Program-made: the position numbers and the translations under genes | Notes under the pieces: generated by a model | What the model was told of the DNA's origin: nothing | Database searches by the model: none | The model's input: the letters and a program-made list of their open reading frames with translations, nothing else | DNA from: Eledone cirrhosa | Lineage: Eukaryota | DNA: 64,000 nt | Direction of reading: 5' to 3' | Assembly: GCA_964016885.1 (NCBI GenBank) | Contig: OZ024740.1 | Coordinates: 312,666,001 to 312,730,000 of the forward strand | In this document: positions 1-64,000 of the stretch, piece by piece | Numbering within the stretch: position 1 is the first letter of the stretch | Layout of the letters: each line of letters starts with the position of its first letter

Positions 1-420
1 CAGACTGGTAGTTTCTACATTGGAACAAATAGTGCCAAAGAGTTTCTGGGAAGTCACCACAAGATCTTAGAGGTGATTCCCTGCAACCTGTTCCTGATAA
101 AATGTAATTCAATGGTATATACCCAGTTGAAAGCCAGCATAGTCTTGTTTTATTAACATTGCTCAGTGTCGGATATGTTTTAAATGTCAGATTTAGTTGA
201 GTAAGTGGAGGATTGAAACTTGAGAGTTTATCTCTAGATTCTTCCTCAAATTTTTCCCACCCTTCACTAATTATATTTTTGCTAAATGATTTCACTTGCG
301 ATAGATTTGGGACGTAGTCTATATGTATTATCTTCCTTTGAACTCCTTCCTTTGCTAATTCATCCGCTTTCCTATTTCCACTAATGCGTGTGTGGCCTGG
401 TATCTACACATTCTAAAGTT
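1..420 (-). mobile_element. Decayed non-LTR (I-group-like) RNase H fragment; also present at about 35050-35660
   Basis: Minus strand reads (W>*)IPGHTRISGNRKADELAKEG, the C-terminal RNase H motif. Positions 1-450 are nearly identical to 35241-35690. Confidence 0.55.
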
Positions 421-724
421 GTGGATATAAAGACAAGATCGTCAGTATTCAGGGGTTTCCATCGATGGAAAGGTAAAAGAAACAGCATTGACATAGGGAC
501 CAGGGTGTGTAGGTAAGGGGATAATAGGAGTGGTAGAAAAGGAGCAGTGTAGTGTGTGAAGTAAAGAACAGATTATGTTTATATGATGTAATTTTAATAA
601 CAAATTAAAAGTGAAGTTCAAATATCTAGGTAAAGGTTTATATCGACAGTTTATCAGTATAGAAATGGGGTGTAATTGTTACTGTTGAATCTCTACATTT
701 TAAGTATCCTCTATATCTTATACT

Positions 725-742
725 GTTTCTTTATTATTTCAG
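725..742 (+). promoter_or_regulatory. Splice acceptor of the single coding exon of ZNF-A
   Basis: gtttctttattatttcAG|aatatcacatgaca. The same motif precedes C (AG 35969-35970), B (24912-24913, minus) and E (56599-56600, minus). Confidence 0.65.
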
Positions 743-1148
743 AATATCACATGACACTGACATAAAAAGATTTTGTACATTAGATGTATCATCAATATTT
801 GTCATCTTTTAATGACTAAAGGAAGATGTTATACACAACAGATGTAAATCTGAGAATTAGTGTGAAATATTTTTTCTGAACTGAGATTAATAAAAACATT
901 ACTCTAATTCACTGTCTGGAATATCTACAAGGATTTTGTATTCTATTTATGCTTGGATTACAACAGACATTGTAGCATCTTTAAATAGTGATAAAGATCA
1001 CAGTTGATGGAAATATTGCAGAAGAAATATTTATTTGGAATAAAACAAACACAAATGGAAAGATATCCAAATATTGTGAGAAAATAAGAAAAATTGTGGA
1101 ATAAAGAACTATTTTGGAAACTAAAAGATTAATTTATCTCCTGAAAAA

Positions 1149-3353
1149 ATGTCCAAAAATATAGTCAAATCTTCATATGACTGTGATATCTGTTGTAGAT
1201 CATTCTCTCGAAAAGCCAGTTTAACTATTCACAAACGTATTCATAATGCTGAGAAGCCATATAGGTGTGATATATGTAGCAAATCATACCTTTATAAGCG
1301 TGACTTAATTGACCACAAATGTATTCATACAGGAGAGAGACCATATAACTGTGATGTATGTGGTAAATCATTCTCTCGGAATTCTGGCTTAAGTGAACAC
1401 AGACGTGTTCATACAGGAGAGAGACCATATAACTGTGATGTATGTGGTAAATCATTCTCTCGGAATTCTGGCTTAAGTGAACACAGACGTGTTCATACAG
1501 GAGAGAAATCACATCAATGTAATATCTGTGGTAAATCATTCATTAAACTGTCAGCCTTAATCATTCACAAACGTACCCATACAGGAGAAAGGTCATATCA
1601 TTGTGATATTTGTGGGAAATCATTCTCTATATATAATAACTTAACCAGGCACAAATATATTCATACAGGAGAGAAACCATATCACTGTGACATCTGTAAT
1701 AAATCATTTTCTCAAAATAGTAGCTTAATAAAACACAAATATATTCATACAAGAGAGAAACCATATCATTGTGATATATGTGGTAAATCATTCATTGAAA
1801 ATTATAGCTTAACTAAACACAAACGTGTTCATACTGGAGAGAAGCCATATCATTGTGACATCTGTGGTAAATTATTCTCCATAATTGGTGGCTGAATTAA
1901 ACACAAACATACGCATACTGGAGAGAAACCACATCGCTGTGATATCTGTGGTAAATCTTTCTCTGACAGTACTCAATTAAAGAGACACAAACGCATTCAT
2001 ACAGAAGAGAAACCATATCATTGTGATATTTGTGGTAAATCATTCATTGAAAATTATAGCTTAACTAAACACAGACGTGTTCATACTGGAGAGAAGCCAT
2101 ATCATTGTGACATCTGTGGTAAATCATTCTCTATAATTAATGGCTTAATTAAACACAAACGTACGCATACTGGAGAGAAACCACATCACTGTGATATCTG
2201 TGGTAAATCTTTCTCTGACAGTACTCTATTAAAGAGACACAAACGCATTCATACAGGAGAGAAACCATATCACTGTGATATCTGTGGTAAATCATTTTCT
2301 CGAAAGGATAATTCATTATCACACAATCGTACTCATACAGGTGAGAAGCCATATCACTGTGATATTTGCGGTAAATCATTCTTTAGCAGTGGTGACTTAA
2401 CCAGGCACAAACATATTCATACAGGAGAGGAACTACATCACTGTGATGTCTGTGATAAATCTTTCCATAGAAATCATGATTTAACTGGACACAAACGTCT
2501 TCATACAGGGGAGAGACCATATCACTGTGATTTTTGTAGTAAATCATTCACTAGAAAATGTTACTTAACTGAACACAAGCGTATACATACAGGGGAGAAA
2601 CCATATGAGTGTGATGAATGTGATAAATCCTTTTCTAGTAGTAGTACCTTACGTGTTCACAAACGAGTTCATACAGGTGAGAAGCCATATCACTGTGATA
2701 TTTGTGGTACATCTTTTTCTAGACATAGTAACTTAGTTGTTCACAAACGCATTCATACAGGAGATAAGCCATATCACTGTGATATTTGTGGTATTTCTTT
2801 TTCTGGACATAGTAACTTAGTTGTTCACAAACGCATTCATACAGGAGATAAGCCATATCACTGTGATATCTGTGGTAAAACATTTTCTTTTAATTCTAAC
2901 TTAACTACTCATAAACGTAGTCATAGTGGAGAGAAGCCTTATCACTGTGATATCTGTGGTAAATCATTCTCTCAAGCAACTGTCTTAACTATTCACAAAC
3001 GCATTCATACAGGAGAGAAGCCTTATTGCTGTGATATTTGTGGGAAATCCTTCACTACGAGTGGTGCTTTATATAATCACAGACGTGTTCATACAGGAGA
3101 GAAGCCATATCACTGTAGTATCTGTGGTAAATCATTCAGTTTCAGTAGTATATTAAATATTCACAAACGTACTCATACTGGAGAAAAGCCATATTATGAT
3201 ATCTGTGGTAAATCATTCGCTGAAGCTAGTAACTTGAATTCTCACAAACGTACTCATACTGGAAAGAAGCTATATCACTGTGATATCTGTGGTAAATCAT
3301 TTTCTCAAAAAGTTGACCCTACTACACACGTATGTATTCTTACAGAAATATAA
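1149..3353 (+). CDS. ZNF-A: tandem C2H2 zinc-finger protein, about 26 fingers, with one in-frame TGA at 1893-1895 (248-aa product if terminated)
   Basis: ORF 1149-1895 has 8 full fingers and part of a ninth. Manual translation stays open in the same frame from 1896 to TAA 3351-3353, giving 17 more fingers (last two degenerate). Confidence 0.85.
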
Positions 3354-3714
3354 CTATCATCATCATTTTACATTCACTTTCCAATTTAAGATAGGTTGAA
3401 CAGGTCCCAGTTCAAAACCAGAATGGTTGACACATCTTAATTGGTGTCACTTCTGTGACTGGATGTATTGTTTTGTGTTTGTTTTTGTGGCACCATCACA
3501 ACCACTTTACAGTGTACTGGCTGTATTTTACTATGGCATCTGGACTGGAGAGGGTACTACATGCTCACCTGTGTGAAGAGTCATCACAAACCCTATATTG
3601 TCTGTGTTCAATTGCTAACACAAGCCTCTGGTCTGTCTCCTTTTTTTGAGGCAGTGATTTATGGCTGAATTCCCTTTCTAACAGCAAAACATTTTGGATA
3701 CCATCAACTATCTG

Positions 3715-3845
3715 GCTACATCACATGTCTACACTAGCTCTCACCTCACTACCATTACATGTCTACACCAGCTGTCACCTCACTACCATCATATATCTAC
3801 ACCATCTGTCAACTGACTACCATCACATGTCTACACCAGCAAATG
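3715..3845. repeat. About 34-bp imperfect tandem repeat in the 3' flank of ZNF-A
   Basis: Recurring ctaccatcacatgtctacaccagc units; a shorter inverted version lies at about 46730-46820 behind ZNF-E. Confidence 0.55.
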
Positions 3846-3913
3846 TCCATGTAACCATCAACTAAATATAAAGTGTATTATATAACATTTTAATCCTCCT
3901 CAACAATGTTCTC

Positions 3914-4122
3914 AGAAGTGCCAAGAAATGCCAGTTGAAGGAAGACGTAGTAGAGGAAGACCACGAAAAACATGGGCGGAGATGGTGAGAGCTGACCTCA
4001 GATCGCTGAAGCTCACGGTGGAGATGACGAAGGACCGTGACAAGTGGAGAGATGTTGTGCTGAATAGAACCCGTCCCACCCTTGCAAGCAGGGAAACGCG
4101 GACGTAAAGTGATGATGATGAT
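3914..4122 (+). mobile_element. RTE LINE 3' fragment
   Basis: Encodes VEGRRSRGRPRKTW and ends in a (GAT)n tail. Confidence 0.75.
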
Positions 4123-4411
4123 CTATATACTACTAAACCTCTGTGACTGTGTGCTTGTCTGTAATTTAATACAGCCAAAACTGCGCATAATGGGAAAATA
4201 GTTTGAAAGGAAGTTGCCCCTGAAATGGGAATACAAATAAAATAAAACAAGTTCCGCGTAAATCGGAACACGGGTTCTCGAGATACAGGGTTTTTCCAGG
4301 TACCTTCATAAAGAGAGAGAGAGAGAGAGATAGTGGTTGTGTGAGAGTAAATTGAAAGAGAGAGAGAAGGAAAATGGGAAAGAGAGAGGTGGTGGTGGTG
4401 GTGTGTATATA

Positions 4412-4957
4412 TGTAGCGAAATCTGTCCACATGTTGACTCTTGGGTGACCTTTAACGGTCATTTTCTGGGTTATTTCCTTTTGGGCTTCAACAGGTCTGA
4501 GATTGGACGACCTCGAAAGGTAAGCCCTTTGTTCTCAAGTCTATGAGACAGAGGAAGCGACATACATAAATAGCCTACCTTAGATCAGGCCAGGCAGTTC
4601 GGAGCGATTCTTGATAGGGTGAACATGTAAACTATTGCTTTCTACAGACTCTTACTTTCTCTTACTCTCTCTCTTTCACTCAATCTATCTCTTGGTCTCT
4701 CTCTCAACCAAGCCAGCGATATTCAAGTTTTCTTGGTAAATACAACTTTAATTCTATTTTTACAAGCAAACAAATAACGTCCATAATTCCTGTGTACTTT
4801 TAGTACAACTCCAGTGTGAGTTATTTTCAATAAATTAATAGTATAGCAGTTTGGTGTTATCGTCGTTCATTTATATATATTCATGATCAAGGAACTATCA
4901 TATCATCTTATTGAAGACCTACTTACCTGCACACATGGAACCTCTGGTCACACTATA
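4412..4957 (+). mobile_element. Possible solo LTR
   Basis: Starts TGTAGCG and ends CACTATA (same TG..TA style as the gypsy LTRs in this window); internal AATAAA; flanked by microsatellite. Confidence 0.35.
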
Positions 4958-4972
4958 TCACACAACAGTGAC

Positions 4973-5074
4973 CACGCAACACAATAAGCTAGAAGTGAAC
5001 ACACACGCAACACAATAAGCTAGAAGTGAACACACACGCAACACAATAAGCTAGAAGTGAACACACACGCAACA
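4973..5074. repeat. 31-bp tandem repeat, about 3.3 copies
   Basis: cacgcaacacaataagctagaagtgaacaca repeated. Confidence 0.85.
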
Positions 5075-5204
5075 AGAACCACAACACAATCAATTACCAA
5101 CACGACCATAAAACTTCACTCTCTCTCTATATATATGTATGTGTCTCTGTGTGTGAATATATATATATATATGTGTGTGTCTGTGACCAGTGTATATAGG
5201 TCAG

Positions 5205-5719
5205 AGACATATATATATATAAAGTTGTATTCCTGTCTGTTTGTTTGTTTGTTTGTTCACGAACTACTCCTATGGTTTTGGAGATAGACCCCCATAACTA
5301 TATATATGCTGAAACTACATTTCCAAGGGTACTTGGATAAGTATATTTCATTTTAATCAAAGGGTTCCCTGTAGGCACAAAACCCCTACTGAAAATGTTT
5401 CCCCTTCGATTTATATGAAATTTCAACCATAGAAAATGACAAGATATGATGCCTACTCACAAAAGTTTTGAATTGATATTTTAAAAAAAATTATTTACAA
5501 GAAACAAAATAAGAATAAGATTTAATGATGTAATTTTGATTTGATATATTAAAAAAAATAATGTTTTCCAATTGTTCATGCATTACATTTTACATTGAGT
5601 AATATTGAAATGCAGTTTTTCTCCATAAATTATATCACTGATTTAAAATCAATCATCATTTTCTTACAAAAGAAAAAAAAAATGTGTGAAACGCAGCAAG
5701 GCGTGGGTAATTCGGCTAG
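5205..5719 (+). mobile_element. Non-autonomous Helitron-like element
   Basis: 5' tatatataaag..(gttt)n head and 3' GC-rich subterminal segment ending CTAG|T. Confidence 0.55.
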
Positions 5720-5741
5720 TATATATATATATATATATATA

Positions 5742-6166
5742 TATAACGTGGATTACGTGTCACTGGGGATATTAATATAGTTATCGATTCAGAAGGCAAT
5801 GACGAAAACAACATAATCCATTATAACAAAAATTCCCTTTTATTTGTTGTACAAATATGGGATCGAAATAACAAGAGAAGGTTGAGCAAGTCTTCACATC
5901 GTGTTGGCTGCATATTCCAGTGGAGATGTGAAAGAATGTGGCATATCAAATGTCGGACGTCTTGATGATACCAGGTCATTCAGTGAACTCTGTCTCTCTG
6001 TCCTGTCAGTCAACTGTGTCTCTGTTCCAAGTAGTGAGCAACTTGTCTCGAGCCGCTGAGGGCCTTGATTGGCTCCACTTCAGCCAATTTACCTCTGTGA
6101 CACCATTCTTCCACCAAAGGAAAATATATTTAATCACAAGGGAAAATACATTTAATTCTGTTCACT

Positions 6167-6169
<3 letters not shown>
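5742..6169 (-). mobile_element. Solo LTR related to the gypsy element at 49202-54949
   Basis: Shares the tataacg start, cagaaggca, ttgattggctc-acttcagccaa-ttacctc-gt-acaccattc and aaaatacattt..ctaca with those LTRs, and has a similar length. Confidence 0.7.
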
Positions 6170-6202
<33 letters not shown>

Positions 6203-6362
6203 GTATATTTAAATTGTTGGGATACAACAAGCAAATATTTTTATAACTGATATAAAGCACTTAACAAATAAATGGAGTAAAAATACGATATTAACAAAAC
6301 AGTAATGGTTACATTCTTTAACGGTATGTCAATATTTATTTATAAAACTGCTCTATATTATA

Positions 6363-6423
6363 TTTTATCTGATGAAAGCACACCATAATTTAACTTGGAG
6401 TCCTTGAAATATGTATAATGAAA
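6363..6423 (+). ncRNA. Minimal type I hammerhead ribozyme candidate (Penelope-type)
   Basis: ttttat CTGATGA aagcac..gtcctt GAAA tatgt ATA atgaaa; stems I-III can form. Confidence 0.55.
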
Positions 6424-6665
6424 TAAATATAGTTTCCATTTGTTAATATCGTATATATATATATTTGTTTGTATTTATACATATTTATTTCATAAATACA
6501 TTACAAATCGTTTGCAATTCTTTCAGAATGAAAATATAAACTTACAGTGGAATAACATAACAAATATGTTTTAAATATATACATAAATAACATTACAAAT
6601 GCTTATCAATATTATAGATAGCTCGCGATTCTTTCAGAGAGATATATTCTTTTAATGTTACAATA

Positions 6666-7462
6666 TTAAAGAAAATGTAAAGGAAGGGGTGAACAACCGA
6701 GCCAACACCAGAGCAAAAGACCAAAGTCGCAAGTACTGGGCAACCTCTCTAATGATTTTTGAGGTAAGCCAGCACACTCACAGCGTTGCCTCGGGTGATG
6801 GCGAGGCTGATGCGCTGAAACAGCCAAGCGCCCTCGTGAGATTCGCCAGTTACCTCTATTAGGCGAGCCGCCAGTGAAGAGAGGAACCTCGCAGTCAGCG
6901 GCCCGACTCACCTAAACGTCTCGAAAGCCACAGGCTGAAAAATGTAGCTGGCCGACAGATCAGAGTATTTGAGGGTCTTACTCCGCTCGGCTACAGAAAC
7001 TGTGGCTCTCGTCCTAACCGCAGCATCCAGGATGTGGGAAAGAGCAAAAGAGTCACTAACAGTGACGTCCCAGACAAGGCACCTGCCTCTCGACCAGGGA
7101 CACAGGGTGAGGCCGTCACTTCTGGACAACCCAGATGGTTCCAAGACTGAGGGGATATTCGCCCGGGCCAAAGCTCTCTTCAGAATGAGGTTTAGCTCCG
7201 TGTGACGCGCGAAGCGGACGGCATTCAGGCGGCAAGTAAGACCGAGGAGCTTGCCGCATCGGCTCCTCAAACCCATGCAGATGTCAGCTCCCACTCTGAA
7301 GGCGATGGAGACACGAAGTTCGTCCAGGCTGAGTAGGCCACCAACGTTGGCCACGGGTAGGGCATCAACCCAGTCGCCTGAGTATTTGGCGCTGGCAGAT
7401 AGTAAGCGGCAGCTTGCAAACTGATCTGACTGGACGAAGAGGGAGTCGAAAGTGGCCTTCGA
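6666..7462 (-). mobile_element. CRE-like (restriction-like endonuclease) non-LTR retrotransposon, 3' portion
   Basis: ARHTELNLILKRAL..EPSGLSRSDGLTLCPWSRGRCLVWDVT..FQPVAFETF, then the WLFQRISLAITRGNA terminus. Confidence 0.75.
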
Positions 7463-7551
7463 ACTTATCCTGTCCTAAGTTCTCTGACTTCGACTGTCCT
7501 CCACCTTCTCAGGAAGAGACAAGCCCAACTCACTCCATTGCTGGAGAGTTT

Positions 7552-7880
7552 CATGTATGTATGTATATGTGTATTTATGTGTATGTATGAGTGTTTGCAC
7601 GCATGTATATGTGTACATATGTTTATTGGTATATGTACGTATGTTGAACAGATGTGTGCGTATGTGTGTATATTTATATATGTATATATAATTATATGTA
7701 TACACACATATGTATGTGTATTTAGGCACATACGATCGTATGTGCGCGGGTATATGTGTATATATGAGCCTGGTATACGCACGTGTGTGCATGTTTATGC
7801 GAATGTGCATGTATATGCATAATACGGCGTGCGTTTTCGCGTATGCACATGTATGTACACATATAGTTGTGCGTATGTAT
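7552..7880. repeat. TA/TG compound microsatellite
   Basis: Low-complexity tatg/tgta repeats. Confidence 0.85.
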
Positions 7881-8791
7881 AAATCTTAACTAATATTACT
7901 TTTACAATTATAATAACTTTTGTCATTTTCGTTCAGCAAATTTATTTACATTATTCTTTAACTCCGGAGCTGAGAATCATTCGGTTTCCTAAATAGAATA
8001 TTAGTCTAATGACTCCATTTATACCATAAACATGTTTTAGTCTTTGCGTGAAATTGTTCTCATCGCTCCACATAACGAGGTATTTTCTACGCCTTTTTCC
8101 CGTTCATTGCTAGGGAACCTCTTCACAAACCAAAGTATCGTCTTGCTGTTTTCCTTCTGTTGCAACATTTTTCGAAATATTTTCTTCTGCATCCACAGAT
8201 TGATTTTTTTTTTTAGTTTCAGAAGATCCCGTGAAAGCAGCGATTCTTTGCTTAAACTTTAAGCTGTTATTTTAATAAATATTTGCTCTATGGTTTTATA
8301 TAATTTTATATATATTATCCTTGTCGAGCCATCCTCGGATTTTAGTCTTCACATTTATTATTATTACTATATATATGTGTGTGTGTGTGTGTACACCAAG
8401 TATATTCATTCTATCATTACCACCAAAAAGGGTCCGACGAACCGTTGATTACAGAGTCGGACTAGATCGATACAGATCGAACTTGAGCTGATCGGTGGCG
8501 AAACGCACGTCACCAATGATATGTGTATATATATGTATATATATATATATAAATAATCCCAATCTTGACCACATCAACACAATGCCTAAGGGCTGTCACC
8601 TTCAGAGTAAACAGTATAATAAAACCCCTACCACAACATTTTGATTAAGCTATCTGTATTCTTCAAACCACTCTCTCCCACTTCTCCAACCCCTACATCT
8701 CTCTCTCCTCTTCTTTCTCTCTTCCTTTCTACTCTATCTTCTCCAATAACTTCCTTTAAGAAATACAAGGGTATTTACATTTTAACCATTC

Positions 8792-8908
8792 TGCTCTGAG
8801 GAAACGGTAGTGGCTGCATTTGAAAATTGAGTTTCTGCAATCAAATAATTATCAATTTGCACATAGCATGACTAGGCTGTATAACTCCAGTTGAAACATT
8901 TGTAAGCA
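8792..8908 (+). ncRNA. Hammerhead ribozyme candidate with long stem II
   Basis: tgct CTGAGGA aacgg..ccagtt GAAAC attt GTA agca; stem I tgct/agca, GUA cleavage triplet. Confidence 0.5.
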
Positions 8909-9116
8909 CTCGGAATAAATTACCTTTTTATGATGTCTACCTGTTATTATTCATTCTTTATCTACACTCCGGAATACAGAAGGATCAGAAACTGAGTTTT
9001 TCCGACTATTCTTCCATAACTCGTTGAGTAACCCCTCACCGTACGTCAACTCTATCTAGTGTAGTATTAACCATTACTGCATTCAGGATAATCCTAAGCA
9101 TTTCTTGCATAACCGA

Positions 9117-9154
<38 letters not shown>

Positions 9155-9158
<4 letters not shown>

Positions 9159-9846
9159 GGAAAAAATGAAACAAAATTTCATTTCTCACTCTTAGTACGG
9201 CTGTTACTTAAATATAAGTATGTATACGTTCATACATATATGAATACAAACATACAGTAGTATGTATATATATACATACGTGCACACATATATATATATA
9301 TGTACGTATGGATTTACCGAGCATTTATTACAATGCTCGGTTTGTTTGTAAACAAACATCCCGAATTAAGCCGTACAGTGTTTAGCAACCATCGTTGCCC
9401 TTTTGTTCAACACCGACAAAGGAACGAACGATGTACTAGTTTCAAGCTTATTAGCTATCGTCAGCACCGTATACCTTCCTGCCAGATGATTGAACGTCTG
9501 AAAGTATATACTTTCCTTATGCATATTAACGGCTGAGCAGCCTAATTTGCATATCGAGTGAGTTAATCGGTCGGGCGCACCGAAAACGATAAATGGAAAA
9601 AATGAAACGAAATTTCATTTCTCACTCTGTATGTATATACATACTACTGTACGTCTGTATACATATATGTATGTATGTATACATACTTATATTTAAGATT
9701 TGCACTTGTAGTGCGAACATTTTTCTTTAAGTCTATAGTTGCAATAAATTGATCTTTCGATTTTTAAGTTACTCAACAATAAAATTGAAAGTTCAATTTA
9801 TTGCAACCATAGTCTTAAAGAAAGATTTTTGCACTACAAGTGCAAA
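9155..9846. repeat. Nested direct and inverted repeats (MITE-like)
   Basis: About 38-bp direct repeat at 9155 and 9591, inverted pair 9208-9270/9630-9697, hairpin 9700-9757/9788-9846. Confidence 0.6.
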
Positions 9847-10583
9847 TCGAACCCTTAACCTCCTACTACCACCTGACAAACTGCATATACTTAGACTTTC
9901 TACCCTCTTATTGAATCTAACCCCTTTATTTACCCACAGTAACCAATACTTATGTCCCTCTCTCCTCCTTCATTCCTTTTCTCTTTTTTCATCTTCTTTT
10001 TTTCTCTTCCCTCTTTTTTATATATATATTGTATATCTCTCTATCTCCCCCCCCCCTCTCTCTCTCTCCCACTATAAACGATTCAATTCTCTTTAACTCC
10101 CCACACTGTAAATTGACAACATCAAGTCTACCGAATCAAAACTGATCAAGGAATCCTTCCATCTTTTCTCCTCCTACCATCCCCGTTTGTCCCTCTACTT
10201 CCTAATTCCTCTCTCTCTATATATAGTAAATACGATTCCAAAAAATGTTTTTTTATATATTAAGAACCTTTTACAAGTAACTTATTCATTATTTTGAAAA
10301 TTTGGAGGTGAATAACAGTTATTATCGAGTGGCTGCTATTTGCAGTATAGCGATATAAGGTTGCACTTACCAGTGAAATGGTCGTAAATACCTGGATAAA
10401 ATCCTTTTTTTAATGCTTACCTGTGTTTTCTCTTTTATTCTTTATACTCCAAGATTGAACGTGATTTACTAACCACATTCTTGCAAACTTGTAGAGTTAC
10501 CCCTAGCCGTACGTTGGAAACCGTCCAAGAAAGTGGCTATCTTAACCACGAACTGGATTACAATAAGCAATTTTCTGCTTCCT

Positions 10584-10816
<233 letters not shown>

Positions 10817-10829
10817 TACCACACCTAAT

Positions 10830-11357
10830 CTAGCTAGGAACTTAGCCAACAATAACGTCAATAAGCTAAATAAGTCTACTTTTTCCGAGGCCCATCCAGC
10901 AACCGATGGCAATTGCAATTGCCTTGATAAGACTACTTGCCCCCTCAACAACAACTGTCTAAAAAAAGATCTCGTCTATATATGCGATGTACTCTCAGGC
11001 CCCGATGAAAAAAGAAACTCGTACATCGGGATGACTTCTAACAGTTTTAAGACTCGCTGGTACGCCCACACACATTTGTTCCGGCGCCCAGACAAATCTA
11101 ACCAAACAACACTCGCTGCCCACATCTGGCACCTTAAAAGGAACTCCATCCCCTTCAAGACCCAATGGAGACTACTCCAGAGAGCGCAATCTTACACGAG
11201 AGGCCATAATTGCTGTGACCTCTGTATCTCCGAGAGTTATGAGATTCTATTCGCCAAAGGCCCTCTCCTCAACAAGATCTCGGAACACTCCCCTAATTGC
11301 ATGCACAAGAACTATGCAAATTACAAAAACTACAGACCCACCCGGCCCCCCGATTGA
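10830..11357 (+). mobile_element. Penelope-like element, GIY-YIG endonuclease fragment
   Basis: [50 protein letters not shown]. Confidence 0.8.
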
Positions 11358-11809
11358 AGCCCACCCCCGTCCCCCATCCCACTTCCGTCCCTCCATCTCT
11401 CATTATTACCTTCTTTCCTCCCCTCCAGGTCTTTATATTGTGTTGTATGCCTCTGAGTAAGGTTCCGTGGCCGCACACACACATTCACGTATATATCTGC
11501 TTATGCTTGCATTCGTGCAGTTATGAACTGCTGCACGCACACGTTCGAGATTTATTTATTTATTTATTTATTTATTTGTTTATTTGTTTATCTGTTTGTT
11601 TGTTTGTTTGTTAGTTAATTCATTTATTTATTGTTTAATAAGTGAATGATTAAATAATGAATAGATAAAAGATAGGTAATAAATAGTGAATGGTAAATAA
11701 TAAATAATTATTATTTACTTGATGATAATATTAATAATTTAGTAGTGATAATAAATATTTTAATCTTTTATCAGGCTCAGTTTATAATTTGTCCCACTAC
11801 TTTTTCCCA

Positions 11810-12450
11810 ATATATATAGATACATATATATGTGTGTGAACGAGTGCATGTATGTGTATATTTGTTTGTGTTTGTATTTGTATGTGTGTATGTATATATA
11901 TATATGTATATATGGATATATATATATATATATATGTATATGTGTGTATGTATGTGTTTGTGTATGTATGTGTATGAATGTGTGTATATGTATGTATAGA
12001 ATAGTTTATACCGAGAGACATACATACATGTATATATATATATACATATATATATGTATATATATATATATATATATACATATATATATGTATATATATA
12101 TATATATATATATACATATATATATGTATATATATATATACATATATATATGTGTATATATATATATATATATATACATATATATATGTATATATATATA
12201 TGTTTATATATATACATATATATATATACATATATATATGTATATATATATATATGTATATATATGTATATATATGTATATATATGTATATGTATATATA
12301 TGTATATGTATATATATGTATATGTATATATATGTATATATATGTATATGTATATATATGTATATGTATATATATGTATATGTATATGTATATGTATGTA
12401 TATGTATATGTATATATATGTATATGTATATATATGTATATGTATATATA

Positions 12451-12481
<31 letters not shown>

Positions 12482-12590
12482 GTATATATATATATATGTG
12501 TATGTATATATGTGTGTGTATATATATATATATGTATAGATATACATATATATGTGTGTGTAAGTGTTTATGTATGTGGTTGTGAGTATG
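11810..12590. repeat. Long (TA)/(TATATG) compound microsatellite
   Basis: Seen directly; accounts for the YIYIY ORFs. Confidence 0.95.
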
Positions 12591-12929
12591 TAAATATATT
12601 TTATTCTTTTCATTCTACAAAAACACTCTGGCCACCTTTAGCTTGTATGTTAACTTGACCATAGAACAATGATCTGTGCCATGATTCGGTCTTGTTTATC
12701 TTCTAATACCAACCCACCTAAAAAAAATTTCCCTACTATATATCTGTTGATATTCTTGGGGTTTTTATTTAATTTTATTTGTTTGTTTATTTACTTACTT
12801 TTTCTCTTTTTCTCTTTTTCTTTTCCTTTTATTTTACAAAAGCACTCCGGCTAATTGACCACTCCCCAAAGAAAAAACGGTCTGTGCCATGTTATGGTCC
12901 TGTGTATCTAAATACCAACCTACCCCAAA

Positions 12930-14170
12930 AATTATACAGACCATACCATAAGCCCGGTGAGGTTCTATCTTATATCAATTACGCTTCTAACCACCCTAAG
13001 TCTACACTCAACTCCATAGTCTATAGCATCTCCCATAGAATCTTGAGGCTCTCTGCTAATGAGGAACTCTTCAACCAAGCAGCTGAGTACTACAATAGGG
13101 CATTAGCTGACTCAGGTTATAACCGTGAAATTTCCTACCTCCATAATGCTAACTCTATAACCCCCCCATCTCGGACTAATGTTATAGTGAGCCATACCTA
13201 TAACCAACCACATCACACCCACGCTATTGTAACAAATAGTAGAATAGATAATCGCACCAATAAATACAGCCCGCATGGTAATTACAAAGGTAGCAGGACT
13301 GGTGTATTACCGCAACTAAAGTGTCATGGTCTGGTTAATAGTAGCAGATGCAGCCTACTTGAGTTATTCCCTGCTTACAGGCTTAATAAATGTAATGGCC
13401 TATTACCTACACCTTCTAACCCACCTACGGCTACAGGGAACCACCACACGGACATTCGGGCATAACGCAAACAAAATGCACATTAGGCAGCAACACATTA
13501 GCAACAATAAGAACGCATCTGACAATGTTGGTGGTAACCTTGACCAGCACGATCGCCGCTATAGTAGCGCGACTGATGGCTACAGTAGTGACCATAATAG
13601 TGTGAGCAACTACAGTAGAAAGCGCTGTAACATACGATGTACGCATGGTACTACCCTGTGCGTCCTTAGCTAGGGTAATACTAACGACAATAATAGTAGC
13701 CGTTGTGCTGATAATAATAATAATAATATTATGGTGGGTACTAACAACCATCACTTTGGAGGGGACCATAGTAAGCACTGCAACTGTCGTGACCCTGCTA
13801 ACTGTCCGCTCCGGGGCCAATGCCTAACTAAAAATGTTATATATAGATATACTGTTACTAGCCACAATAGTGTCAAATATTACAAAGGGGTCACTTCTGG
13901 GTCGTTCAAGACTAGATTTTGAGCGCATCTCCACTCTTTTAAGAATAGGAAACTAAGATACTCTATATCCCTCGCCAATTACATCACCCACTTATTGGGA
14001 AATTGTCAACCAGGCAACATCCTACAACTTCAAGAAAAAATGCCAGCTCTGTCTTATGGAGCTGTACTATATAGTGCAAGGACCCCCAGATCTCATCAAC
14101 AGTCGAGCCGAAACCGTCATCAATTGCAGCCATAGACTACAACAGTCGTTCTATAGATGGACCCCGGATA
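12930..14170 (+). mobile_element. Degenerate Penelope-like element (RT C-terminus and GIY-YIG)
   Basis: YRPYHKPGEVLSYINYASNHP..YYNRALADSGY, and later CNCRDPANCPLRGQCLTKNVIY..YKGVTSGSFKTRF*. Confidence 0.75.
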
Positions 14171-15056
14171 ATACTCAAACACCATAACACCAGGGCCTTT
14201 TACACTGCGCCTTGGCATGTCTTAAAACGGTGGGTTAAAAATTAAACATCTGTGAACAATACTATTATCCAGCCCCCGCGTCATCCCTCATGGGTGTTGC
14301 ACTACTTATGTTCAGACCGGATTACCTCATCGTATTCTTCCGCACTAATGGAATAAATTTTGAGTATCTCTGCAGAATCGGTGATTGTATCATTTAAACA
14401 CTGTGGATGTATAATCATGTAACTGTGCAGCGCCTAACGTTTATGCCTTTACATTTCTCGGCGTTTAAGCATATTTTGAAATTGCAGCTTTATACTAATT
14501 TAAACCGGTGCATAATCTTCATTGACCTTAATCTTATTGAACACTCACATCCATACCTTAACTGTGCCTCATTAAATTGGCTTGACAAAGCATAATTAAA
14601 TTAGCACGTAGTAACTAGAAGTAGGGGAATAAATAAATATTTTGTAATAGTGGACTTTAATTTAGCAGATAAATCCAAATAACACCGGAATTACTTGCCT
14701 TTGTTCACAAACATAAACATTTAACTTTGTAACACCGAAATATGAATTTCGATGTTAAAATCATACTCATGCCCATTCAGAGTTCTTTATTAAATCCTTT
14801 ATTTCCTGTATGCCTCTGAGGAGCTCATCTTGGGCATAACATGTGTAAGAGCTTCTTATAAATATATTTTAACGGCTTGCTTCTCTTTCTTCAATTTCTT
14901 CGATGATATATATATATATATATATTTAAAGGTTAAACAAGGTTCAATGAATAAAGTTTTACAATAGATTAGAAGCACTCCACAAGAATGGTTTTCCGGA
15001 GTTATTAATATTAATTCAAAAATTAACAAATATAGACATTCGTGTGATCAAGTATA

Positions 15057-15119
15057 TTTTATTATACATATTTCAGAGGTACTGAGCTATCTTAAACAGT
15101 ACGTCCTCATCAGATAAAA
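15057..15119 (-). ncRNA. Minimal type I hammerhead ribozyme candidate
   Basis: Minus strand: ttttat CTGATGA ggacgtactg..cagtacctct GAAA tatgt ATA ataaaa; 6-bp stem I. A partial inverted copy lies at 17205-17282. Confidence 0.6.
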
Positions 15120-16212
15120 TAAGATGATGCATGACATACCTTGACTAAGTAGATGGTTAAAATTCAGTCATGGTAGTGAATAAGATAGGACAAAACTCAA
15201 TATTTATATACCTTAAGATTGAGACGTGAAAAAATTACATATAATACAGAGGGTGCGTGTGAGAAAGCTTATAAAGATACATAATAATAAACCACTACTA
15301 ATATAATATAAACCTACATAACTGTTAGAAATTTAAATAATTTAAATTATTGAAGAAAGAAGAAGTGAAAGACAGAAAGAGAAACAGAAGAGGAAAAAAG
15401 AGAATGACTAGAAGTATAGAATTATCTTATGCACGAAAGCAAAAGAAAATTGATTAAGGATAGAGAAAGGAGGAGAAAATAAATTTTTATAGTATAACAC
15501 ATAGGGAGATTTGTACTGTCGTGGATAAATAGCGTATTATTAGATGATGCAAAAATATATATATAAATATATATTTGGGCATAGCTTTGTGAATGAATAA
15601 TTTCGAATCGTTAAATTATCTAGAAATAATCAATCAATCAAAATATCAAATATATATCTGGGTGTAGTTATATGACGGTTTATTTTCAAATCCTTAAGTT
15701 AATAAGAAATAGTCAATTAATCAATTATATATATCCCAGCGCATCCGGATGACCGTTAAATTTTGAATCTTTATGTTAAGAAATAGGGAATTAATCTAAA
15801 GGCTTCTTTTAATCTAAAGATTTCTGACTATAGAATTTATAAGTATTTATATTATAGTATAATATCATATTTAAAGTATTTGCAAACATGAGAAAGAAAA
15901 GACTTAAGATTTTCTTCATCCCGAAGGTAATCCAAATTAAATTATATCAAAAAAGTTTTTTTTTATATTAAAGAAATTTTATATTAAAAAATAATCATTA
16001 TATAATTTAGAAAATAATTACAATTATAAATTTAAAATTAGAATGCCCTTAAGTATCCAAAGGCCATATAAGTGTACTTAAAAAGGATATTATTAAACTA
16101 GATATACGCATTTGTTTAAAGTTTAAGACGATATTAATCAGTTATATATATAATATTTCGTTTCTGAATTTGTTTAGCAAGATTCTTTATCTGAAAACGT
16201 GTGTTGAAACCG

Positions 16213-16947
16213 ATATTGTTATACTTTGGGAGGGTCATGTTGCCAATAAGAAACACACGCACCAGTGCTTTCACTTCAATTTATTATAATAAATTTATAA
16301 ATTTCCGGTTGGTTGGTTCCACAACCAGATGGTTGTTTACATATTGACAAAGTTCTTTCGTCACACATTCTGTGACCTCTTCAGTGACTGGGATTCTTTT
16401 CTTTGTTTTTGTGCCTCTCCTTTGTTCTGTCCTACGCCATCTTGTTTCTGTGTGCTCAGTCTGCGCATGTGCCACATCCAAGTGTCTGTGTGTTTATATG
16501 CGTTTATTTACATGTTACAGGTTGGTTGTTTGTTCTATGTGCGTGTGTTTTCATTTTGTCTTTTGTCCTTAATTGGGAAAACACACACGCACATAGAACA
16601 AACAACCAACCTGTAACATGTAAATAAACACATATAAACACATATAAACACACACAGACACCCGGATGTGGCGCATGCACAGACTGAGCACACAACACAC
16701 ACACAGAAACAAGATGGCATAGGACAGAACAAAGGAGAGGCACAAAAAACAAAGAAAAGAATCCCCAGTCAATGAAGAGGTCACAGAATGTGTGACGAAA
16801 GAACTTTGACAATATATAAACAACCATCTGGTTGTGGAACCAACCAACCAACCGGAAATTTATAAATTTATTATAATAAATTGAAGTGAAAGCACTGGTG
16901 CGTGTGTTTCTTATTGGCAACATGACCCTCCCAAAGTATAACAATAT
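16213..16947. repeat. About 735-bp imperfect palindrome (arms about 340 and 370 bp, about 25-nt spacer)
   Basis: 16213-16552 is the reverse complement of 16577-16947 with small indels; each arm holds a hammerhead-like core. Confidence 0.9.
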
Positions 16948-17299
16948 AATATAATTACTGTTAATAGTGTTAAAAATAAAGTTTTACGTCAAGTATTATA
17001 TTAAAAAAAATTATTCAACTAGGATCATGTAATACATATATCTTATAAATATACATGAATCAAAAAACACAGATTCAAAATATATAAATGAATGGTTTGC
17101 AATAATATAAGTGTCAAATATATAAGCTATATAATTTAAAAAATACAAGAAAATTTTTAAGGATTTATATTATAGTATATCAGTATTTATATTATAGTAT
17201 AATATCAGTACCTCTGAAATATGTATAATAAAATATACTTGATCACACGAATGTCTATAAATGTTAATATTTTGAATTAATATATATATATACATATAG

Positions 17300-17349
17300 G
17301 AACGAGTAGGACCCCGACGGCTGAGCTCAAGTCGGGGTCCTACTCGTTC
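17300..17349. repeat. Perfect 19-bp GC-rich hairpin
   Basis: gaacgagtaggaccccgac, 12-nt loop, gtcggggtcctactcgttc. Confidence 0.85.
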
Positions 17350-17685
17350 TTATTACCCACTCTACTACCCTAAGTATTGAGTACTTTGGTGCGTTATGGT
17401 CCACCTGGTTCCTTACCACATTTCCTTTGTTATATATACATATATATATATAAAGGAATAAACACAGTAAATTGTGTTTAGAATTACAAGGGTAGTAAGA
17501 CCACGTTGGTTTGACGAATCAAACAGAAAATACAAGATAAATTAAAATGCACTGACCATTTCAATAACTATTTTCTCCCGGACAGATTAGAGATTAATCT
17601 GTTTCGCCCTGAAAAGTTGTGTTTGTAACAGATAATCCGGAGGCAGTTCTCAGCGGGAGATGAGATTATATGCAACAAACACCTA

Positions 17686-17884
17686 TGTGGCATCCTTTTA
17701 TAAAAAAAGAGACTCATAACGAACTGAAGATGACACAATAATTATTTAATATCTCATATTAGATGTTTAGTAATGATTAATACAAAATGCACTTAAACCG
17801 AATTCTATATTATAAATTCACTTAAATAATTATTGTGTCGTCTTGAGTTCATTATGAGTCTCTTTTTTATAAAAGGATGCCACA
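17686..17884. repeat. MITE-like inverted repeat with about 63-bp arms
   Basis: tgtggcatcctttttataaaaaaagagactcataa.. versus ..ttatgagtctcttttttataaaaggatgccaca. Confidence 0.7.
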
Positions 17885-18956
17885 GAGTGTACGATAGATA
17901 ATAATTACAATATTTTTGAGCAACAACTCTAGTCCCACACTTTTGAAGGTTTATTATAACATTCTGTGGCTCTTTTGAGTTTGCGCTTTTTCAGGTCTAG
18001 TTTAATATTTTTTTAAGGCAACGCTTGTAATAACTCTAGTTAAACATGATATATATTAATAATAAATTATCGTAATGTAATTAGATTATATAATTGTTAT
18101 TTTATAAATGATCTCATAAATATAATTGTAAGATGTATAAAAATATTTTCAGACTTTTAATATAAACAACTACAAAAATCAATCAATATTAAATAAATTT
18201 ATTTTACTTAATGATTGTTATAGTTGAATTAATAAAAATTAAATATTACATACAAATAGTCTAACATAATAATTTAAAAAAATCTAACAAAGCGAACAAT
18301 AATATGGACAAATATACAAGTAAATATGATACAACCAATATTATAAGCATGTTATAACGAACTGAAAAAAAAATAGTTAATATAAATTTAAAAAATCATA
18401 TATAACTTACCAAAATGAGAAAAATATTTTGATGATAAACGCCAAAATACAGGAAGATTCGTAAGCGAAACGATAAATAAACGTGCAAACAAAATGGTGG
18501 ATGCTTTTGAGCAACAATTACTCTCGTTGGGTGATTAGCCAATAAGACGATACATTACAAAACATGTTTGGCAGGGATCACCACAACCAGCGACACCCCT
18601 TGAACTTTTTATTCACAAGCTACGCATATGTCAGACACGCAACATTGTTGTTAGTCACTGCGTGTCTAACAGATACATATATTTATTTTTGCCCCCTAAC
18701 CTTACGTTCTGCATCAGTGTGTATATTTTTCCTGTTATTTTATTTTATTATATTTCAGCCTCGCTTTCAATTGTAATAGCCTTTGTTTTTAAATTCATAT
18801 CTTGTCCATATCAAATTTTCATTCTGATGAGTGATTTCAGATGTCTCTGTTGAGCTTGTCTGTCTTCATGAAACCTTTGGTAAATGGAATAATTGTCTTA
18901 CGATGTAACATACATAGAGTACTCTCTTTTCCTTTACCCTTCCTACGGAAATACTT

Positions 18957-19262
18957 CATCATCATCATCTCATTTTACGTCCGCTTTTTCCCTGCTTGCA
19001 AGGGTGGGACGGGAACTGATTCTGGCTTGATTTCTACAGCTGGATGCCCTTCCTAACACCAACCTCATTTACAGTGAGTGCTGGGTACTTTTTGCCGTGG
19101 AATGATATGGACCCCAGTCCAGTCATCTCATTTCTACAGCCGAGTAAACTGGAGCAATGTGAAATAAAGTGTCTTGCTCAAGGAAACAACACATCACCCG
19201 GTCTGAGAATTGAACTCACAACCTTTCGATTGCAAGGCTAATGCTCTAACCACTAAGCCATC
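18957..19262 (-). mobile_element. tRNA-derived SINE with RTE-type 3' tail
   Basis: Minus strand: tggcttagtggttag (A box), gagttcaattctc (B box), ccttgagcaagacactt core, and a tail shared with the RTE 3'UTR ending (GAT)n. Confidence 0.75.
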
Positions 19263-19326
19263 ATATATATATATATACATGTGTTTAGGCTTTAGGTTTT
19301 AGCCTACTTTGTCACAGTAGAAAGTA

Positions 19327-19373
19327 AATGTCTCTGATGATGGATAAAGATTCAGAAATAGCTATCTGGCATT
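19327..19373 (+). ncRNA. Minimal hammerhead ribozyme candidate; inverted copy at about 41044-41090
   Basis: aatgtct CTGATGA tggat aaag attca GAAA tagct ATC tggcatt; palindromic stem III ATAGCTAT. Confidence 0.6.
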
Positions 19374-20137
19374 CTAATCTCAATTGAGATAGCTGTGACA
19401 TGATCACAAATTCATAGTGACATTCTCGTATGTTTATTATACATAGATGTGTCTGCCACTATTGAAGAAATGTAAATGTTGATAACATCAAAAGTAGAAT
19501 TACAAAAGCAAACAGTTTACCTAAAATGTTACCATTGTTTAGGAGTATTGAATCAAAAATAATATAATCTAGTAGTTCTGAGACCAAAGTTATATTCCTT
19601 TATTTACAATCTCAGGTGTCCCCTTTTTTCAATTGTCATTTAGTAATTTTCTTATTTGGTTATTTAATTTTCTTATCATTATACTTTTACAGACTGATAG
19701 CAGCTCATCTGAGGGAGTCCCCCGTGAGGTGGGGTGGCTGTTGCAGGGGGTGTCACTGGCTATTGTCCATGGAAATGCCTTTTCCATTTTGTCTGCGTGA
19801 TGCAGCCAAACCATCTCGCTGACCTAGGTGTAGAATCTGTCACCTTCTCCTCTTCCCCCTTTCTTTCTTCCTTTGTCAAGTAGTCCTTGCTCTTCATCTT
19901 TCTCTCATTTATGGCATTTATAGTCCTTTCCAATACTGCTTTCTTTTTCTGTATGTTTAACAAATTTATATTTAATAAATTATTAAATCAAATTTATTTA
20001 ATCAAATTACTTTATTAATTGCAATCAAATGGAAAATGAAATGCTGATTTTAACACATCATAAAACTTCTATTTTTCTATTTGAGTTAATGCCCAAATAT
20101 GCTGCTAGGAAGGTCAAAAAACACTAAGTGCTATGAA

Positions 20138-20262
20138 GGCATGTGGCTTGGTGGTTAGAGAATTGGATTCACAATCATGAGGTTGTGAGTTTGATTCCTA
20201 GACCAGGTGATGTGTTATGGCCTTAAGCAAGACACTTCATTTCACGTTGCTCTTTCTGTCAG
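20138..20262 (+). mobile_element. SINE tRNA-like head and core fragment (copy at about 40190-40315, minus)
   Basis: tggcttggtggttagag..gagtttgattcc..ccttaagcaagacacttc. Confidence 0.65.
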
Positions 20263-21129
20263 CTATTGTGACTTGGTCCAATTGGATAAATTCCATCTCA
20301 CTCAAGTAAGCAAATGAGGTCTGGAATCTTATTGATTCCCTAAGTGCTATGAAAAGTAAAACAGAGGGTAATAACAGATTCCTCACAACATAAATCTTCT
20401 ATTTGATTTAATGACCAGAGAAACTAAACTAGAAATCCAGTTTTCTTTTTTTACTCACAACAATCGAGGGGAGGAATCTGGAATTAAAGTGACTGTCTGA
20501 AATATTGTTGAAAATGATAATTGGGTTTTCACCAAATGTTTTGCAGCCTTTCATCATAACTTAATGGTCCTTTCTACCATATCAACCTTGATAACTGGTC
20601 CCACTGTTGGGTCAACTTCAGTTAGTCTCTCTCTCAGTCTATCACACACTCTCCTCATTCCGCAACATCACATCACCACCGTTTAACATACATTTTTCCA
20701 TGCTTGCATGGGTTAGACAAGTTGTCCCATTGTGAGACAAGCCAGATCAGATGACGTCTTGCTCATACAGAACTGATTTGGAATTGTTTTCTACGGCAGG
20801 GTGCCCTTCCTAACGCTAACTACATTTACAGAGTGTACTGGGTGCTTTTTGTCGTGACAGTAGCATTTTCATACTACTTAACATCAATAATGGCAAGTGT
20901 GCCACAATTTCACCATAAATATTTTCACTGACTTCAATGTCTCTCCATGGGAGGAGTGGTCTATGTGTCTTCTGAGTAACTGATAATTAGAGGCACCATA
21001 CTTTCTGGCATGATTAGATATATCAGTGAGTTCTATTGTATGGCCTGAGACTTCTTAACTATATGGCTACATTTATTGTTACATTAGATATCTTTTACAG
21101 AGAATGTATTTTGTCACTGATGTGGTAAC

Positions 21130-21775
<646 letters not shown>

Positions 21776-23617
21776 TTAGTTACATTGTCTCTCTCTTGTA
21801 TGAGTATGTTTGTGAGTATTCAATTGACTTTTATCAGAGAATGACTTACCACAGATAATACAAAGATATGGTTTCTCTCCAGTGTGAGTACGTTTATGAG
21901 TATTTAAGTTACTTCTTACAGAGAATGACTTACCACAGATATTACAGTGATATGGTTTCTCTCCTGTATGAGTACGTTTGTGAGTAATTAGTTGACACCC
22001 ATCAGAAAATGATTTACCACATACATCACAGTGGTACGGTTTCTCTCCTGTATGAGTACGTTTGTGAATATTTAAGTAACTTCTTACAGAGAATGATTTA
22101 CCACAGATAACACAAAGATATGGTTTCTCTCCTGTGTGAACATGTTTGTGAATATTTCTTTGACTTCCATCAGAGAATGATTTACCACAGATATCACAAT
22201 GATACGGTTTCTCTCCTGTATGAGTACGTTTATGAGTAGTTAAGTTACCTTTTACAGAGAATGATTTACCACAGATATCACAGTGATATGGTTTCTCTCC
22301 TGTATGAGTACGTTTGTGAATATTTAAGCTACCGCTACAAGAGAATGTTTTACCACAGATATCACAAAGACATGGTTTCTCTCCTGCGTGAGAACGCCAG
22401 TGACACACTAATTGACCACCTTCTGACAATGATTTATCACAGTGATATGGTTTCTCTCCTGTATGAATACGTTTGTGAGTATTTAAGTGAGATTTTATAG
22501 AGAATGATTTACCACAGATATCACAGTGATATGGTTTCTCTCCCGTATGAATACGTTTGTGAGTATTTAAGTGAGATTTTATAGAGAATGATTTACCACA
22601 GATATCACAGTGATATGGTTGCTCTCCCGTATGAATACGTTTGTGAGTATTTAAGTGAGATTTTATAGAGAATGATTTACCACAGATATCACAGTGATAT
22701 GGTTTCTCTCCCGTATGAATACGTTTGTGAGTATTTAAGTGAGATTTTATATAGAATGATTTACCACAGATATCACAGTGATATGGTTGCTCTCCCGTAT
22801 GAATACGTTTGTGAGTATTTAAGTGAGATTTAATAGAGAATGATTTACCACAGATATCACAGTGATATGGTTTCTCTCCCGTATGAATACGTTTGTGAGT
22901 ATTTAAGTGAGATTTTATAGAGAATGATTTACCACAGATATCACAGTGATATGGTTTCTCTCCCGTATGAATACGTTTGTGAGTAGTTAGATAGGTTTTT
23001 ATAGAGAATGATTTACCACAGATATCACAGTGATATGGTTTCTCTCCCGTATGAATACGTTTGTGAGTATTTAAGTGAGATTTTATAGAGAATGATTTAC
23101 CACAGATATCACAGTGATATGGTTTCTCTTCTGTATGAGTACATTTGTGACTAGTTAATTGTCTTGCTTCAGAGAATGATTTACCACAGATATTACAGTG
23201 ATATGGTTTTTCTCCTGTATGAGTACGTCTATGAGTATTTAAGTAACTTTTAACGGAGAATGATTTACCACAGATAACACAAAGATATGGTTTCTCTCCT
23301 GTGTGAATACGTTTATGAATATTTACTTGACTTCCATCAGAGACCGATTTACCACAGATATCACAGTGATACGGTTTCTCTCCTGTATGACTACGTTTGT
23401 GAATGTTTAAGCTACCTCTACGAGAGAATGATTTCCCACAGATATCACAGTGATATGGTTTTTCTCTTGTTTGAGTACATTCATGAGTAGTGAGGTCACA
23501 TTTTTGTGAGAATGGCTTACCACGTATATCACAATCATATGTTTTTCCTTTCTCTTTCTTCCTTTCAACAGAGTGTTTCTTCAATTTAACCTTATTCTCA
23601 CACAATTCAGTTTCCAT
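21776..23617 (-). CDS. ZNF-B: tandem C2H2 zinc-finger protein, 21 fingers (2 degenerate)
   Basis: ORF 21776-23740; its listed start is a TTG inside the VNTR, and the first in-frame ATG is at 23617 (METELCENK). Confidence 0.85.
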
Positions 23618-23695
23618 AATTCTAATTCTCACACCCCATTCCACAGATGTTTTTCTTGTCTTTCTATTTATTTTATTCCCAATATATATTTCTTC

Positions 23696-24708
23696 TGCAA
23701 TATTTCCTTCAACTCTGATCTTTACCAATATTTCCTTCAACTCTGATCTTTACCAATATTTCCTTCAACTCTGATCTTTACCAATATTTCCTTCAACTCT
23801 GATCTTTACCAATATTTCCTTCAACTCTGATCTTTACCAATATTTCCTTCAACTCTGATCTTTACCAATATTTCCTTCAACTCAGATCTTTACCAATATT
23901 TCCATCAACTCTGCTGATCTTTATCAATATTTCCATCAACTCTGCTGATCTTTATCAATATTTCCATCAACTCTGCTGATCTTTATCAATATTTCCATCA
24001 ACTCTGCTGATCTTTATCAATATTTCCATCAACTCTGCTGATCTTTATCAATATTTCCATCAACTCTGCTGATCTTTATCAATATTTCCATCAACTCTGC
24101 TGATCTTTATCAATATTTCCATCAACTCTGCTGATCTTTATCAATATTTCCATCAACTGTAATCTTTATCAATATTTCCATCAACTGTAATCTTTACCAA
24201 TATTTCCATCAACTGTAATCTTTACCAATATTTCCATCAACTGTAATCTTTATCAATATTTCCATCAACTGTAATCTTTACCAATATTTCCATCAACTGT
24301 AATCTTTACCAATATTTCCATCAACTGTAATCTTTATCAATATTTCCATCAACTGTAATCTTTACCAATATTTCCATCAACTGTAATCTTTATCAATATT
24401 TCCATCAACTGTAATCTTTATCAATATTTCCATCAACTGTAATCTTTATCAATATTTCCATCAACTGTAATCTTTACCAATATTTCCATCAACTGTAATC
24501 TTTATCAATATTTCCATCAACTGTAATCTTTATCAATATTTCCATCAACTGTAATCTTTACCAATATTTCCATCAACTGAAATCTTTATCAATATTTCCA
24601 TCAACTGAAATCTTTACCAATATTTCCATCAACTGTAATCTTTACCAATATTTCCATCAACTGTAATCGTCATCAATATTTCCATCAACTCTGATCTTTA
24701 TCAATATT
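23696..24708 (-). repeat. 28-bp (partly 31-bp) VNTR, about 35 copies, between the splice acceptor and the ZNF-B CDS
   Basis: Minus-strand unit gATGgaaatattgataaagattacagtt; sub-arrays have AAG in place of ATG or a 3-bp insertion. Confidence 0.9.
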
Positions 24709-24911
24709 TAAAGATGCTACAATATCTGTTGAAACCCAAGCTTAAATAGAATACAAAATCATCTTTTAGATATTCCAGAAGAAATATTTCAGAGTAATTC
24801 TCAGATTTATATAAACAGGGTTATATCTGTTGTGTATAACGTCTTCCTTTAGTCTTTAAAAGATGACAAATATTGATGATACATCTTTTCATGTCAATGT
24901 CATGTGATATT

Positions 24912-24930
24912 CTGAAATAATAAATAAATA
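24912..24930 (-). promoter_or_regulatory. Splice acceptor for the ZNF-B exon
   Basis: Minus strand tatttatttattatttcAG|aatatcacatg, matching the paralogs. Confidence 0.6.
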
Positions 24931-25189
24931 GAATAAAATATAGAGGATACTTATAATGTAGAGATTCAACAGTAACAATTACACCCCATTTCTATACTGA
25001 TAAACTGACGATATAAACCTTTATCTAGATATTTGAACTTCACTTTTAATTTATTAAAATTACATCATATAAATATCATCTGCTCTTATCTTCACACACT
25101 AGACCGCTCCTCTTCTGCCACTCCTATTATCCCCTTACCTACACACCCTGGTCCCTCTGTCACTGCTGTTTCTTTTACCTTTCCCTACA

Positions 25190-25320
25190 GGGAAACTCCT
25201 GTACACTGATGATCTTGTCCTTATAGCTGAATACATAGGAAAGTTAGAAGCAAACAGGGAAGAAAAATCTAGAACGAAATGCATAAAAGTAAACTTAGCA
25301 AAGACTAAATTCTTAATAAA
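25190..25320 (+). mobile_element. Old RTE RT fragment shared by ZNF paralog introns (also about 56878-57003; remnants at about 425-460 and 35665-35700)
   Basis: KLLYTDDLVLIAEYIGKLEAN..KVNLAKTK. Confidence 0.65.
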
Positions 25321-25929
25321 GAATACAGGAAGCTGTTACCACGCGAGAAGTAGCTTTGCTGAATATGTTGAAAAGGGTTGGGCAAAAATTCCACAAGATG
25401 TAGTGGATTTGCAGGTAGGTTAAGAGTAGGGTACAGTTACTGCGACAATCAAAATTACTGAAAGGTGGGAATATGGCTTGTGCATTAGGATTTTTGGATG
25501 TGGGGATGATTCTGACTAGAGAGATGAACCTTAAAGGCTGGGCTGTGTGCTTTTTTTTCATGGCTCAACTTTTCAACACTAGAGCACTCATTATTTAAGT
25601 AGGCCCCAGATATATTTCACAAAACTGCAGATTTTGATGTATAAAGTATTTACAATCTCTATCTCAGTTCTATAATGAAACTAGTTATCTCAATTAGGTC
25701 TCATATCCTTCAATAGAGAATATTCATGAACACCAAAATTCAGATTCTTTGGTAACATGAAAAAACCCCCTGTAAAATAAACAGAACATTTCCAGCCATC
25801 CGATAGAAACATCTTTCTTTTGTGTGTGTTCAACGAACCTCACTTCCAAATCAGTTGGAAGCGACATGTTTTTTTTTTCTCCCGATCTCCCCATCACTCA
25901 CTATTATGAGCAAATGGGGCCCATGAGCT

Positions 25930-26090
25930 GGCCGCCCAGCGGCCTCGGCGGTCAGAATAGAGGATGGTGAGGGAGAAGCGCTGGAAAATCCATTCCAGCT
26001 TGCAAGGCTCACCCGTAGCAAACTCTGTGCCAATGGTGGTGAGCTGGGAGGTAGCCCTAGAGCCAAGGACACCAGAAGTCGCCATTGCTA
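25930..26090 (-). mobile_element. Highly decayed CRE-like 3' end
   Basis: AMATSGVLG..TGEPCKLEWIFQRFSLTIL aligns with AFETFGG..TGDAREGIWLFQHLSLAI. Confidence 0.5.
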
Positions 26091-26639
26091 TGGGCTAAAC
26101 AACAAACCTGTCGGAGAGCGACCGATATTTGGAGAGTTTACCCTCCTTGGCCCAAAGTGCAGCAGAGCCTGGGTTAATTAAAATGTTTACACTGTAGCTA
26201 TCACCAACATTTACCTCTATGGCAATAGGATCTTTTTTGAGGGAGATTTATTTTCTATTTCTTTTACATCAACAGTTATAGAGGCTTCCATGACATACAT
26301 ACACACACATGCATGTGTGTGTGTGTGTTTGTGTGTGTGTGTAAGACTGTTTGCTGTGATTTGAAATGGATTTTGCTAATATTTCTAGTAGATTGAGGTG
26401 TGACATACCTTTCCTTTTTGCTTCATACATATATACATACACGAGACATTTGACTGGGATTTGAAAGAAATTTGGCTGCTATTTTTAACAGGTCGAGCTG
26501 GCTACCATAAAAGGATCTCACTTATACTACTGTACATAGTAACAGTACTCAGGAATGTCTGATTATTCTTCCAAAGTAACACTATGCAGTAAAGTTGCAA
26601 GTTCAGAATTCCTTACAAACTATATGACTAAGGAATTAG

Positions 26640-27290
26640 TATCTATTGTTATTGAAGGCGGAATTATGATATTGCTCATTCCGAAGCCTCTGGATAAACA
26701 ACATTCTTGGTTTTGCCCTGTGGTGTTACCAACATAGAGTTGACCATGTGAAAAGACAGGATCTGCCAGGTTCAACCCAACGACTTTCAATGATTGCCTT
26801 TGAGATTTATTGATGGTCATGGCAAAACTAAGTCTGATAAGAAATTGAAGTCTTTGAAATTCAAATAGCAAATCAGTTGTCTTCAGAGGTATTCTGGGAA
26901 TGAAACAATCGTCACCAACAAATTTTCCTGACATGGTTGCAACTTCTAGCAGGTGGTGCTTGTATCAACCGATGAGCAGTGGTCTCAGTGAAATATACTC
27001 TCTGTCCATTTTCTAGATGGACTGCGAGGTTGACCACTGTTGGATGGTGTTGGTGGATATCAAATCCAAAGATCCACCAGATAGATTCATTGCTGGAGAT
27101 GTATCAACCTGTCTGATACTGTTTGACCTCAACCAGCCCACCATCATTGAGTTCCTTGTCAGTAACAAAGATAACCATGTCACTGCCCTTATTGATATAT
27201 TTTGTGATATATAGTATTGCTTTGACAGAGCTGCAATACTCAACATTGATATGAGCTCTTAGAAATTGACACTGGCAATCAATGATTATC
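26640..27290 (-). mobile_element. Helitron RepHel fragments (PIF1-like helicase and Rep/helicase linker)
   Basis: IPRIPL..FEFQRLQFLIRLSFAMTINKSQRQSL..FSHGQLYVG; AHINVEYCSSVKAILYITKYINKGSD. Confidence 0.85.
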
Positions 27291-27607
27291 ATTGATTGAC
27301 CAACCGTTAAACTTATATAGATATAATTTCTCAAAGTTCCTTCGTCACACACACATTTTTTCTGTGACATCTTCAGTGTGTTTTATTATTATTTTGGACA
27401 TGACCCTCACCAAATATAACAATATGTGTTTCAACACATGATTTCATAGTGAGAGGGAGGGTTTAATAGAGTAGTAGTATCTCCTCTTCCCCCTCTCTCA
27501 CAAACTTCTCTTTCCTCCTCCATTGTAAAGATGTCCCCAGGGGTTCCATTATTAATTTTTATTGAAATCCAATTAGCCAGTCCGGTTTCTGAATATTAGC
27601 TTAACAT

Positions 27608-27790
27608 CTATACTATAATAAAGCAGGGAGTGCGCGACAGCATCCGATTTATTTCTTTTAATCCAGTTAGTAAAATAAGTTGGATTACTTTGAATAAATA
27701 ATGAATGAATATTACATAATTTATATATTAAATTTCGTAACTCTCGATTAAATATAAATAATTATATTGTTTATTTAAAATTGACTTCTT
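27608..27790 (+). mobile_element. Helitron-like 5' end
   Basis: A|TCTATACTATAATAAAG start; a relative at 60376-60266 and 58744-58665 (minus) is split by an RTE insertion. Confidence 0.5.
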
Positions 27791-28030
27791 TTATAAGTTT
27801 CAAATTTCTACACTCCCAGTATATCGCCGCCACTACCACCACCACTTCAACTACCATATATATAGAAAGAGAGAGTGTGTGATCGCAAACACAGACATAC
27901 ATTCACACAAATACACACTTTCACACAAACACATATATACATTCACACATATACATTTACATAAACACACAAACACAGTCTTGATAGCAGCATTCGAGAG
28001 TAAAATGAAGTACAACTTTTTATTTATTTA

Positions 28031-28535
28031 CTAGCAGAATGGCTCAGCGTCGCTAGGGCTTCTAAAAATAGATTGGCATGTTTATCCCTCCTTTCTGAAA
28101 CAGTACAGAGAAGTACGGAATACCTCGGCCTGGGGATGGTGTCTACATTTTGTGCTTAGGCAAATAATTTTCCATTAAGATTTTTCAAAAGCATGTAATT
28201 GCGTTCCCTCTCTTTTTTGTTGTTTTTGCTGCTGTTGGTGTGATAGTAGCCATTGGTCGTACTACTAACACAGTCTTGTCCTTCTTCAGCCAATAATGTA
28301 TATCCCCTTCTGCCTCGTCTACCTCAACAATGATTGTAGCACCTCCTTGTACACAATGTTCCTTGTTCTTCTGTGTCGGGCATATGCAAAGAGATTTGTC
28401 TTGCTTCCTACTCTTGAGCAGCCAACGTATAGTTGCCCGTGTGAAAAACATGACTCTTCCAAAAGAAGGCCAGCAACAGTTAGAGTCTGACCCTGGGATT
28501 TATTGATAGACATTGCAAAGCTGACACAGTTCGGC
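28031..28535 (-). mobile_element. Helitron 3' end with helicase C-terminus
   Basis: FAMSINKSQGQTL..FSHGQLYVGCSRVG..TRNIVYKEVL; the minus strand ends in a GC-rich segment then CTAG|T at 28031. Confidence 0.8.
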
Positions 28536-28879
28536 GAATGGTTCGTTGGTTGTCTGTTTCAAGTGCTCTTCTGGTGGCAGTACGTTCAGCATCTTGCGAC
28601 CGTCGAATAGCAGATTCCACTGAAGATTCGTTTGCCCGCCTTGTTGTTTATCTTGCCGCTTTCGCAGTATTTCGGCCAATGGAGTATCTCTTCCTTCGAG
28701 GCATGACCTAAAAGCAGGACGAAGTACACTAAGACTAACTGGTAGAGTAAGGAGTAAACTCGTCAGTGGTGCATGTGATTTCTGAACCATTGACTATGTA
28801 ATTGCTGGCCTTGTGCCAAAATTAGTGGGACTTTTTGGGTGGCATATCGGCAGTAACAATGACGATAAGCCGTCTGTAC

Positions 28880-29452
28880 TTTCGTGAAATAAAAACACAC
28901 AAGCACGTAATACACACATCTTAGACCACATAGAACAAAATGCAGGCAAAAGAAGTGGACAAACGAGCCGCTACCAGAGTAAAAGGTAACAATATAGCAA
29001 AGAGCACTGGGAAACCTCTCTAATAATTTTTGAGGCAAGCCAGCACGATCGCAGCGTTACCTTGGGTGATGGCGAGGCTGAGGTGCTGGAACAACCAAAT
29101 GCCCTCACGAGCATCACCAGTTACCTCTGTTTGGTGAGCCGCCAGTGAAGATAAGAACCTCACTGTCAGTAGCCCGACTCCCCCAAACGTCTCGAACGCC
29201 TCAGGCTGGATAATGTAGTTAGCTGACGGAACACAGTATTTTAAGATTTTGTTCCATTCAGCTGTGGCTCTCCCCCTTACCGCTGTATCCAGGATGTGGG
29301 AAGAAGCAAAAGAATCAGTAACTGTGACGTCCCAGATAAGGCATCTGCTTCTTGACCAGGAGCAGAGAGTAAGACGGTCAAGTCTTTTCCCATCAATTCT
29401 GGACAACCCAAACGGTTCCAAAATTGAGATGTTTGCCCGGGCCAAAGCTCTT
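28880..29452 (-). mobile_element. CRE-like non-LTR 3' portion
   Basis: ORF 29020-29445: EPFGLSRIDGKRLDRLTLCSWSRSRCLIWDVT..AFETFGG..WLFQHLSLAITQGNAA; same family as 6666-7462. Confidence 0.75.
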
Positions 29453-29589
29453 AAGTGGTAATAGAATGTGCGCGCGCGTAAGTTTATCGGCGTTCTTAAA
29501 TTAGACGTATATGTGTTACTGTTTTTAAGTTAGAGACATATATATGTCTGTATCCCTTTCCTTACTTTTACACACACATACACATTGTG

Positions 29590-30252
29590 TGATGGACAGG
29601 TGGACAGAGGTCTCTCAAATTTATATACATGTGGAGTTCTACTGAAGCAGTTAGAGAAGTCCAAGTATCTCGGGGCCGTGTTCATGAGTGATGCAATGCA
29701 GGAGGCTGAATTAAGTGCAAGAATTGCAAAAGCTGATGCAGTAATGTGCCAGCCTCACCATTCAGCAATCAGAAGGGAGGTAGGTGTAAAAGTCAAACTC
29801 GTTGTCTTCCTGGTATTCCTGCCAACTCTTACCGAGGATCATATATCTTGGGTAATGACCAAAAGTATACAATTGCAAATAAAAGCGGCAGAAATGGGGG
29901 TTCCTCCTAAGTAACATTACTCGATAAAGTACATAGCTCAGAGATCAGAGAGTCACTCCTGGTAGAGACAATACTTCTCTGAATTGAGAGATCACAACTC
30001 CGATATTATCAGCATGTGGTTAGAATGTCTCAGTAAAGAATTGCTGGACAGATTTTACAGGCAAAACCAACCGGCAAGAGACCCAGAGGTAGACCCTGAA
30101 CAAGATAGTTGGATAACATCCATGAGTTTGGCTGGTCACGCTTTGTGATCCAGCTGGATCAGTTAGAGATGTTTGCTTCTGACAGACTCGCTGGAAGGAA
30201 TGTTTGAGAACTCTTCCCCCACGACCCTCTCAGAAATAAGTAGGCGAAGAAG
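29590..30252 (+). mobile_element. Degenerate RTE-like LINE 3' fragment
   Basis: KYLGAVF..ARIAKA..IKAAEM and GKRPRGRP motifs, with stops. Confidence 0.65.
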
Positions 30253-30882
30253 ATATTGTCATTTACTTTTCAATTTACCTATATCTATATGCATATATAT
30301 TTGCGTATGATACCAATATGCACACCACATATGCTAGCAGAAAACTGCTCGAAGGACGGTTTTTCTGCTAGTGTGTGTAAAGTTTCATCATGATCGGATC
30401 ACTGGTGTAGGCGCAAACTGGTTATACACATATACAGATACAGAAATTGCCATTTATATAGGATATTCAGCTCTCACACACTTGTACACAAATATTTGTC
30501 TATTTCGAGTGTATAAAGTTGTACACAAACATAGTTATAGATTTAATTTGTTGTCCAGTTTAAGACTACTACCTTGTCCTTGTGAATCTTTAACGGAGTC
30601 CACTGTTGGAAGCTTCCAGGTCACTACACATCCACCTCTAACACATTAAAATAGCCAAGTTACTTTAATAAAGTAGCAGCTCAGTTCTTTGAAGACATTT
30701 GCATGAATTTAGTAGAAAATCAATTAGTCATGAAAGAGTTTTATGTAAGAAAAACATTGGCATAAATAATCTTGAGACTCTTCTTGGCGCATCGACTCCA
30801 TGAATCTGCCGTCAGTATCGATGACTGCTTCAATGAGGTTTGAAATGTTGACTTGCCCGAATCAGATAATGTTATTCAATGA

Positions 30883-31741
30883 ACTTACCTTCACATTGGG
30901 TTTCAGCAGCAACCAGGATCTGTGATAGATTGTCACAGACAGCAAATAAAGCAGTTACTAGTAACAATAATTTCGTTTTTAATCAGATCAATAGATGTGT
31001 CGAAGAGGATGATAAAAAAAAAAAATGTGACACTTATTTCACGACTTAGTTTTCTCTGTAGGGGTGGTAATAGTTGCTTTCTTTTACTATTCTTCCCTAT
31101 AACACTTTCACATAAAGAATATATATATATATATGGAAAATTGAAAAATTAAGGTATTGTGTTAAAATACCTGGAATAATTAAGAGTTCTCTGTTGTATT
31201 TCTCTGGTAGTTATGTATTCTAATCTCTTTACAGAATTAGTCTAGATTCAGTCTTTGATTAATTACAAATCACTAGAAGAACATCCGACTTTTCCTGTGT
31301 ATTCTGATATGACAATCCTATTCATATAAGATATGTAATGGAATCAACTTCATTAAGTTGAAAGTCTAGCTCACAGTTGTTCTTAAAGATAATATGTCCC
31401 GTCAAGAAACTCGGCGTTCAATAAATACTTACTGATACCGGCTATATTCGCCGAGATTCTCGTTTAAATTTGTTCAAGTCAACGAGATAGCGTCTAATTA
31501 GAGAGTGCCACTCTACCGGCGGTCTAACACTGGTTATCTCCCATTGTCGTTATTATCATCATCATCGACTTAAGTAAGAAGAAGGCTGAGTAGAAATAAA
31601 GGCAACTCATATCACTGGATAAAGTTTTCTATCGACTCAACCATGGCTTCACCGGTTGTTGTGGCTGGAACAGTGATATCTGCAGGATTTGGCCTACATC
31701 TTGGTTCATCGGCTGCTTGTGTTGCTTTTACAAAGGTAACC
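30883..31741. promoter_or_regulatory. Candidate bidirectional promoter and non-coding first exons for ZNF-B (-) and ZNF-C/D (+)
   Basis: Minus-strand GTAAGT donors at 31427-31432 and 30883-30888, plus-strand AAG|GTAACC at 31736, and a locally CpG-richer unique stretch between divergent genes. Confidence 0.3.
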
Positions 31742-32564
31742 TTTTAAACTATATAAAATTCTTTTGTTTATGTTGATCTATTTAATTTACTTCCTAACAG
31801 TGACGAGTTCTGTAGAGTTTTGGTAATCATGTCTCGAGAACCTTCTCACTGATAAAGATACACATAAATTTACAGGGCGAAAACCCTCTGCCGTTCGGTG
31901 GAAATTGTTGTAATGGGGTATTTAGCTGGGCGATATCCAATTTTAGCGGCCTAAATGCCGCTTACTTGCTGTAGTTGCTGCTTACTTCAATGTATGAGGC
32001 TATTCCAACAAATTTACATTCCCCTTTTTTTAGCCGTTAAAAGAAATATAGATTTATTTATTGTTTGTTTTTTGCGATTTATTTGCCACTGGGGCATAGA
32101 TTTCTTTATTTGCCCCTTTTTTGTTTGTTTTTTTTTTTCGATTTATTAGCCTTTTGGGGTCACACACATCCCCGTAGAAAGTGTGCGACCTTTCTGCCAG
32201 GGAGCACAGAGAGAGGGGGGTGCTCCCTTCTCTTACCTGTACAAGCCGATATAGAGAGATGGCCCACTTACACGGGCCATTATTGCTACTTTCACCCATC
32301 TTTCATGGAATTGGCTGGGACTGAGTGCTTTTTTCTCCACCTTGATCCTTCTTTCGAAGTGGTATCGGAAGAAGAGGACCATTTGTTGGCCGGCGACATA
32401 TCCCCAGTTTCCTCGTTGCAAACGCATCTGGGACATTTCTTTTCCAAGGGGTTTCCGTCCCGGAATCCGTGTCTGTAGAGCCTTTCCCGAACGGGCAGGG
32501 CCCCTCGGTATAATAGTAAGTATTAGTGGTTGTAATAAAAATGCAATCAAAATGTAATAAATAC

Positions 32565-32700
32565 CTTCACTGATTTCTTTCCTTATATTATCAACAGAAG
32601 TTGGTATGTCACCTAAAGTTCGCTTTGTATGTTCCCGAATAGCAGTGAATTTTGATAAAACTGTTTCTAATTCCTTCTCCACAGTAAGACAAATATCCAT
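32565..32700 (-). pseudogene. RMND5: Captured RMND5/GID2-like first coding exon (left arm)
   Basis: MDICLTVEKELETVLSKFTAIREHTKRTLGDI..IRKEISE then GAAG|GTATTT; resembles the RMND5A N-terminus as recalled (MDQCVTVERELEKVLHKF..). Confidence 0.65.
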
Positions 32701-32874
32701 GTGTAGTTGAAGAGGATAAGTATGAAAGAACAGTCATTTAAATTTACAGATGGACAGATGTGGTGTTTGGCAGGGTTTGAGATATATAGAAAAATAATTA
32801 TTTACAGAAAAAGAAAATAATAATAAAGAATTATTATAATTTTTTTTAAAGATTTATATCTTTTTGGACTACAC

Positions 32875-33010
32875 ATGGATATTTGTCTTACTGTGGAGAA
32901 GGAATTAGAAACAGTTTTATCAAAATTCACTGCTATTCGGGAACATACAAAGCGAACTTTTGGTGACATACCAACTTCTGTTGATAATATAAGGAAAGAA
33001 ATCAGTGAAG
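32875..33010 (+). pseudogene. RMND5: Captured RMND5/GID2-like first coding exon (right arm)
   Basis: Same 136-nt ATG-to-donor segment, GT donor at 33011. Confidence 0.65.
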
Positions 33011-33064
33011 GTATTTATTACATTTTGATTGCATTTTTATTACAACCACTAATACTTACTATTA

Positions 33065-33530
33065 TACCGAGGGGCCCTGCCCGTTCGGGAAAGGCTCTAC
33101 AGACACGGATTCCGGGACGGAAACCCCTTGGAAAAGAAATGTCCCAGATGCGTTTGCAACGAGGAAACTGGGGATATGTCGCCGGCCAACAAATGGTCCT
33201 CTTCTTCCGATACCACTTCGAAAGAAGGATCAAGGTGGAGAAAAAGGCAGTCAGTCCCAACCAATTCCATGAAAGATGGGTGAAAGTAGCAATAATGGCC
33301 CGTGTAAGTGGGCCATCTCTCTAAATCGGCTTGTACAGGTAAGAGAAGGGAGCACCCCCCTCTCTCTGTGCTCCCTGGCAGAAAGGTCGCACACTTTCTA
33401 CGGGGGTGTGTGTGACCCCAAAAGGCTAATAAATCGCAAAAAAACAAACAAACAAAAAAGGGGCAAATAAAGAAATCTATGCCCCAGTGGCAAATAAATC
33501 GCAAAAAACAAACAATAAATAAATCTATAT
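33065..33530 (+). mobile_element. Probable L1/Tx1-like LINE 3' end inside the arm (mirror copy at about 32045-32510)
   Basis: GQQMVLFFRYHFERRIKVEKKAVSPNQFHERWVKVAIMARVSGPSL* followed by AATAAA and an A-rich tail; a similar tail lies at about 60381-60420 (minus). Confidence 0.4.
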
Positions 33531-33699
33531 TTCTTTTAACGGCTAAAAAAAGGGGAATGTAAATTTATTGGAATAGCCTCATACATTGAAGTAAGCAGCA
33601 ACTACAGCAAGTAAGCGGCATTTAGGCCGCTAAAATTGGATATCGCCTTTAGCTGCTACTGGAGTCATGCTGGTTGACATTAGTAAATGTTTTGTTGAA

Positions 33700-34290
33700 G
33701 AATAAATTCTCTGGTGACTGGGGTGATGCCGTGCTTGTGGCCAACATTGGTGGTCTACTCAGGATGAGCTCCGCATTTCCATTGCATTCAGAGTGGGAGC
33801 TGATGTCTGTAGGAGACCGAGATGTGACTGTGGTAGGTTCCTTGCGCCTACAGGGCTTCATGGTTTGTCTTGCTACCTGAATGGTGATCGTTTCGTTCAC
33901 CACACCGAGCTAAACCTGATCATTAATCGGACCCTAACTCGGATAAATATCTCGTCTGTTCTGGAGCCGACTCGAGTTTCCATTTGTCCCTGAGTAAGAT
34001 ATCTCATTTATGACTCCAAAGTCAGCGACTCTTTTGCTCTCACCCATATCCTGGATGCTGCGGTAGATGTAAAGGTTACTGCTTCCAGAGCCGAACTCAA
34101 TAAAATTCTAAAGTACCGGGGCATATCAGTAAACTCTTTCTTCCAGCCTAACATCGTTAGTGGCTCGCCATACCGAGATATCAGGTAATGCCTATGAGGA
34201 TACTTGGTTGTTTCAGCTCCTTTACCACACCATCACCTGCAGTAATGCTGCCAGTGTGTTGGCTTACCTAAAAAATATTAGAGGGAGGTT
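33700..34290 (+). mobile_element. Decayed CRE-like 3' portion
   Basis: FSGDWGDAVLVANIGGLL; CDCGRFLAPTGLHGLSCYLNGDRFVHHTELNLIINR (CCHC knuckle). Confidence 0.7.
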
Positions 34291-35240
34291 CCGATGCCCC
34301 CTGTCGTGTGTGACTCATTGACGTACTTAGTGTTGAATTGATGTTGCTTTTTGCTTTGGTTTTGATTGTATATTTTTGTGTATTTATAAGGTTCCACGAA
34401 TTCCATTTCTTTGTGAAACATTGAAGAAAAAAAAACTTCTACCATGCTATTCATGGGACCACAAAAAATGCGCCCAGTACACAATGTAAGGCGATTTGTA
34501 ATTTGAAGGGCATCCAACTATAGAAAATGTGCCAAAGAGCCAAAAGGATGCTTCAGTTGTGTCAAGGGCACAACTTTTTCAAGCATGACACAATAAAATG
34601 ACACAATAAAATGCACCCAGTACTCTCTGTATGGTAGTTGGTGAGAAAAAACAAAGTATCAAGAAAACTCTTCAGAACCAAAACAACCTCTGTAGTGCTG
34701 GTGTCACAATAACATGCACCTAGTGCACACACTTAAGTGTGGGAACATATATAAGAGAGATGTAGTTCCTGCCCTGCCAGAAGAGGGTAACTGGCTCCAA
34801 TTAAATAAAGAATTGGTCTGTAACAGGCCATCCAACCATTGCTAGAAGGAATTAGATGTTAAATGATGGTTCTGTATTATAATATATATATTTCATTGAT
34901 TTAAACGTTCGAATAGAGCTAGTAAGTCATGAGAGACTAAGGGATGTATCTAACACTTTACAGTTGAGAACAAAAAACAAGACAAACAAATAAGTGAATA
35001 TAAAAATGAAAATAAAGATATAATTTTAAATAGAAGGCAAAATAAGCATATGAAAAAAGGTAGTAATAGAATGGAAAACAAAGGCAGCTGGAAAGAAGCT
35101 AGAGGATTTTGTTGTTGAATCTTTTTGTAACCTCCATGTACTCAAAGATTTTGTTTATATTTGGTAGATCTTTTACAATATATTGTATCTCCAATCTTGG
35201 TAGTTTTTTCATGATCAGCTTCAAGCTGTCCTCTCTCTCA

Positions 35241-36062
35241 CAGACTGGTAGTTTCTACATTGGAACAAATAGTGCCAAAGAGTTTCTGGGAAGTCACCAC
35301 AAGATCTTAGAGGTGATTCCCTGCAACCTGTTCCTGATAAAATGTAATTCAATGGTATATACCCAGTTGAAAGCTAGCATAGTCTTGTTTTATTAACATT
35401 GCTCAGTGTCAGATATGTTTTAAATGTCAGATTTAGTTGAGTAAGTGGAGGATTGAAATTTGAGAGTTTATCTCTAGATTCTTCCTCAAATTTTTCCCAC
35501 CCTTCACTAATTATATTTTTGCTAAATGATTTCACTTGCAATAGATTTGGGACGTAGTCTATATGTATTATCTTCCTTTGAACTCCTTCCTTTGCTAATT
35601 CATCCGCTTTCCTATTTCCATTAATGCGTGTGTGGCCTGGTATCTACACATTCTAAAGTTGTGGATATAAAGACAAGATCATCAGTATTCAGGAGTTTCC
35701 ATGGAGGGAGAGATGGAAGAAAGAGCAATGACAGAGGGACCAGGGTATGTAAGTAAGAGGATAATAGGAGAGACAAGAGGAGCAGTATAGTGTCTGAAGA
35801 ACAGAGCAGATTATGTAATTTTAATAACAAATTAATAAGTGAAGTTTAAATGTCTAAGTAAAGGTTTATATCGACAGTTTATCAGTATAGAAATATTCTG
35901 TAATTTTTACTGTTGAATCTTTACATTTTAAGTATCCTCTATATCTGATACTGTTTCTTTATTATTTCAGAATATCACATGACATAATGTGGGAAAATAA
36001 GAAAAATTGTGGAATAAAGAACTATTTTCAAAACTTAAAAGATTAATTCGTCTCCTGAAAGA
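35241..36062 (+). repeat. Segmental duplicate of 1-1148 (intron end, acceptor, 5'UTR) with a deletion of about 320 bp
   Basis: Direct match starting cagactggtagtttctacattgg; after acatgaca it jumps to the tgtg(g/a)gaaaataag segment. Confidence 0.9.
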
Positions 36063-36864
<802 letters not shown>

Positions 36865-37045
36865 TAAAACATACTCATACAGATGAGAAGCCGCACAAAC
36901 ATACTCACACAGGAGAGAATCTATATCACAGATATCTGTGGTAATTTTTCTGAAGGTGGTAGCTTAGTTGTTCACAAATGCATTCACAGATGAAATAAGC
37001 CATATCATTTAACCTTGAATTACAAGACATTGTAGCATCTTTAAA

Positions 37046-37387
37046 TATTGATAAAGATCAGAGTTGATGGAAATATTGATAAAGATCAGAGTTGATGGAA
37101 ATATTGGCAAAGATTACAGTTGATGGAAATATTGGTAAAGATTACAGTTGATGGAAATATTGGTAAAGATTACAGTTGATGGAAATATTGGTAAAGATTA
37201 CAGTTGATGGAAATATTGGTAAAGATCAGAGTTGAAGGAAATATTGATAAAGATTACAGTTGATGGAAATATTGGTAAAGATTACAGTTGAAGGAAATAT
37301 TGGCAAAGATTACAGTTGATGGAAATATTGATAAAGATTACAGTTGATGGAAATATTGATAAAGATCAGAGTTGAAGGAAATATTGC
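37046..37387 (+). repeat. 28-bp VNTR, about 12 copies; the last ATG-bearing unit starts ZNF-D
   Basis: gatggaaat recurs at 37094, 37122 and 37150. Confidence 0.9.
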
Positions 37388-39182
37388 AGAAGAAATATAT
37401 ATTGGGAATAAAATAAATAGAAAGACAAGAAAAACATCTGTGGAATGGGGTGTGAGAATTAGAATTATGGAAACTGAAATGTGTGAGGATAAGGTTAAAT
37501 TGAAGAAACACTCTGAAGGTATTCATTGTCCTGTTGAAATAAAAAAAGAGAAAAGAAAAACATATGATTGTGATATACATGGTAAGCCATTCTCACAAAA
37601 ATGTGACCCCACTACTCATGAACATACTCATACAGGAGAAAAACCATATCACTGTGATAACTGTGGTAAATCATTCTCTCGAAGGGATAATCTATCTACT
37701 CACAAACGTACTCATACAGGAGAAAAACCATATCACTGTGATATATGTGGTAAATCATTCTCTATAAAAGGTAACTTAACAACTCACAAACGTACTCATA
37801 CAGGAGAGAAACCGTATCATTGTGATATCTGTGGTAAATCATTCTCTGATGGAAGTCAAAGAAATATTCACAAACATATTCACACAGGAGAGAAACCATA
37901 TCTTTGTGTTATCTGTGGTAAATCATTCTCTGTAAGAAGTTACTTAAATATTCACAAACGTACTCATACAGGAGAAAAACCATATAAATGTGATATCTGT
38001 GGTAAATCATTCTCTGAAGCCTGTCGATTAACTAGTCACAAACGTACTCATACAGGAGAGAAACCATATCACTGTGATATCTGTAGTAAAATATTTTCTC
38101 ATAGAAATAGTTTAAATATTCACAAACGTACTCATACAGGGGAGAAACCATATGAGTGTGACAGCTGTGGAAAATCATTCTCTGTAAAAAGTCATTTAAA
38201 TATTCACAAACATATTCACACTGGAGAGAAACCATATCTTTGTGTTATCTGTGGAAAATCATTCTCTGATAAAAGTCACTTAAATACTCACAAACGTACT
38301 CATACTGGGGAGAAGCCATATCACTGTGATATCTGTGCTAATTCATTCTCACAAAATGATCATTTAACCAGACACAAATATATTCATACTGTAAAGAAAG
38401 CATATCACTGTGATATCTGTGGAAAATCTTTCTTTGAAGTGAGTCGATTAACTAGTCACAAACGAACTCATACAGAAGAGAAACAATATCACTGTGATAT
38501 CTGTGGAAAATCATTCTTTCAAGCCACACGATTAATTAGTCACAAACATACTCATACAAAAAAGAAACCATACCACTGTGATATCTGTGGAAAATCATTT
38601 TACCTAGGCCTTAGCTTAAATAGACACAAACGTATTCATACAGCAGAGAAAACATATCACTGTGATATCTGTGATAAATCATTCCCTGACCGTAATGAAT
38701 TATATAACCACAAACGTATTCATATGGGAGAGAAGCCGCATCACTGTGATGTCTGTGGTAAATCATTCTCTGTAAGAGGTAACTTAAACACTCACAAACG
38801 TATTCACACTGGAGAGAAACCGTATCATTGTGATATCTGTGGTAAATCATTCTCTGTAAAAAGTCACTTAACTACTCACAACCGTACTCATACAGGTGAG
38901 AAACCATATCACTGTGATATCTGTGGTAAATCATTCTCTGTTGGCAGTCACTTAAAAACACACCAACGTATTCATACAGGAGAGAAACCATATCACTGTG
39001 ATATCTGTGGTAAATCATTCTCTGTTAGAGGTCACTTGAATAAACACAAACGTACTCATACTGGAGAGAAACCTTATCACTGTGATATCTGTGGTAACTC
39101 ATTCTCTGAAGGTTGTCAATTAGTTCGTCACAAACATACTCATATAGGGGAAAAACCACGTCGCTGTGATATCAGTGCTTAA
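37347..39182 (+). CDS. ZNF-D: tandem C2H2 zinc-finger protein, 19 fingers; paralog of ZNF-B
   Basis: Intact ORF from ATG 37347; N-terminus nearly identical to B. Confidence 0.85.
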
Positions 39183-41127
39183 TCATTCTCTGACAGTTGT
39201 AAATTAAATAACCACAATCATATTCATACAGGAGGAAGACCATATCAGTGTGATATCCATGGTAAATCATTCTTTCAAAAAGTTCACTTAACTAAACATA
39301 TGTATTCATAAGAAAGAGTTACCACATCAGTGACAAAATACATTCTCTGTAAAAGATATCTAATGTAACAATAAATGTAGCCATATAGTTAAGAAGTCTC
39401 AGGCCATACAATAGAACTCACTGATATATCTAATCATGCCAGAAAGTATGGTGCCTCTAATTATCAGTTACTCAGAAGACACATAGACCACTCCTCCCAT
39501 GGAGAGACATTGAAGTCAGTGAAAATATTTATGGTGAAATTGTGGCACACTTGCCATTATTGATGTTAAGTAGTATGAAAATGCTACTGTCACGACAAAA
39601 AGCACCCAGTACACTCTGTAAATGTAGTTAGCGTTAGGAAGGGCACCCTGCCGTAGAAAACAATTCCAAATCAGTTCTGTATGAGCAAGACGTCATCTGA
39701 TCTGGCTTGTCTCACAATGGGACAACTTGTCTAACCCATGCAAGCATGGAAAAATGTATGTTAAACGGTGGTGATGTGATGTTGCGGAATGAGGAGAGTG
39801 TGTGATAGACTGAGAGAGAGACTAACTGAAGTTGACCCAACAGTGGGACCAGTTATCAAGGTTGATATGGTAGAAAGGACCATTAAGTTATGATGAAAGG
39901 CTGCAAAACATTTGGTGAAAACCCAATTATCATTTTCAACAATATTTCAGACAGTCACTTTAATTCCAGATTCCTCCCCTCGATTGTTGTGAGTAAAAAA
40001 AGAAAACTGGATTTCTAGTTTAGTTTCTCTGGTCATTAAATCAAATAGAAGATTTATGTTGTGAGGAATCTGTTATTACCCTCTGTTTTACTTTTCATAG
40101 CACTTAGGGAATCAATAAGATTCCAGACCTCATTTGCTTACTTGAGTGAGATGGAATTTATCCAATTGGACCAAGTCACAATAGCTGACAGAAAGAGCAA
40201 CGTGAAATGAAGTGTCTTGCTTAAGGCCATAACACATCACCCGGTCATCTAGGAATCAAACTCACAACCTCATGATTGTGAATCCAATTCTCTAACCACC
40301 AAGCCACATGCCTTCATAGCACTTAAAGTGTTTTTGACCTTCCTAGCAGCATATTTGGGCATTAACTCAAATAGAAAAATAGAAGTTTTATGATGTGTTA
40401 AAATCAGCATTTCATTTTCCATTTGACTACAATTAATAAAGTAATTTGATTAAATAAATTTGATTTAATAATTTATTAAATATAAATTTGTTAAACATAC
40501 AGAAAAAGAAAGCAGTATTGGAAAGGACTATAAATGCCATAAATGAGAGAAAGATGAAGAGCAAGGACTACTTGAGAAAGGGGGAAGAGGAGAAGGTGAC
40601 AGATTCTACACCTAGGTCAGAGATGGTTTGGCTGCATCACGCAGACAAAATGGAAAAGGCATTTCCATGGACAATAGCCAGTGACACCCCCCTGCAACAG
40701 CCACCTCACTTCACGGGGACCTCCCTCAGATGAGCTGCTATCAGTCTGTAAAAGTATAATGATGAGAAAATTACTAAATGACAATTGAAAAAAGGGGACA
40801 CCTGAGATTGTAAATAAAGGAATATAACTTAGGTCTCAGAACTACTAGATTATATTATTTTTGATTCAATACTCCTAAACAATGGTAACATTTTAGGTAA
40901 ACTGTTTGCTTTTGTAATTCTACTTTTGATGTTATCAACATTGACATTTCTTCAATAGTGGCAGACACATCTATGTATAATAAACATACGAGAATGTCAC
41001 TATGAATTTGTGATCATGTCACAGCTATCTCAATTGAGATTAGAATGCCAGATAGCTATTTCTGAATCTTTATCCATCATCAGAGACATTTACTTTCTAC
41101 TGAGACAAAGTAGACTTAAAACCTAAA
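39150..41127. repeat. Inverted duplicate of 19290-21330 (3' flank of ZNF-D)
   Basis: Reverse-complement match. Confidence 0.9.
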
Positions 41128-41648
41128 TAATTTTTGCATATGAAACAACAACCGTTAATGGCACTTCTAATTACCTCCCTTTTATCTGTTAATTTCGCAC
41201 AATATGCAAATAGTTTTTGTTCTTAATAGTGGGCGAATGGGTGGGCGGCGGCTTTAGGGAAGTCTAATTTTTCTGTCATTTTGCTTGATTTTTAAAAAAC
41301 CCTGTAGCATTTACATTCCTCTATATAAAGTATTGCTTTTTTACAGTAAAGGCTTTACCACACAAAATATTGAATCTGAGATTTTGAGTTTTTATTTTGA
41401 GAACAATATCGTCACATCAGTATGAGGAGATGGTTACTGCTGGTTTGAACAGAAAGAGGCGAGAGGATTCTGACCGGTTTAAATGCTAAAGGGTTAAAAA
41501 AAGAATTTGTTGTTTAGTTTACATATTGAGGCACAACCTAACGTATATATTTTAAGGTGGTTCGAAAAACTGAAAAATCGGTAAGCATGGTGGGAGGATT
41601 ATTTGAGAGTAAGCACCTTGTCTGTTGTGGTTATGTAGATAATTTATA

Positions 41649-42790
41649 CTAGCTAGGGCTCCCGGCATGGTCTGGGAATGAAATGCTGTTACTCCTCTCA
41701 CATTTTGTTGACATAATTGTTCCGTTTTTCCCTTTCCTCTTGAGACTCATTGGCTCTGTGTAGCAGCTCTCTGCTTGTGTTCAACTCTTTGCAAAGGGGC
41801 TCTAGCTAACTGTATCTGCCATTGCTAGAATACTGTTCTTAGTTTGAATTAGCTTATGGAAGATCATCACTAATGTCGTTTTAATTTGATTCTATTTTTT
41901 CGATTTTCTCCTCCCCAAATTCATGTCTTTTTGGCAGCCAATGAAGAACTTCTGGAAAGTCAGGAATTTATTCTTTTTTGGCATCTTTTTTAAAAAAAAT
42001 AAAATGAGGGTTAAATTAGAAATGACTAAGCTTACCTCATTGTTGATGGAATGCTAGGATCATTTGAGCTTGCTGTGTTCTGCCTATTAGTATCACCTCA
42101 CTTTGATAAACACCAAATATCTGTTTGTGGTAAAGTGTATTTGTACTGTAGTTAGTATCACCTTATTTTGCTTAACTTTCTATGACATGTAAAACAACTT
42201 TAGAGAAGCTAACACAATGTGGCTGAACTTCAACTGGTACATTGTTTTTACAATATTGTGCTTTTATAAGTTTTAAGAGGATTTTAGACTCTTGGAAAAC
42301 AAAAGATAGGCTTCATTGAAACCTTTATTAAAAAAAAAATTATAAGTCATAATTTTTCATGATAGAGAAAGTGAATAAATCGAGCTGCAACTCCTCTACT
42401 TTCAAAATGTTTTTTTAAAGATAGAGATCAATTGTTTCTACTTTTAGCACAAGGCCAGCAATAATTCAAGTGCATTACTGGTATTTCATTTTATCGACTC
42501 CATAAGGATGAAAGGCAAAGTAAACCCCGGCGGGATTTGAACTCAGACCGTATCTCTATGCTGCTAAGCATGACGTCCAACCCTCTACCGATACTGCCAA
42601 GTGCAGAAAGATTTCACCAATGTAAACTTCGATGACATCAAAGATGAAGTGGAGGAAAAATATGAAATATCTGTCACGTCATAATTCCCTATATTGATAT
42701 ATAACTGCAATTAAAACAAAAGAGTTATTTCCCTTAGCGTAGGTAACGTATTGGGGAACAAACACAAATACAGACATTTTATATTGATAG
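41649..42790 (-). mobile_element. Possible non-autonomous Helitron containing a SINE
   Basis: Minus strand starts TCTATCAATATAAAATG near 42790 and ends cccagaccatgccgggagccctagCTAG|T at 41649. Confidence 0.4.
42430..42600 (-). mobile_element. tRNA-derived SINE
   Basis: A and B boxes plus gcctttcatccttatggagtcgataaaa central domain; same family as 60930-61110. Confidence 0.7.
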
Positions 42791-42951
42791 AGACTATTGT
42801 CCCGTGTGAATAAATAACTACATTATTGTCTGCTATTTACACACCTACAGTAGTAATTTGGCTATCTACACACCTTCAACCAGACTGCGCAAATATTGAA
42901 CAGAGAATAACAATACCAACAGAAAATTCATTTACCTGAACAGTTAGCAGC

Positions 42952-42994
<43 letters not shown>

Positions 42995-43059
42995 TAGAAC
43001 ACTGGAAGGTAATATCCGTAGTGGTAGAGCACTCAGTCCATGGGACGAGTTTGGTAGAA

Positions 43060-43211
43060 GTAGTAACACAACAGTTAGTTCACCATACTGAGAACAATTG
43101 TTTCACCTTATGCGGATCTTCAGCTCGTATAACATGACCAGTCTGAGCTGAAGATCTGCATAAGGTGAAACAATTGTTCTCAGTATGGTGAACTAACTGT
43201 TGTGTTACTAC
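43060..43211. repeat. 67-bp-arm hairpin (one mismatch, 18-nt loop) containing a hammerhead-like core
   Basis: 43060-43126 versus 43145-43211; right arm ctgag CTGAAG atct..aggt GAAA caattGTT ctcag. Confidence 0.85.
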
Positions 43212-43544
43212 CTCTCTCTATATATATAAAGTACAGATTATATTATAATAAATATTTGCTCTGTGGGTTTATGAGGGAAACAGGACCCAAGGCGGTAAAT
43301 CAGACTGTTCAGTCTTGGTGTGTGAGGCCTGTGACCCGTGATGTAGAAGGACACACAGGACTGAGACAATCCGTATCAAATCTCTTCACATTTATCATTA
43401 CTATATGTATATTTATTTATATATATATATATATATATAAAGTTAACATATAAGTAGAGAGATTTATTGATGTTCTGAAGCAAAGTCCATTAAGTTTATT
43501 TATTGAGAAACAATAATCAAACCTATTAAATATATATTGATAGA

Positions 43545-46308
43545 TCCGGGGAACACACAAGCCAGGTAGATTATATCCTTACCAGAAGACGTGACAGAGT
43601 GTCTGTTGTAAACACTAAATCCCTCCCCCATGAAGAATGCACCTCCCAACATAGACTGATAATTAGCGACCTCATAGTCAGGACGAGACGTACTCGACAG
43701 CAGAAGAGGACTATCCTCAGGAGAAAAATATGGAAGCTAAAGGACCCCACAGCCAGAAATAAATTTCAAAGCATATTACTTGATGCTTTCGACAGTAAGG
43801 AAGAGCATTTAGAGTCGGACAATATAGAGGGACAGTGGGAATTTCTGAAAGCAAACCTGCTGATGGCGACAGACGAAGTCTGTGGCTGGAGCAGGCCTGT
43901 AGGCAGGAGGAGAGTAACATGGTGGTGGAACAGTAAGGTGGAGGGGACAATTAAGGCCAAAAAGCAGGCTTGGAAAGTATGGCGGGATGGGGGAAGTAGA
44001 GAAGACTATCAAGTGGCCAGGAGGGAAGCTAGGAGACAAGTGTACTTAGCAAGAAGGGAAGCAGAGGAAAGAAAGTTCAAGCATGTTCTACAACGCGAGG
44101 ACCAAAAACGTGAGGTGTTCAGGATTGCTAGGCAATGTGTCAAGGAAAACCGTGATATTGTCGGGGAGAAGTGTGTACTTAATGATGATGGCGTACTTGC
44201 CATCACCGACGCTGATAAGAAGGTAGCTTGGAAGTGCCACTATAAAAGGCTACTAAATGAGGAGAATAAATGGGAGAAAGACAGTCTCCCCCACATCGAC
44301 CCAATAGAGGGACCAGCAGTGTTAGTCGAGGGTAGTATAATAAGTAAGGCAATCAAGGATATGAAGACGGGTAAGGCGGCTGGGCCTTCGGAAATAGTTG
44401 CTGAGATGCTGAAGGCATCTGGCTCGGTGGGACACACCTTGGTCACCCGGATAGTTAACCAAGTCGTACAGAATGGCATAGCAGCATCATCGTTAACTGT
44501 TATAAGGGTAAAGGAGATGCCCTAGATAGGAGTAACTATAGAGGCATTAAACTAATCGACCAGGTCATGAAGGTCACGGAAAAAGTAATAGCGCAACTAA
44601 TCAGAGAGAGAATTGACCTAGATGAAATGCAGTTCGGGTTTGTGTCAGGCAAAAGTACCACAGACGCTCTTTTCATTGTACGTCAACTACAGGAGAAGTA
44701 CCTAGCTAAAGGTAAACCCCTCTACTTAGCTTTTGTCGACTTGGAGAAAGCCTTCGACAGAGTCCCCCGTTCCATTATCTGGTGGGCCCTTAGAAAACTA
44801 GGTGTCGACGAATGGCTTGTGAGAGCTATACAAGCCATGTATAAAGAAACAGTCAGCAAGGTTAGAATTAACAACGAATATAGTGAAGAGTTTAGCGTAA
44901 AAGTTGGCGTCCATCAGGGCTCTGTTCTCAGCCCCCTACTATTCAGGCTATAACAGAGGAGTTCAAGACCGGCTGCCCATGGGAACTCCTATACGCAGAC
45001 GACCTGACACTCATAGCTGAATCAATGGCCGAGCTAGAGAAGAAATTCCAAACATGGAAGCACAGCCTAGAATCAAAAGGCCTTAAAATTAACCTGGCTA
45101 AGACTAAAGTTCTAGTTTGTAGGAAAGAAAATAAGGCGGCGGTCCCTTCCGGGAAATGGCCATGCTCAGTGTGTAGGAAAGGCGTAGGTAGAAACTCCAT
45201 TTTATGTCCCAAATGCAAAGTATGGGTGCATAAAAGATGTAGTGGGATCACAGGTAAGCTAACTAAGAACTTAGATTTTACATGTGGCCGGTGCTCTGGT
45301 GCAATAAGTAGTGGCGAGTGCCCACAAAATACTAACTCTTTCAATTGCGCAGAGGGCTCTATAGAAATAGTGGACAGCTTCCGTTACCTGGGTGACAAAA
45401 TCAGCAGTGGGGGAGGGTGCTCCGAAAGTACAGTAGCTAGAGTCAGAACTGGATGGAAAAAGTTCAGAGAGCTTATACCACTATTAGCCGCTAAAGGGTT
45501 CTCCCTAAAAATGAAAGGCAGGTTGTATGATGCCTGCATACGAACAGCAATGTTGCATGGCAGTGAGACCTGGGCATTGTGCGCAGAGGATATACGCAGA
45601 CTAGAGAGGAACGAAGCTTGCATGCTCCGCTGGATGTGTAATAGTAATATACGTGAACGGCAAAGCATAAACGAACTAAGGAAAAAATTAGAAATAAGAG
45701 GGATCAGATGTTGTTTACTCGAGAGAAGGCTACGTTGGTACGGACACGTGATGCGCATGAAAGTCGACAGCTGTATAACAAAGTGCAGGGCAATAAAGAT
45801 AGACGGTAGCCACGGAATAGGCAGACCTAGAAAATCCTGGAACGAGCTGATAAACTCCGACCTCACACACTTACACCTCTCCAAGACAATGTCACTGGAC
45901 CGAGACCTTTGGCGGTACTCAGTAATAGAGAAGACCCGCCTTACCTAAATACATAGTAAAACCTACTACAGCCAGTAGGCATCTCTAACAAAATACACCC
46001 CGTCCCACCACCCACACCACCCCCTCCTATGTAAAGTTATGTTGGTGCCACAACATCCAGGCCGAAACAAATGAGATCGTGTAGGTGTCACGACAAAAAA
46101 ACACACAGTCCACGCTGTAATGTGGCCGTGTAGGCAACACGGTAAAAACCTCCCAGTCCCACACTGTAAATGTGGTTGGTGTTAGGAAGGGCATCCAGCT
46201 GTAGAAAACCTGCCAGACAGTCCTATGCGAGCAAGACAATCACTCTTGCTTCAAGTGGGAATACCCCCGTCCAAACCCATGCAAGCGTGGAACACGGACG
46301 ATAAACGT

Positions 46309-46339
<31 letters not shown>

Positions 46340-46340
46340 A
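43545..46340 (+). mobile_element. 5'-truncated RTE LINE (end of AP endonuclease, RT, PHD-like finger, 3'UTR, (GAT)n tail) with two frameshifting deletions
   Basis: ORFs 43599-44525, 44567-44953 and 45025-45948; SQHRL, NYRGIKL, FVDLEKAFDRV, GVHQGSVLSPLLF, YADD, GRPRKSW. Confidence 0.92.
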
Positions 46341-47275
46341 CCTTAACTTAGTATGTATATATATATATATATATATAATTCAAGTTAAAGAGACAGTGGA
46401 GGCCAACTAGTGAATAAGGACAGTCTATTTATTGAAGAAGAAATTGCAGACTACTTGAAGGTTGTCACTGGAAGGAAGAAATATTTAAAGTGTTGGTAAA
46501 TCTTAGGAATTAATTTTTGGTCAAGAGAAATATAAACTCTTTAAAAGAACAACAAACGAGGGAAGCAGATTTATTGAAATTTTGGTTTACAATTTACAAA
46601 GTTTAGAGAAAATGAAATGTTTTTTAGTTAACCCACATCAACATAAAGATTAGATATTAAAACATTGTTCAGGAGGATTAAAATGTTATATAATACACTT
46701 TATATTTAGTTAATGGTTACATGAACATTTGCTGGTGTAGACATGTGATGGTAGTCAGGTGACAGATGGTGTAGATATATGATGGTAGTGATATGAGAGC
46801 TGGTGTAGACGTGATGTAGCCAGATAGTGCTGTTAGAAAGGGTATCCAGCCATAAATCACTGCCTCAAAAAAGGAGACAGCCCAGAGGCTTGTGTTAGCA
46901 ATTGAACACAGACAATATAGGGTTTGTGAGGACCCTTCACACAGGTGAGCATGTAGTACCCTCTCCAGTCCAGATGCCATAATAAAATACAGCCAGTACA
47001 CTGTAAAGTGGTAGTGATGGTGCCACAAAAACAGACACCAAGATGTGCCAACCATTCTGGTTTTGAACTGGGACCTGTTCAACCTATCTCAAATTGGAAA
47101 GTGAATGTAAAATGATGATGATAGTTATATTTCTGTAAGAATACATACATGTGTAGTAGGGGTCAACTTTTTGAGAGAATGATTTACCACAGATATCACA
47201 ATGATATGGCTTCTCTCCAGTACAAGTATGTTTGGCTATTTAATGTACTACTTACACTGAATGATTTACCACAGA

Positions 47276-48112
<837 letters not shown>

Positions 48113-48422
48113 TTACAGAGAATGATTTACCACAGATATCACAGCGATATGGTTTCTCTCCTATATGACTGCGTTTGTATTTAGTTAATGATTTATCACA
48201 GATATCACAGTGATATGGCTTATCTTCTGCATGAATGCATTTGTGAACAACTAAGCCACTACGTCCAGAAAAAGATGTATCACAAATATCATAGTGATAT
48301 GGCTTCGCTCCTGTGTGAGTATGTTTGTGTTTAGTTAACTGATGTGGCTCAGAGAATGATTTACCACAAATATCACAGTAGTGTGGCTTCTCACCTGTAT
48401 GAGTACGATTGTGTTTTAATTA

Positions 48423-48596
<174 letters not shown>

Positions 48597-48950
48597 TTAT
48601 TGAGAAAATGATTTACCACAAATATCACAACAATATGGTTTCTCTCCTGTATGAACTCATTTGTGAACACCGCTAGAAAAGGGTTTATCACATTCATCAC
48701 ACTTACATGGCTTCTTCCCTGTATGAGTCCGCCTGTGTTCAGTTAAGTAAGAGTTTTTAGCGAATGACTTACTACAAATATCACAGTGATATGGTTTCTC
48801 TCCTATATGAATGCGTTTGTGAATAGTTAAGGCAGTTGCTTGAGAGAAAGAGCTATCACATTGATATGGCTTCTCTCCTGTATGAACACACTTGTGAACA
48901 GTTAAGTCCTTTTTTACAGAGAATGATTTACTAAAGATATCACAGTGTTA

Positions 48951-49100
<150 letters not shown>

Positions 49101-49201
49101 TCACAGTGATATGGCTTATCTCCTGTGTGAGTATATTTGTGTTTAGTTAACAAATATCTCTCAGAGAATGATTTACCTCAAATATTACAGTAGTGTGGCT
49201 T

Positions 49202-49604
49202 TATAACGGGTTTTAGGGTCAATTCTTAATATACATAATAGAGATCAGAAGGCATTTAGAACATTGACTAAATCCATTATCGATGTTGTAACTCTATTTA
49301 TTAGTCGTACATGTTGAACGGATACATTAGGTACAGGTCGTATCTACATGTGTAGGATGTAGCTTGGTCCGCTTCATTGCAAGATGGAGATGTTGTTAGC
49401 AGCGATGAGTGTAGCCTGGTCTTGTCGATAAGAGAGGTGCGTGTAGACTAATGACTCTCTTGGTCACCTCCGCTCACACTGGTGACGTAGTTCTGGACAG
49501 TCGAATTAGTGCGCCGAAGGTTTTGATTGGCTCACACTTCAGCCAACTTACCTCCGTAACACCATTCCTCCGCAGAAGGAAAATACATTTTATTCACTGC
49601 TACA
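49202..49604 (-). repeat. 3' LTR (polypurine tract at 49605-49616)
   Basis: Direct repeat of 54547-54949 with two visible substitutions; AGCAGGGGGTGA adjoins on the minus strand. Confidence 0.95.
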
Positions 49605-49826
49605 TCACCCCCTGCTTAGGCTTACAGCCGACAGAGAAATAAGGGTAGCAGTTGAATGAAAGAAAAAGTACTATATAATAGTAAACACAATAAAATATAT
49701 CACTGATAAAGAAATGTTCATATTACAGGAAAGTCAGAAATAGTGTAATGTTCACCTTAGTTCATACATTTAATACAAATACAAGGGCGGAGCAAACTCC
49801 AAGAAGATTGCTGTAAATAACATAGT

Positions 49827-52800
49827 TCATATATAAAGAGTCTTGCAAAGCTTCTTGGGCCAATGTACTCGCCGACCGCTACGTGTGGTGGTGACATATG
49901 TAGGTGTAGGTGTGTGCGATGTTGTATGTGTATTGTGGCTTGGCTGATGCCAGGTGTATGTGGGGGGAAAATGGGGCTCTTGTGTGAGAGTGTCTGTATA
50001 GGCCCGTTTTACCCTGTCAATGGACACAGTCTCTTTTTTACCCCCAATGTCTAGGGTGAATAGCTTATCTGTGCGCTCAAGCACGCGATAGGGACCGGTA
50101 TAAGGTGGCATGAGAGGAGCTCTCACGGCGTCCTTTCGTAAAAAGACGTGGGTCCATGAAGCAATGTCTTTCGGGACCGAAGATTTGATTGTCTGTTGGC
50201 GAGGGTGCATAGGCGGAAGATTGCTGAAATATGATTGCAGTCTGCTCACATACAGAGCTGGGTCTGTTGCTGGTAGGTCCAATGGAGCTAACATCTGACC
50301 AGGCAGAGATATAGGCACTCCGTAAACCAACTCGGCGGGGGAGTAGCCTAGATCTTCCTTGATGGCTGCACGACAGCCCAGGAGGAAAATTGGTACATAT
50401 TCGCTCCACCGCTGCTGATCCGGATAAGTGCGCAGTGTGGCTTTCAATTGGCGGTGGAAGCGTTCAATCATTCCGTTAGAAGCTGGATGGTAGCTGGTCG
50501 TTCGAATGCGTTGCATTCCCAGGATCCTTGAAAGCTCTCGGAAAAGGTGTGACTCAAATTGTCCACCGCGGTCAGTGGTGATAGTGGCTGGAACTCCGTA
50601 ACGCGATATCCAACCCGATACTAGGGCTCGCGCTACAGATTCCACCGAAATGTCACTTAAAGGAATGGCTTCAGGCCAACGTGTGAAGCGATCTATGCAG
50701 GTCAGGAGGTATGTAAATCCTCGGCTGACCGGCCATGGTCCGACAAGATCTATATGGACATGGCTGAACCGAGCGTCTGGAGTGCTGAAAGTTCCAAGGG
50801 GTGCGCGGATGTGTTTGTGCACCTTTGACTTTTGGCAGGATAGGCAGGAACGTGTCCAGGCAGTGATGTCACGCCTCATATTAGGCCAGAAGAATCTAGC
50901 CGAAATGAGTTTCACTGTGGTCGATATTCCAGGGTGTGCCAGACCGTGCAAGGTGTCGAAAACTGCTCGACGATGAGTCACTGGCACTAGAGGGCGAGGT
51001 GCATCTGTCGAGGTGTCGCAGATAATCTGTGTGTCCGAAGTTGGCACAGGCAGATATGCAAATTTGCCAGTTGCAAATTCAGAAGACGAGAGGTCCAAAG
51101 TATCCAGAGGTGGTTGTTCTGTTGCCATTCGTTGGAGGTCGATTTCCGCTGGCGATGACAGGAAATTAATTGGGAGGCGAGACAGTGCATCTGCCGCCGC
51201 ATTCTGTTCACCAGAGATGTGTCGGATATCGCTGGTAAATTGCGAAACGAAGTCCAAGTGGCGAGTTTCGCGAGGTGAATATTTGTCCGGCTTAGAACGC
51301 AGTGCGAACGTAAGCGGACGGTGGTCAGTGTATATAACAAATTGGCGACCCTCCAGTGAATGCCGAAAGTGTTTCACTGCAAGGTACATAGCCAAGAGTT
51401 CACGGCCGAATGTGCTATACCGTGTTTCTGCAGGCTTCAGCTGTTTAGAAAAGTAGGCAAGAGGTTGTAACTGTTGTTGGTGATGTTGTTGCAGTACTGC
51501 ACCTACAGCTGTGCCTGATGCATCAACAACCAGTGAAAACTGGGCACCAGACACAGGATGTGCAAGCAGTGATGTCTCCGCAAGCTTCCGCTTCACTTCG
51601 TCGAAGGCTTTTAGCTGATTCGTGTCCAATGAAATGGAATCGTTCTTCTTTTTCCTGTTACGTAACAGGTCGGACAGAGGAGACAGGAGATCCGCACAGT
51701 GTGGGATAAAGCGCCTGTAATAGTTCAGTAGCCCAAGGAAATGTCGTAGTTGACGAAGTGAAGTGGGTGGTTGGAGGTCTTGTACCGCTTTCACTTTATC
51801 AGGTAGTGGCGAAATTCCTTCTGGGCTGATGACATGGCCCAAGAAGACAAGTGAGGAAGCACCGAAAGCACATTTTGCCGGATTAATTCTCACTTGGTAT
51901 TTTTGAAATCTCTCGAACAGGAGACGGAGGTGAGTGACATGTTCCTCAGGTGAGGCACTTGCCACAAGAATGTCGTCGATGTAGCTGTACACGAAGTCTA
52001 AATCGCGCACAACTTCATCCATAAATCGTTGGAACGTGCTGGCTGCGTTTCGTAAACCAAAAGGCATGGTCAAAAATTCAAACGCTCCAAATGGAGTTGT
52101 TACTGCAGTTTTAGGTATGTCTGCCGGATTCACCGGGATTTGGTGGTATGCTTTGACCAAATCCAATTTGGAGAATATGTTGCATCCATGCAGCGAAGAT
52201 GCAAAATCCTGTATGTGTGGTATCGGGTAGCGGTCGGGTACCGTCATTGCATTTAACCGGCAAAAGTCCCCAGTGGGACGCCAATCACCGGAACGCTTTG
52301 GTACCAAATGCAAGGGTGCGGCCCACGGGCTTGAGGATGGGCGAATGATCCCGAGCTGCAGCATGTGATTGAATTCAGCCTTTGCGGCCTTCAGTTTCTC
52401 AGCAGAGAGACGGCGAGGGCGCGAAAACACAGGAGCGCCGGATGTTTCAATGTGGTGCTTGGTGGAGTGAGTAGGCTCACTCATCACAAAATTCAAATTT
52501 GTTAATTCCGGGAAGGAATGCAAAAGTGATTGGTAAGGATCTTCTGTAGCAGCGATAAAGAAGACCGGGCTGACCGACGAGACAGTCGATCTGGTACCCG
52601 GCACAGACAGTTCTGTGTTGGCATCCAACAACCGGCATCTGCGCATATCCACTATCAAGTTATAGTCGTGCAGGAAATCTGAGCCTAGGATGGGGTAAGG
52701 CAGATCAGCAACAGTGAAGATCCACGTGAAATCTCTACGCAATTCCAGGTTCAAAGAACGAGAAATCTGACCGTACGTGGGGATCGGTGACTGGTTTACT

Positions 52801-52990
52801 GCTTGCAGAGAGACGGTTGAGAGTTGGGGCTTCTCTTTGAGAAGTTTTAGCGGCCAAATGCTACAAGCCGCGCCGGTGTCGATCAGACAACGTGCTTGCG
52901 ACTCAGTGTCTGTGATGAAAAACACACGGTTATTAGGGAGGGTCAGAGGAGACTGTGCCGTGCTCAGGTCTCCTGAAATCTGTTTCCCTG
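49827..52990 (-). CDS. pol: Pol polyprotein (protease, RT, RNase H, integrase), entered by -1 frameshift
   Basis: [52 protein letters not shown]. Confidence 0.95.
52946..52988 (-). promoter_or_regulatory. -1 ribosomal frameshift signal
   Basis: G GGA AAC in the gag frame, followed 7 nt later by the stem AGGAGAC..GTCTCCT. Confidence 0.75.
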
Positions 52991-53878
52991 GTCTGAAAAT
53001 GTACAAGGCTGATTACAGGAGCGTGCTGCTGCGCCAAAACGGCTGTGGTAGTAACACAAACCTGAACTGCTTGTGTGACGGCGTCGTGGCGAGGGTGAAC
53101 GGCTCTGGAAACGGCGTCTGGGCGAATGAGCCCTGTGAGTGCTTAGTTTTCTCACTTCCTTGGTTAGCTGCTCTATTGCTTGCAGCATTGCTGCATTTGC
53201 AAGTGACTGGTCGGTATAACTGGCAGCCGCTGGAGTGAAGGAAGCGACCGCAGTCGGCGGCTGGGATACATTGAAGGAGATAGGAGCGAACGGATTGACC
53301 GCAGCCGGTGGCTGAGGTGCCTGGAAGGAGGCAGGAGAGAACGGATTGACCGCAGCCGGTGGCTGAGGTGCCTGGAAGGGGGCAAATGAGGCTGGGTGTC
53401 CGATGACACTCATAACCCTGTCGGCCGAAGCCGCTAGCTGGTCGACAGGAGCAGCCTCCATCATGGGCGCTAAAATCGCCTGAATTCCGGGGGGGGGGGG
53501 TAGCCTTGAGACAAAAAGCTGTCTAAGGAGGGCACTGTCAGCTGGGGCATCTTCCGCCAGCTCTCTCATCCGACGCAGTAGTTGTGTGGGCATCCGATCA
53601 CCCAAATGTTCGTCATTGACGAGCGTCTGAAATTTTTTTTCTGCGGACAATGTGGTCCGCCGCAACACTTCGAGCTTCACGCTCTCATAGGAGGCCCCAG
53701 GGCGAGGATCGGTAATTAAGTCTTTGACGACCGACGTCAATGACACTGGAAAAGCGCTTAACAGGAGATTTAACTGTCTGTGGTCACTGGTGATGTTATT
53801 CGCTGTGAATTGTGCTTCTATCTGGGCGAACCAGACAGTGACGTCACCGGTAAACGGTGGCAATGAAGTGCTACCCAT
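52964..53878 (-). CDS. gag: Gag
   Basis: [53 protein letters not shown]; ATG at 53878. Confidence 0.9.
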
Positions 53879-54526
53879 TGTGTATACTGGTGTAAAAGCA
53901 AAGGGCAAAGAAAGGACAACTCTGCACTTGTCACCCAGACAAAAGTGAAAATTCCGGCCAAGAAAAAATATAATCCGAGTGAAGGACAGAAAAAGAAAAA
54001 TATATCAAAAACAATGTTGGAGGGAAAAACGTCAAGCTTTAAAAAAAAAATTATGATTTATCTTTGTCCTATTATTTTTTTTTTTGTGTACTTTTCAAAA
54101 TGGCGTTGCCTCCGTCGTTTTGGCGGGAAAACAGCTGAAGAAGACGGAAGTCGGCCATCTTGCTCTGACCGGCTATCAGCACCAACAGTTTTTTTTTTTT
54201 TTTTTATAGCGTCGCCCAATCAGAAATTGAGAGGGAAAAATAAGATTTTTGTATTAACGCATGTGTTCGGTGATGTTAGAAAGTGAAGGTGTGATGTGCA
54301 GATTTAGTAACAATAAGACAATATATCAAATACATATTAGGACTCACGCTAATCGCGTACATACCCCGAGAAAAGGCGAGTGGCTTTGTTTTTTCTTTTT
54401 TTTCTTTTTTTTTTTTTGGGGATGCGAAATGTTGATGTGTTCGTTGCAACGGAAAGATGTGGTTTCTTCTGTGTTGATGTCCTTAAACGTTCGGGTCACC
54501 ATTTATAATGTGATTTGTTGTATCGT

Positions 54527-54544
54527 ATCACGTCGGGGTCACCA
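54527..54544 (-). promoter_or_regulatory. Primer-binding site complementary to the tRNA-Trp 3' end
   Basis: TGGTGACCCCGACGTGAT, 2 nt inside the 5' LTR. Confidence 0.85.
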
Positions 54545-54546
54545 TT

Positions 54547-54949
54547 TATAATGGGTTTTAGGGTCAATTCTTAATATACATAATAGAGATCAGAAGGCAT
54601 TTAGAACATTGACTAAATCCATTATCGATGTTGTAACTCTATTTATTAGTCGTACATGTTGAACGGATACATTAGGTACAGGTCGTATCTACATGTGTAG
54701 GATGTAGCTTGGTCCGCTTCATTGCAAGATGGAGATGTTGTTAGCAGCGATGAGTGTAGCCTGGTCTTGTCGATAAGAGAGGTGCGTGTAGACTAATGAC
54801 TCTCTTGGTCACCTCCGCTCACACTGGTGACGTAGTTCTGGACAGTCGAATTAGTGCACCGAAGGTTTTGATTGGCTCACACTTCAGCCAACTTACCTCC
54901 GTAACACCATTCCTCCGCAGAAGGAAAATACATTTTATTCACTGCTACA
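54547..54949 (-). repeat. 5' LTR
   Basis: TGTAGCAG..TTATA on the minus strand. Confidence 0.95.
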
Positions 54950-55440
54950 GCTTCATATCACAGTGATATGGTTTCTCTCCTGTATTAACTTGTTTTTGAA
55001 CACATAATAAACTACTACTAGAAAAGGATTTATCACATTCATCACATTCACATGGCTTCTTCCCTGTATGTATCCGCCTGTGTTCAGTTAAGTAAGAGTT
55101 TTTAGCGAATGACTACAAATATCAGTGATATGGTTTCTCTCCTGTATGAAGACATTTCTGTACAGTTAAGTTACCATTACTACAGAATGATTTATCACAG
55201 TGATGTAGTTTCTCTCCTGTATGACAACAGTTGTGCTTGGTTAAGTCACCACTGCTACAGAATGATTTACCACAAATATCACAGTTGTATGGCTTCCCAC
55301 CAGTGTGAGTATGTTTGTGAATATTTAAGTTACTTCTAAGAGAGAATGATTTACCACAGATATCACAGTGATATGGTTTCTCGCACGTATGAATGCGTTT
55401 GTGAGAAATCATGTATCTTCCATCAGAGAATGATATATCA

Positions 55441-55539
<99 letters not shown>

Positions 55540-55679
55540 TCATGCATGAACACATTTGTGGTTATTTAATATACTAGTTTCACTTAATGATTTATCACAT
55601 ATCACAAGGATATGTTTTCTCTCCTGTATGAATACGTTTGTGGGTCATGAAGTTATGTCTTAGAGAAAATGATTTATCA

Positions 55680-55805
<126 letters not shown>

Positions 55806-55808
55806 TTA

Positions 55809-56023
<215 letters not shown>

Positions 56024-57099
56024 TCATATTGTCCTAAGTCCCACTTACGACAGTATGATTTGCTACATATATGACACCCACATGGCTTCTCAGCATTATG
56101 AATAAGTTTGTGAATAGTTAAACTGGCTTTTTGAGAGAATGATCTACAACAGATATCACAGTCATATGAAGATTTGACTATTTTTTTGACATTTTTCAAG
56201 AGATTAAAATTAATCTTTTAAATTTCCCAAATAGTTCATTATTCCACAATTTTTCTTATTTTCTCACAATATTTGTATATTTTTCCATTTGTTGTTATTT
56301 TATTCCAAATATATATTCTTCTGCAATATTTCCATCAACTAATCTTTATCAATATTTCCATCAACTGTGATCTTTATCAATATTTAAAGATGCTACAATA
56401 TCTATTGTAACAAGCTTAAATAGAATACAAAATCATCTTATAGATATTCCAGAAGAAATATTTCCGAGTAATTCTCAGATTTATATAAACGGTTATATCT
56501 GTTGTGTATAACATCTTCCTTTAGTCTTTAAAAGATGACAAATATTGATGATCCATCTGATGTACAAAAATCTTTTCATGTCAATGTCATGTGATATTCT
56601 GAAATAATAAATAAATAGTATAAGATATAGAGGATACTTATAATGTAGAGAATCAACAGTAACAATTACACCCCATTTCTATACCGATAAATGGTAGATA
56701 TAAACCTTTACCTAGATATTTGAACTTCACTTTTAATTTATTAAAATTACATCATATAAATATCATCTGCTCTTATCTTCACACACTACACTGCTCCTCT
56801 TCTGCCACTCCTATTATCCCCTTACCTACACACCCTGGTTCCTCTGTCAATGCTGTTACTTCCACCTTTCCCTCCACGGAAACTCCTGTATACTGATGAT
56901 CTTGTCCTTATAGCTGAATACATAGGAAAGTTAGAAGCAAACCTCCAGACAGGGAAGAAAAATTTAGAATGAAATGCATAAAAATAAACTTAGCAAAGAC
57001 TATAGTCTTTGTTGTACACAAACATAGTTGTGGATTTGGTTTGTTGTCCAGTTTAAGACTACTACTTTGTCCTTGTGAACCTTTAATAGAATCCACTGT

Positions 57100-58660
57100 C
57101 AGAGTTAATGCTGATCAACTGGTTCTCCTCTCTATCGTTAACCTACCCCTACCATCTTCTCCCCATCTAAATCCTAATTCTAAGGTTGACTCCTCAGATG
57201 TTGCCAATTCACCACCAAACTGCGCTCTCTGCTCCCGCACCTGTCGATACATAAAGACAATCGCATATCACTCCTGCTGCCTAAGCTACCACAGGAGCTG
57301 TGTTGGCATTACTAAGGTTCAAGCTGAAGGTTTCTCAAACTGGATGTGCAACCAATGTCACTTCAGCTCCGATTCCTTTTGCAGGTGAATCTAACTCTGA
57401 TGTTAAAATCTCTGTTGAGAACTTTGCCGCTGCTCTCTGGGACTTGTCTAAGTTGAAACTCATCAACAGGATCCCAAAGGGAGCTTGGACAAGTTTCGCC
57501 CGTGCTCTCTCCAAGCATAACAGTTGGGTGCATTCTGCAATGGCCCACTGCGAAGGTATGTCTGTCTTTGATTTCAGATAGCCTTTTCTCTATTCAGCTA
57601 GGGGTGGTTACCAAGCTGGGTTGTGAGGCTGCTGCTCATGCCACCAGAGCATTTACCAACTTGCTTTCCGAAACCCCCAAGGTTATTCTCAAGCTAGATC
57701 TGAGGAATGCTTTTAATTCCATCAGTTGGGATATCATCCTCCATTCAGTAAAGGAGGCCCCACAGATTTACCACTTTGCTTGGCAAGCCTATCAGGAGCC
57801 CTCCTACCTCACCTTCAGTGACCATTTCTTTCTATCTACCACAGGGGTCCAACAGGGTGACTCGCTTGGACCTGCACTTTTCGCACTGGGCTTTGATGAC
57901 ATCATCAAGATGGGAGTTGACCTGGATCTGAATGTCTGGTATCTAGATGATGCTTGTTTGGGGGGGGGGGGGTCCTCTAGAGAAGGTCCTTGCAACTGAG
58001 AAGATGATGATTGAGGAGCTGGGTCGTAGGGGCCTTCACTTCAACAGTTCCAAATGTGAGCTCTGGTTCCTCAACCACCCAGCTTCACATCAAGAGACTG
58101 TTGACTTGTTCAGTCTTTCCCTCCATCGCAGATCAACCCCATCAGTGTGGTGCTCCCTTGAAGCCCCAATTACTGACCAAGCCTTCAAGTCCATCTTTCT
58201 ATCTAAGTTGGCTAATCTCAAGCAACGTTTAAAAAACCATGAAGTCATTGAGCCTCACCAAGGTTTTTTCTTCAGAATTATTTGTCAATCCCTAAGTTGT
58301 ATTTCCTTAGAGTTAGTCCCTCTTACAAATTATTGTGATATCTCCAACACTTCAACAACCTAATATTCAGTGAGCTCAAAGGTTTGGTCAATGTCCAACT
58401 CTCTCCAGAGTCCTGCGACCATGCTGCCTTACCCAAACGGTTTGGAGGTCACCGTCTGCGTAAATGTACATCTTTCTACCTTGCTTTCTTTCCTCCATTC
58501 ACACTTGGTCCCCTTTGGTGGGTGACATCCTCTCCTTCCCAACTTGGACTAGTTTTTCCAGGGAGTTAGATGAAGCTTTACTACAGCAGAGAGAGCTGGA
58601 TTTGTCAGTTCCAGTTACTGATGAGAATAGACGGAGGCAGAGAGTATGGGACAAAAGAAG
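57100..58660 (+). mobile_element. Decayed CRE-like element: PHD-like finger followed by RT fragments
   Basis: CALC..HSCCLSYHRSC..WMCNQC; QLGVVTKLGCEAAAHATR, LKLDLRNAFNSI, GVQQGDSLGPALF, WYLDD, LPKRFGG. Confidence 0.75.
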
Positions 58661-58744
58661 TGAATGTTAAAATAAGCAATACTTTATATATAAGAATATT
58701 TATGTTTAATCAAGAGCGACGAAATTTAATAGATAAATTACATA

Positions 58745-60265
58745 TCATCATCATCATCATCAACGTTTAACGTCCGTGTTCCACGCTTGCATGGGTTTGG
58801 ACGGGGGTAGTCCCACTTGAGGCAAGAGTGATTGTCTTGCTCGCATAGGACTGTCTGGCAGGTTTTCTACAGTTGGATGCCCTTCCTAACACCAACCACA
58901 TTTACAGTGTGGGTCTGGGAGGTTTTTACCGTGTTGCCTACATGGCCACATTACAGCATGGACTGTGTGTTTTTTTTGTCGTGACACCTACACGATCTCA
59001 TTTGTTTCGGCCTCGATGGCGCGGCACCAACATAACTTTACATAGAACGGGGTGGTGTGGATGGGGTGGGGGTGGTGGTGGTGGGACGGGGTGTATTTTG
59101 TTAGAGATGCCTACTGGCTGGAGTAGGTTTTACTATATATTTAGGTAAGGCGGGTCTTCTCTGTTACTGAGTACCGCCAAAGGTCTCAGTCCAGTGACAT
59201 TGTCTCGGAGAGGTGTAAGTGTGTGATGTCGGAGTTTATCAGCTCGTCCCAGGTTTTTCTAGGTCTGCCTATTCCGTGACTACCGTCTATCTTTATTGCC
59301 CTGCACTTTGTTATACAGCTATCGACTTTCATGCGCATCACGTGTCCATACCAACGTAGCCTTCTCTCGAGTAAACAACATCTGATCCCTCTTATCTCTA
59401 ATTTTTTCCTTAGTTCGTTTATGCTTTGCCGTTCATGTATATTACTGTTACACATCCAGCGGAGCATGCAAGCTTCGTTCCTCTCTAGTCTGCGTATATC
59501 CTCTGCACACAATGCCCAGGTCTCACTGCCATGCAGCATTGCTGTTCGTATGCAGGCATCGTACAACCTGCCTTTCATTTTTAGGGAGAACCCTTTAGCA
59601 GCTAATAGTGGTATAAGCTCTCTGAACTTTTTCCAACCAGTTCTGACTCTAGCTACAGTACTTTCAGAGCACCCTCCCCCACTGCTGATTTTGTCACCCA
59701 GGTAACGGAAGCTGTCCACTATTTCTATAGAACCCTCTGCGCAATTGAAAGAGCTAGTATTTTGTGGGCACTTGCTGCTACTTATTGCACCAGAACACCG
59801 GCCACATGTAAAATCTATGTTCTTAGTTAGCTTACCTGTGATCCCACTACATCTTTTATGCACCCATACTTTGCATTTAGGACATAAAATGGAGTTTCTA
59901 CCTACGCCTTTCCTACACACCGAGCACGACCATTTCCCAGAAGGGACCGCCGCCTTGTTTTCTTTCCTACAAACTAGTACTTTGGTCTTAGCCAGGTTAA
60001 TTTTAAGTCCTTTTGACTCTAGGCCGTGCTTCCATGTTTGGAATTTCTTCTCTAGCTCGGCCATTGATTCCGCTATGAGTGTCAGGTCGTCTGCGTATAG
60101 GAGTTCCCATGGGCAGCCTGTCTTGAACTCCTCTGTTATAGCCTGAAGGGCAATAATAAATAGTAGGGGGCTGAGAACAGAGCCCTGATGGACGCCAACT
60201 TTTACGCTAAACTCTTCACTATATTCGTTGTTAATTCTAACCTTGCTGACTGTTTCTTTATACAT
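58745..60265 (-). mobile_element. 5'-truncated RTE LINE, same family as 43545-46340
   Basis: ORF 59186-60274 is nearly identical to the other copy; (ATC)n tail at 58745-58762; inserted into a Helitron-like element. Confidence 0.92.
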
Positions 60266-60929
60266 AATATTCATTAATTATTTATTCAAAGTAATCAAAC
60301 TTATTTTACTAACGGGATAGAAAAATATAAAACTGACGCCGTGCCGCACCCCCCCTCCTTTATTATATTATAGATAGATATGTTTCTTTATTAGCCACAG
60401 GGGCACAAAAGAAGGGGACAAATATAGATAGATGATGGCTGCAAACTCTGCTAAGAGTACTGCAATCGCTTCTCAGATTATAGAGTTTGGTGCACTTTTA
60501 GGCTACGACCAACCACACAAACCTGCAACATATCCTGAACAAGCAATGCCTGCGCTTCGAAAATTTTTTAAGTGGGGAAAGGCCTTGCACTCGATCAATC
60601 CCACTATCTGAGCATGAAAAACACTACCCGAAAAGGAGAACTGATCAGCACCATCCGATGTTTTCAAAACCGCAGGGTTTTTTTTCAGAGTATCCCTCTC
60701 CTAGAAAGGTGTAAAGGTGTTGTGATAACAACTGGGGGCCTTTCACTCCCAGGTGATTAAAAAAAAAAAAGGTACTATTTGCCGGGTGTTGTATTTCATC
60801 TCGCAGGATGTTCAAATATCACCCTCCTCACACAGCAAGCTTGGTGGGATTGCCTCTTTATTCGCCGACGACCCAACCATGAGACAGGTTGTATTGGGTT
60901 ACATGTTACCAGTAGCACTCGAGAGCGAC

Positions 60930-61110
60930 CTGGCAGTATCGGTAGAGGGTGGGACGCCATGCTTTGAAGCATAGAGTTACCTCCCTTTATGATCTGAGTT
61001 CAACTCCCGCCGAGGTTAACTTTCCCTTTCATCCTTATGGGGTCGATAAAATAAAGTACCAGTAATGCACTGGGTAATTGCTGGCCTTGTGCCAAAAGTA
61101 GAAACAATTA
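60930..61110 (+). mobile_element. tRNA-derived SINE
   Basis: tggcagtatcggtagag, gagttcaactccc, tttcatccttatggggtcgataaaataaagtaccag, short (att)n tail. Confidence 0.7.
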
Positions 61111-61459
61111 TTATAGATAGATACATACACAGCGTTGCGTTCTAGGAACCGTGTGTGTATGTACTCCTGTTATCTCTGAATCTGTATACGTGTAGATGTG
61201 TAAATGAAGTAATTCCGTCGGTAAGGTCCAGGAAAAAAGAGTGCTCTATGTAGGTAACAGAGCTTAATAGTTATGTAATAAACAACATAAGGCAATTATT
61301 TCATTTACCAGTGGTTTCTTAAAAGCAAACAAATTTTGTTTTCAATCATCAGAATGAAAAAATCCTGGTGTATTTATTGGCATTGGATTTTAAAAGCAAA
61401 AATATAATCTATATGAAAGTGAGGCTGGAAAAGGAAGAAGGAAAGGAAAAATAAACACA

Positions 61460-61742
61460 CATGCACACGCACACACACACAATTATATACATACACATAT
61501 ATATACACACACACATGTGTATATATATACATACACATACATATACACATACATACATACACACATATATATCAACATATCCATACATACAAATACACAA
61601 ACATGCAGACACACACATATGCATATATATAAATATATATATACATATATACACACACATACATATATATACATATATATATACATATATACACACACAT
61701 ACATATATATACATATATATATACATATATACACACACATAC

Positions 61743-61793
<51 letters not shown>
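61460..61793. repeat. CA/TA compound microsatellite
   Basis: Seen directly. Confidence 0.95.
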
Positions 61794-61799
<6 letters not shown>

Positions 61800-62398
61800 G
61801 TAGTTTAGAAAGCCACAACAATGCAGATGGGAAATCTCGAGGTAGGAAGTGAGTGAGAAATAGGAGAAAAGTGAAAATTGAGAGAAACGAAAAACGAAAA
61901 CAAAACAAAGGTAGAAGGGTTACCGTAGTGGAGATTTAATCCCAATATTTCGGGCTCACGCCCATCAACGGGGGAAAGTTCCAAAAGGGGGGGGGGGAGG
62001 AACAGGCTAAGCCGGAGAAAGTTGTATTGTCGTTAAAACATAGCAATGCCGTTATGGGGAAAATTCAAACGAGGGAAAGAATGCGCGTGCACGTGATAGG
62101 CTGTGGCAAAAGCTACTGACCAATTGGGTTAAATCAATAGGGTGCGCTAGCGTGTGAAAGCCGTAAAATATGTGTGTAAATATATATGTGTGTGTATATG
62201 TGTATGTGTGTATGTATGTGAAAGATAGTGGGCCGTAGAAGCTGGAATTCAAAGGTGGTAGGTTGTATAAACATGTGTGCGTGTATAAATATAGATGTGT
62301 GTGTGTGTGTGTGTGTGTATGGGTATACATATAAGTGCGTGTGTGTGTGAAAGATAGTAGGCCGTAGGGGCTGTTACTGGTCACTATGGTTAAATTAG

Positions 62399-64000
62399 TC
62401 ATGTCAGCTCATTTCTCTCAGCCCGGTTGTTAAGTGGGGGTCTGAGGTTCTTAATAACAAGTGCTTCCTTTATCCTTAAGGATCCGATGCTGCGTTCAGT
62501 CGCTAGGACTGTGACCAAGGGTCTGCCCTGTGGGTTTCCGCATTTAAGGATGTGTTTACGGAAGGAAGATGCGTTGGTGTTGACATGTTCCTTGATACGA
62601 ACATCTAGGGGTCGGATGGTGCTACCTATGTAAAACTTGTTACATTTATCGCATTGAATCTTATATACGACATAGGTGCGTAGGCAATCTTCCCCCCGTA
62701 TCGGGCAGTTGCTGAGGGAACACGTCCCATCTGACTCGTCGGGTTTGGTGGAGAGGCATCTTCGGAGCAAAGGTCCTGTGTGGGCCAAATGTATGTCAAG
62801 TCCCTCCCTCCGTATGGCGTTCATGGTATATTCACTCAGGTGGGGGATTTTAAAGAAGCACCTGCTTTTATCTAAGTTTCTAGTGGGTGTCTGTCTGTTG
62901 GGTCTGGGGTCTCTAATTCCGTTAATCAGTCGCTTGGGATATCCATTAGACTTGAGTAGATTACGGAATTGCGTGGTATGGGTGAGACCACCCATCGGGT
63001 CGCTGCATCTATTAGTGATCCGTGTAAGTTCATTTAGGACATAGCCTCTCTTAGCGTTGTTGGGGCGGGCTGAGTTGTAATGCACAAATAAGTCCTTGCA
63101 CGCTGCCTTGCGGTAGAAGGTGGTGTTTAGGTCTCCTTCTTCCGAGATGTTGATACGGAAGTCGAGGAGGGCGAGTGACCCGTCTTCTCCTGGGTGTTCG
63201 ATGGTGAAATCGACGTGATGGTCAGTATCGTTAAAGATTTGGTGAATTTCATTCGCCATCTCTCGGGAAGAAGTGAGTATCAGTATGTCATCAACGTATC
63301 TGGAGTAGAAGGCGACGGCGTTGGGTTGGCAGGTGTTGAGTGCCTTGCGTTCCAGGTGGTCCATGTACGAGATCGCAAGTATGCCGGACAGACTAGAGCC
63401 CATAGGTAGCCCAGAGATCTGTTTGTATATGTGGCCGAGGAAATTGAAGAATGCATTATCCACAACGAAGGAGAGGAGTTGGTGGATGTCCGTGTGTGTG
63501 AGTCCGAAGCAGTGTAAGTTAGATGCTTGGACTCGTTCGGTCAACAGGTCGACGGCTGGGGATGCTGGTACGGAGGTATAAAGGGCGACCACATCAAGAC
63601 TGAAGGTATATCCGTTGTCCTTTCTGGTGTTGGGCGCCAGATGGTGTAGTCGCTCCAAGACCTCCTTTGAGCTGCAGACGTGGGCTGGTAGTGTGTGTAG
63701 AATGGGTTTCAGTAGTGTGGAGAGCAGCCACGATATTTTGTAAAGTGGGCCCTCCACGCTAGAGACAATGGGCCTGATTTTCAAATCGGGTCCTTGTTTA
63801 TGGGTTTTCACCAGGTGGTAGAAGGTGGGTAGTTTGCTGTTTCGAGTCATTGTTATTTTTTACCTTCTTTGGCAGTTGTCGTTGGACACAGATGTTAGTC
63901 CATATGGTGTTAATGCCTTCCTCGATTAGAGTCGAGGAGGTCCCTGTGACTTTCGAGTAGAGGCTGTCGTCATTAAGATGTTGGAGAGCTAAGTTGTTGT
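62399..64000 (-). mobile_element. Penelope-like element ORF (RT and C-terminal GIY-YIG), running off the window; frameshift near 63860
   Basis: FYHLVKTHK..IRPIVS, SLDVVALYTSVP, GLPMGSSLS, RYVDD, VVYKIQC..FYIGSTIRPLDVRIKEH; upstream LQHLNDDSLY is in another frame. Confidence 0.9.

Follow-up and report, generated by a model that had tools for sequence, protein, structure and literature searches.

The window, meaning the whole 64-kb stretch of DNA that was analysed, contains five paralogous multi-finger C2H2 zinc-finger genes (A to E) interspersed with LINE and LTR elements. Matches to PF00096 and PF13465 were found in A, B, C and D. Paralog A begins at position 1149 on the plus strand, and its ORF ends at a premature stop (1893-1895) after 248 codons. 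Gene B is located on the minus strand (coding region 21776-23617), and its predicted product of 613 aa has 19 complete C2H2 fingers, as counted by pattern. Paralog C (35971-36758, plus strand) comprises an acceptor, a deleted leader of 92 nt that lacks the repeat unit described below, and an ORF of 231 codons (36063-36758). The coding region of gene D, taken from the start that it shares with B, lies on the plus strand at 37467-39182 and encodes 571 aa with 18 fingers, or 611 aa if counted from 37347. Paralog E, on the minus strand from about 56192, has a frameshift and is interrupted by an LTR element. Neither KRAB nor SCAN appeared among the 25 best Pfam families for gene B, and a homologue search with residues 41-200 of D returned generic zinc-finger proteins, with no cephalopod-named one among the best 120 of 7,919. 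The Rfam search, at gathering thresholds, gave no match in the window.

Several repeats lie between and within these genes. The LTR retroelement at 49200-54949 carries 405-bp terminal repeats that are 99.5% identical, together with long gag- and pol-like ORFs, and represents a recent insertion into paralog E, whose 3' half is apparently the finger remnant at 47954-49200. Two LINE-like reverse-transcriptase copies (44837-46327 and 58744-60265) are 94% identical and lie in opposite orientation. Between the divergent genes B and C there is a 791-bp inverted repeat (31929-33647, 98%), each arm of which includes some 46 codons that begin with ATG and precede a donor-like GT. The best PDB match of this stretch was the N-terminus of RMND5A, a weak one (E = 0.22). 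This repeat is possibly a captured exon within a fold-back element, with one arm toward each zinc-finger gene.

Genes B and D form an inverted pair. Their 3' flanks agree at 1843 of 1857 bases (~99%), and the spacer that separates array and start shows no difference (80 of 80). On this sequence comparison they are sister duplicates, which would stem from a recent duplication or conversion. A crude count over 32 distinct, non-independent fingers of B and D gave nonsynonymous/synonymous ratios of 0.39-0.5 for the framework and 2.4-3.0 for the contact positions. Because the framework is constrained and change is in excess at the contact positions, the B/D lineage appears to have been under protein-level selection. 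In collinear alignment the finger arrays (21776-23545 in B, 37554-39182 in D) are about 80% identical, against the ~99% of the flanks, and in gene B seven fingers have an identical recognition helix.

Upstream of the coding region of B, on the minus strand, lies a 28-bp minisatellite (23698-24709), for which TRF reported a period-28 array of 35.3 copies with 96% matches. It consists of 35 units plus 8 bp and is flanked by the 8-bp direct repeat AAATATTG, which is also found at both ends of the D and E arrays and, with one mismatch, 28 bp apart in A. Minisatellites are built of head-to-tail units, roughly 10-60 bp long, with variant units; here 13 unit variants were counted across B and D. Read toward the gene, all on the minus strand, the B array begins with 19 ATG-bearing units of 28 bp (24155-24686), whose 18-codon uORFs terminate on the TGATG two units on. 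These are followed by 8 identical ATG units of 31 bp (23907-24154), which have a 3-base insertion and uORFs of 19-20 codons. The last block (23698-23906) opens with the final ATG unit, where an internal TGA limits the uORF to 7 codons, and continues with 7 AAG units without a start codon. Of the ORFs that unit ATGs open, 26 out of 28 in B and 6 out of 9 in D terminate on TGATG. The chains of TGATG-overlapped uORFs in a 28-bp array described by the initial annotation were thus confirmed. Its further statement that TGATG is present in every unit was not, since 7/35 B units and 3/12 D units have AAG instead. The ORF of 18 codons that it gave is correct over the 28-bp units, but the quoted peptide is exact in only 3 of the 28 B ORFs, and others have 19-20 or 7 codons.

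The sister array of gene D (37043-37386, plus strand; 12.3 copies by TRF) has 12 units plus 8 bp, 9 units with ATG and 3 with AAG. The ATG at 37347, which is in frame with the main ORF, had been assigned to the last D unit; it sits in the penultimate one, the last unit being AAG. The array follows a truncated leader that abuts the decayed fingers of C (36998-37042, plus strand), and homology to the other leaders starts only near 37007, behind those fingers. In paralog A there is a single unit plus 8 bp (983-1018, plus strand), the mismatch being in the first 8-bp arm, and E has an array of 2.3 units by TRF, the second of which is 26 bp long (56324-56385, minus strand). The C leader measures 92 nt versus about 405 nt, and the unit is missing there because about 310 nt of leader have been deleted, not because copy number dropped to zero. 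The copy numbers first listed hold for B (35), D (12), E (~2.3, first given as about 2.5) and the lack of a unit in C, with the reservations that A has ~1.3 copies rather than 1.5 and that the case of C is one of leader deletion. C and D are joined through an apparent deletion into a single predicted exon (35971-39182) with a 231-codon ORF, an array and a 571/611-codon ORF, and a two-ORF transcript from this region is possible.

The B array is separated from the coding region by a spacer of 80 nt (23618-23697, minus strand), the same in B and D, which contains a 5-codon uORF (ATG at 23639) and one TGGGA. In both genes (23622-23683 on the minus strand, 37401-37462 on the plus strand) TGGGA stands 64 nt ahead of the main ATG and the stop of the 5-codon uORF a few bases before it, probably by chance. 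No stop interrupts the coding frame across the spacer, which also holds for 5% of shuffles, and the corresponding frame in A is open too.

Beyond the array, a predicted 3' splice acceptor of B (pyrimidine tract plus AG) occupies 24912-24931 on the minus strand, and the exon would start at 24911. Within the region 23560-25100 the site at 24912 is the single acceptor-like one above a simple threshold; between the array and the start the same scan gave no second one, and ahead of the array it gave no donor-like site. The acceptor motif occurs four times in the window (743, 24911, 35971 and 56598), before A, B, C and E, and none precedes D. The placing of the array between a conserved acceptor and the CDS is therefore right for B, where the predicted acceptor lies upstream of the array, but does not apply to D, which is without an acceptor of its own. 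The unique 5' part of the predicted B leader (24710-24911, minus strand) contains 4 upstream ATGs, and 191 of its 197 aligned bases are identical to E. The whole predicted leader of B has 1,294 nt and 34 uATGs, with upstream ATGs followed by in-frame stops ahead of the main ORF; the leaders of A and E, of about 405 nt, have 8 and 9 uATGs, respectively. The array probably lies within the leader exon of B, a position deduced from the acceptor site. Gene D would be reachable only from the acceptor of C, behind the 231-codon ORF of that paralog, or from an unrecognised start or acceptor.

Read contigs from four sequencing runs of unrecorded kind (one study; short contigs, at most two samples) were aligned with the acceptor side of B. 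In each large run, some 30 distinct contigs have a variant form of the acceptor site at 24912. Error-free contigs of 128 nt in runs X1 and X3 span the B acceptor, as DNA would. Run X4, much smaller and of unrecorded kind like the others, shows depth on both the unit and the exon side; its coverage is low at the acceptor and zero across 24985-25182. Two of its joints connect the unit with the upstream leader, and no long B-identical contig is listed for it. Spliced RNA from paralogs would give such a picture, but gaps in coverage are no proof, and the pattern is not counted as evidence of expression.

The start of B at 23617 aligns with 37467 in D. Paralogs A, C and E read GTG there, and their start is a Met farther downstream. 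The unit ATGs stand in a weak context with T at -3, the shared start in one with A at -3 and G at +4. It had been proposed that the proximal AAG units of B move the start to 23617. The 7 AAG units are present and 23617 is the first in-frame ATG, but there has been no shift, this position being homologous to 37467 in D. Ribosomes would reach 23617 and 37467 via leaky scanning past the weak unit ATGs, combined with ordinary downstream reinitiation. Unit duplication also gives rise to an ATG in the main frame, 120 nt ahead of the shared start; D has it, and in B it is silenced. From this ATG at 37347, D could also make a longer form with 40 additional residues. The suggestion that repeat variants alter the N-terminus holds in so far as a single base of the penultimate unit determines whether the extension can start; the start of B and D is otherwise shared. 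Protein searches with the N-termini, the 40-residue extension included, found no homologue. Comparison of the extension frame between A and B gave 5 nonsynonymous changes and 1 synonymous change over 17 codons (41.3 versus 9.7 sites), a total of only 6 changes. A coding function of this frame was rejected, as the 5:1 ratio, a weak one with n = 6, gives no sign of constraint.

In a toy scanning model the B array adds 1.1- to 1,300-fold repression over 15 parameter sets, values that depend wholly on the assumptions. If the array is in the mRNA, the added uATGs would lower output under such a model, the direction being clear. The idea of tuning by uORF load agrees with this lower output, but its extension to each zinc-finger gene fails, since only one sister pair is expanded. 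The last unit ORFs of B end about 260 nt before 23617, and no unit ORF terminates at 23617, 37347 or 37467. The unit that would feed the ATG at 37347 in D is AAG, and another uORF overlaps this ATG out of frame. The initial annotation had also invoked stop-restart reinitiation into the main ORF. Such a relay fails because the chains end short of the product start in both arrays; there is no stop/restart overlap with that start, and the unit has no TGGGA, the core (UGGGA) of TURBS elements (PMC5972666). In termination-reinitiation of the TURBS type, the upstream stop overlaps the restart codon of the product ORF or is at most about 20-30 nt away from it. The predicted fold of ten units is less stable than that of shuffles (-26.5 versus -35.9 +/- 3.4 kcal/mol), and with folding weaker than in shuffles a role of the unit as RNA structure or editing substrate was rejected.

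Paralog A has a single copy between short direct repeats, the configuration of a microhomology-mediated tandem duplication, or is alternatively a contraction. A 28-bp piece between 8-bp direct repeats would have been tandemised by such a duplication in an ATG-rich leader, and amplification to 35 and 12 units would likely have proceeded via slippage or unequal exchange. One expansion would predate the B/D duplication, with rapid turnover since. B and D have 35 versus 12 units and just 2 of the 13 unit variants in common, and the variants are grouped in blocks, as in ordinary minisatellite turnover. The copy number of the array thus changes fast between these paralogs. By eye, there is a weak resemblance between the 28-bp unit and the 84-bp finger (3 x 28).

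Run X1 has 264 contigs that match the 5' leader of B at a level of at least 85%, and only 23 of them reach at least 99%, which makes the B leader a member of a large family. Five contigs per run, in all four runs, exit the unit into sequence that by eye matches the single-copy 3' flank (25/29 bases to A), and low copy number therefore looks usual in this family. What had been presented as a series from 1.5 to 35 copies across paralogs is really one expanded sister pair, B (35) and D (12), since A has a premature stop, E is frameshifted and C has a deleted leader. With A, C and E broken or truncated, the window offers no dose series of five steps but a single lineage that has expanded and turns over fast.

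The chain of uORFs follows from arithmetic. In a unit of length 3n+1 with a single TGATG and no other in-frame stop, the ORF must end on the TGATG two units on. When tandemised, 3.5% of 40,670 28-mers from the window gave a TGATG/TAATG chain, as did 4.8% of 100,000 mononucleotide shuffles and 10% of 30,000 dinucleotide shuffles; with ATGA overlaps added, the frequencies rose to 10%, 11% and 29%, respectively. Some uORF array results from about 36% of the tandemised window 28-mers. The TGATG chain is only mildly unusual, because it is a single event chosen after the fact. Variant sites fall inside TGATG in 1 of 8 cases versus about 1.4 expected (5 of 28 positions), and the ATG-killing AAG variant has spread to the B and D units counted above. 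The motif is unprotected, and selection for its geometry does not hold up. There is 1 ATG per 35 nt in the array, 1 per 45-51 nt in unexpanded leaders and 1 per 56 nt in the intron; the array contributes length more than ATG density.

From these results we conclude, with a probability of roughly 60%, that the locus holds a fast-changing minisatellite in a predicted leader exon, and that its uORF chain is a by-product, likely unselected, which would lower the translation of B. Most microhomology-mediated duplications are reported to evolve near-neutrally, according to PMC13167724. Several points stand against a by-product. Long intact ORFs are found only in B and D, exactly the two paralogs with expanded arrays, in this single window, and the fingers of both bear the marks of protein-level selection given above. 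Upstream AUGs are described as generally purged from 5' UTRs (PMC7889888), and for this reason 34 uATGs in the leader of B are unexpected if B matters. The sole length variant in B (+3) preserves the geometry, and the AAG units of B are grouped adjoining the start, a cluster that might have arisen because clearing the proximal leader was selected for. The intact expanded pair, the purging of uAUGs, the start-adjoining AAG units, the +3 geometry and the open spacer, each a single event, jointly keep alive two other readings, one with the array outside the translated leader and one with the array as a selected regulator of translation.

The first of these is unlikely, but it deserves to be taken seriously. 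The array could be spliced out, or lie upstream of a transcription start within or after it, or B and D could be barely transcribed; the uORFs would then exist only on paper. This would square intact, constrained ORFs with 34 uATGs. It would also suit the position of D, without its own acceptor and behind the 231-codon ORF of C, and the AT-rich, TATA-like run that follows the array. It fits poorly, however, with the simple-threshold scan, which revealed neither a second acceptor-like site from array to start nor a donor-like site before the array, with the purine-rich spacer, and with the retention of the acceptor motif by four of the five paralogs and by numerous contigs.

We regard as somewhat less probable again a selected translational rheostat, in which the number of units and their ATG/AAG state would stay variable because they set the zinc-finger dose by uORF load and toggle the 40-residue extension. 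The sister copies do differ in the expected respects, with 28 versus 9 unit ATGs and a different penultimate unit, and the 7 proximal B units are without ATG. The toy model allows repression of anything from 1.1- to 1,300-fold by the B array under its 15 assumed parameter sets, and 18 codons is inside the reinitiation-permissive range quoted for mammals in PMC5972666, which is under 30 codons. Yet the window has one expanded lineage only, the ATG is unprotected, the extension has neither constraint nor homologue, and 8-9 uATGs are already present in unexpanded leaders. The same doubt attaches to the broader proposal that in an animal transcription-factor family a one-uORF-per-unit minisatellite would act as a fast-mutating dial on dose, and a base of the penultimate unit would switch on (D) or off (B) an N-terminus of 40 residues that arose de novo, so that fresh duplicates would diverge in dose and form ahead of any change in their promoters.

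An action at the DNA level, through binding sites or chromatin, that would alter transcription and not translation, as proposed for other VNTRs, is highly improbable here. It can be argued by analogy only, from a variant of the TYMS 28-bp repeat reported to alter USF-1 binding (cited in PMC3320636) and from the title of a study, cited in PMC10547255, on a ZNF558 network controlled by structural variation at ZNF558, but the window offers no support. Least credible is a relay in which ribosomes would hop from unit to unit at TGATG and be passed to the main ORF, TURBS-like or as in bacterial coupling, for despite the unit ORFs that end on TGATG (26/28 in B, 6/9 in D) and the UGAUG overlaps described in mouse GAD and human SLAMF1 (PMC5972666), neither array has a chain ending at the main or an in-frame start, the unit lacks UGGGA and folds, ten units together, less stably than shuffles, and, in the account of PMC10275272, short uORFs restart downstream of their stop and viral overlap restart needs a structured element.

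Provided that the array is part of the mRNA and is translated, B and D would amount to a natural experiment, two near-identical genes that differ by 28 versus 9 uATGs carried on repeats and by a single base that switches a start. The pair would then test how much uORF load is tolerated by a metazoan leader, and the retuning of newly duplicated transcription factors by repeat instability. If it is unexpressed or without effect, the array is a young minisatellite of the ordinary sort, in a gene cluster that is decaying.

In the open-access literature (subscription journals and supplements being outside the scope), no report was found of a minisatellite with one uORF per unit in a eukaryotic leader. 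Clustered C2H2 zinc-finger genes are described in cephalopods (PMC9068888, PMC12513265), and the tandem multi-finger cluster is a trait shared with the present locus; the terms UTR, exon, minisatellite and translation are absent from the main text of PMC12513265. With the minisatellites of the Haber and Louis model, as presented in PMC13167724, the array has in common a single-copy segment between short direct repeats and its later expansion, seen here as 1x, 2x, 12x and 35x in one window. It differs in that the unit holds TGATG and lies in the predicted leader exon of a tandem gene family. The last uORF of SLAMF1, embryonic GAD and the calicivirus TURBS share with it the five-base overlap and short upstream ORFs (PMC5972666, PMC10275272). 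According to the same sources, however, the overlaps of SLAMF1 and GAD include the main start and TURBS needs UGGGA and a fold, and neither is true of the 28-bp unit. The mycobacterial MIRU (PMC12548453) likewise has a repeat-borne short ORF with overlapping start and stop codons before a gene. Its ORFs are described as coupled, with a spacing of -4, to the gene that follows, and the hosts are bacteria, in which such coupling is a routine matter. Here the host is a eukaryote and the chain stops short of the main start, at which no repeat ORF of B or D ends.

The nearest named analogue is the 28-bp VNTR in the 5' UTR of human TYMS, as described in PMC3320636. The two share the unit length, a 5'-UTR position near the start (a predicted one here) and variant units, a likeness that implies no sequence relationship. 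For TYMS, too, an effect on translation has been proposed and disputed (PMC3320636), and the description of that repeat includes no mechanism with one uORF per unit. People differ in the number of TYMS repeats, which is mostly 2-3 and reaches 9 at most, whereas the variation described here is between paralogs.

Follow-up and report, generated by a model that had tools for sequence, protein, structure and literature searches.

Capture of host gene pieces by TIR elements, which an earlier note on this DNA took to be described mainly in plants, has been described in animals too (PMC8277862). The Drosophila element Ssk-FB4, a multicopy Pack-MULE, and the frog element Pack-hAT-N8_XT resemble the element reported here in being non-autonomous, carrying a piece of a host gene, having long TIRs and having spread by transposition; animal Pack-TIRs also carry cargo with 5′ upstream DNA and form chimeric transcripts with their neighbors, again as here (PMC8277862). 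In contrast, the cargo of the animal Pack-TIRs lies once between the TIRs, whereas the present cargo is found in both arms and faces outward both ways (PMC8277862). Acquired sequence in extended TIRs, as in this element, is described for plant Pack-MULEs, which differ in having 9- to 11-bp target-site duplications (TSDs) and hosts with strong siRNA pathways, the present element being from an animal and probably Merlin (PMC3310237); promoters within Pack-MULE TIRs have been described as well (PMC5861414). The non-autonomous Galileo 2RT copies of Drosophila mojavensis, whose TIRs are the longest, resemble the present element in recruiting internal sequence to both TIRs (TIR1-F1-F1-TIR2), although Galileo belongs to the P superfamily, makes a 7-bp TSD and recruits its own spacer rather than a host exon (PMC3573991). 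The Merlin superfamily, for which GG ends and an 8- or 9-bp TSD are the stated signature, shares with the element GG termini, an 8-bp TSD, long TIRs with internal repeats and the existence of non-autonomous members, and the TIR length observed here falls within the range of the Repbase entries Merlin-1_DR and Merlin-N5_DR, which have 1000-bp TIRs (PMC8101967). Unlike Merlin proper, the element lacks a transposase, and host-exon cargo goes unmentioned for Merlin in the consulted portions of that paper (PMC8101967). Octopus Merlin proteins are listed in its supplement (PMC8101967), and two recently active Merlin families are reported from O. vulgaris (PMC13282606). The main text of the animal Pack-TIR study holds no mention of Merlin, octopus or mollusc (PMC8277862). 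The open-access literature yielded no description of the present element, nor of a Merlin element whose two arms both carry a host exon; repeat libraries or supplements may hold one.

The element occupies positions 31929–33647 of the window, i.e., the whole stretch of 64,000 nucleotides of Eledone cirrhosa DNA that was analyzed. It is a non-autonomous foldback element of 1719 bp with fully symmetrical termini (GGCGA..TCGCC), enclosed by an exact 8-bp direct repeat, TTTAGCTG, on the + strand at 31921–31928 (left TSD) and 33648–33655 (right TSD). Three occurrences of TTTAGCTG lie on the + strand of the window; the probability of finding it at a given position by chance is 2.4e-5. The left arm (31929–32707, 779 bp) and the right arm (32868–33647, 780 bp) differ at nine places, eight substitutions and one indel, and flank a spacer of 160 bp (32708–32867). 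These features of length, direct repeat, termini, near-identical arms and spacer had been given in the earlier note, and all of them held upon re-measurement, as did the presence of a 136-nt exon, running from ATG to GT donor, at the inner end of each arm (32875–33010 on the + strand and 32700–32565 on the minus strand); the two exons point outward. No transposase ORF and no long ORF of any kind is present in the element, none of the three element peptides scanned matched a Pfam family, Rfam returned no match at E ≤ 1 over 31300–34300, the ESM Atlas gave no usable match, and a second copy of the element is absent within the 64-kb window.

Contigs of four of the thirteen sequencing runs (X1, X4, X5 and X6) were compared at 88% likeness, and those of three of the four at 95%; the other nine runs (X2, X3 and X7–X13) lay outside the comparison. 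Run X4 bears no RNA label, and its RNA nature was recognized solely from a spliced host contig. Contigs drop minor variants, and neither strand nor start site is readable from them. Runs X5 and X6 are labeled as two other organisms and nevertheless carry near-identical element contigs (0–2 differences; 32678–33009), X5 having in addition a contig that covers the exon and upstream DNA at 10% divergence; close kinship, cross-contamination or recent transfer may account for these contigs, the three being indistinguishable. Contigs of X1 share the end of the element at 88% likeness and depart from it at 32138. Since relatives are alike to about this position and unlike beyond it, the core TIR probably measures about 210 bp (31929–32138, mirrored at 33437–33647), and two 35-bp subterminal repeat units (32053–32087 and 32117–32151) lie within or near it. 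At one mirrored base, 32961/32614, both arms depart from the family consensus by different changes, with T in the right arm and A in the left arm (read on the minus strand) as compared to G in the consensus of all four runs.

The element is real and mobile and is not an assembly fold-back. An empty site is spanned in two of the four runs, by a 761-nt contig of X1 (depth 13.9) and an 1166-nt contig of X4 (depth 7.1), both of which skip 1727 nt, corresponding to the element (1719) plus one TSD (8), and retain a single TTTAGCTG; empty-site alleles of this kind were what the earlier note had proposed to look for. The lack of left-flank cover in X6 and X5 was given no weight as evidence. The empty-site contigs read G in place of the C of the window at 33656 and differ along the right flank at 9 of 369 positions (X1) and 36 of 646 positions (X4), such that the empty site may represent a divergent allele or a paralogous site. 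The existence of other copies, expected at the outset, was borne out by contig depth tens of times that of the flank and by two X4 contigs that leave the terminus into other flanks. In X1, depth was 641 for the exon contig, 332 for the spacer contig and 8–13.9 for flank contigs; in X6, it was 517 for the exon (two contigs) and 250 for the spacer, the arm-to-spacer ratio being approximately 2:1 in both runs. These depths suggest about 24–40 copies, contig depth being a rough estimate rather than a copy count. A 219-nt contig of X5 spans 32678–32897 (the whole spacer and 30 bp of each arm) without a substitution, and both arm-spacer junctions are present in independent runs. The palindrome is long and near-perfect, and the whole element is spanned by none of the listed contigs, as would be expected of the assembly fold-back that had been named as a possible artefact, or of a one-off local inverted duplication. 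However, the nine differences between the arms, the TSD with its empty site, the junctions in independent runs and the excess of depth over the flank reduce either of these to a negligible probability. With regard to classification, the element has the features of a Pack-TIR, namely an identifiable host parent (RMND5 exon 1), TIRs with a TSD and a non-autonomous nature. With neither a transposase nor an autonomous partner seen, the element is judged by its GG ends and TSD length only, and it likely belongs to the Merlin superfamily: the TIR starts with 5′-GG, and the skip of 1727 nt corresponds to a TSD of 8 bp. The hAT and P elements also give 8-bp TSDs, one of the points in favor of an origin outside Merlin, be it in MULE/FB, hAT or P/Galileo. 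Such an origin would also accommodate the long TIRs with internal repeats and the gene capture, which are typical of MULE/FB (PMC8277862) and of Galileo (PMC3573991). We consider it unlikely, given that the TSD measures 9–10 bp in FB4 (PMC8277862) and 7 bp in Galileo (PMC3573991) and that GG ends together with 8 bp are what is stated for Merlin (PMC8101967). The earlier choice of Merlin or MULE thus narrows to Merlin as the likeliest, the TSD of 8 bp falling short of the 9–11 bp of MULE/FB. A metagenome scan with the first 20 bp of the element returned a single match, on a bacterial-looking contig; this contig has no further likeness to the element, and the match was dismissed as chance.

Sequence comparison identifies the cargo of both arms as RMND5 coding exon 1, with the donor at the conserved exon boundary. 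The exon of the right arm (32875–33010, + strand) comprises 45 codons and one nucleotide and is followed by GT at 33011, and that of the left arm (32565–32700, minus strand) has its ATG at 32700. A search with the 45-aa peptide, the check that had been proposed for the suspected likeness to RMND5, gave 45 protein matches at E ≤ 1e-3, the best being P0001 at 84% identity. The protein P0049, named RMND5A (O. vulgaris/O. bimaculoides), is identical to the right arm at 38 and to the left arm at 39 of 45 residues, a match that points to octopus as the likely source of the DNA. A direct PDB search with the peptide reached RMND5A at E 0.084, and a word-index protein search with it found no match; the identity was settled by a profile of 16 sequences, which retrieved human RMND5A (8pjn) at E 1.4e-7, and by relatives, a spliced one of which retrieved human RMND5A at E 2.8e-24. 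Most of the 45 matches appear to be genomic ORFs running into the intron. The 34 matches with a readable register, one of which is a spliced protein, have G, C or S at this residue 46 (31, 2 and 1 cases); the other 11 are unreadable, and the spliced P0049 has V at this position. Because G, C or S at residue 46 is what results from reading through an N|GT phase-1 donor, the donor of the element corresponds to a conserved exon 1 boundary. Over 129 nt of the exon, a host-type contig of X4 (1435 nt) differs from the element at seven places, and the six listed differences each restore the host residue. The family differs from the host at six sites, each of them a nonsynonymous change (the sixth, K40R, being placed from protein comparison), with no stop and no frameshift. 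Six of six nonsynonymous changes have P 0.21 under neutrality, compatible with an exon that drifts neutrally, and there is no sign of purifying selection; positive selection on the exon was considered and ruled out by the same value. Variants at single-copy depth in X6, with loose ends at 32912 and 32735, show an apparent 45-nt deletion within the exon and another interior beyond 32735–32738.

Host DNA in the element probably extends beyond the exon. A contig of X4 (depth 66.9) connects the start of the exon with 32708–32756 of the spacer, showing two differences, and low-depth contigs of X4 and X6 share the sequence from 32806/8 to 32848 and then depart (two of the three runs at 95% likeness), a contig of this upstream homology being missing in X1. 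Together, the exon-linked contig and these shorter matches indicate that the spacer probably consists for the most part of DNA from upstream of RMND5, a reading beyond the earlier note, with 32708–32848 probably representing RMND5 5′ UTR/upstream DNA that continues the left-arm exon on the minus strand. The right arm keeps just 7 bp of RMND5 upstream DNA. On the other side of the exon, the 55 bp that begin with the GT donor (33011–33065 on the + strand, mirrored at 32510–32564) are probably RMND5 intron 1, although the intron read-through of P0001 matches this piece for the first three codons only, which counts against a host origin. The sequence from 33066 to about 33420 (+ strand, right limit approximate, mirrored at about 32155–32509) is a piece of a repeat with very high copy number in two DNA runs, the summed contig depth reaching 6e4 in X6. 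Many contigs are unlike the element before 33065, the repeat piece being cut at its 5′ side, and the AATAAA/A-rich tail recurs as a repeated subterminal unit. The suggestion of a probable LINE 3′ end made for this sequence is partly supported. The piece has a very high copy number and is 5′-truncated at 33065; protein searches, including Pfam on the inner ORF, found no match and gave it no name. A LINE origin is plausible, and the repeat may correspond to an L1-Tx1-like C terminus. At 33065, X1 contains two forms, one that continues as the element (depth 556) and another that does not (approximately 143, by subtraction of bin depths). In X6, the other form alone is seen (294), 33066–33075 is uncovered at 95% likeness, and the arm-to-spacer ratio is already 2:1. 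The simplest reading would be two rounds of mirroring, with the exon first and the repeat piece later, which matches the TIR extension of Galileo (PMC3573991) and of plant Pack-MULEs (PMC3310237). A 6-bp hairpin at 32848–32863, where the upstream homology ends, was considered as a scar of template switching and rejected, being at chance level in AT-rich DNA. A T-rich tract at 32836–32852 (+ strand), whose terminal AG lies 23 nt upstream of the right-arm ATG, is a candidate weak acceptor that would create a 159-nt cassette exon.

In one RNA contig the captured exon serves as the splice donor for foreign sequence, an observation that likewise goes beyond the earlier note. In X4, the 1435-nt contig (depth 99.5) is host RMND5 mRNA and leaves the exon exactly at the donor; this splicing identifies X4 as RNA. 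At 95% likeness, the host contig is gone and a 1939-nt contig appears (depth 11.2), the first 30 nt of which are identical to the element-type exon end (32981–33010) and are followed by foreign sequence. When compared by hand, the loose-end lines obtained in X4 at 88% likeness (mixed) and 95% likeness (pure) differ at 11 of 30 places. Nine of these places are fixed by the host exon 2 codons (VPADHEVSATQ, P0049) and all nine fit, consistent with the two contigs being the host mRNA and a chimera, respectively. Depths in X4 were 31.5 for the element exon, 21.4 for its unspliced continuation and 11.2 for the spliced form. A loose end at the donor was found in neither of the two DNA runs at 95% likeness. 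Read in frame by hand, the foreign part supplies one residue and a stop, with an ATG two codons later. The stop one codon past the junction precludes a long fusion protein, and, given the ATG that follows, the captured exon would function as an upstream ORF of 46 codons rather than as a fusion domain. The chimera is represented by one contig from one run, of an individual other than that of the window. Its partner has no match in the window with up to three mismatches allowed, and X4 has the empty allele at this site; the chimera is therefore probably the product of another copy of the element and not of this locus. Some 190 bp to the left of the element, at 31643–31737 (+ strand), lies an ATG-started ORF of 31 codons ending in AAG|GT, which is partly covered by an X4 RNA contig (31585–31709, depth 17.7, four differences) and has no PDB or Pfam match. 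The ORF may resemble the opening exon of HSPA14, an Hsp70-like gene, and could be either another stray first exon or the exon whose intron hosts the element.

Taken together, we consider it probable that a foldback DNA transposon occupies the locus, mobile and non-autonomous and likely of the Merlin superfamily, and that it carries RMND5 exon 1 and its donor in both arms and serves as a portable first exon at some of its copies. The presence of RMND5 exon 1 in both arms, the TSD, the empty site and the many copies agree with the earlier view of a foldback Pack element that had captured host DNA into its arms. According to the proposed sequence of events, a segment of approximately 340 bp from the 5′ end of RMND5 (some 148 bp of upstream DNA, the exon and at least 55 bp of intron) would have been captured beside one TIR, and repair between the arms or template switching would then have copied it to the opposite arm, extending the TIR. 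The high-copy repeat piece would have been mirrored later by the same route, and a transposase acting in trans would have carried the element to tens of sites, the exon presumably drifting neutrally once captured. Transcripts from the captured upstream DNA would run outward through one arm only, giving no fold-back, and some copies would donate the exon as first exon to neighboring transcripts. The same Pack element could instead be a pure neutral passenger without effect on its neighbors, the chimera being a rare by-product, a reverse transcription or assembly artefact or a DNA copy truncated at the donor. This is a doubtful though far from negligible alternative, which draws on the single contig and run of the spliced form, the stop in frame one codon past the junction, the neutral drift of the exon and the broken single-copy variants of X6 (loose ends at 32912 and 32735). 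However, the break falls exactly at the conserved donor, the very base at which the host mRNA leaves, and the spliced form, which went unseen in two DNA runs, amounts to about one-third of the depth of the element exon (11.2 against 31.5). More far-reaching, and in our estimation improbable as a whole, is a two-way portable gene start, in which central RMND5 promoter-proximal DNA would drive exon and donor outward through either arm, tens of polymorphic insertions would supply 5′ exons bearing an upstream ORF to either side, read-through dsRNA would be marked by ADAR, and arm-to-arm copying would mirror new cargo. If the portable-exon reading is true, it provides a concrete and testable route for exon shuffling in octopus, and a mollusc would then carry a probable Merlin-type Pack element that has the exon in both arms and splices it into a foreign transcript. 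Precedents exist for each ingredient (animal Pack-TIRs, extended TIRs and 1-kb Merlin TIRs), and the gain lies in their combination and in the empty-site and splicing evidence.

The palindrome bears on a further alternative, in which the locus acts as a hairpin-RNA regulator whose dsRNA of about 780 bp is diced to siRNAs that silence RMND5; fly hpRNA loci are a precedent for dsRNA hairpins diced into siRNAs. Folding of read-through RNA into dsRNA of this length, as claimed previously, was upheld by calculation, with 773 of the 779 left-arm bases pairing with the right arm and the fold of the inner 777 nt having a z of −60.8; by the proposed mechanism, read-through from the flank alone would give the 780-bp duplex, a likely ADAR substrate. 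Since an X4 RNA contig covers the empty site (depth 7.1), the site is transcribed, and carriers would probably make read-through RNA; furthermore, young repeats are the main targets of A-to-I editing in animals (PMC9989829). Despite these points in its favor, silencing by the hairpin is very improbable, and the siRNA part of the earlier note found no support. Molluscs, O. bimaculoides included, are described as having no dedicated siRNA pathway (PMC12479628), of the 116 windows of 21 nt in the exon, only 20 are a perfect match to the host (the seventh difference being placed by inference), and host mRNA is abundant, with a depth of 99.5 as compared to 31.5 for the element exon in the same RNA run. 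In addition, nothing indicates that the exon has been kept matched to the host, all six family changes being nonsynonymous, and the only difference between the window and the X4 exon contig falls at the family-consensus site 32961. Mismatches at 88% likeness numbered 9 A>G, 12 T>C, 10 C>T and 4 G>A in the X4 RNA contigs as compared to 8, 11, 7 and 7 in those of the DNA run X1, with no clear excess of editing type, and no majority-level editing of the exon was seen in the contigs, which drop minor variants. Two transitions specific to X4, at 32333 and 32357, are indistinguishable from copy or individual differences. Presence or absence of the element at this site offers a natural control for the effect of an 800-bp perfect hairpin in an animal that edits heavily by ADAR and lacks a dedicated siRNA pathway.

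The surrounding window consists of a C2H2 zinc-finger cluster and retroelements. C2H2 zinc-finger genes at 19291–25314 and 35241–41127 are arranged in a large inverted duplication with shared 28-bp tandem arrays, which includes a 949-nt stretch at 100% complementarity (20201–21149 and 39298–40246). The right flank of the element (33704–33809) is a decayed multicopy repeat with a relative at 7278–7387 (78%), and further repeated stretches are found at 28955–29451 and 6689–7177. At 44837–46327 and 58741–60375 lies an inverted pair of RT-like elements, 96% identical and 13 kb apart, which we take to be of RTE type. A Ty3/gypsy-type retrotransposon on the minus strand (49827–54004) contains a gag-like ORF and an unbroken pol ORF of 1061 aa with protease, RT, RNase H and integrase. 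A Penelope-like element on the minus strand (62399–63859) combines RT and GIY-YIG in an ORF of 486 aa, and similar-looking Penelope-like fragments surround TA microsatellites at 10587–13465.
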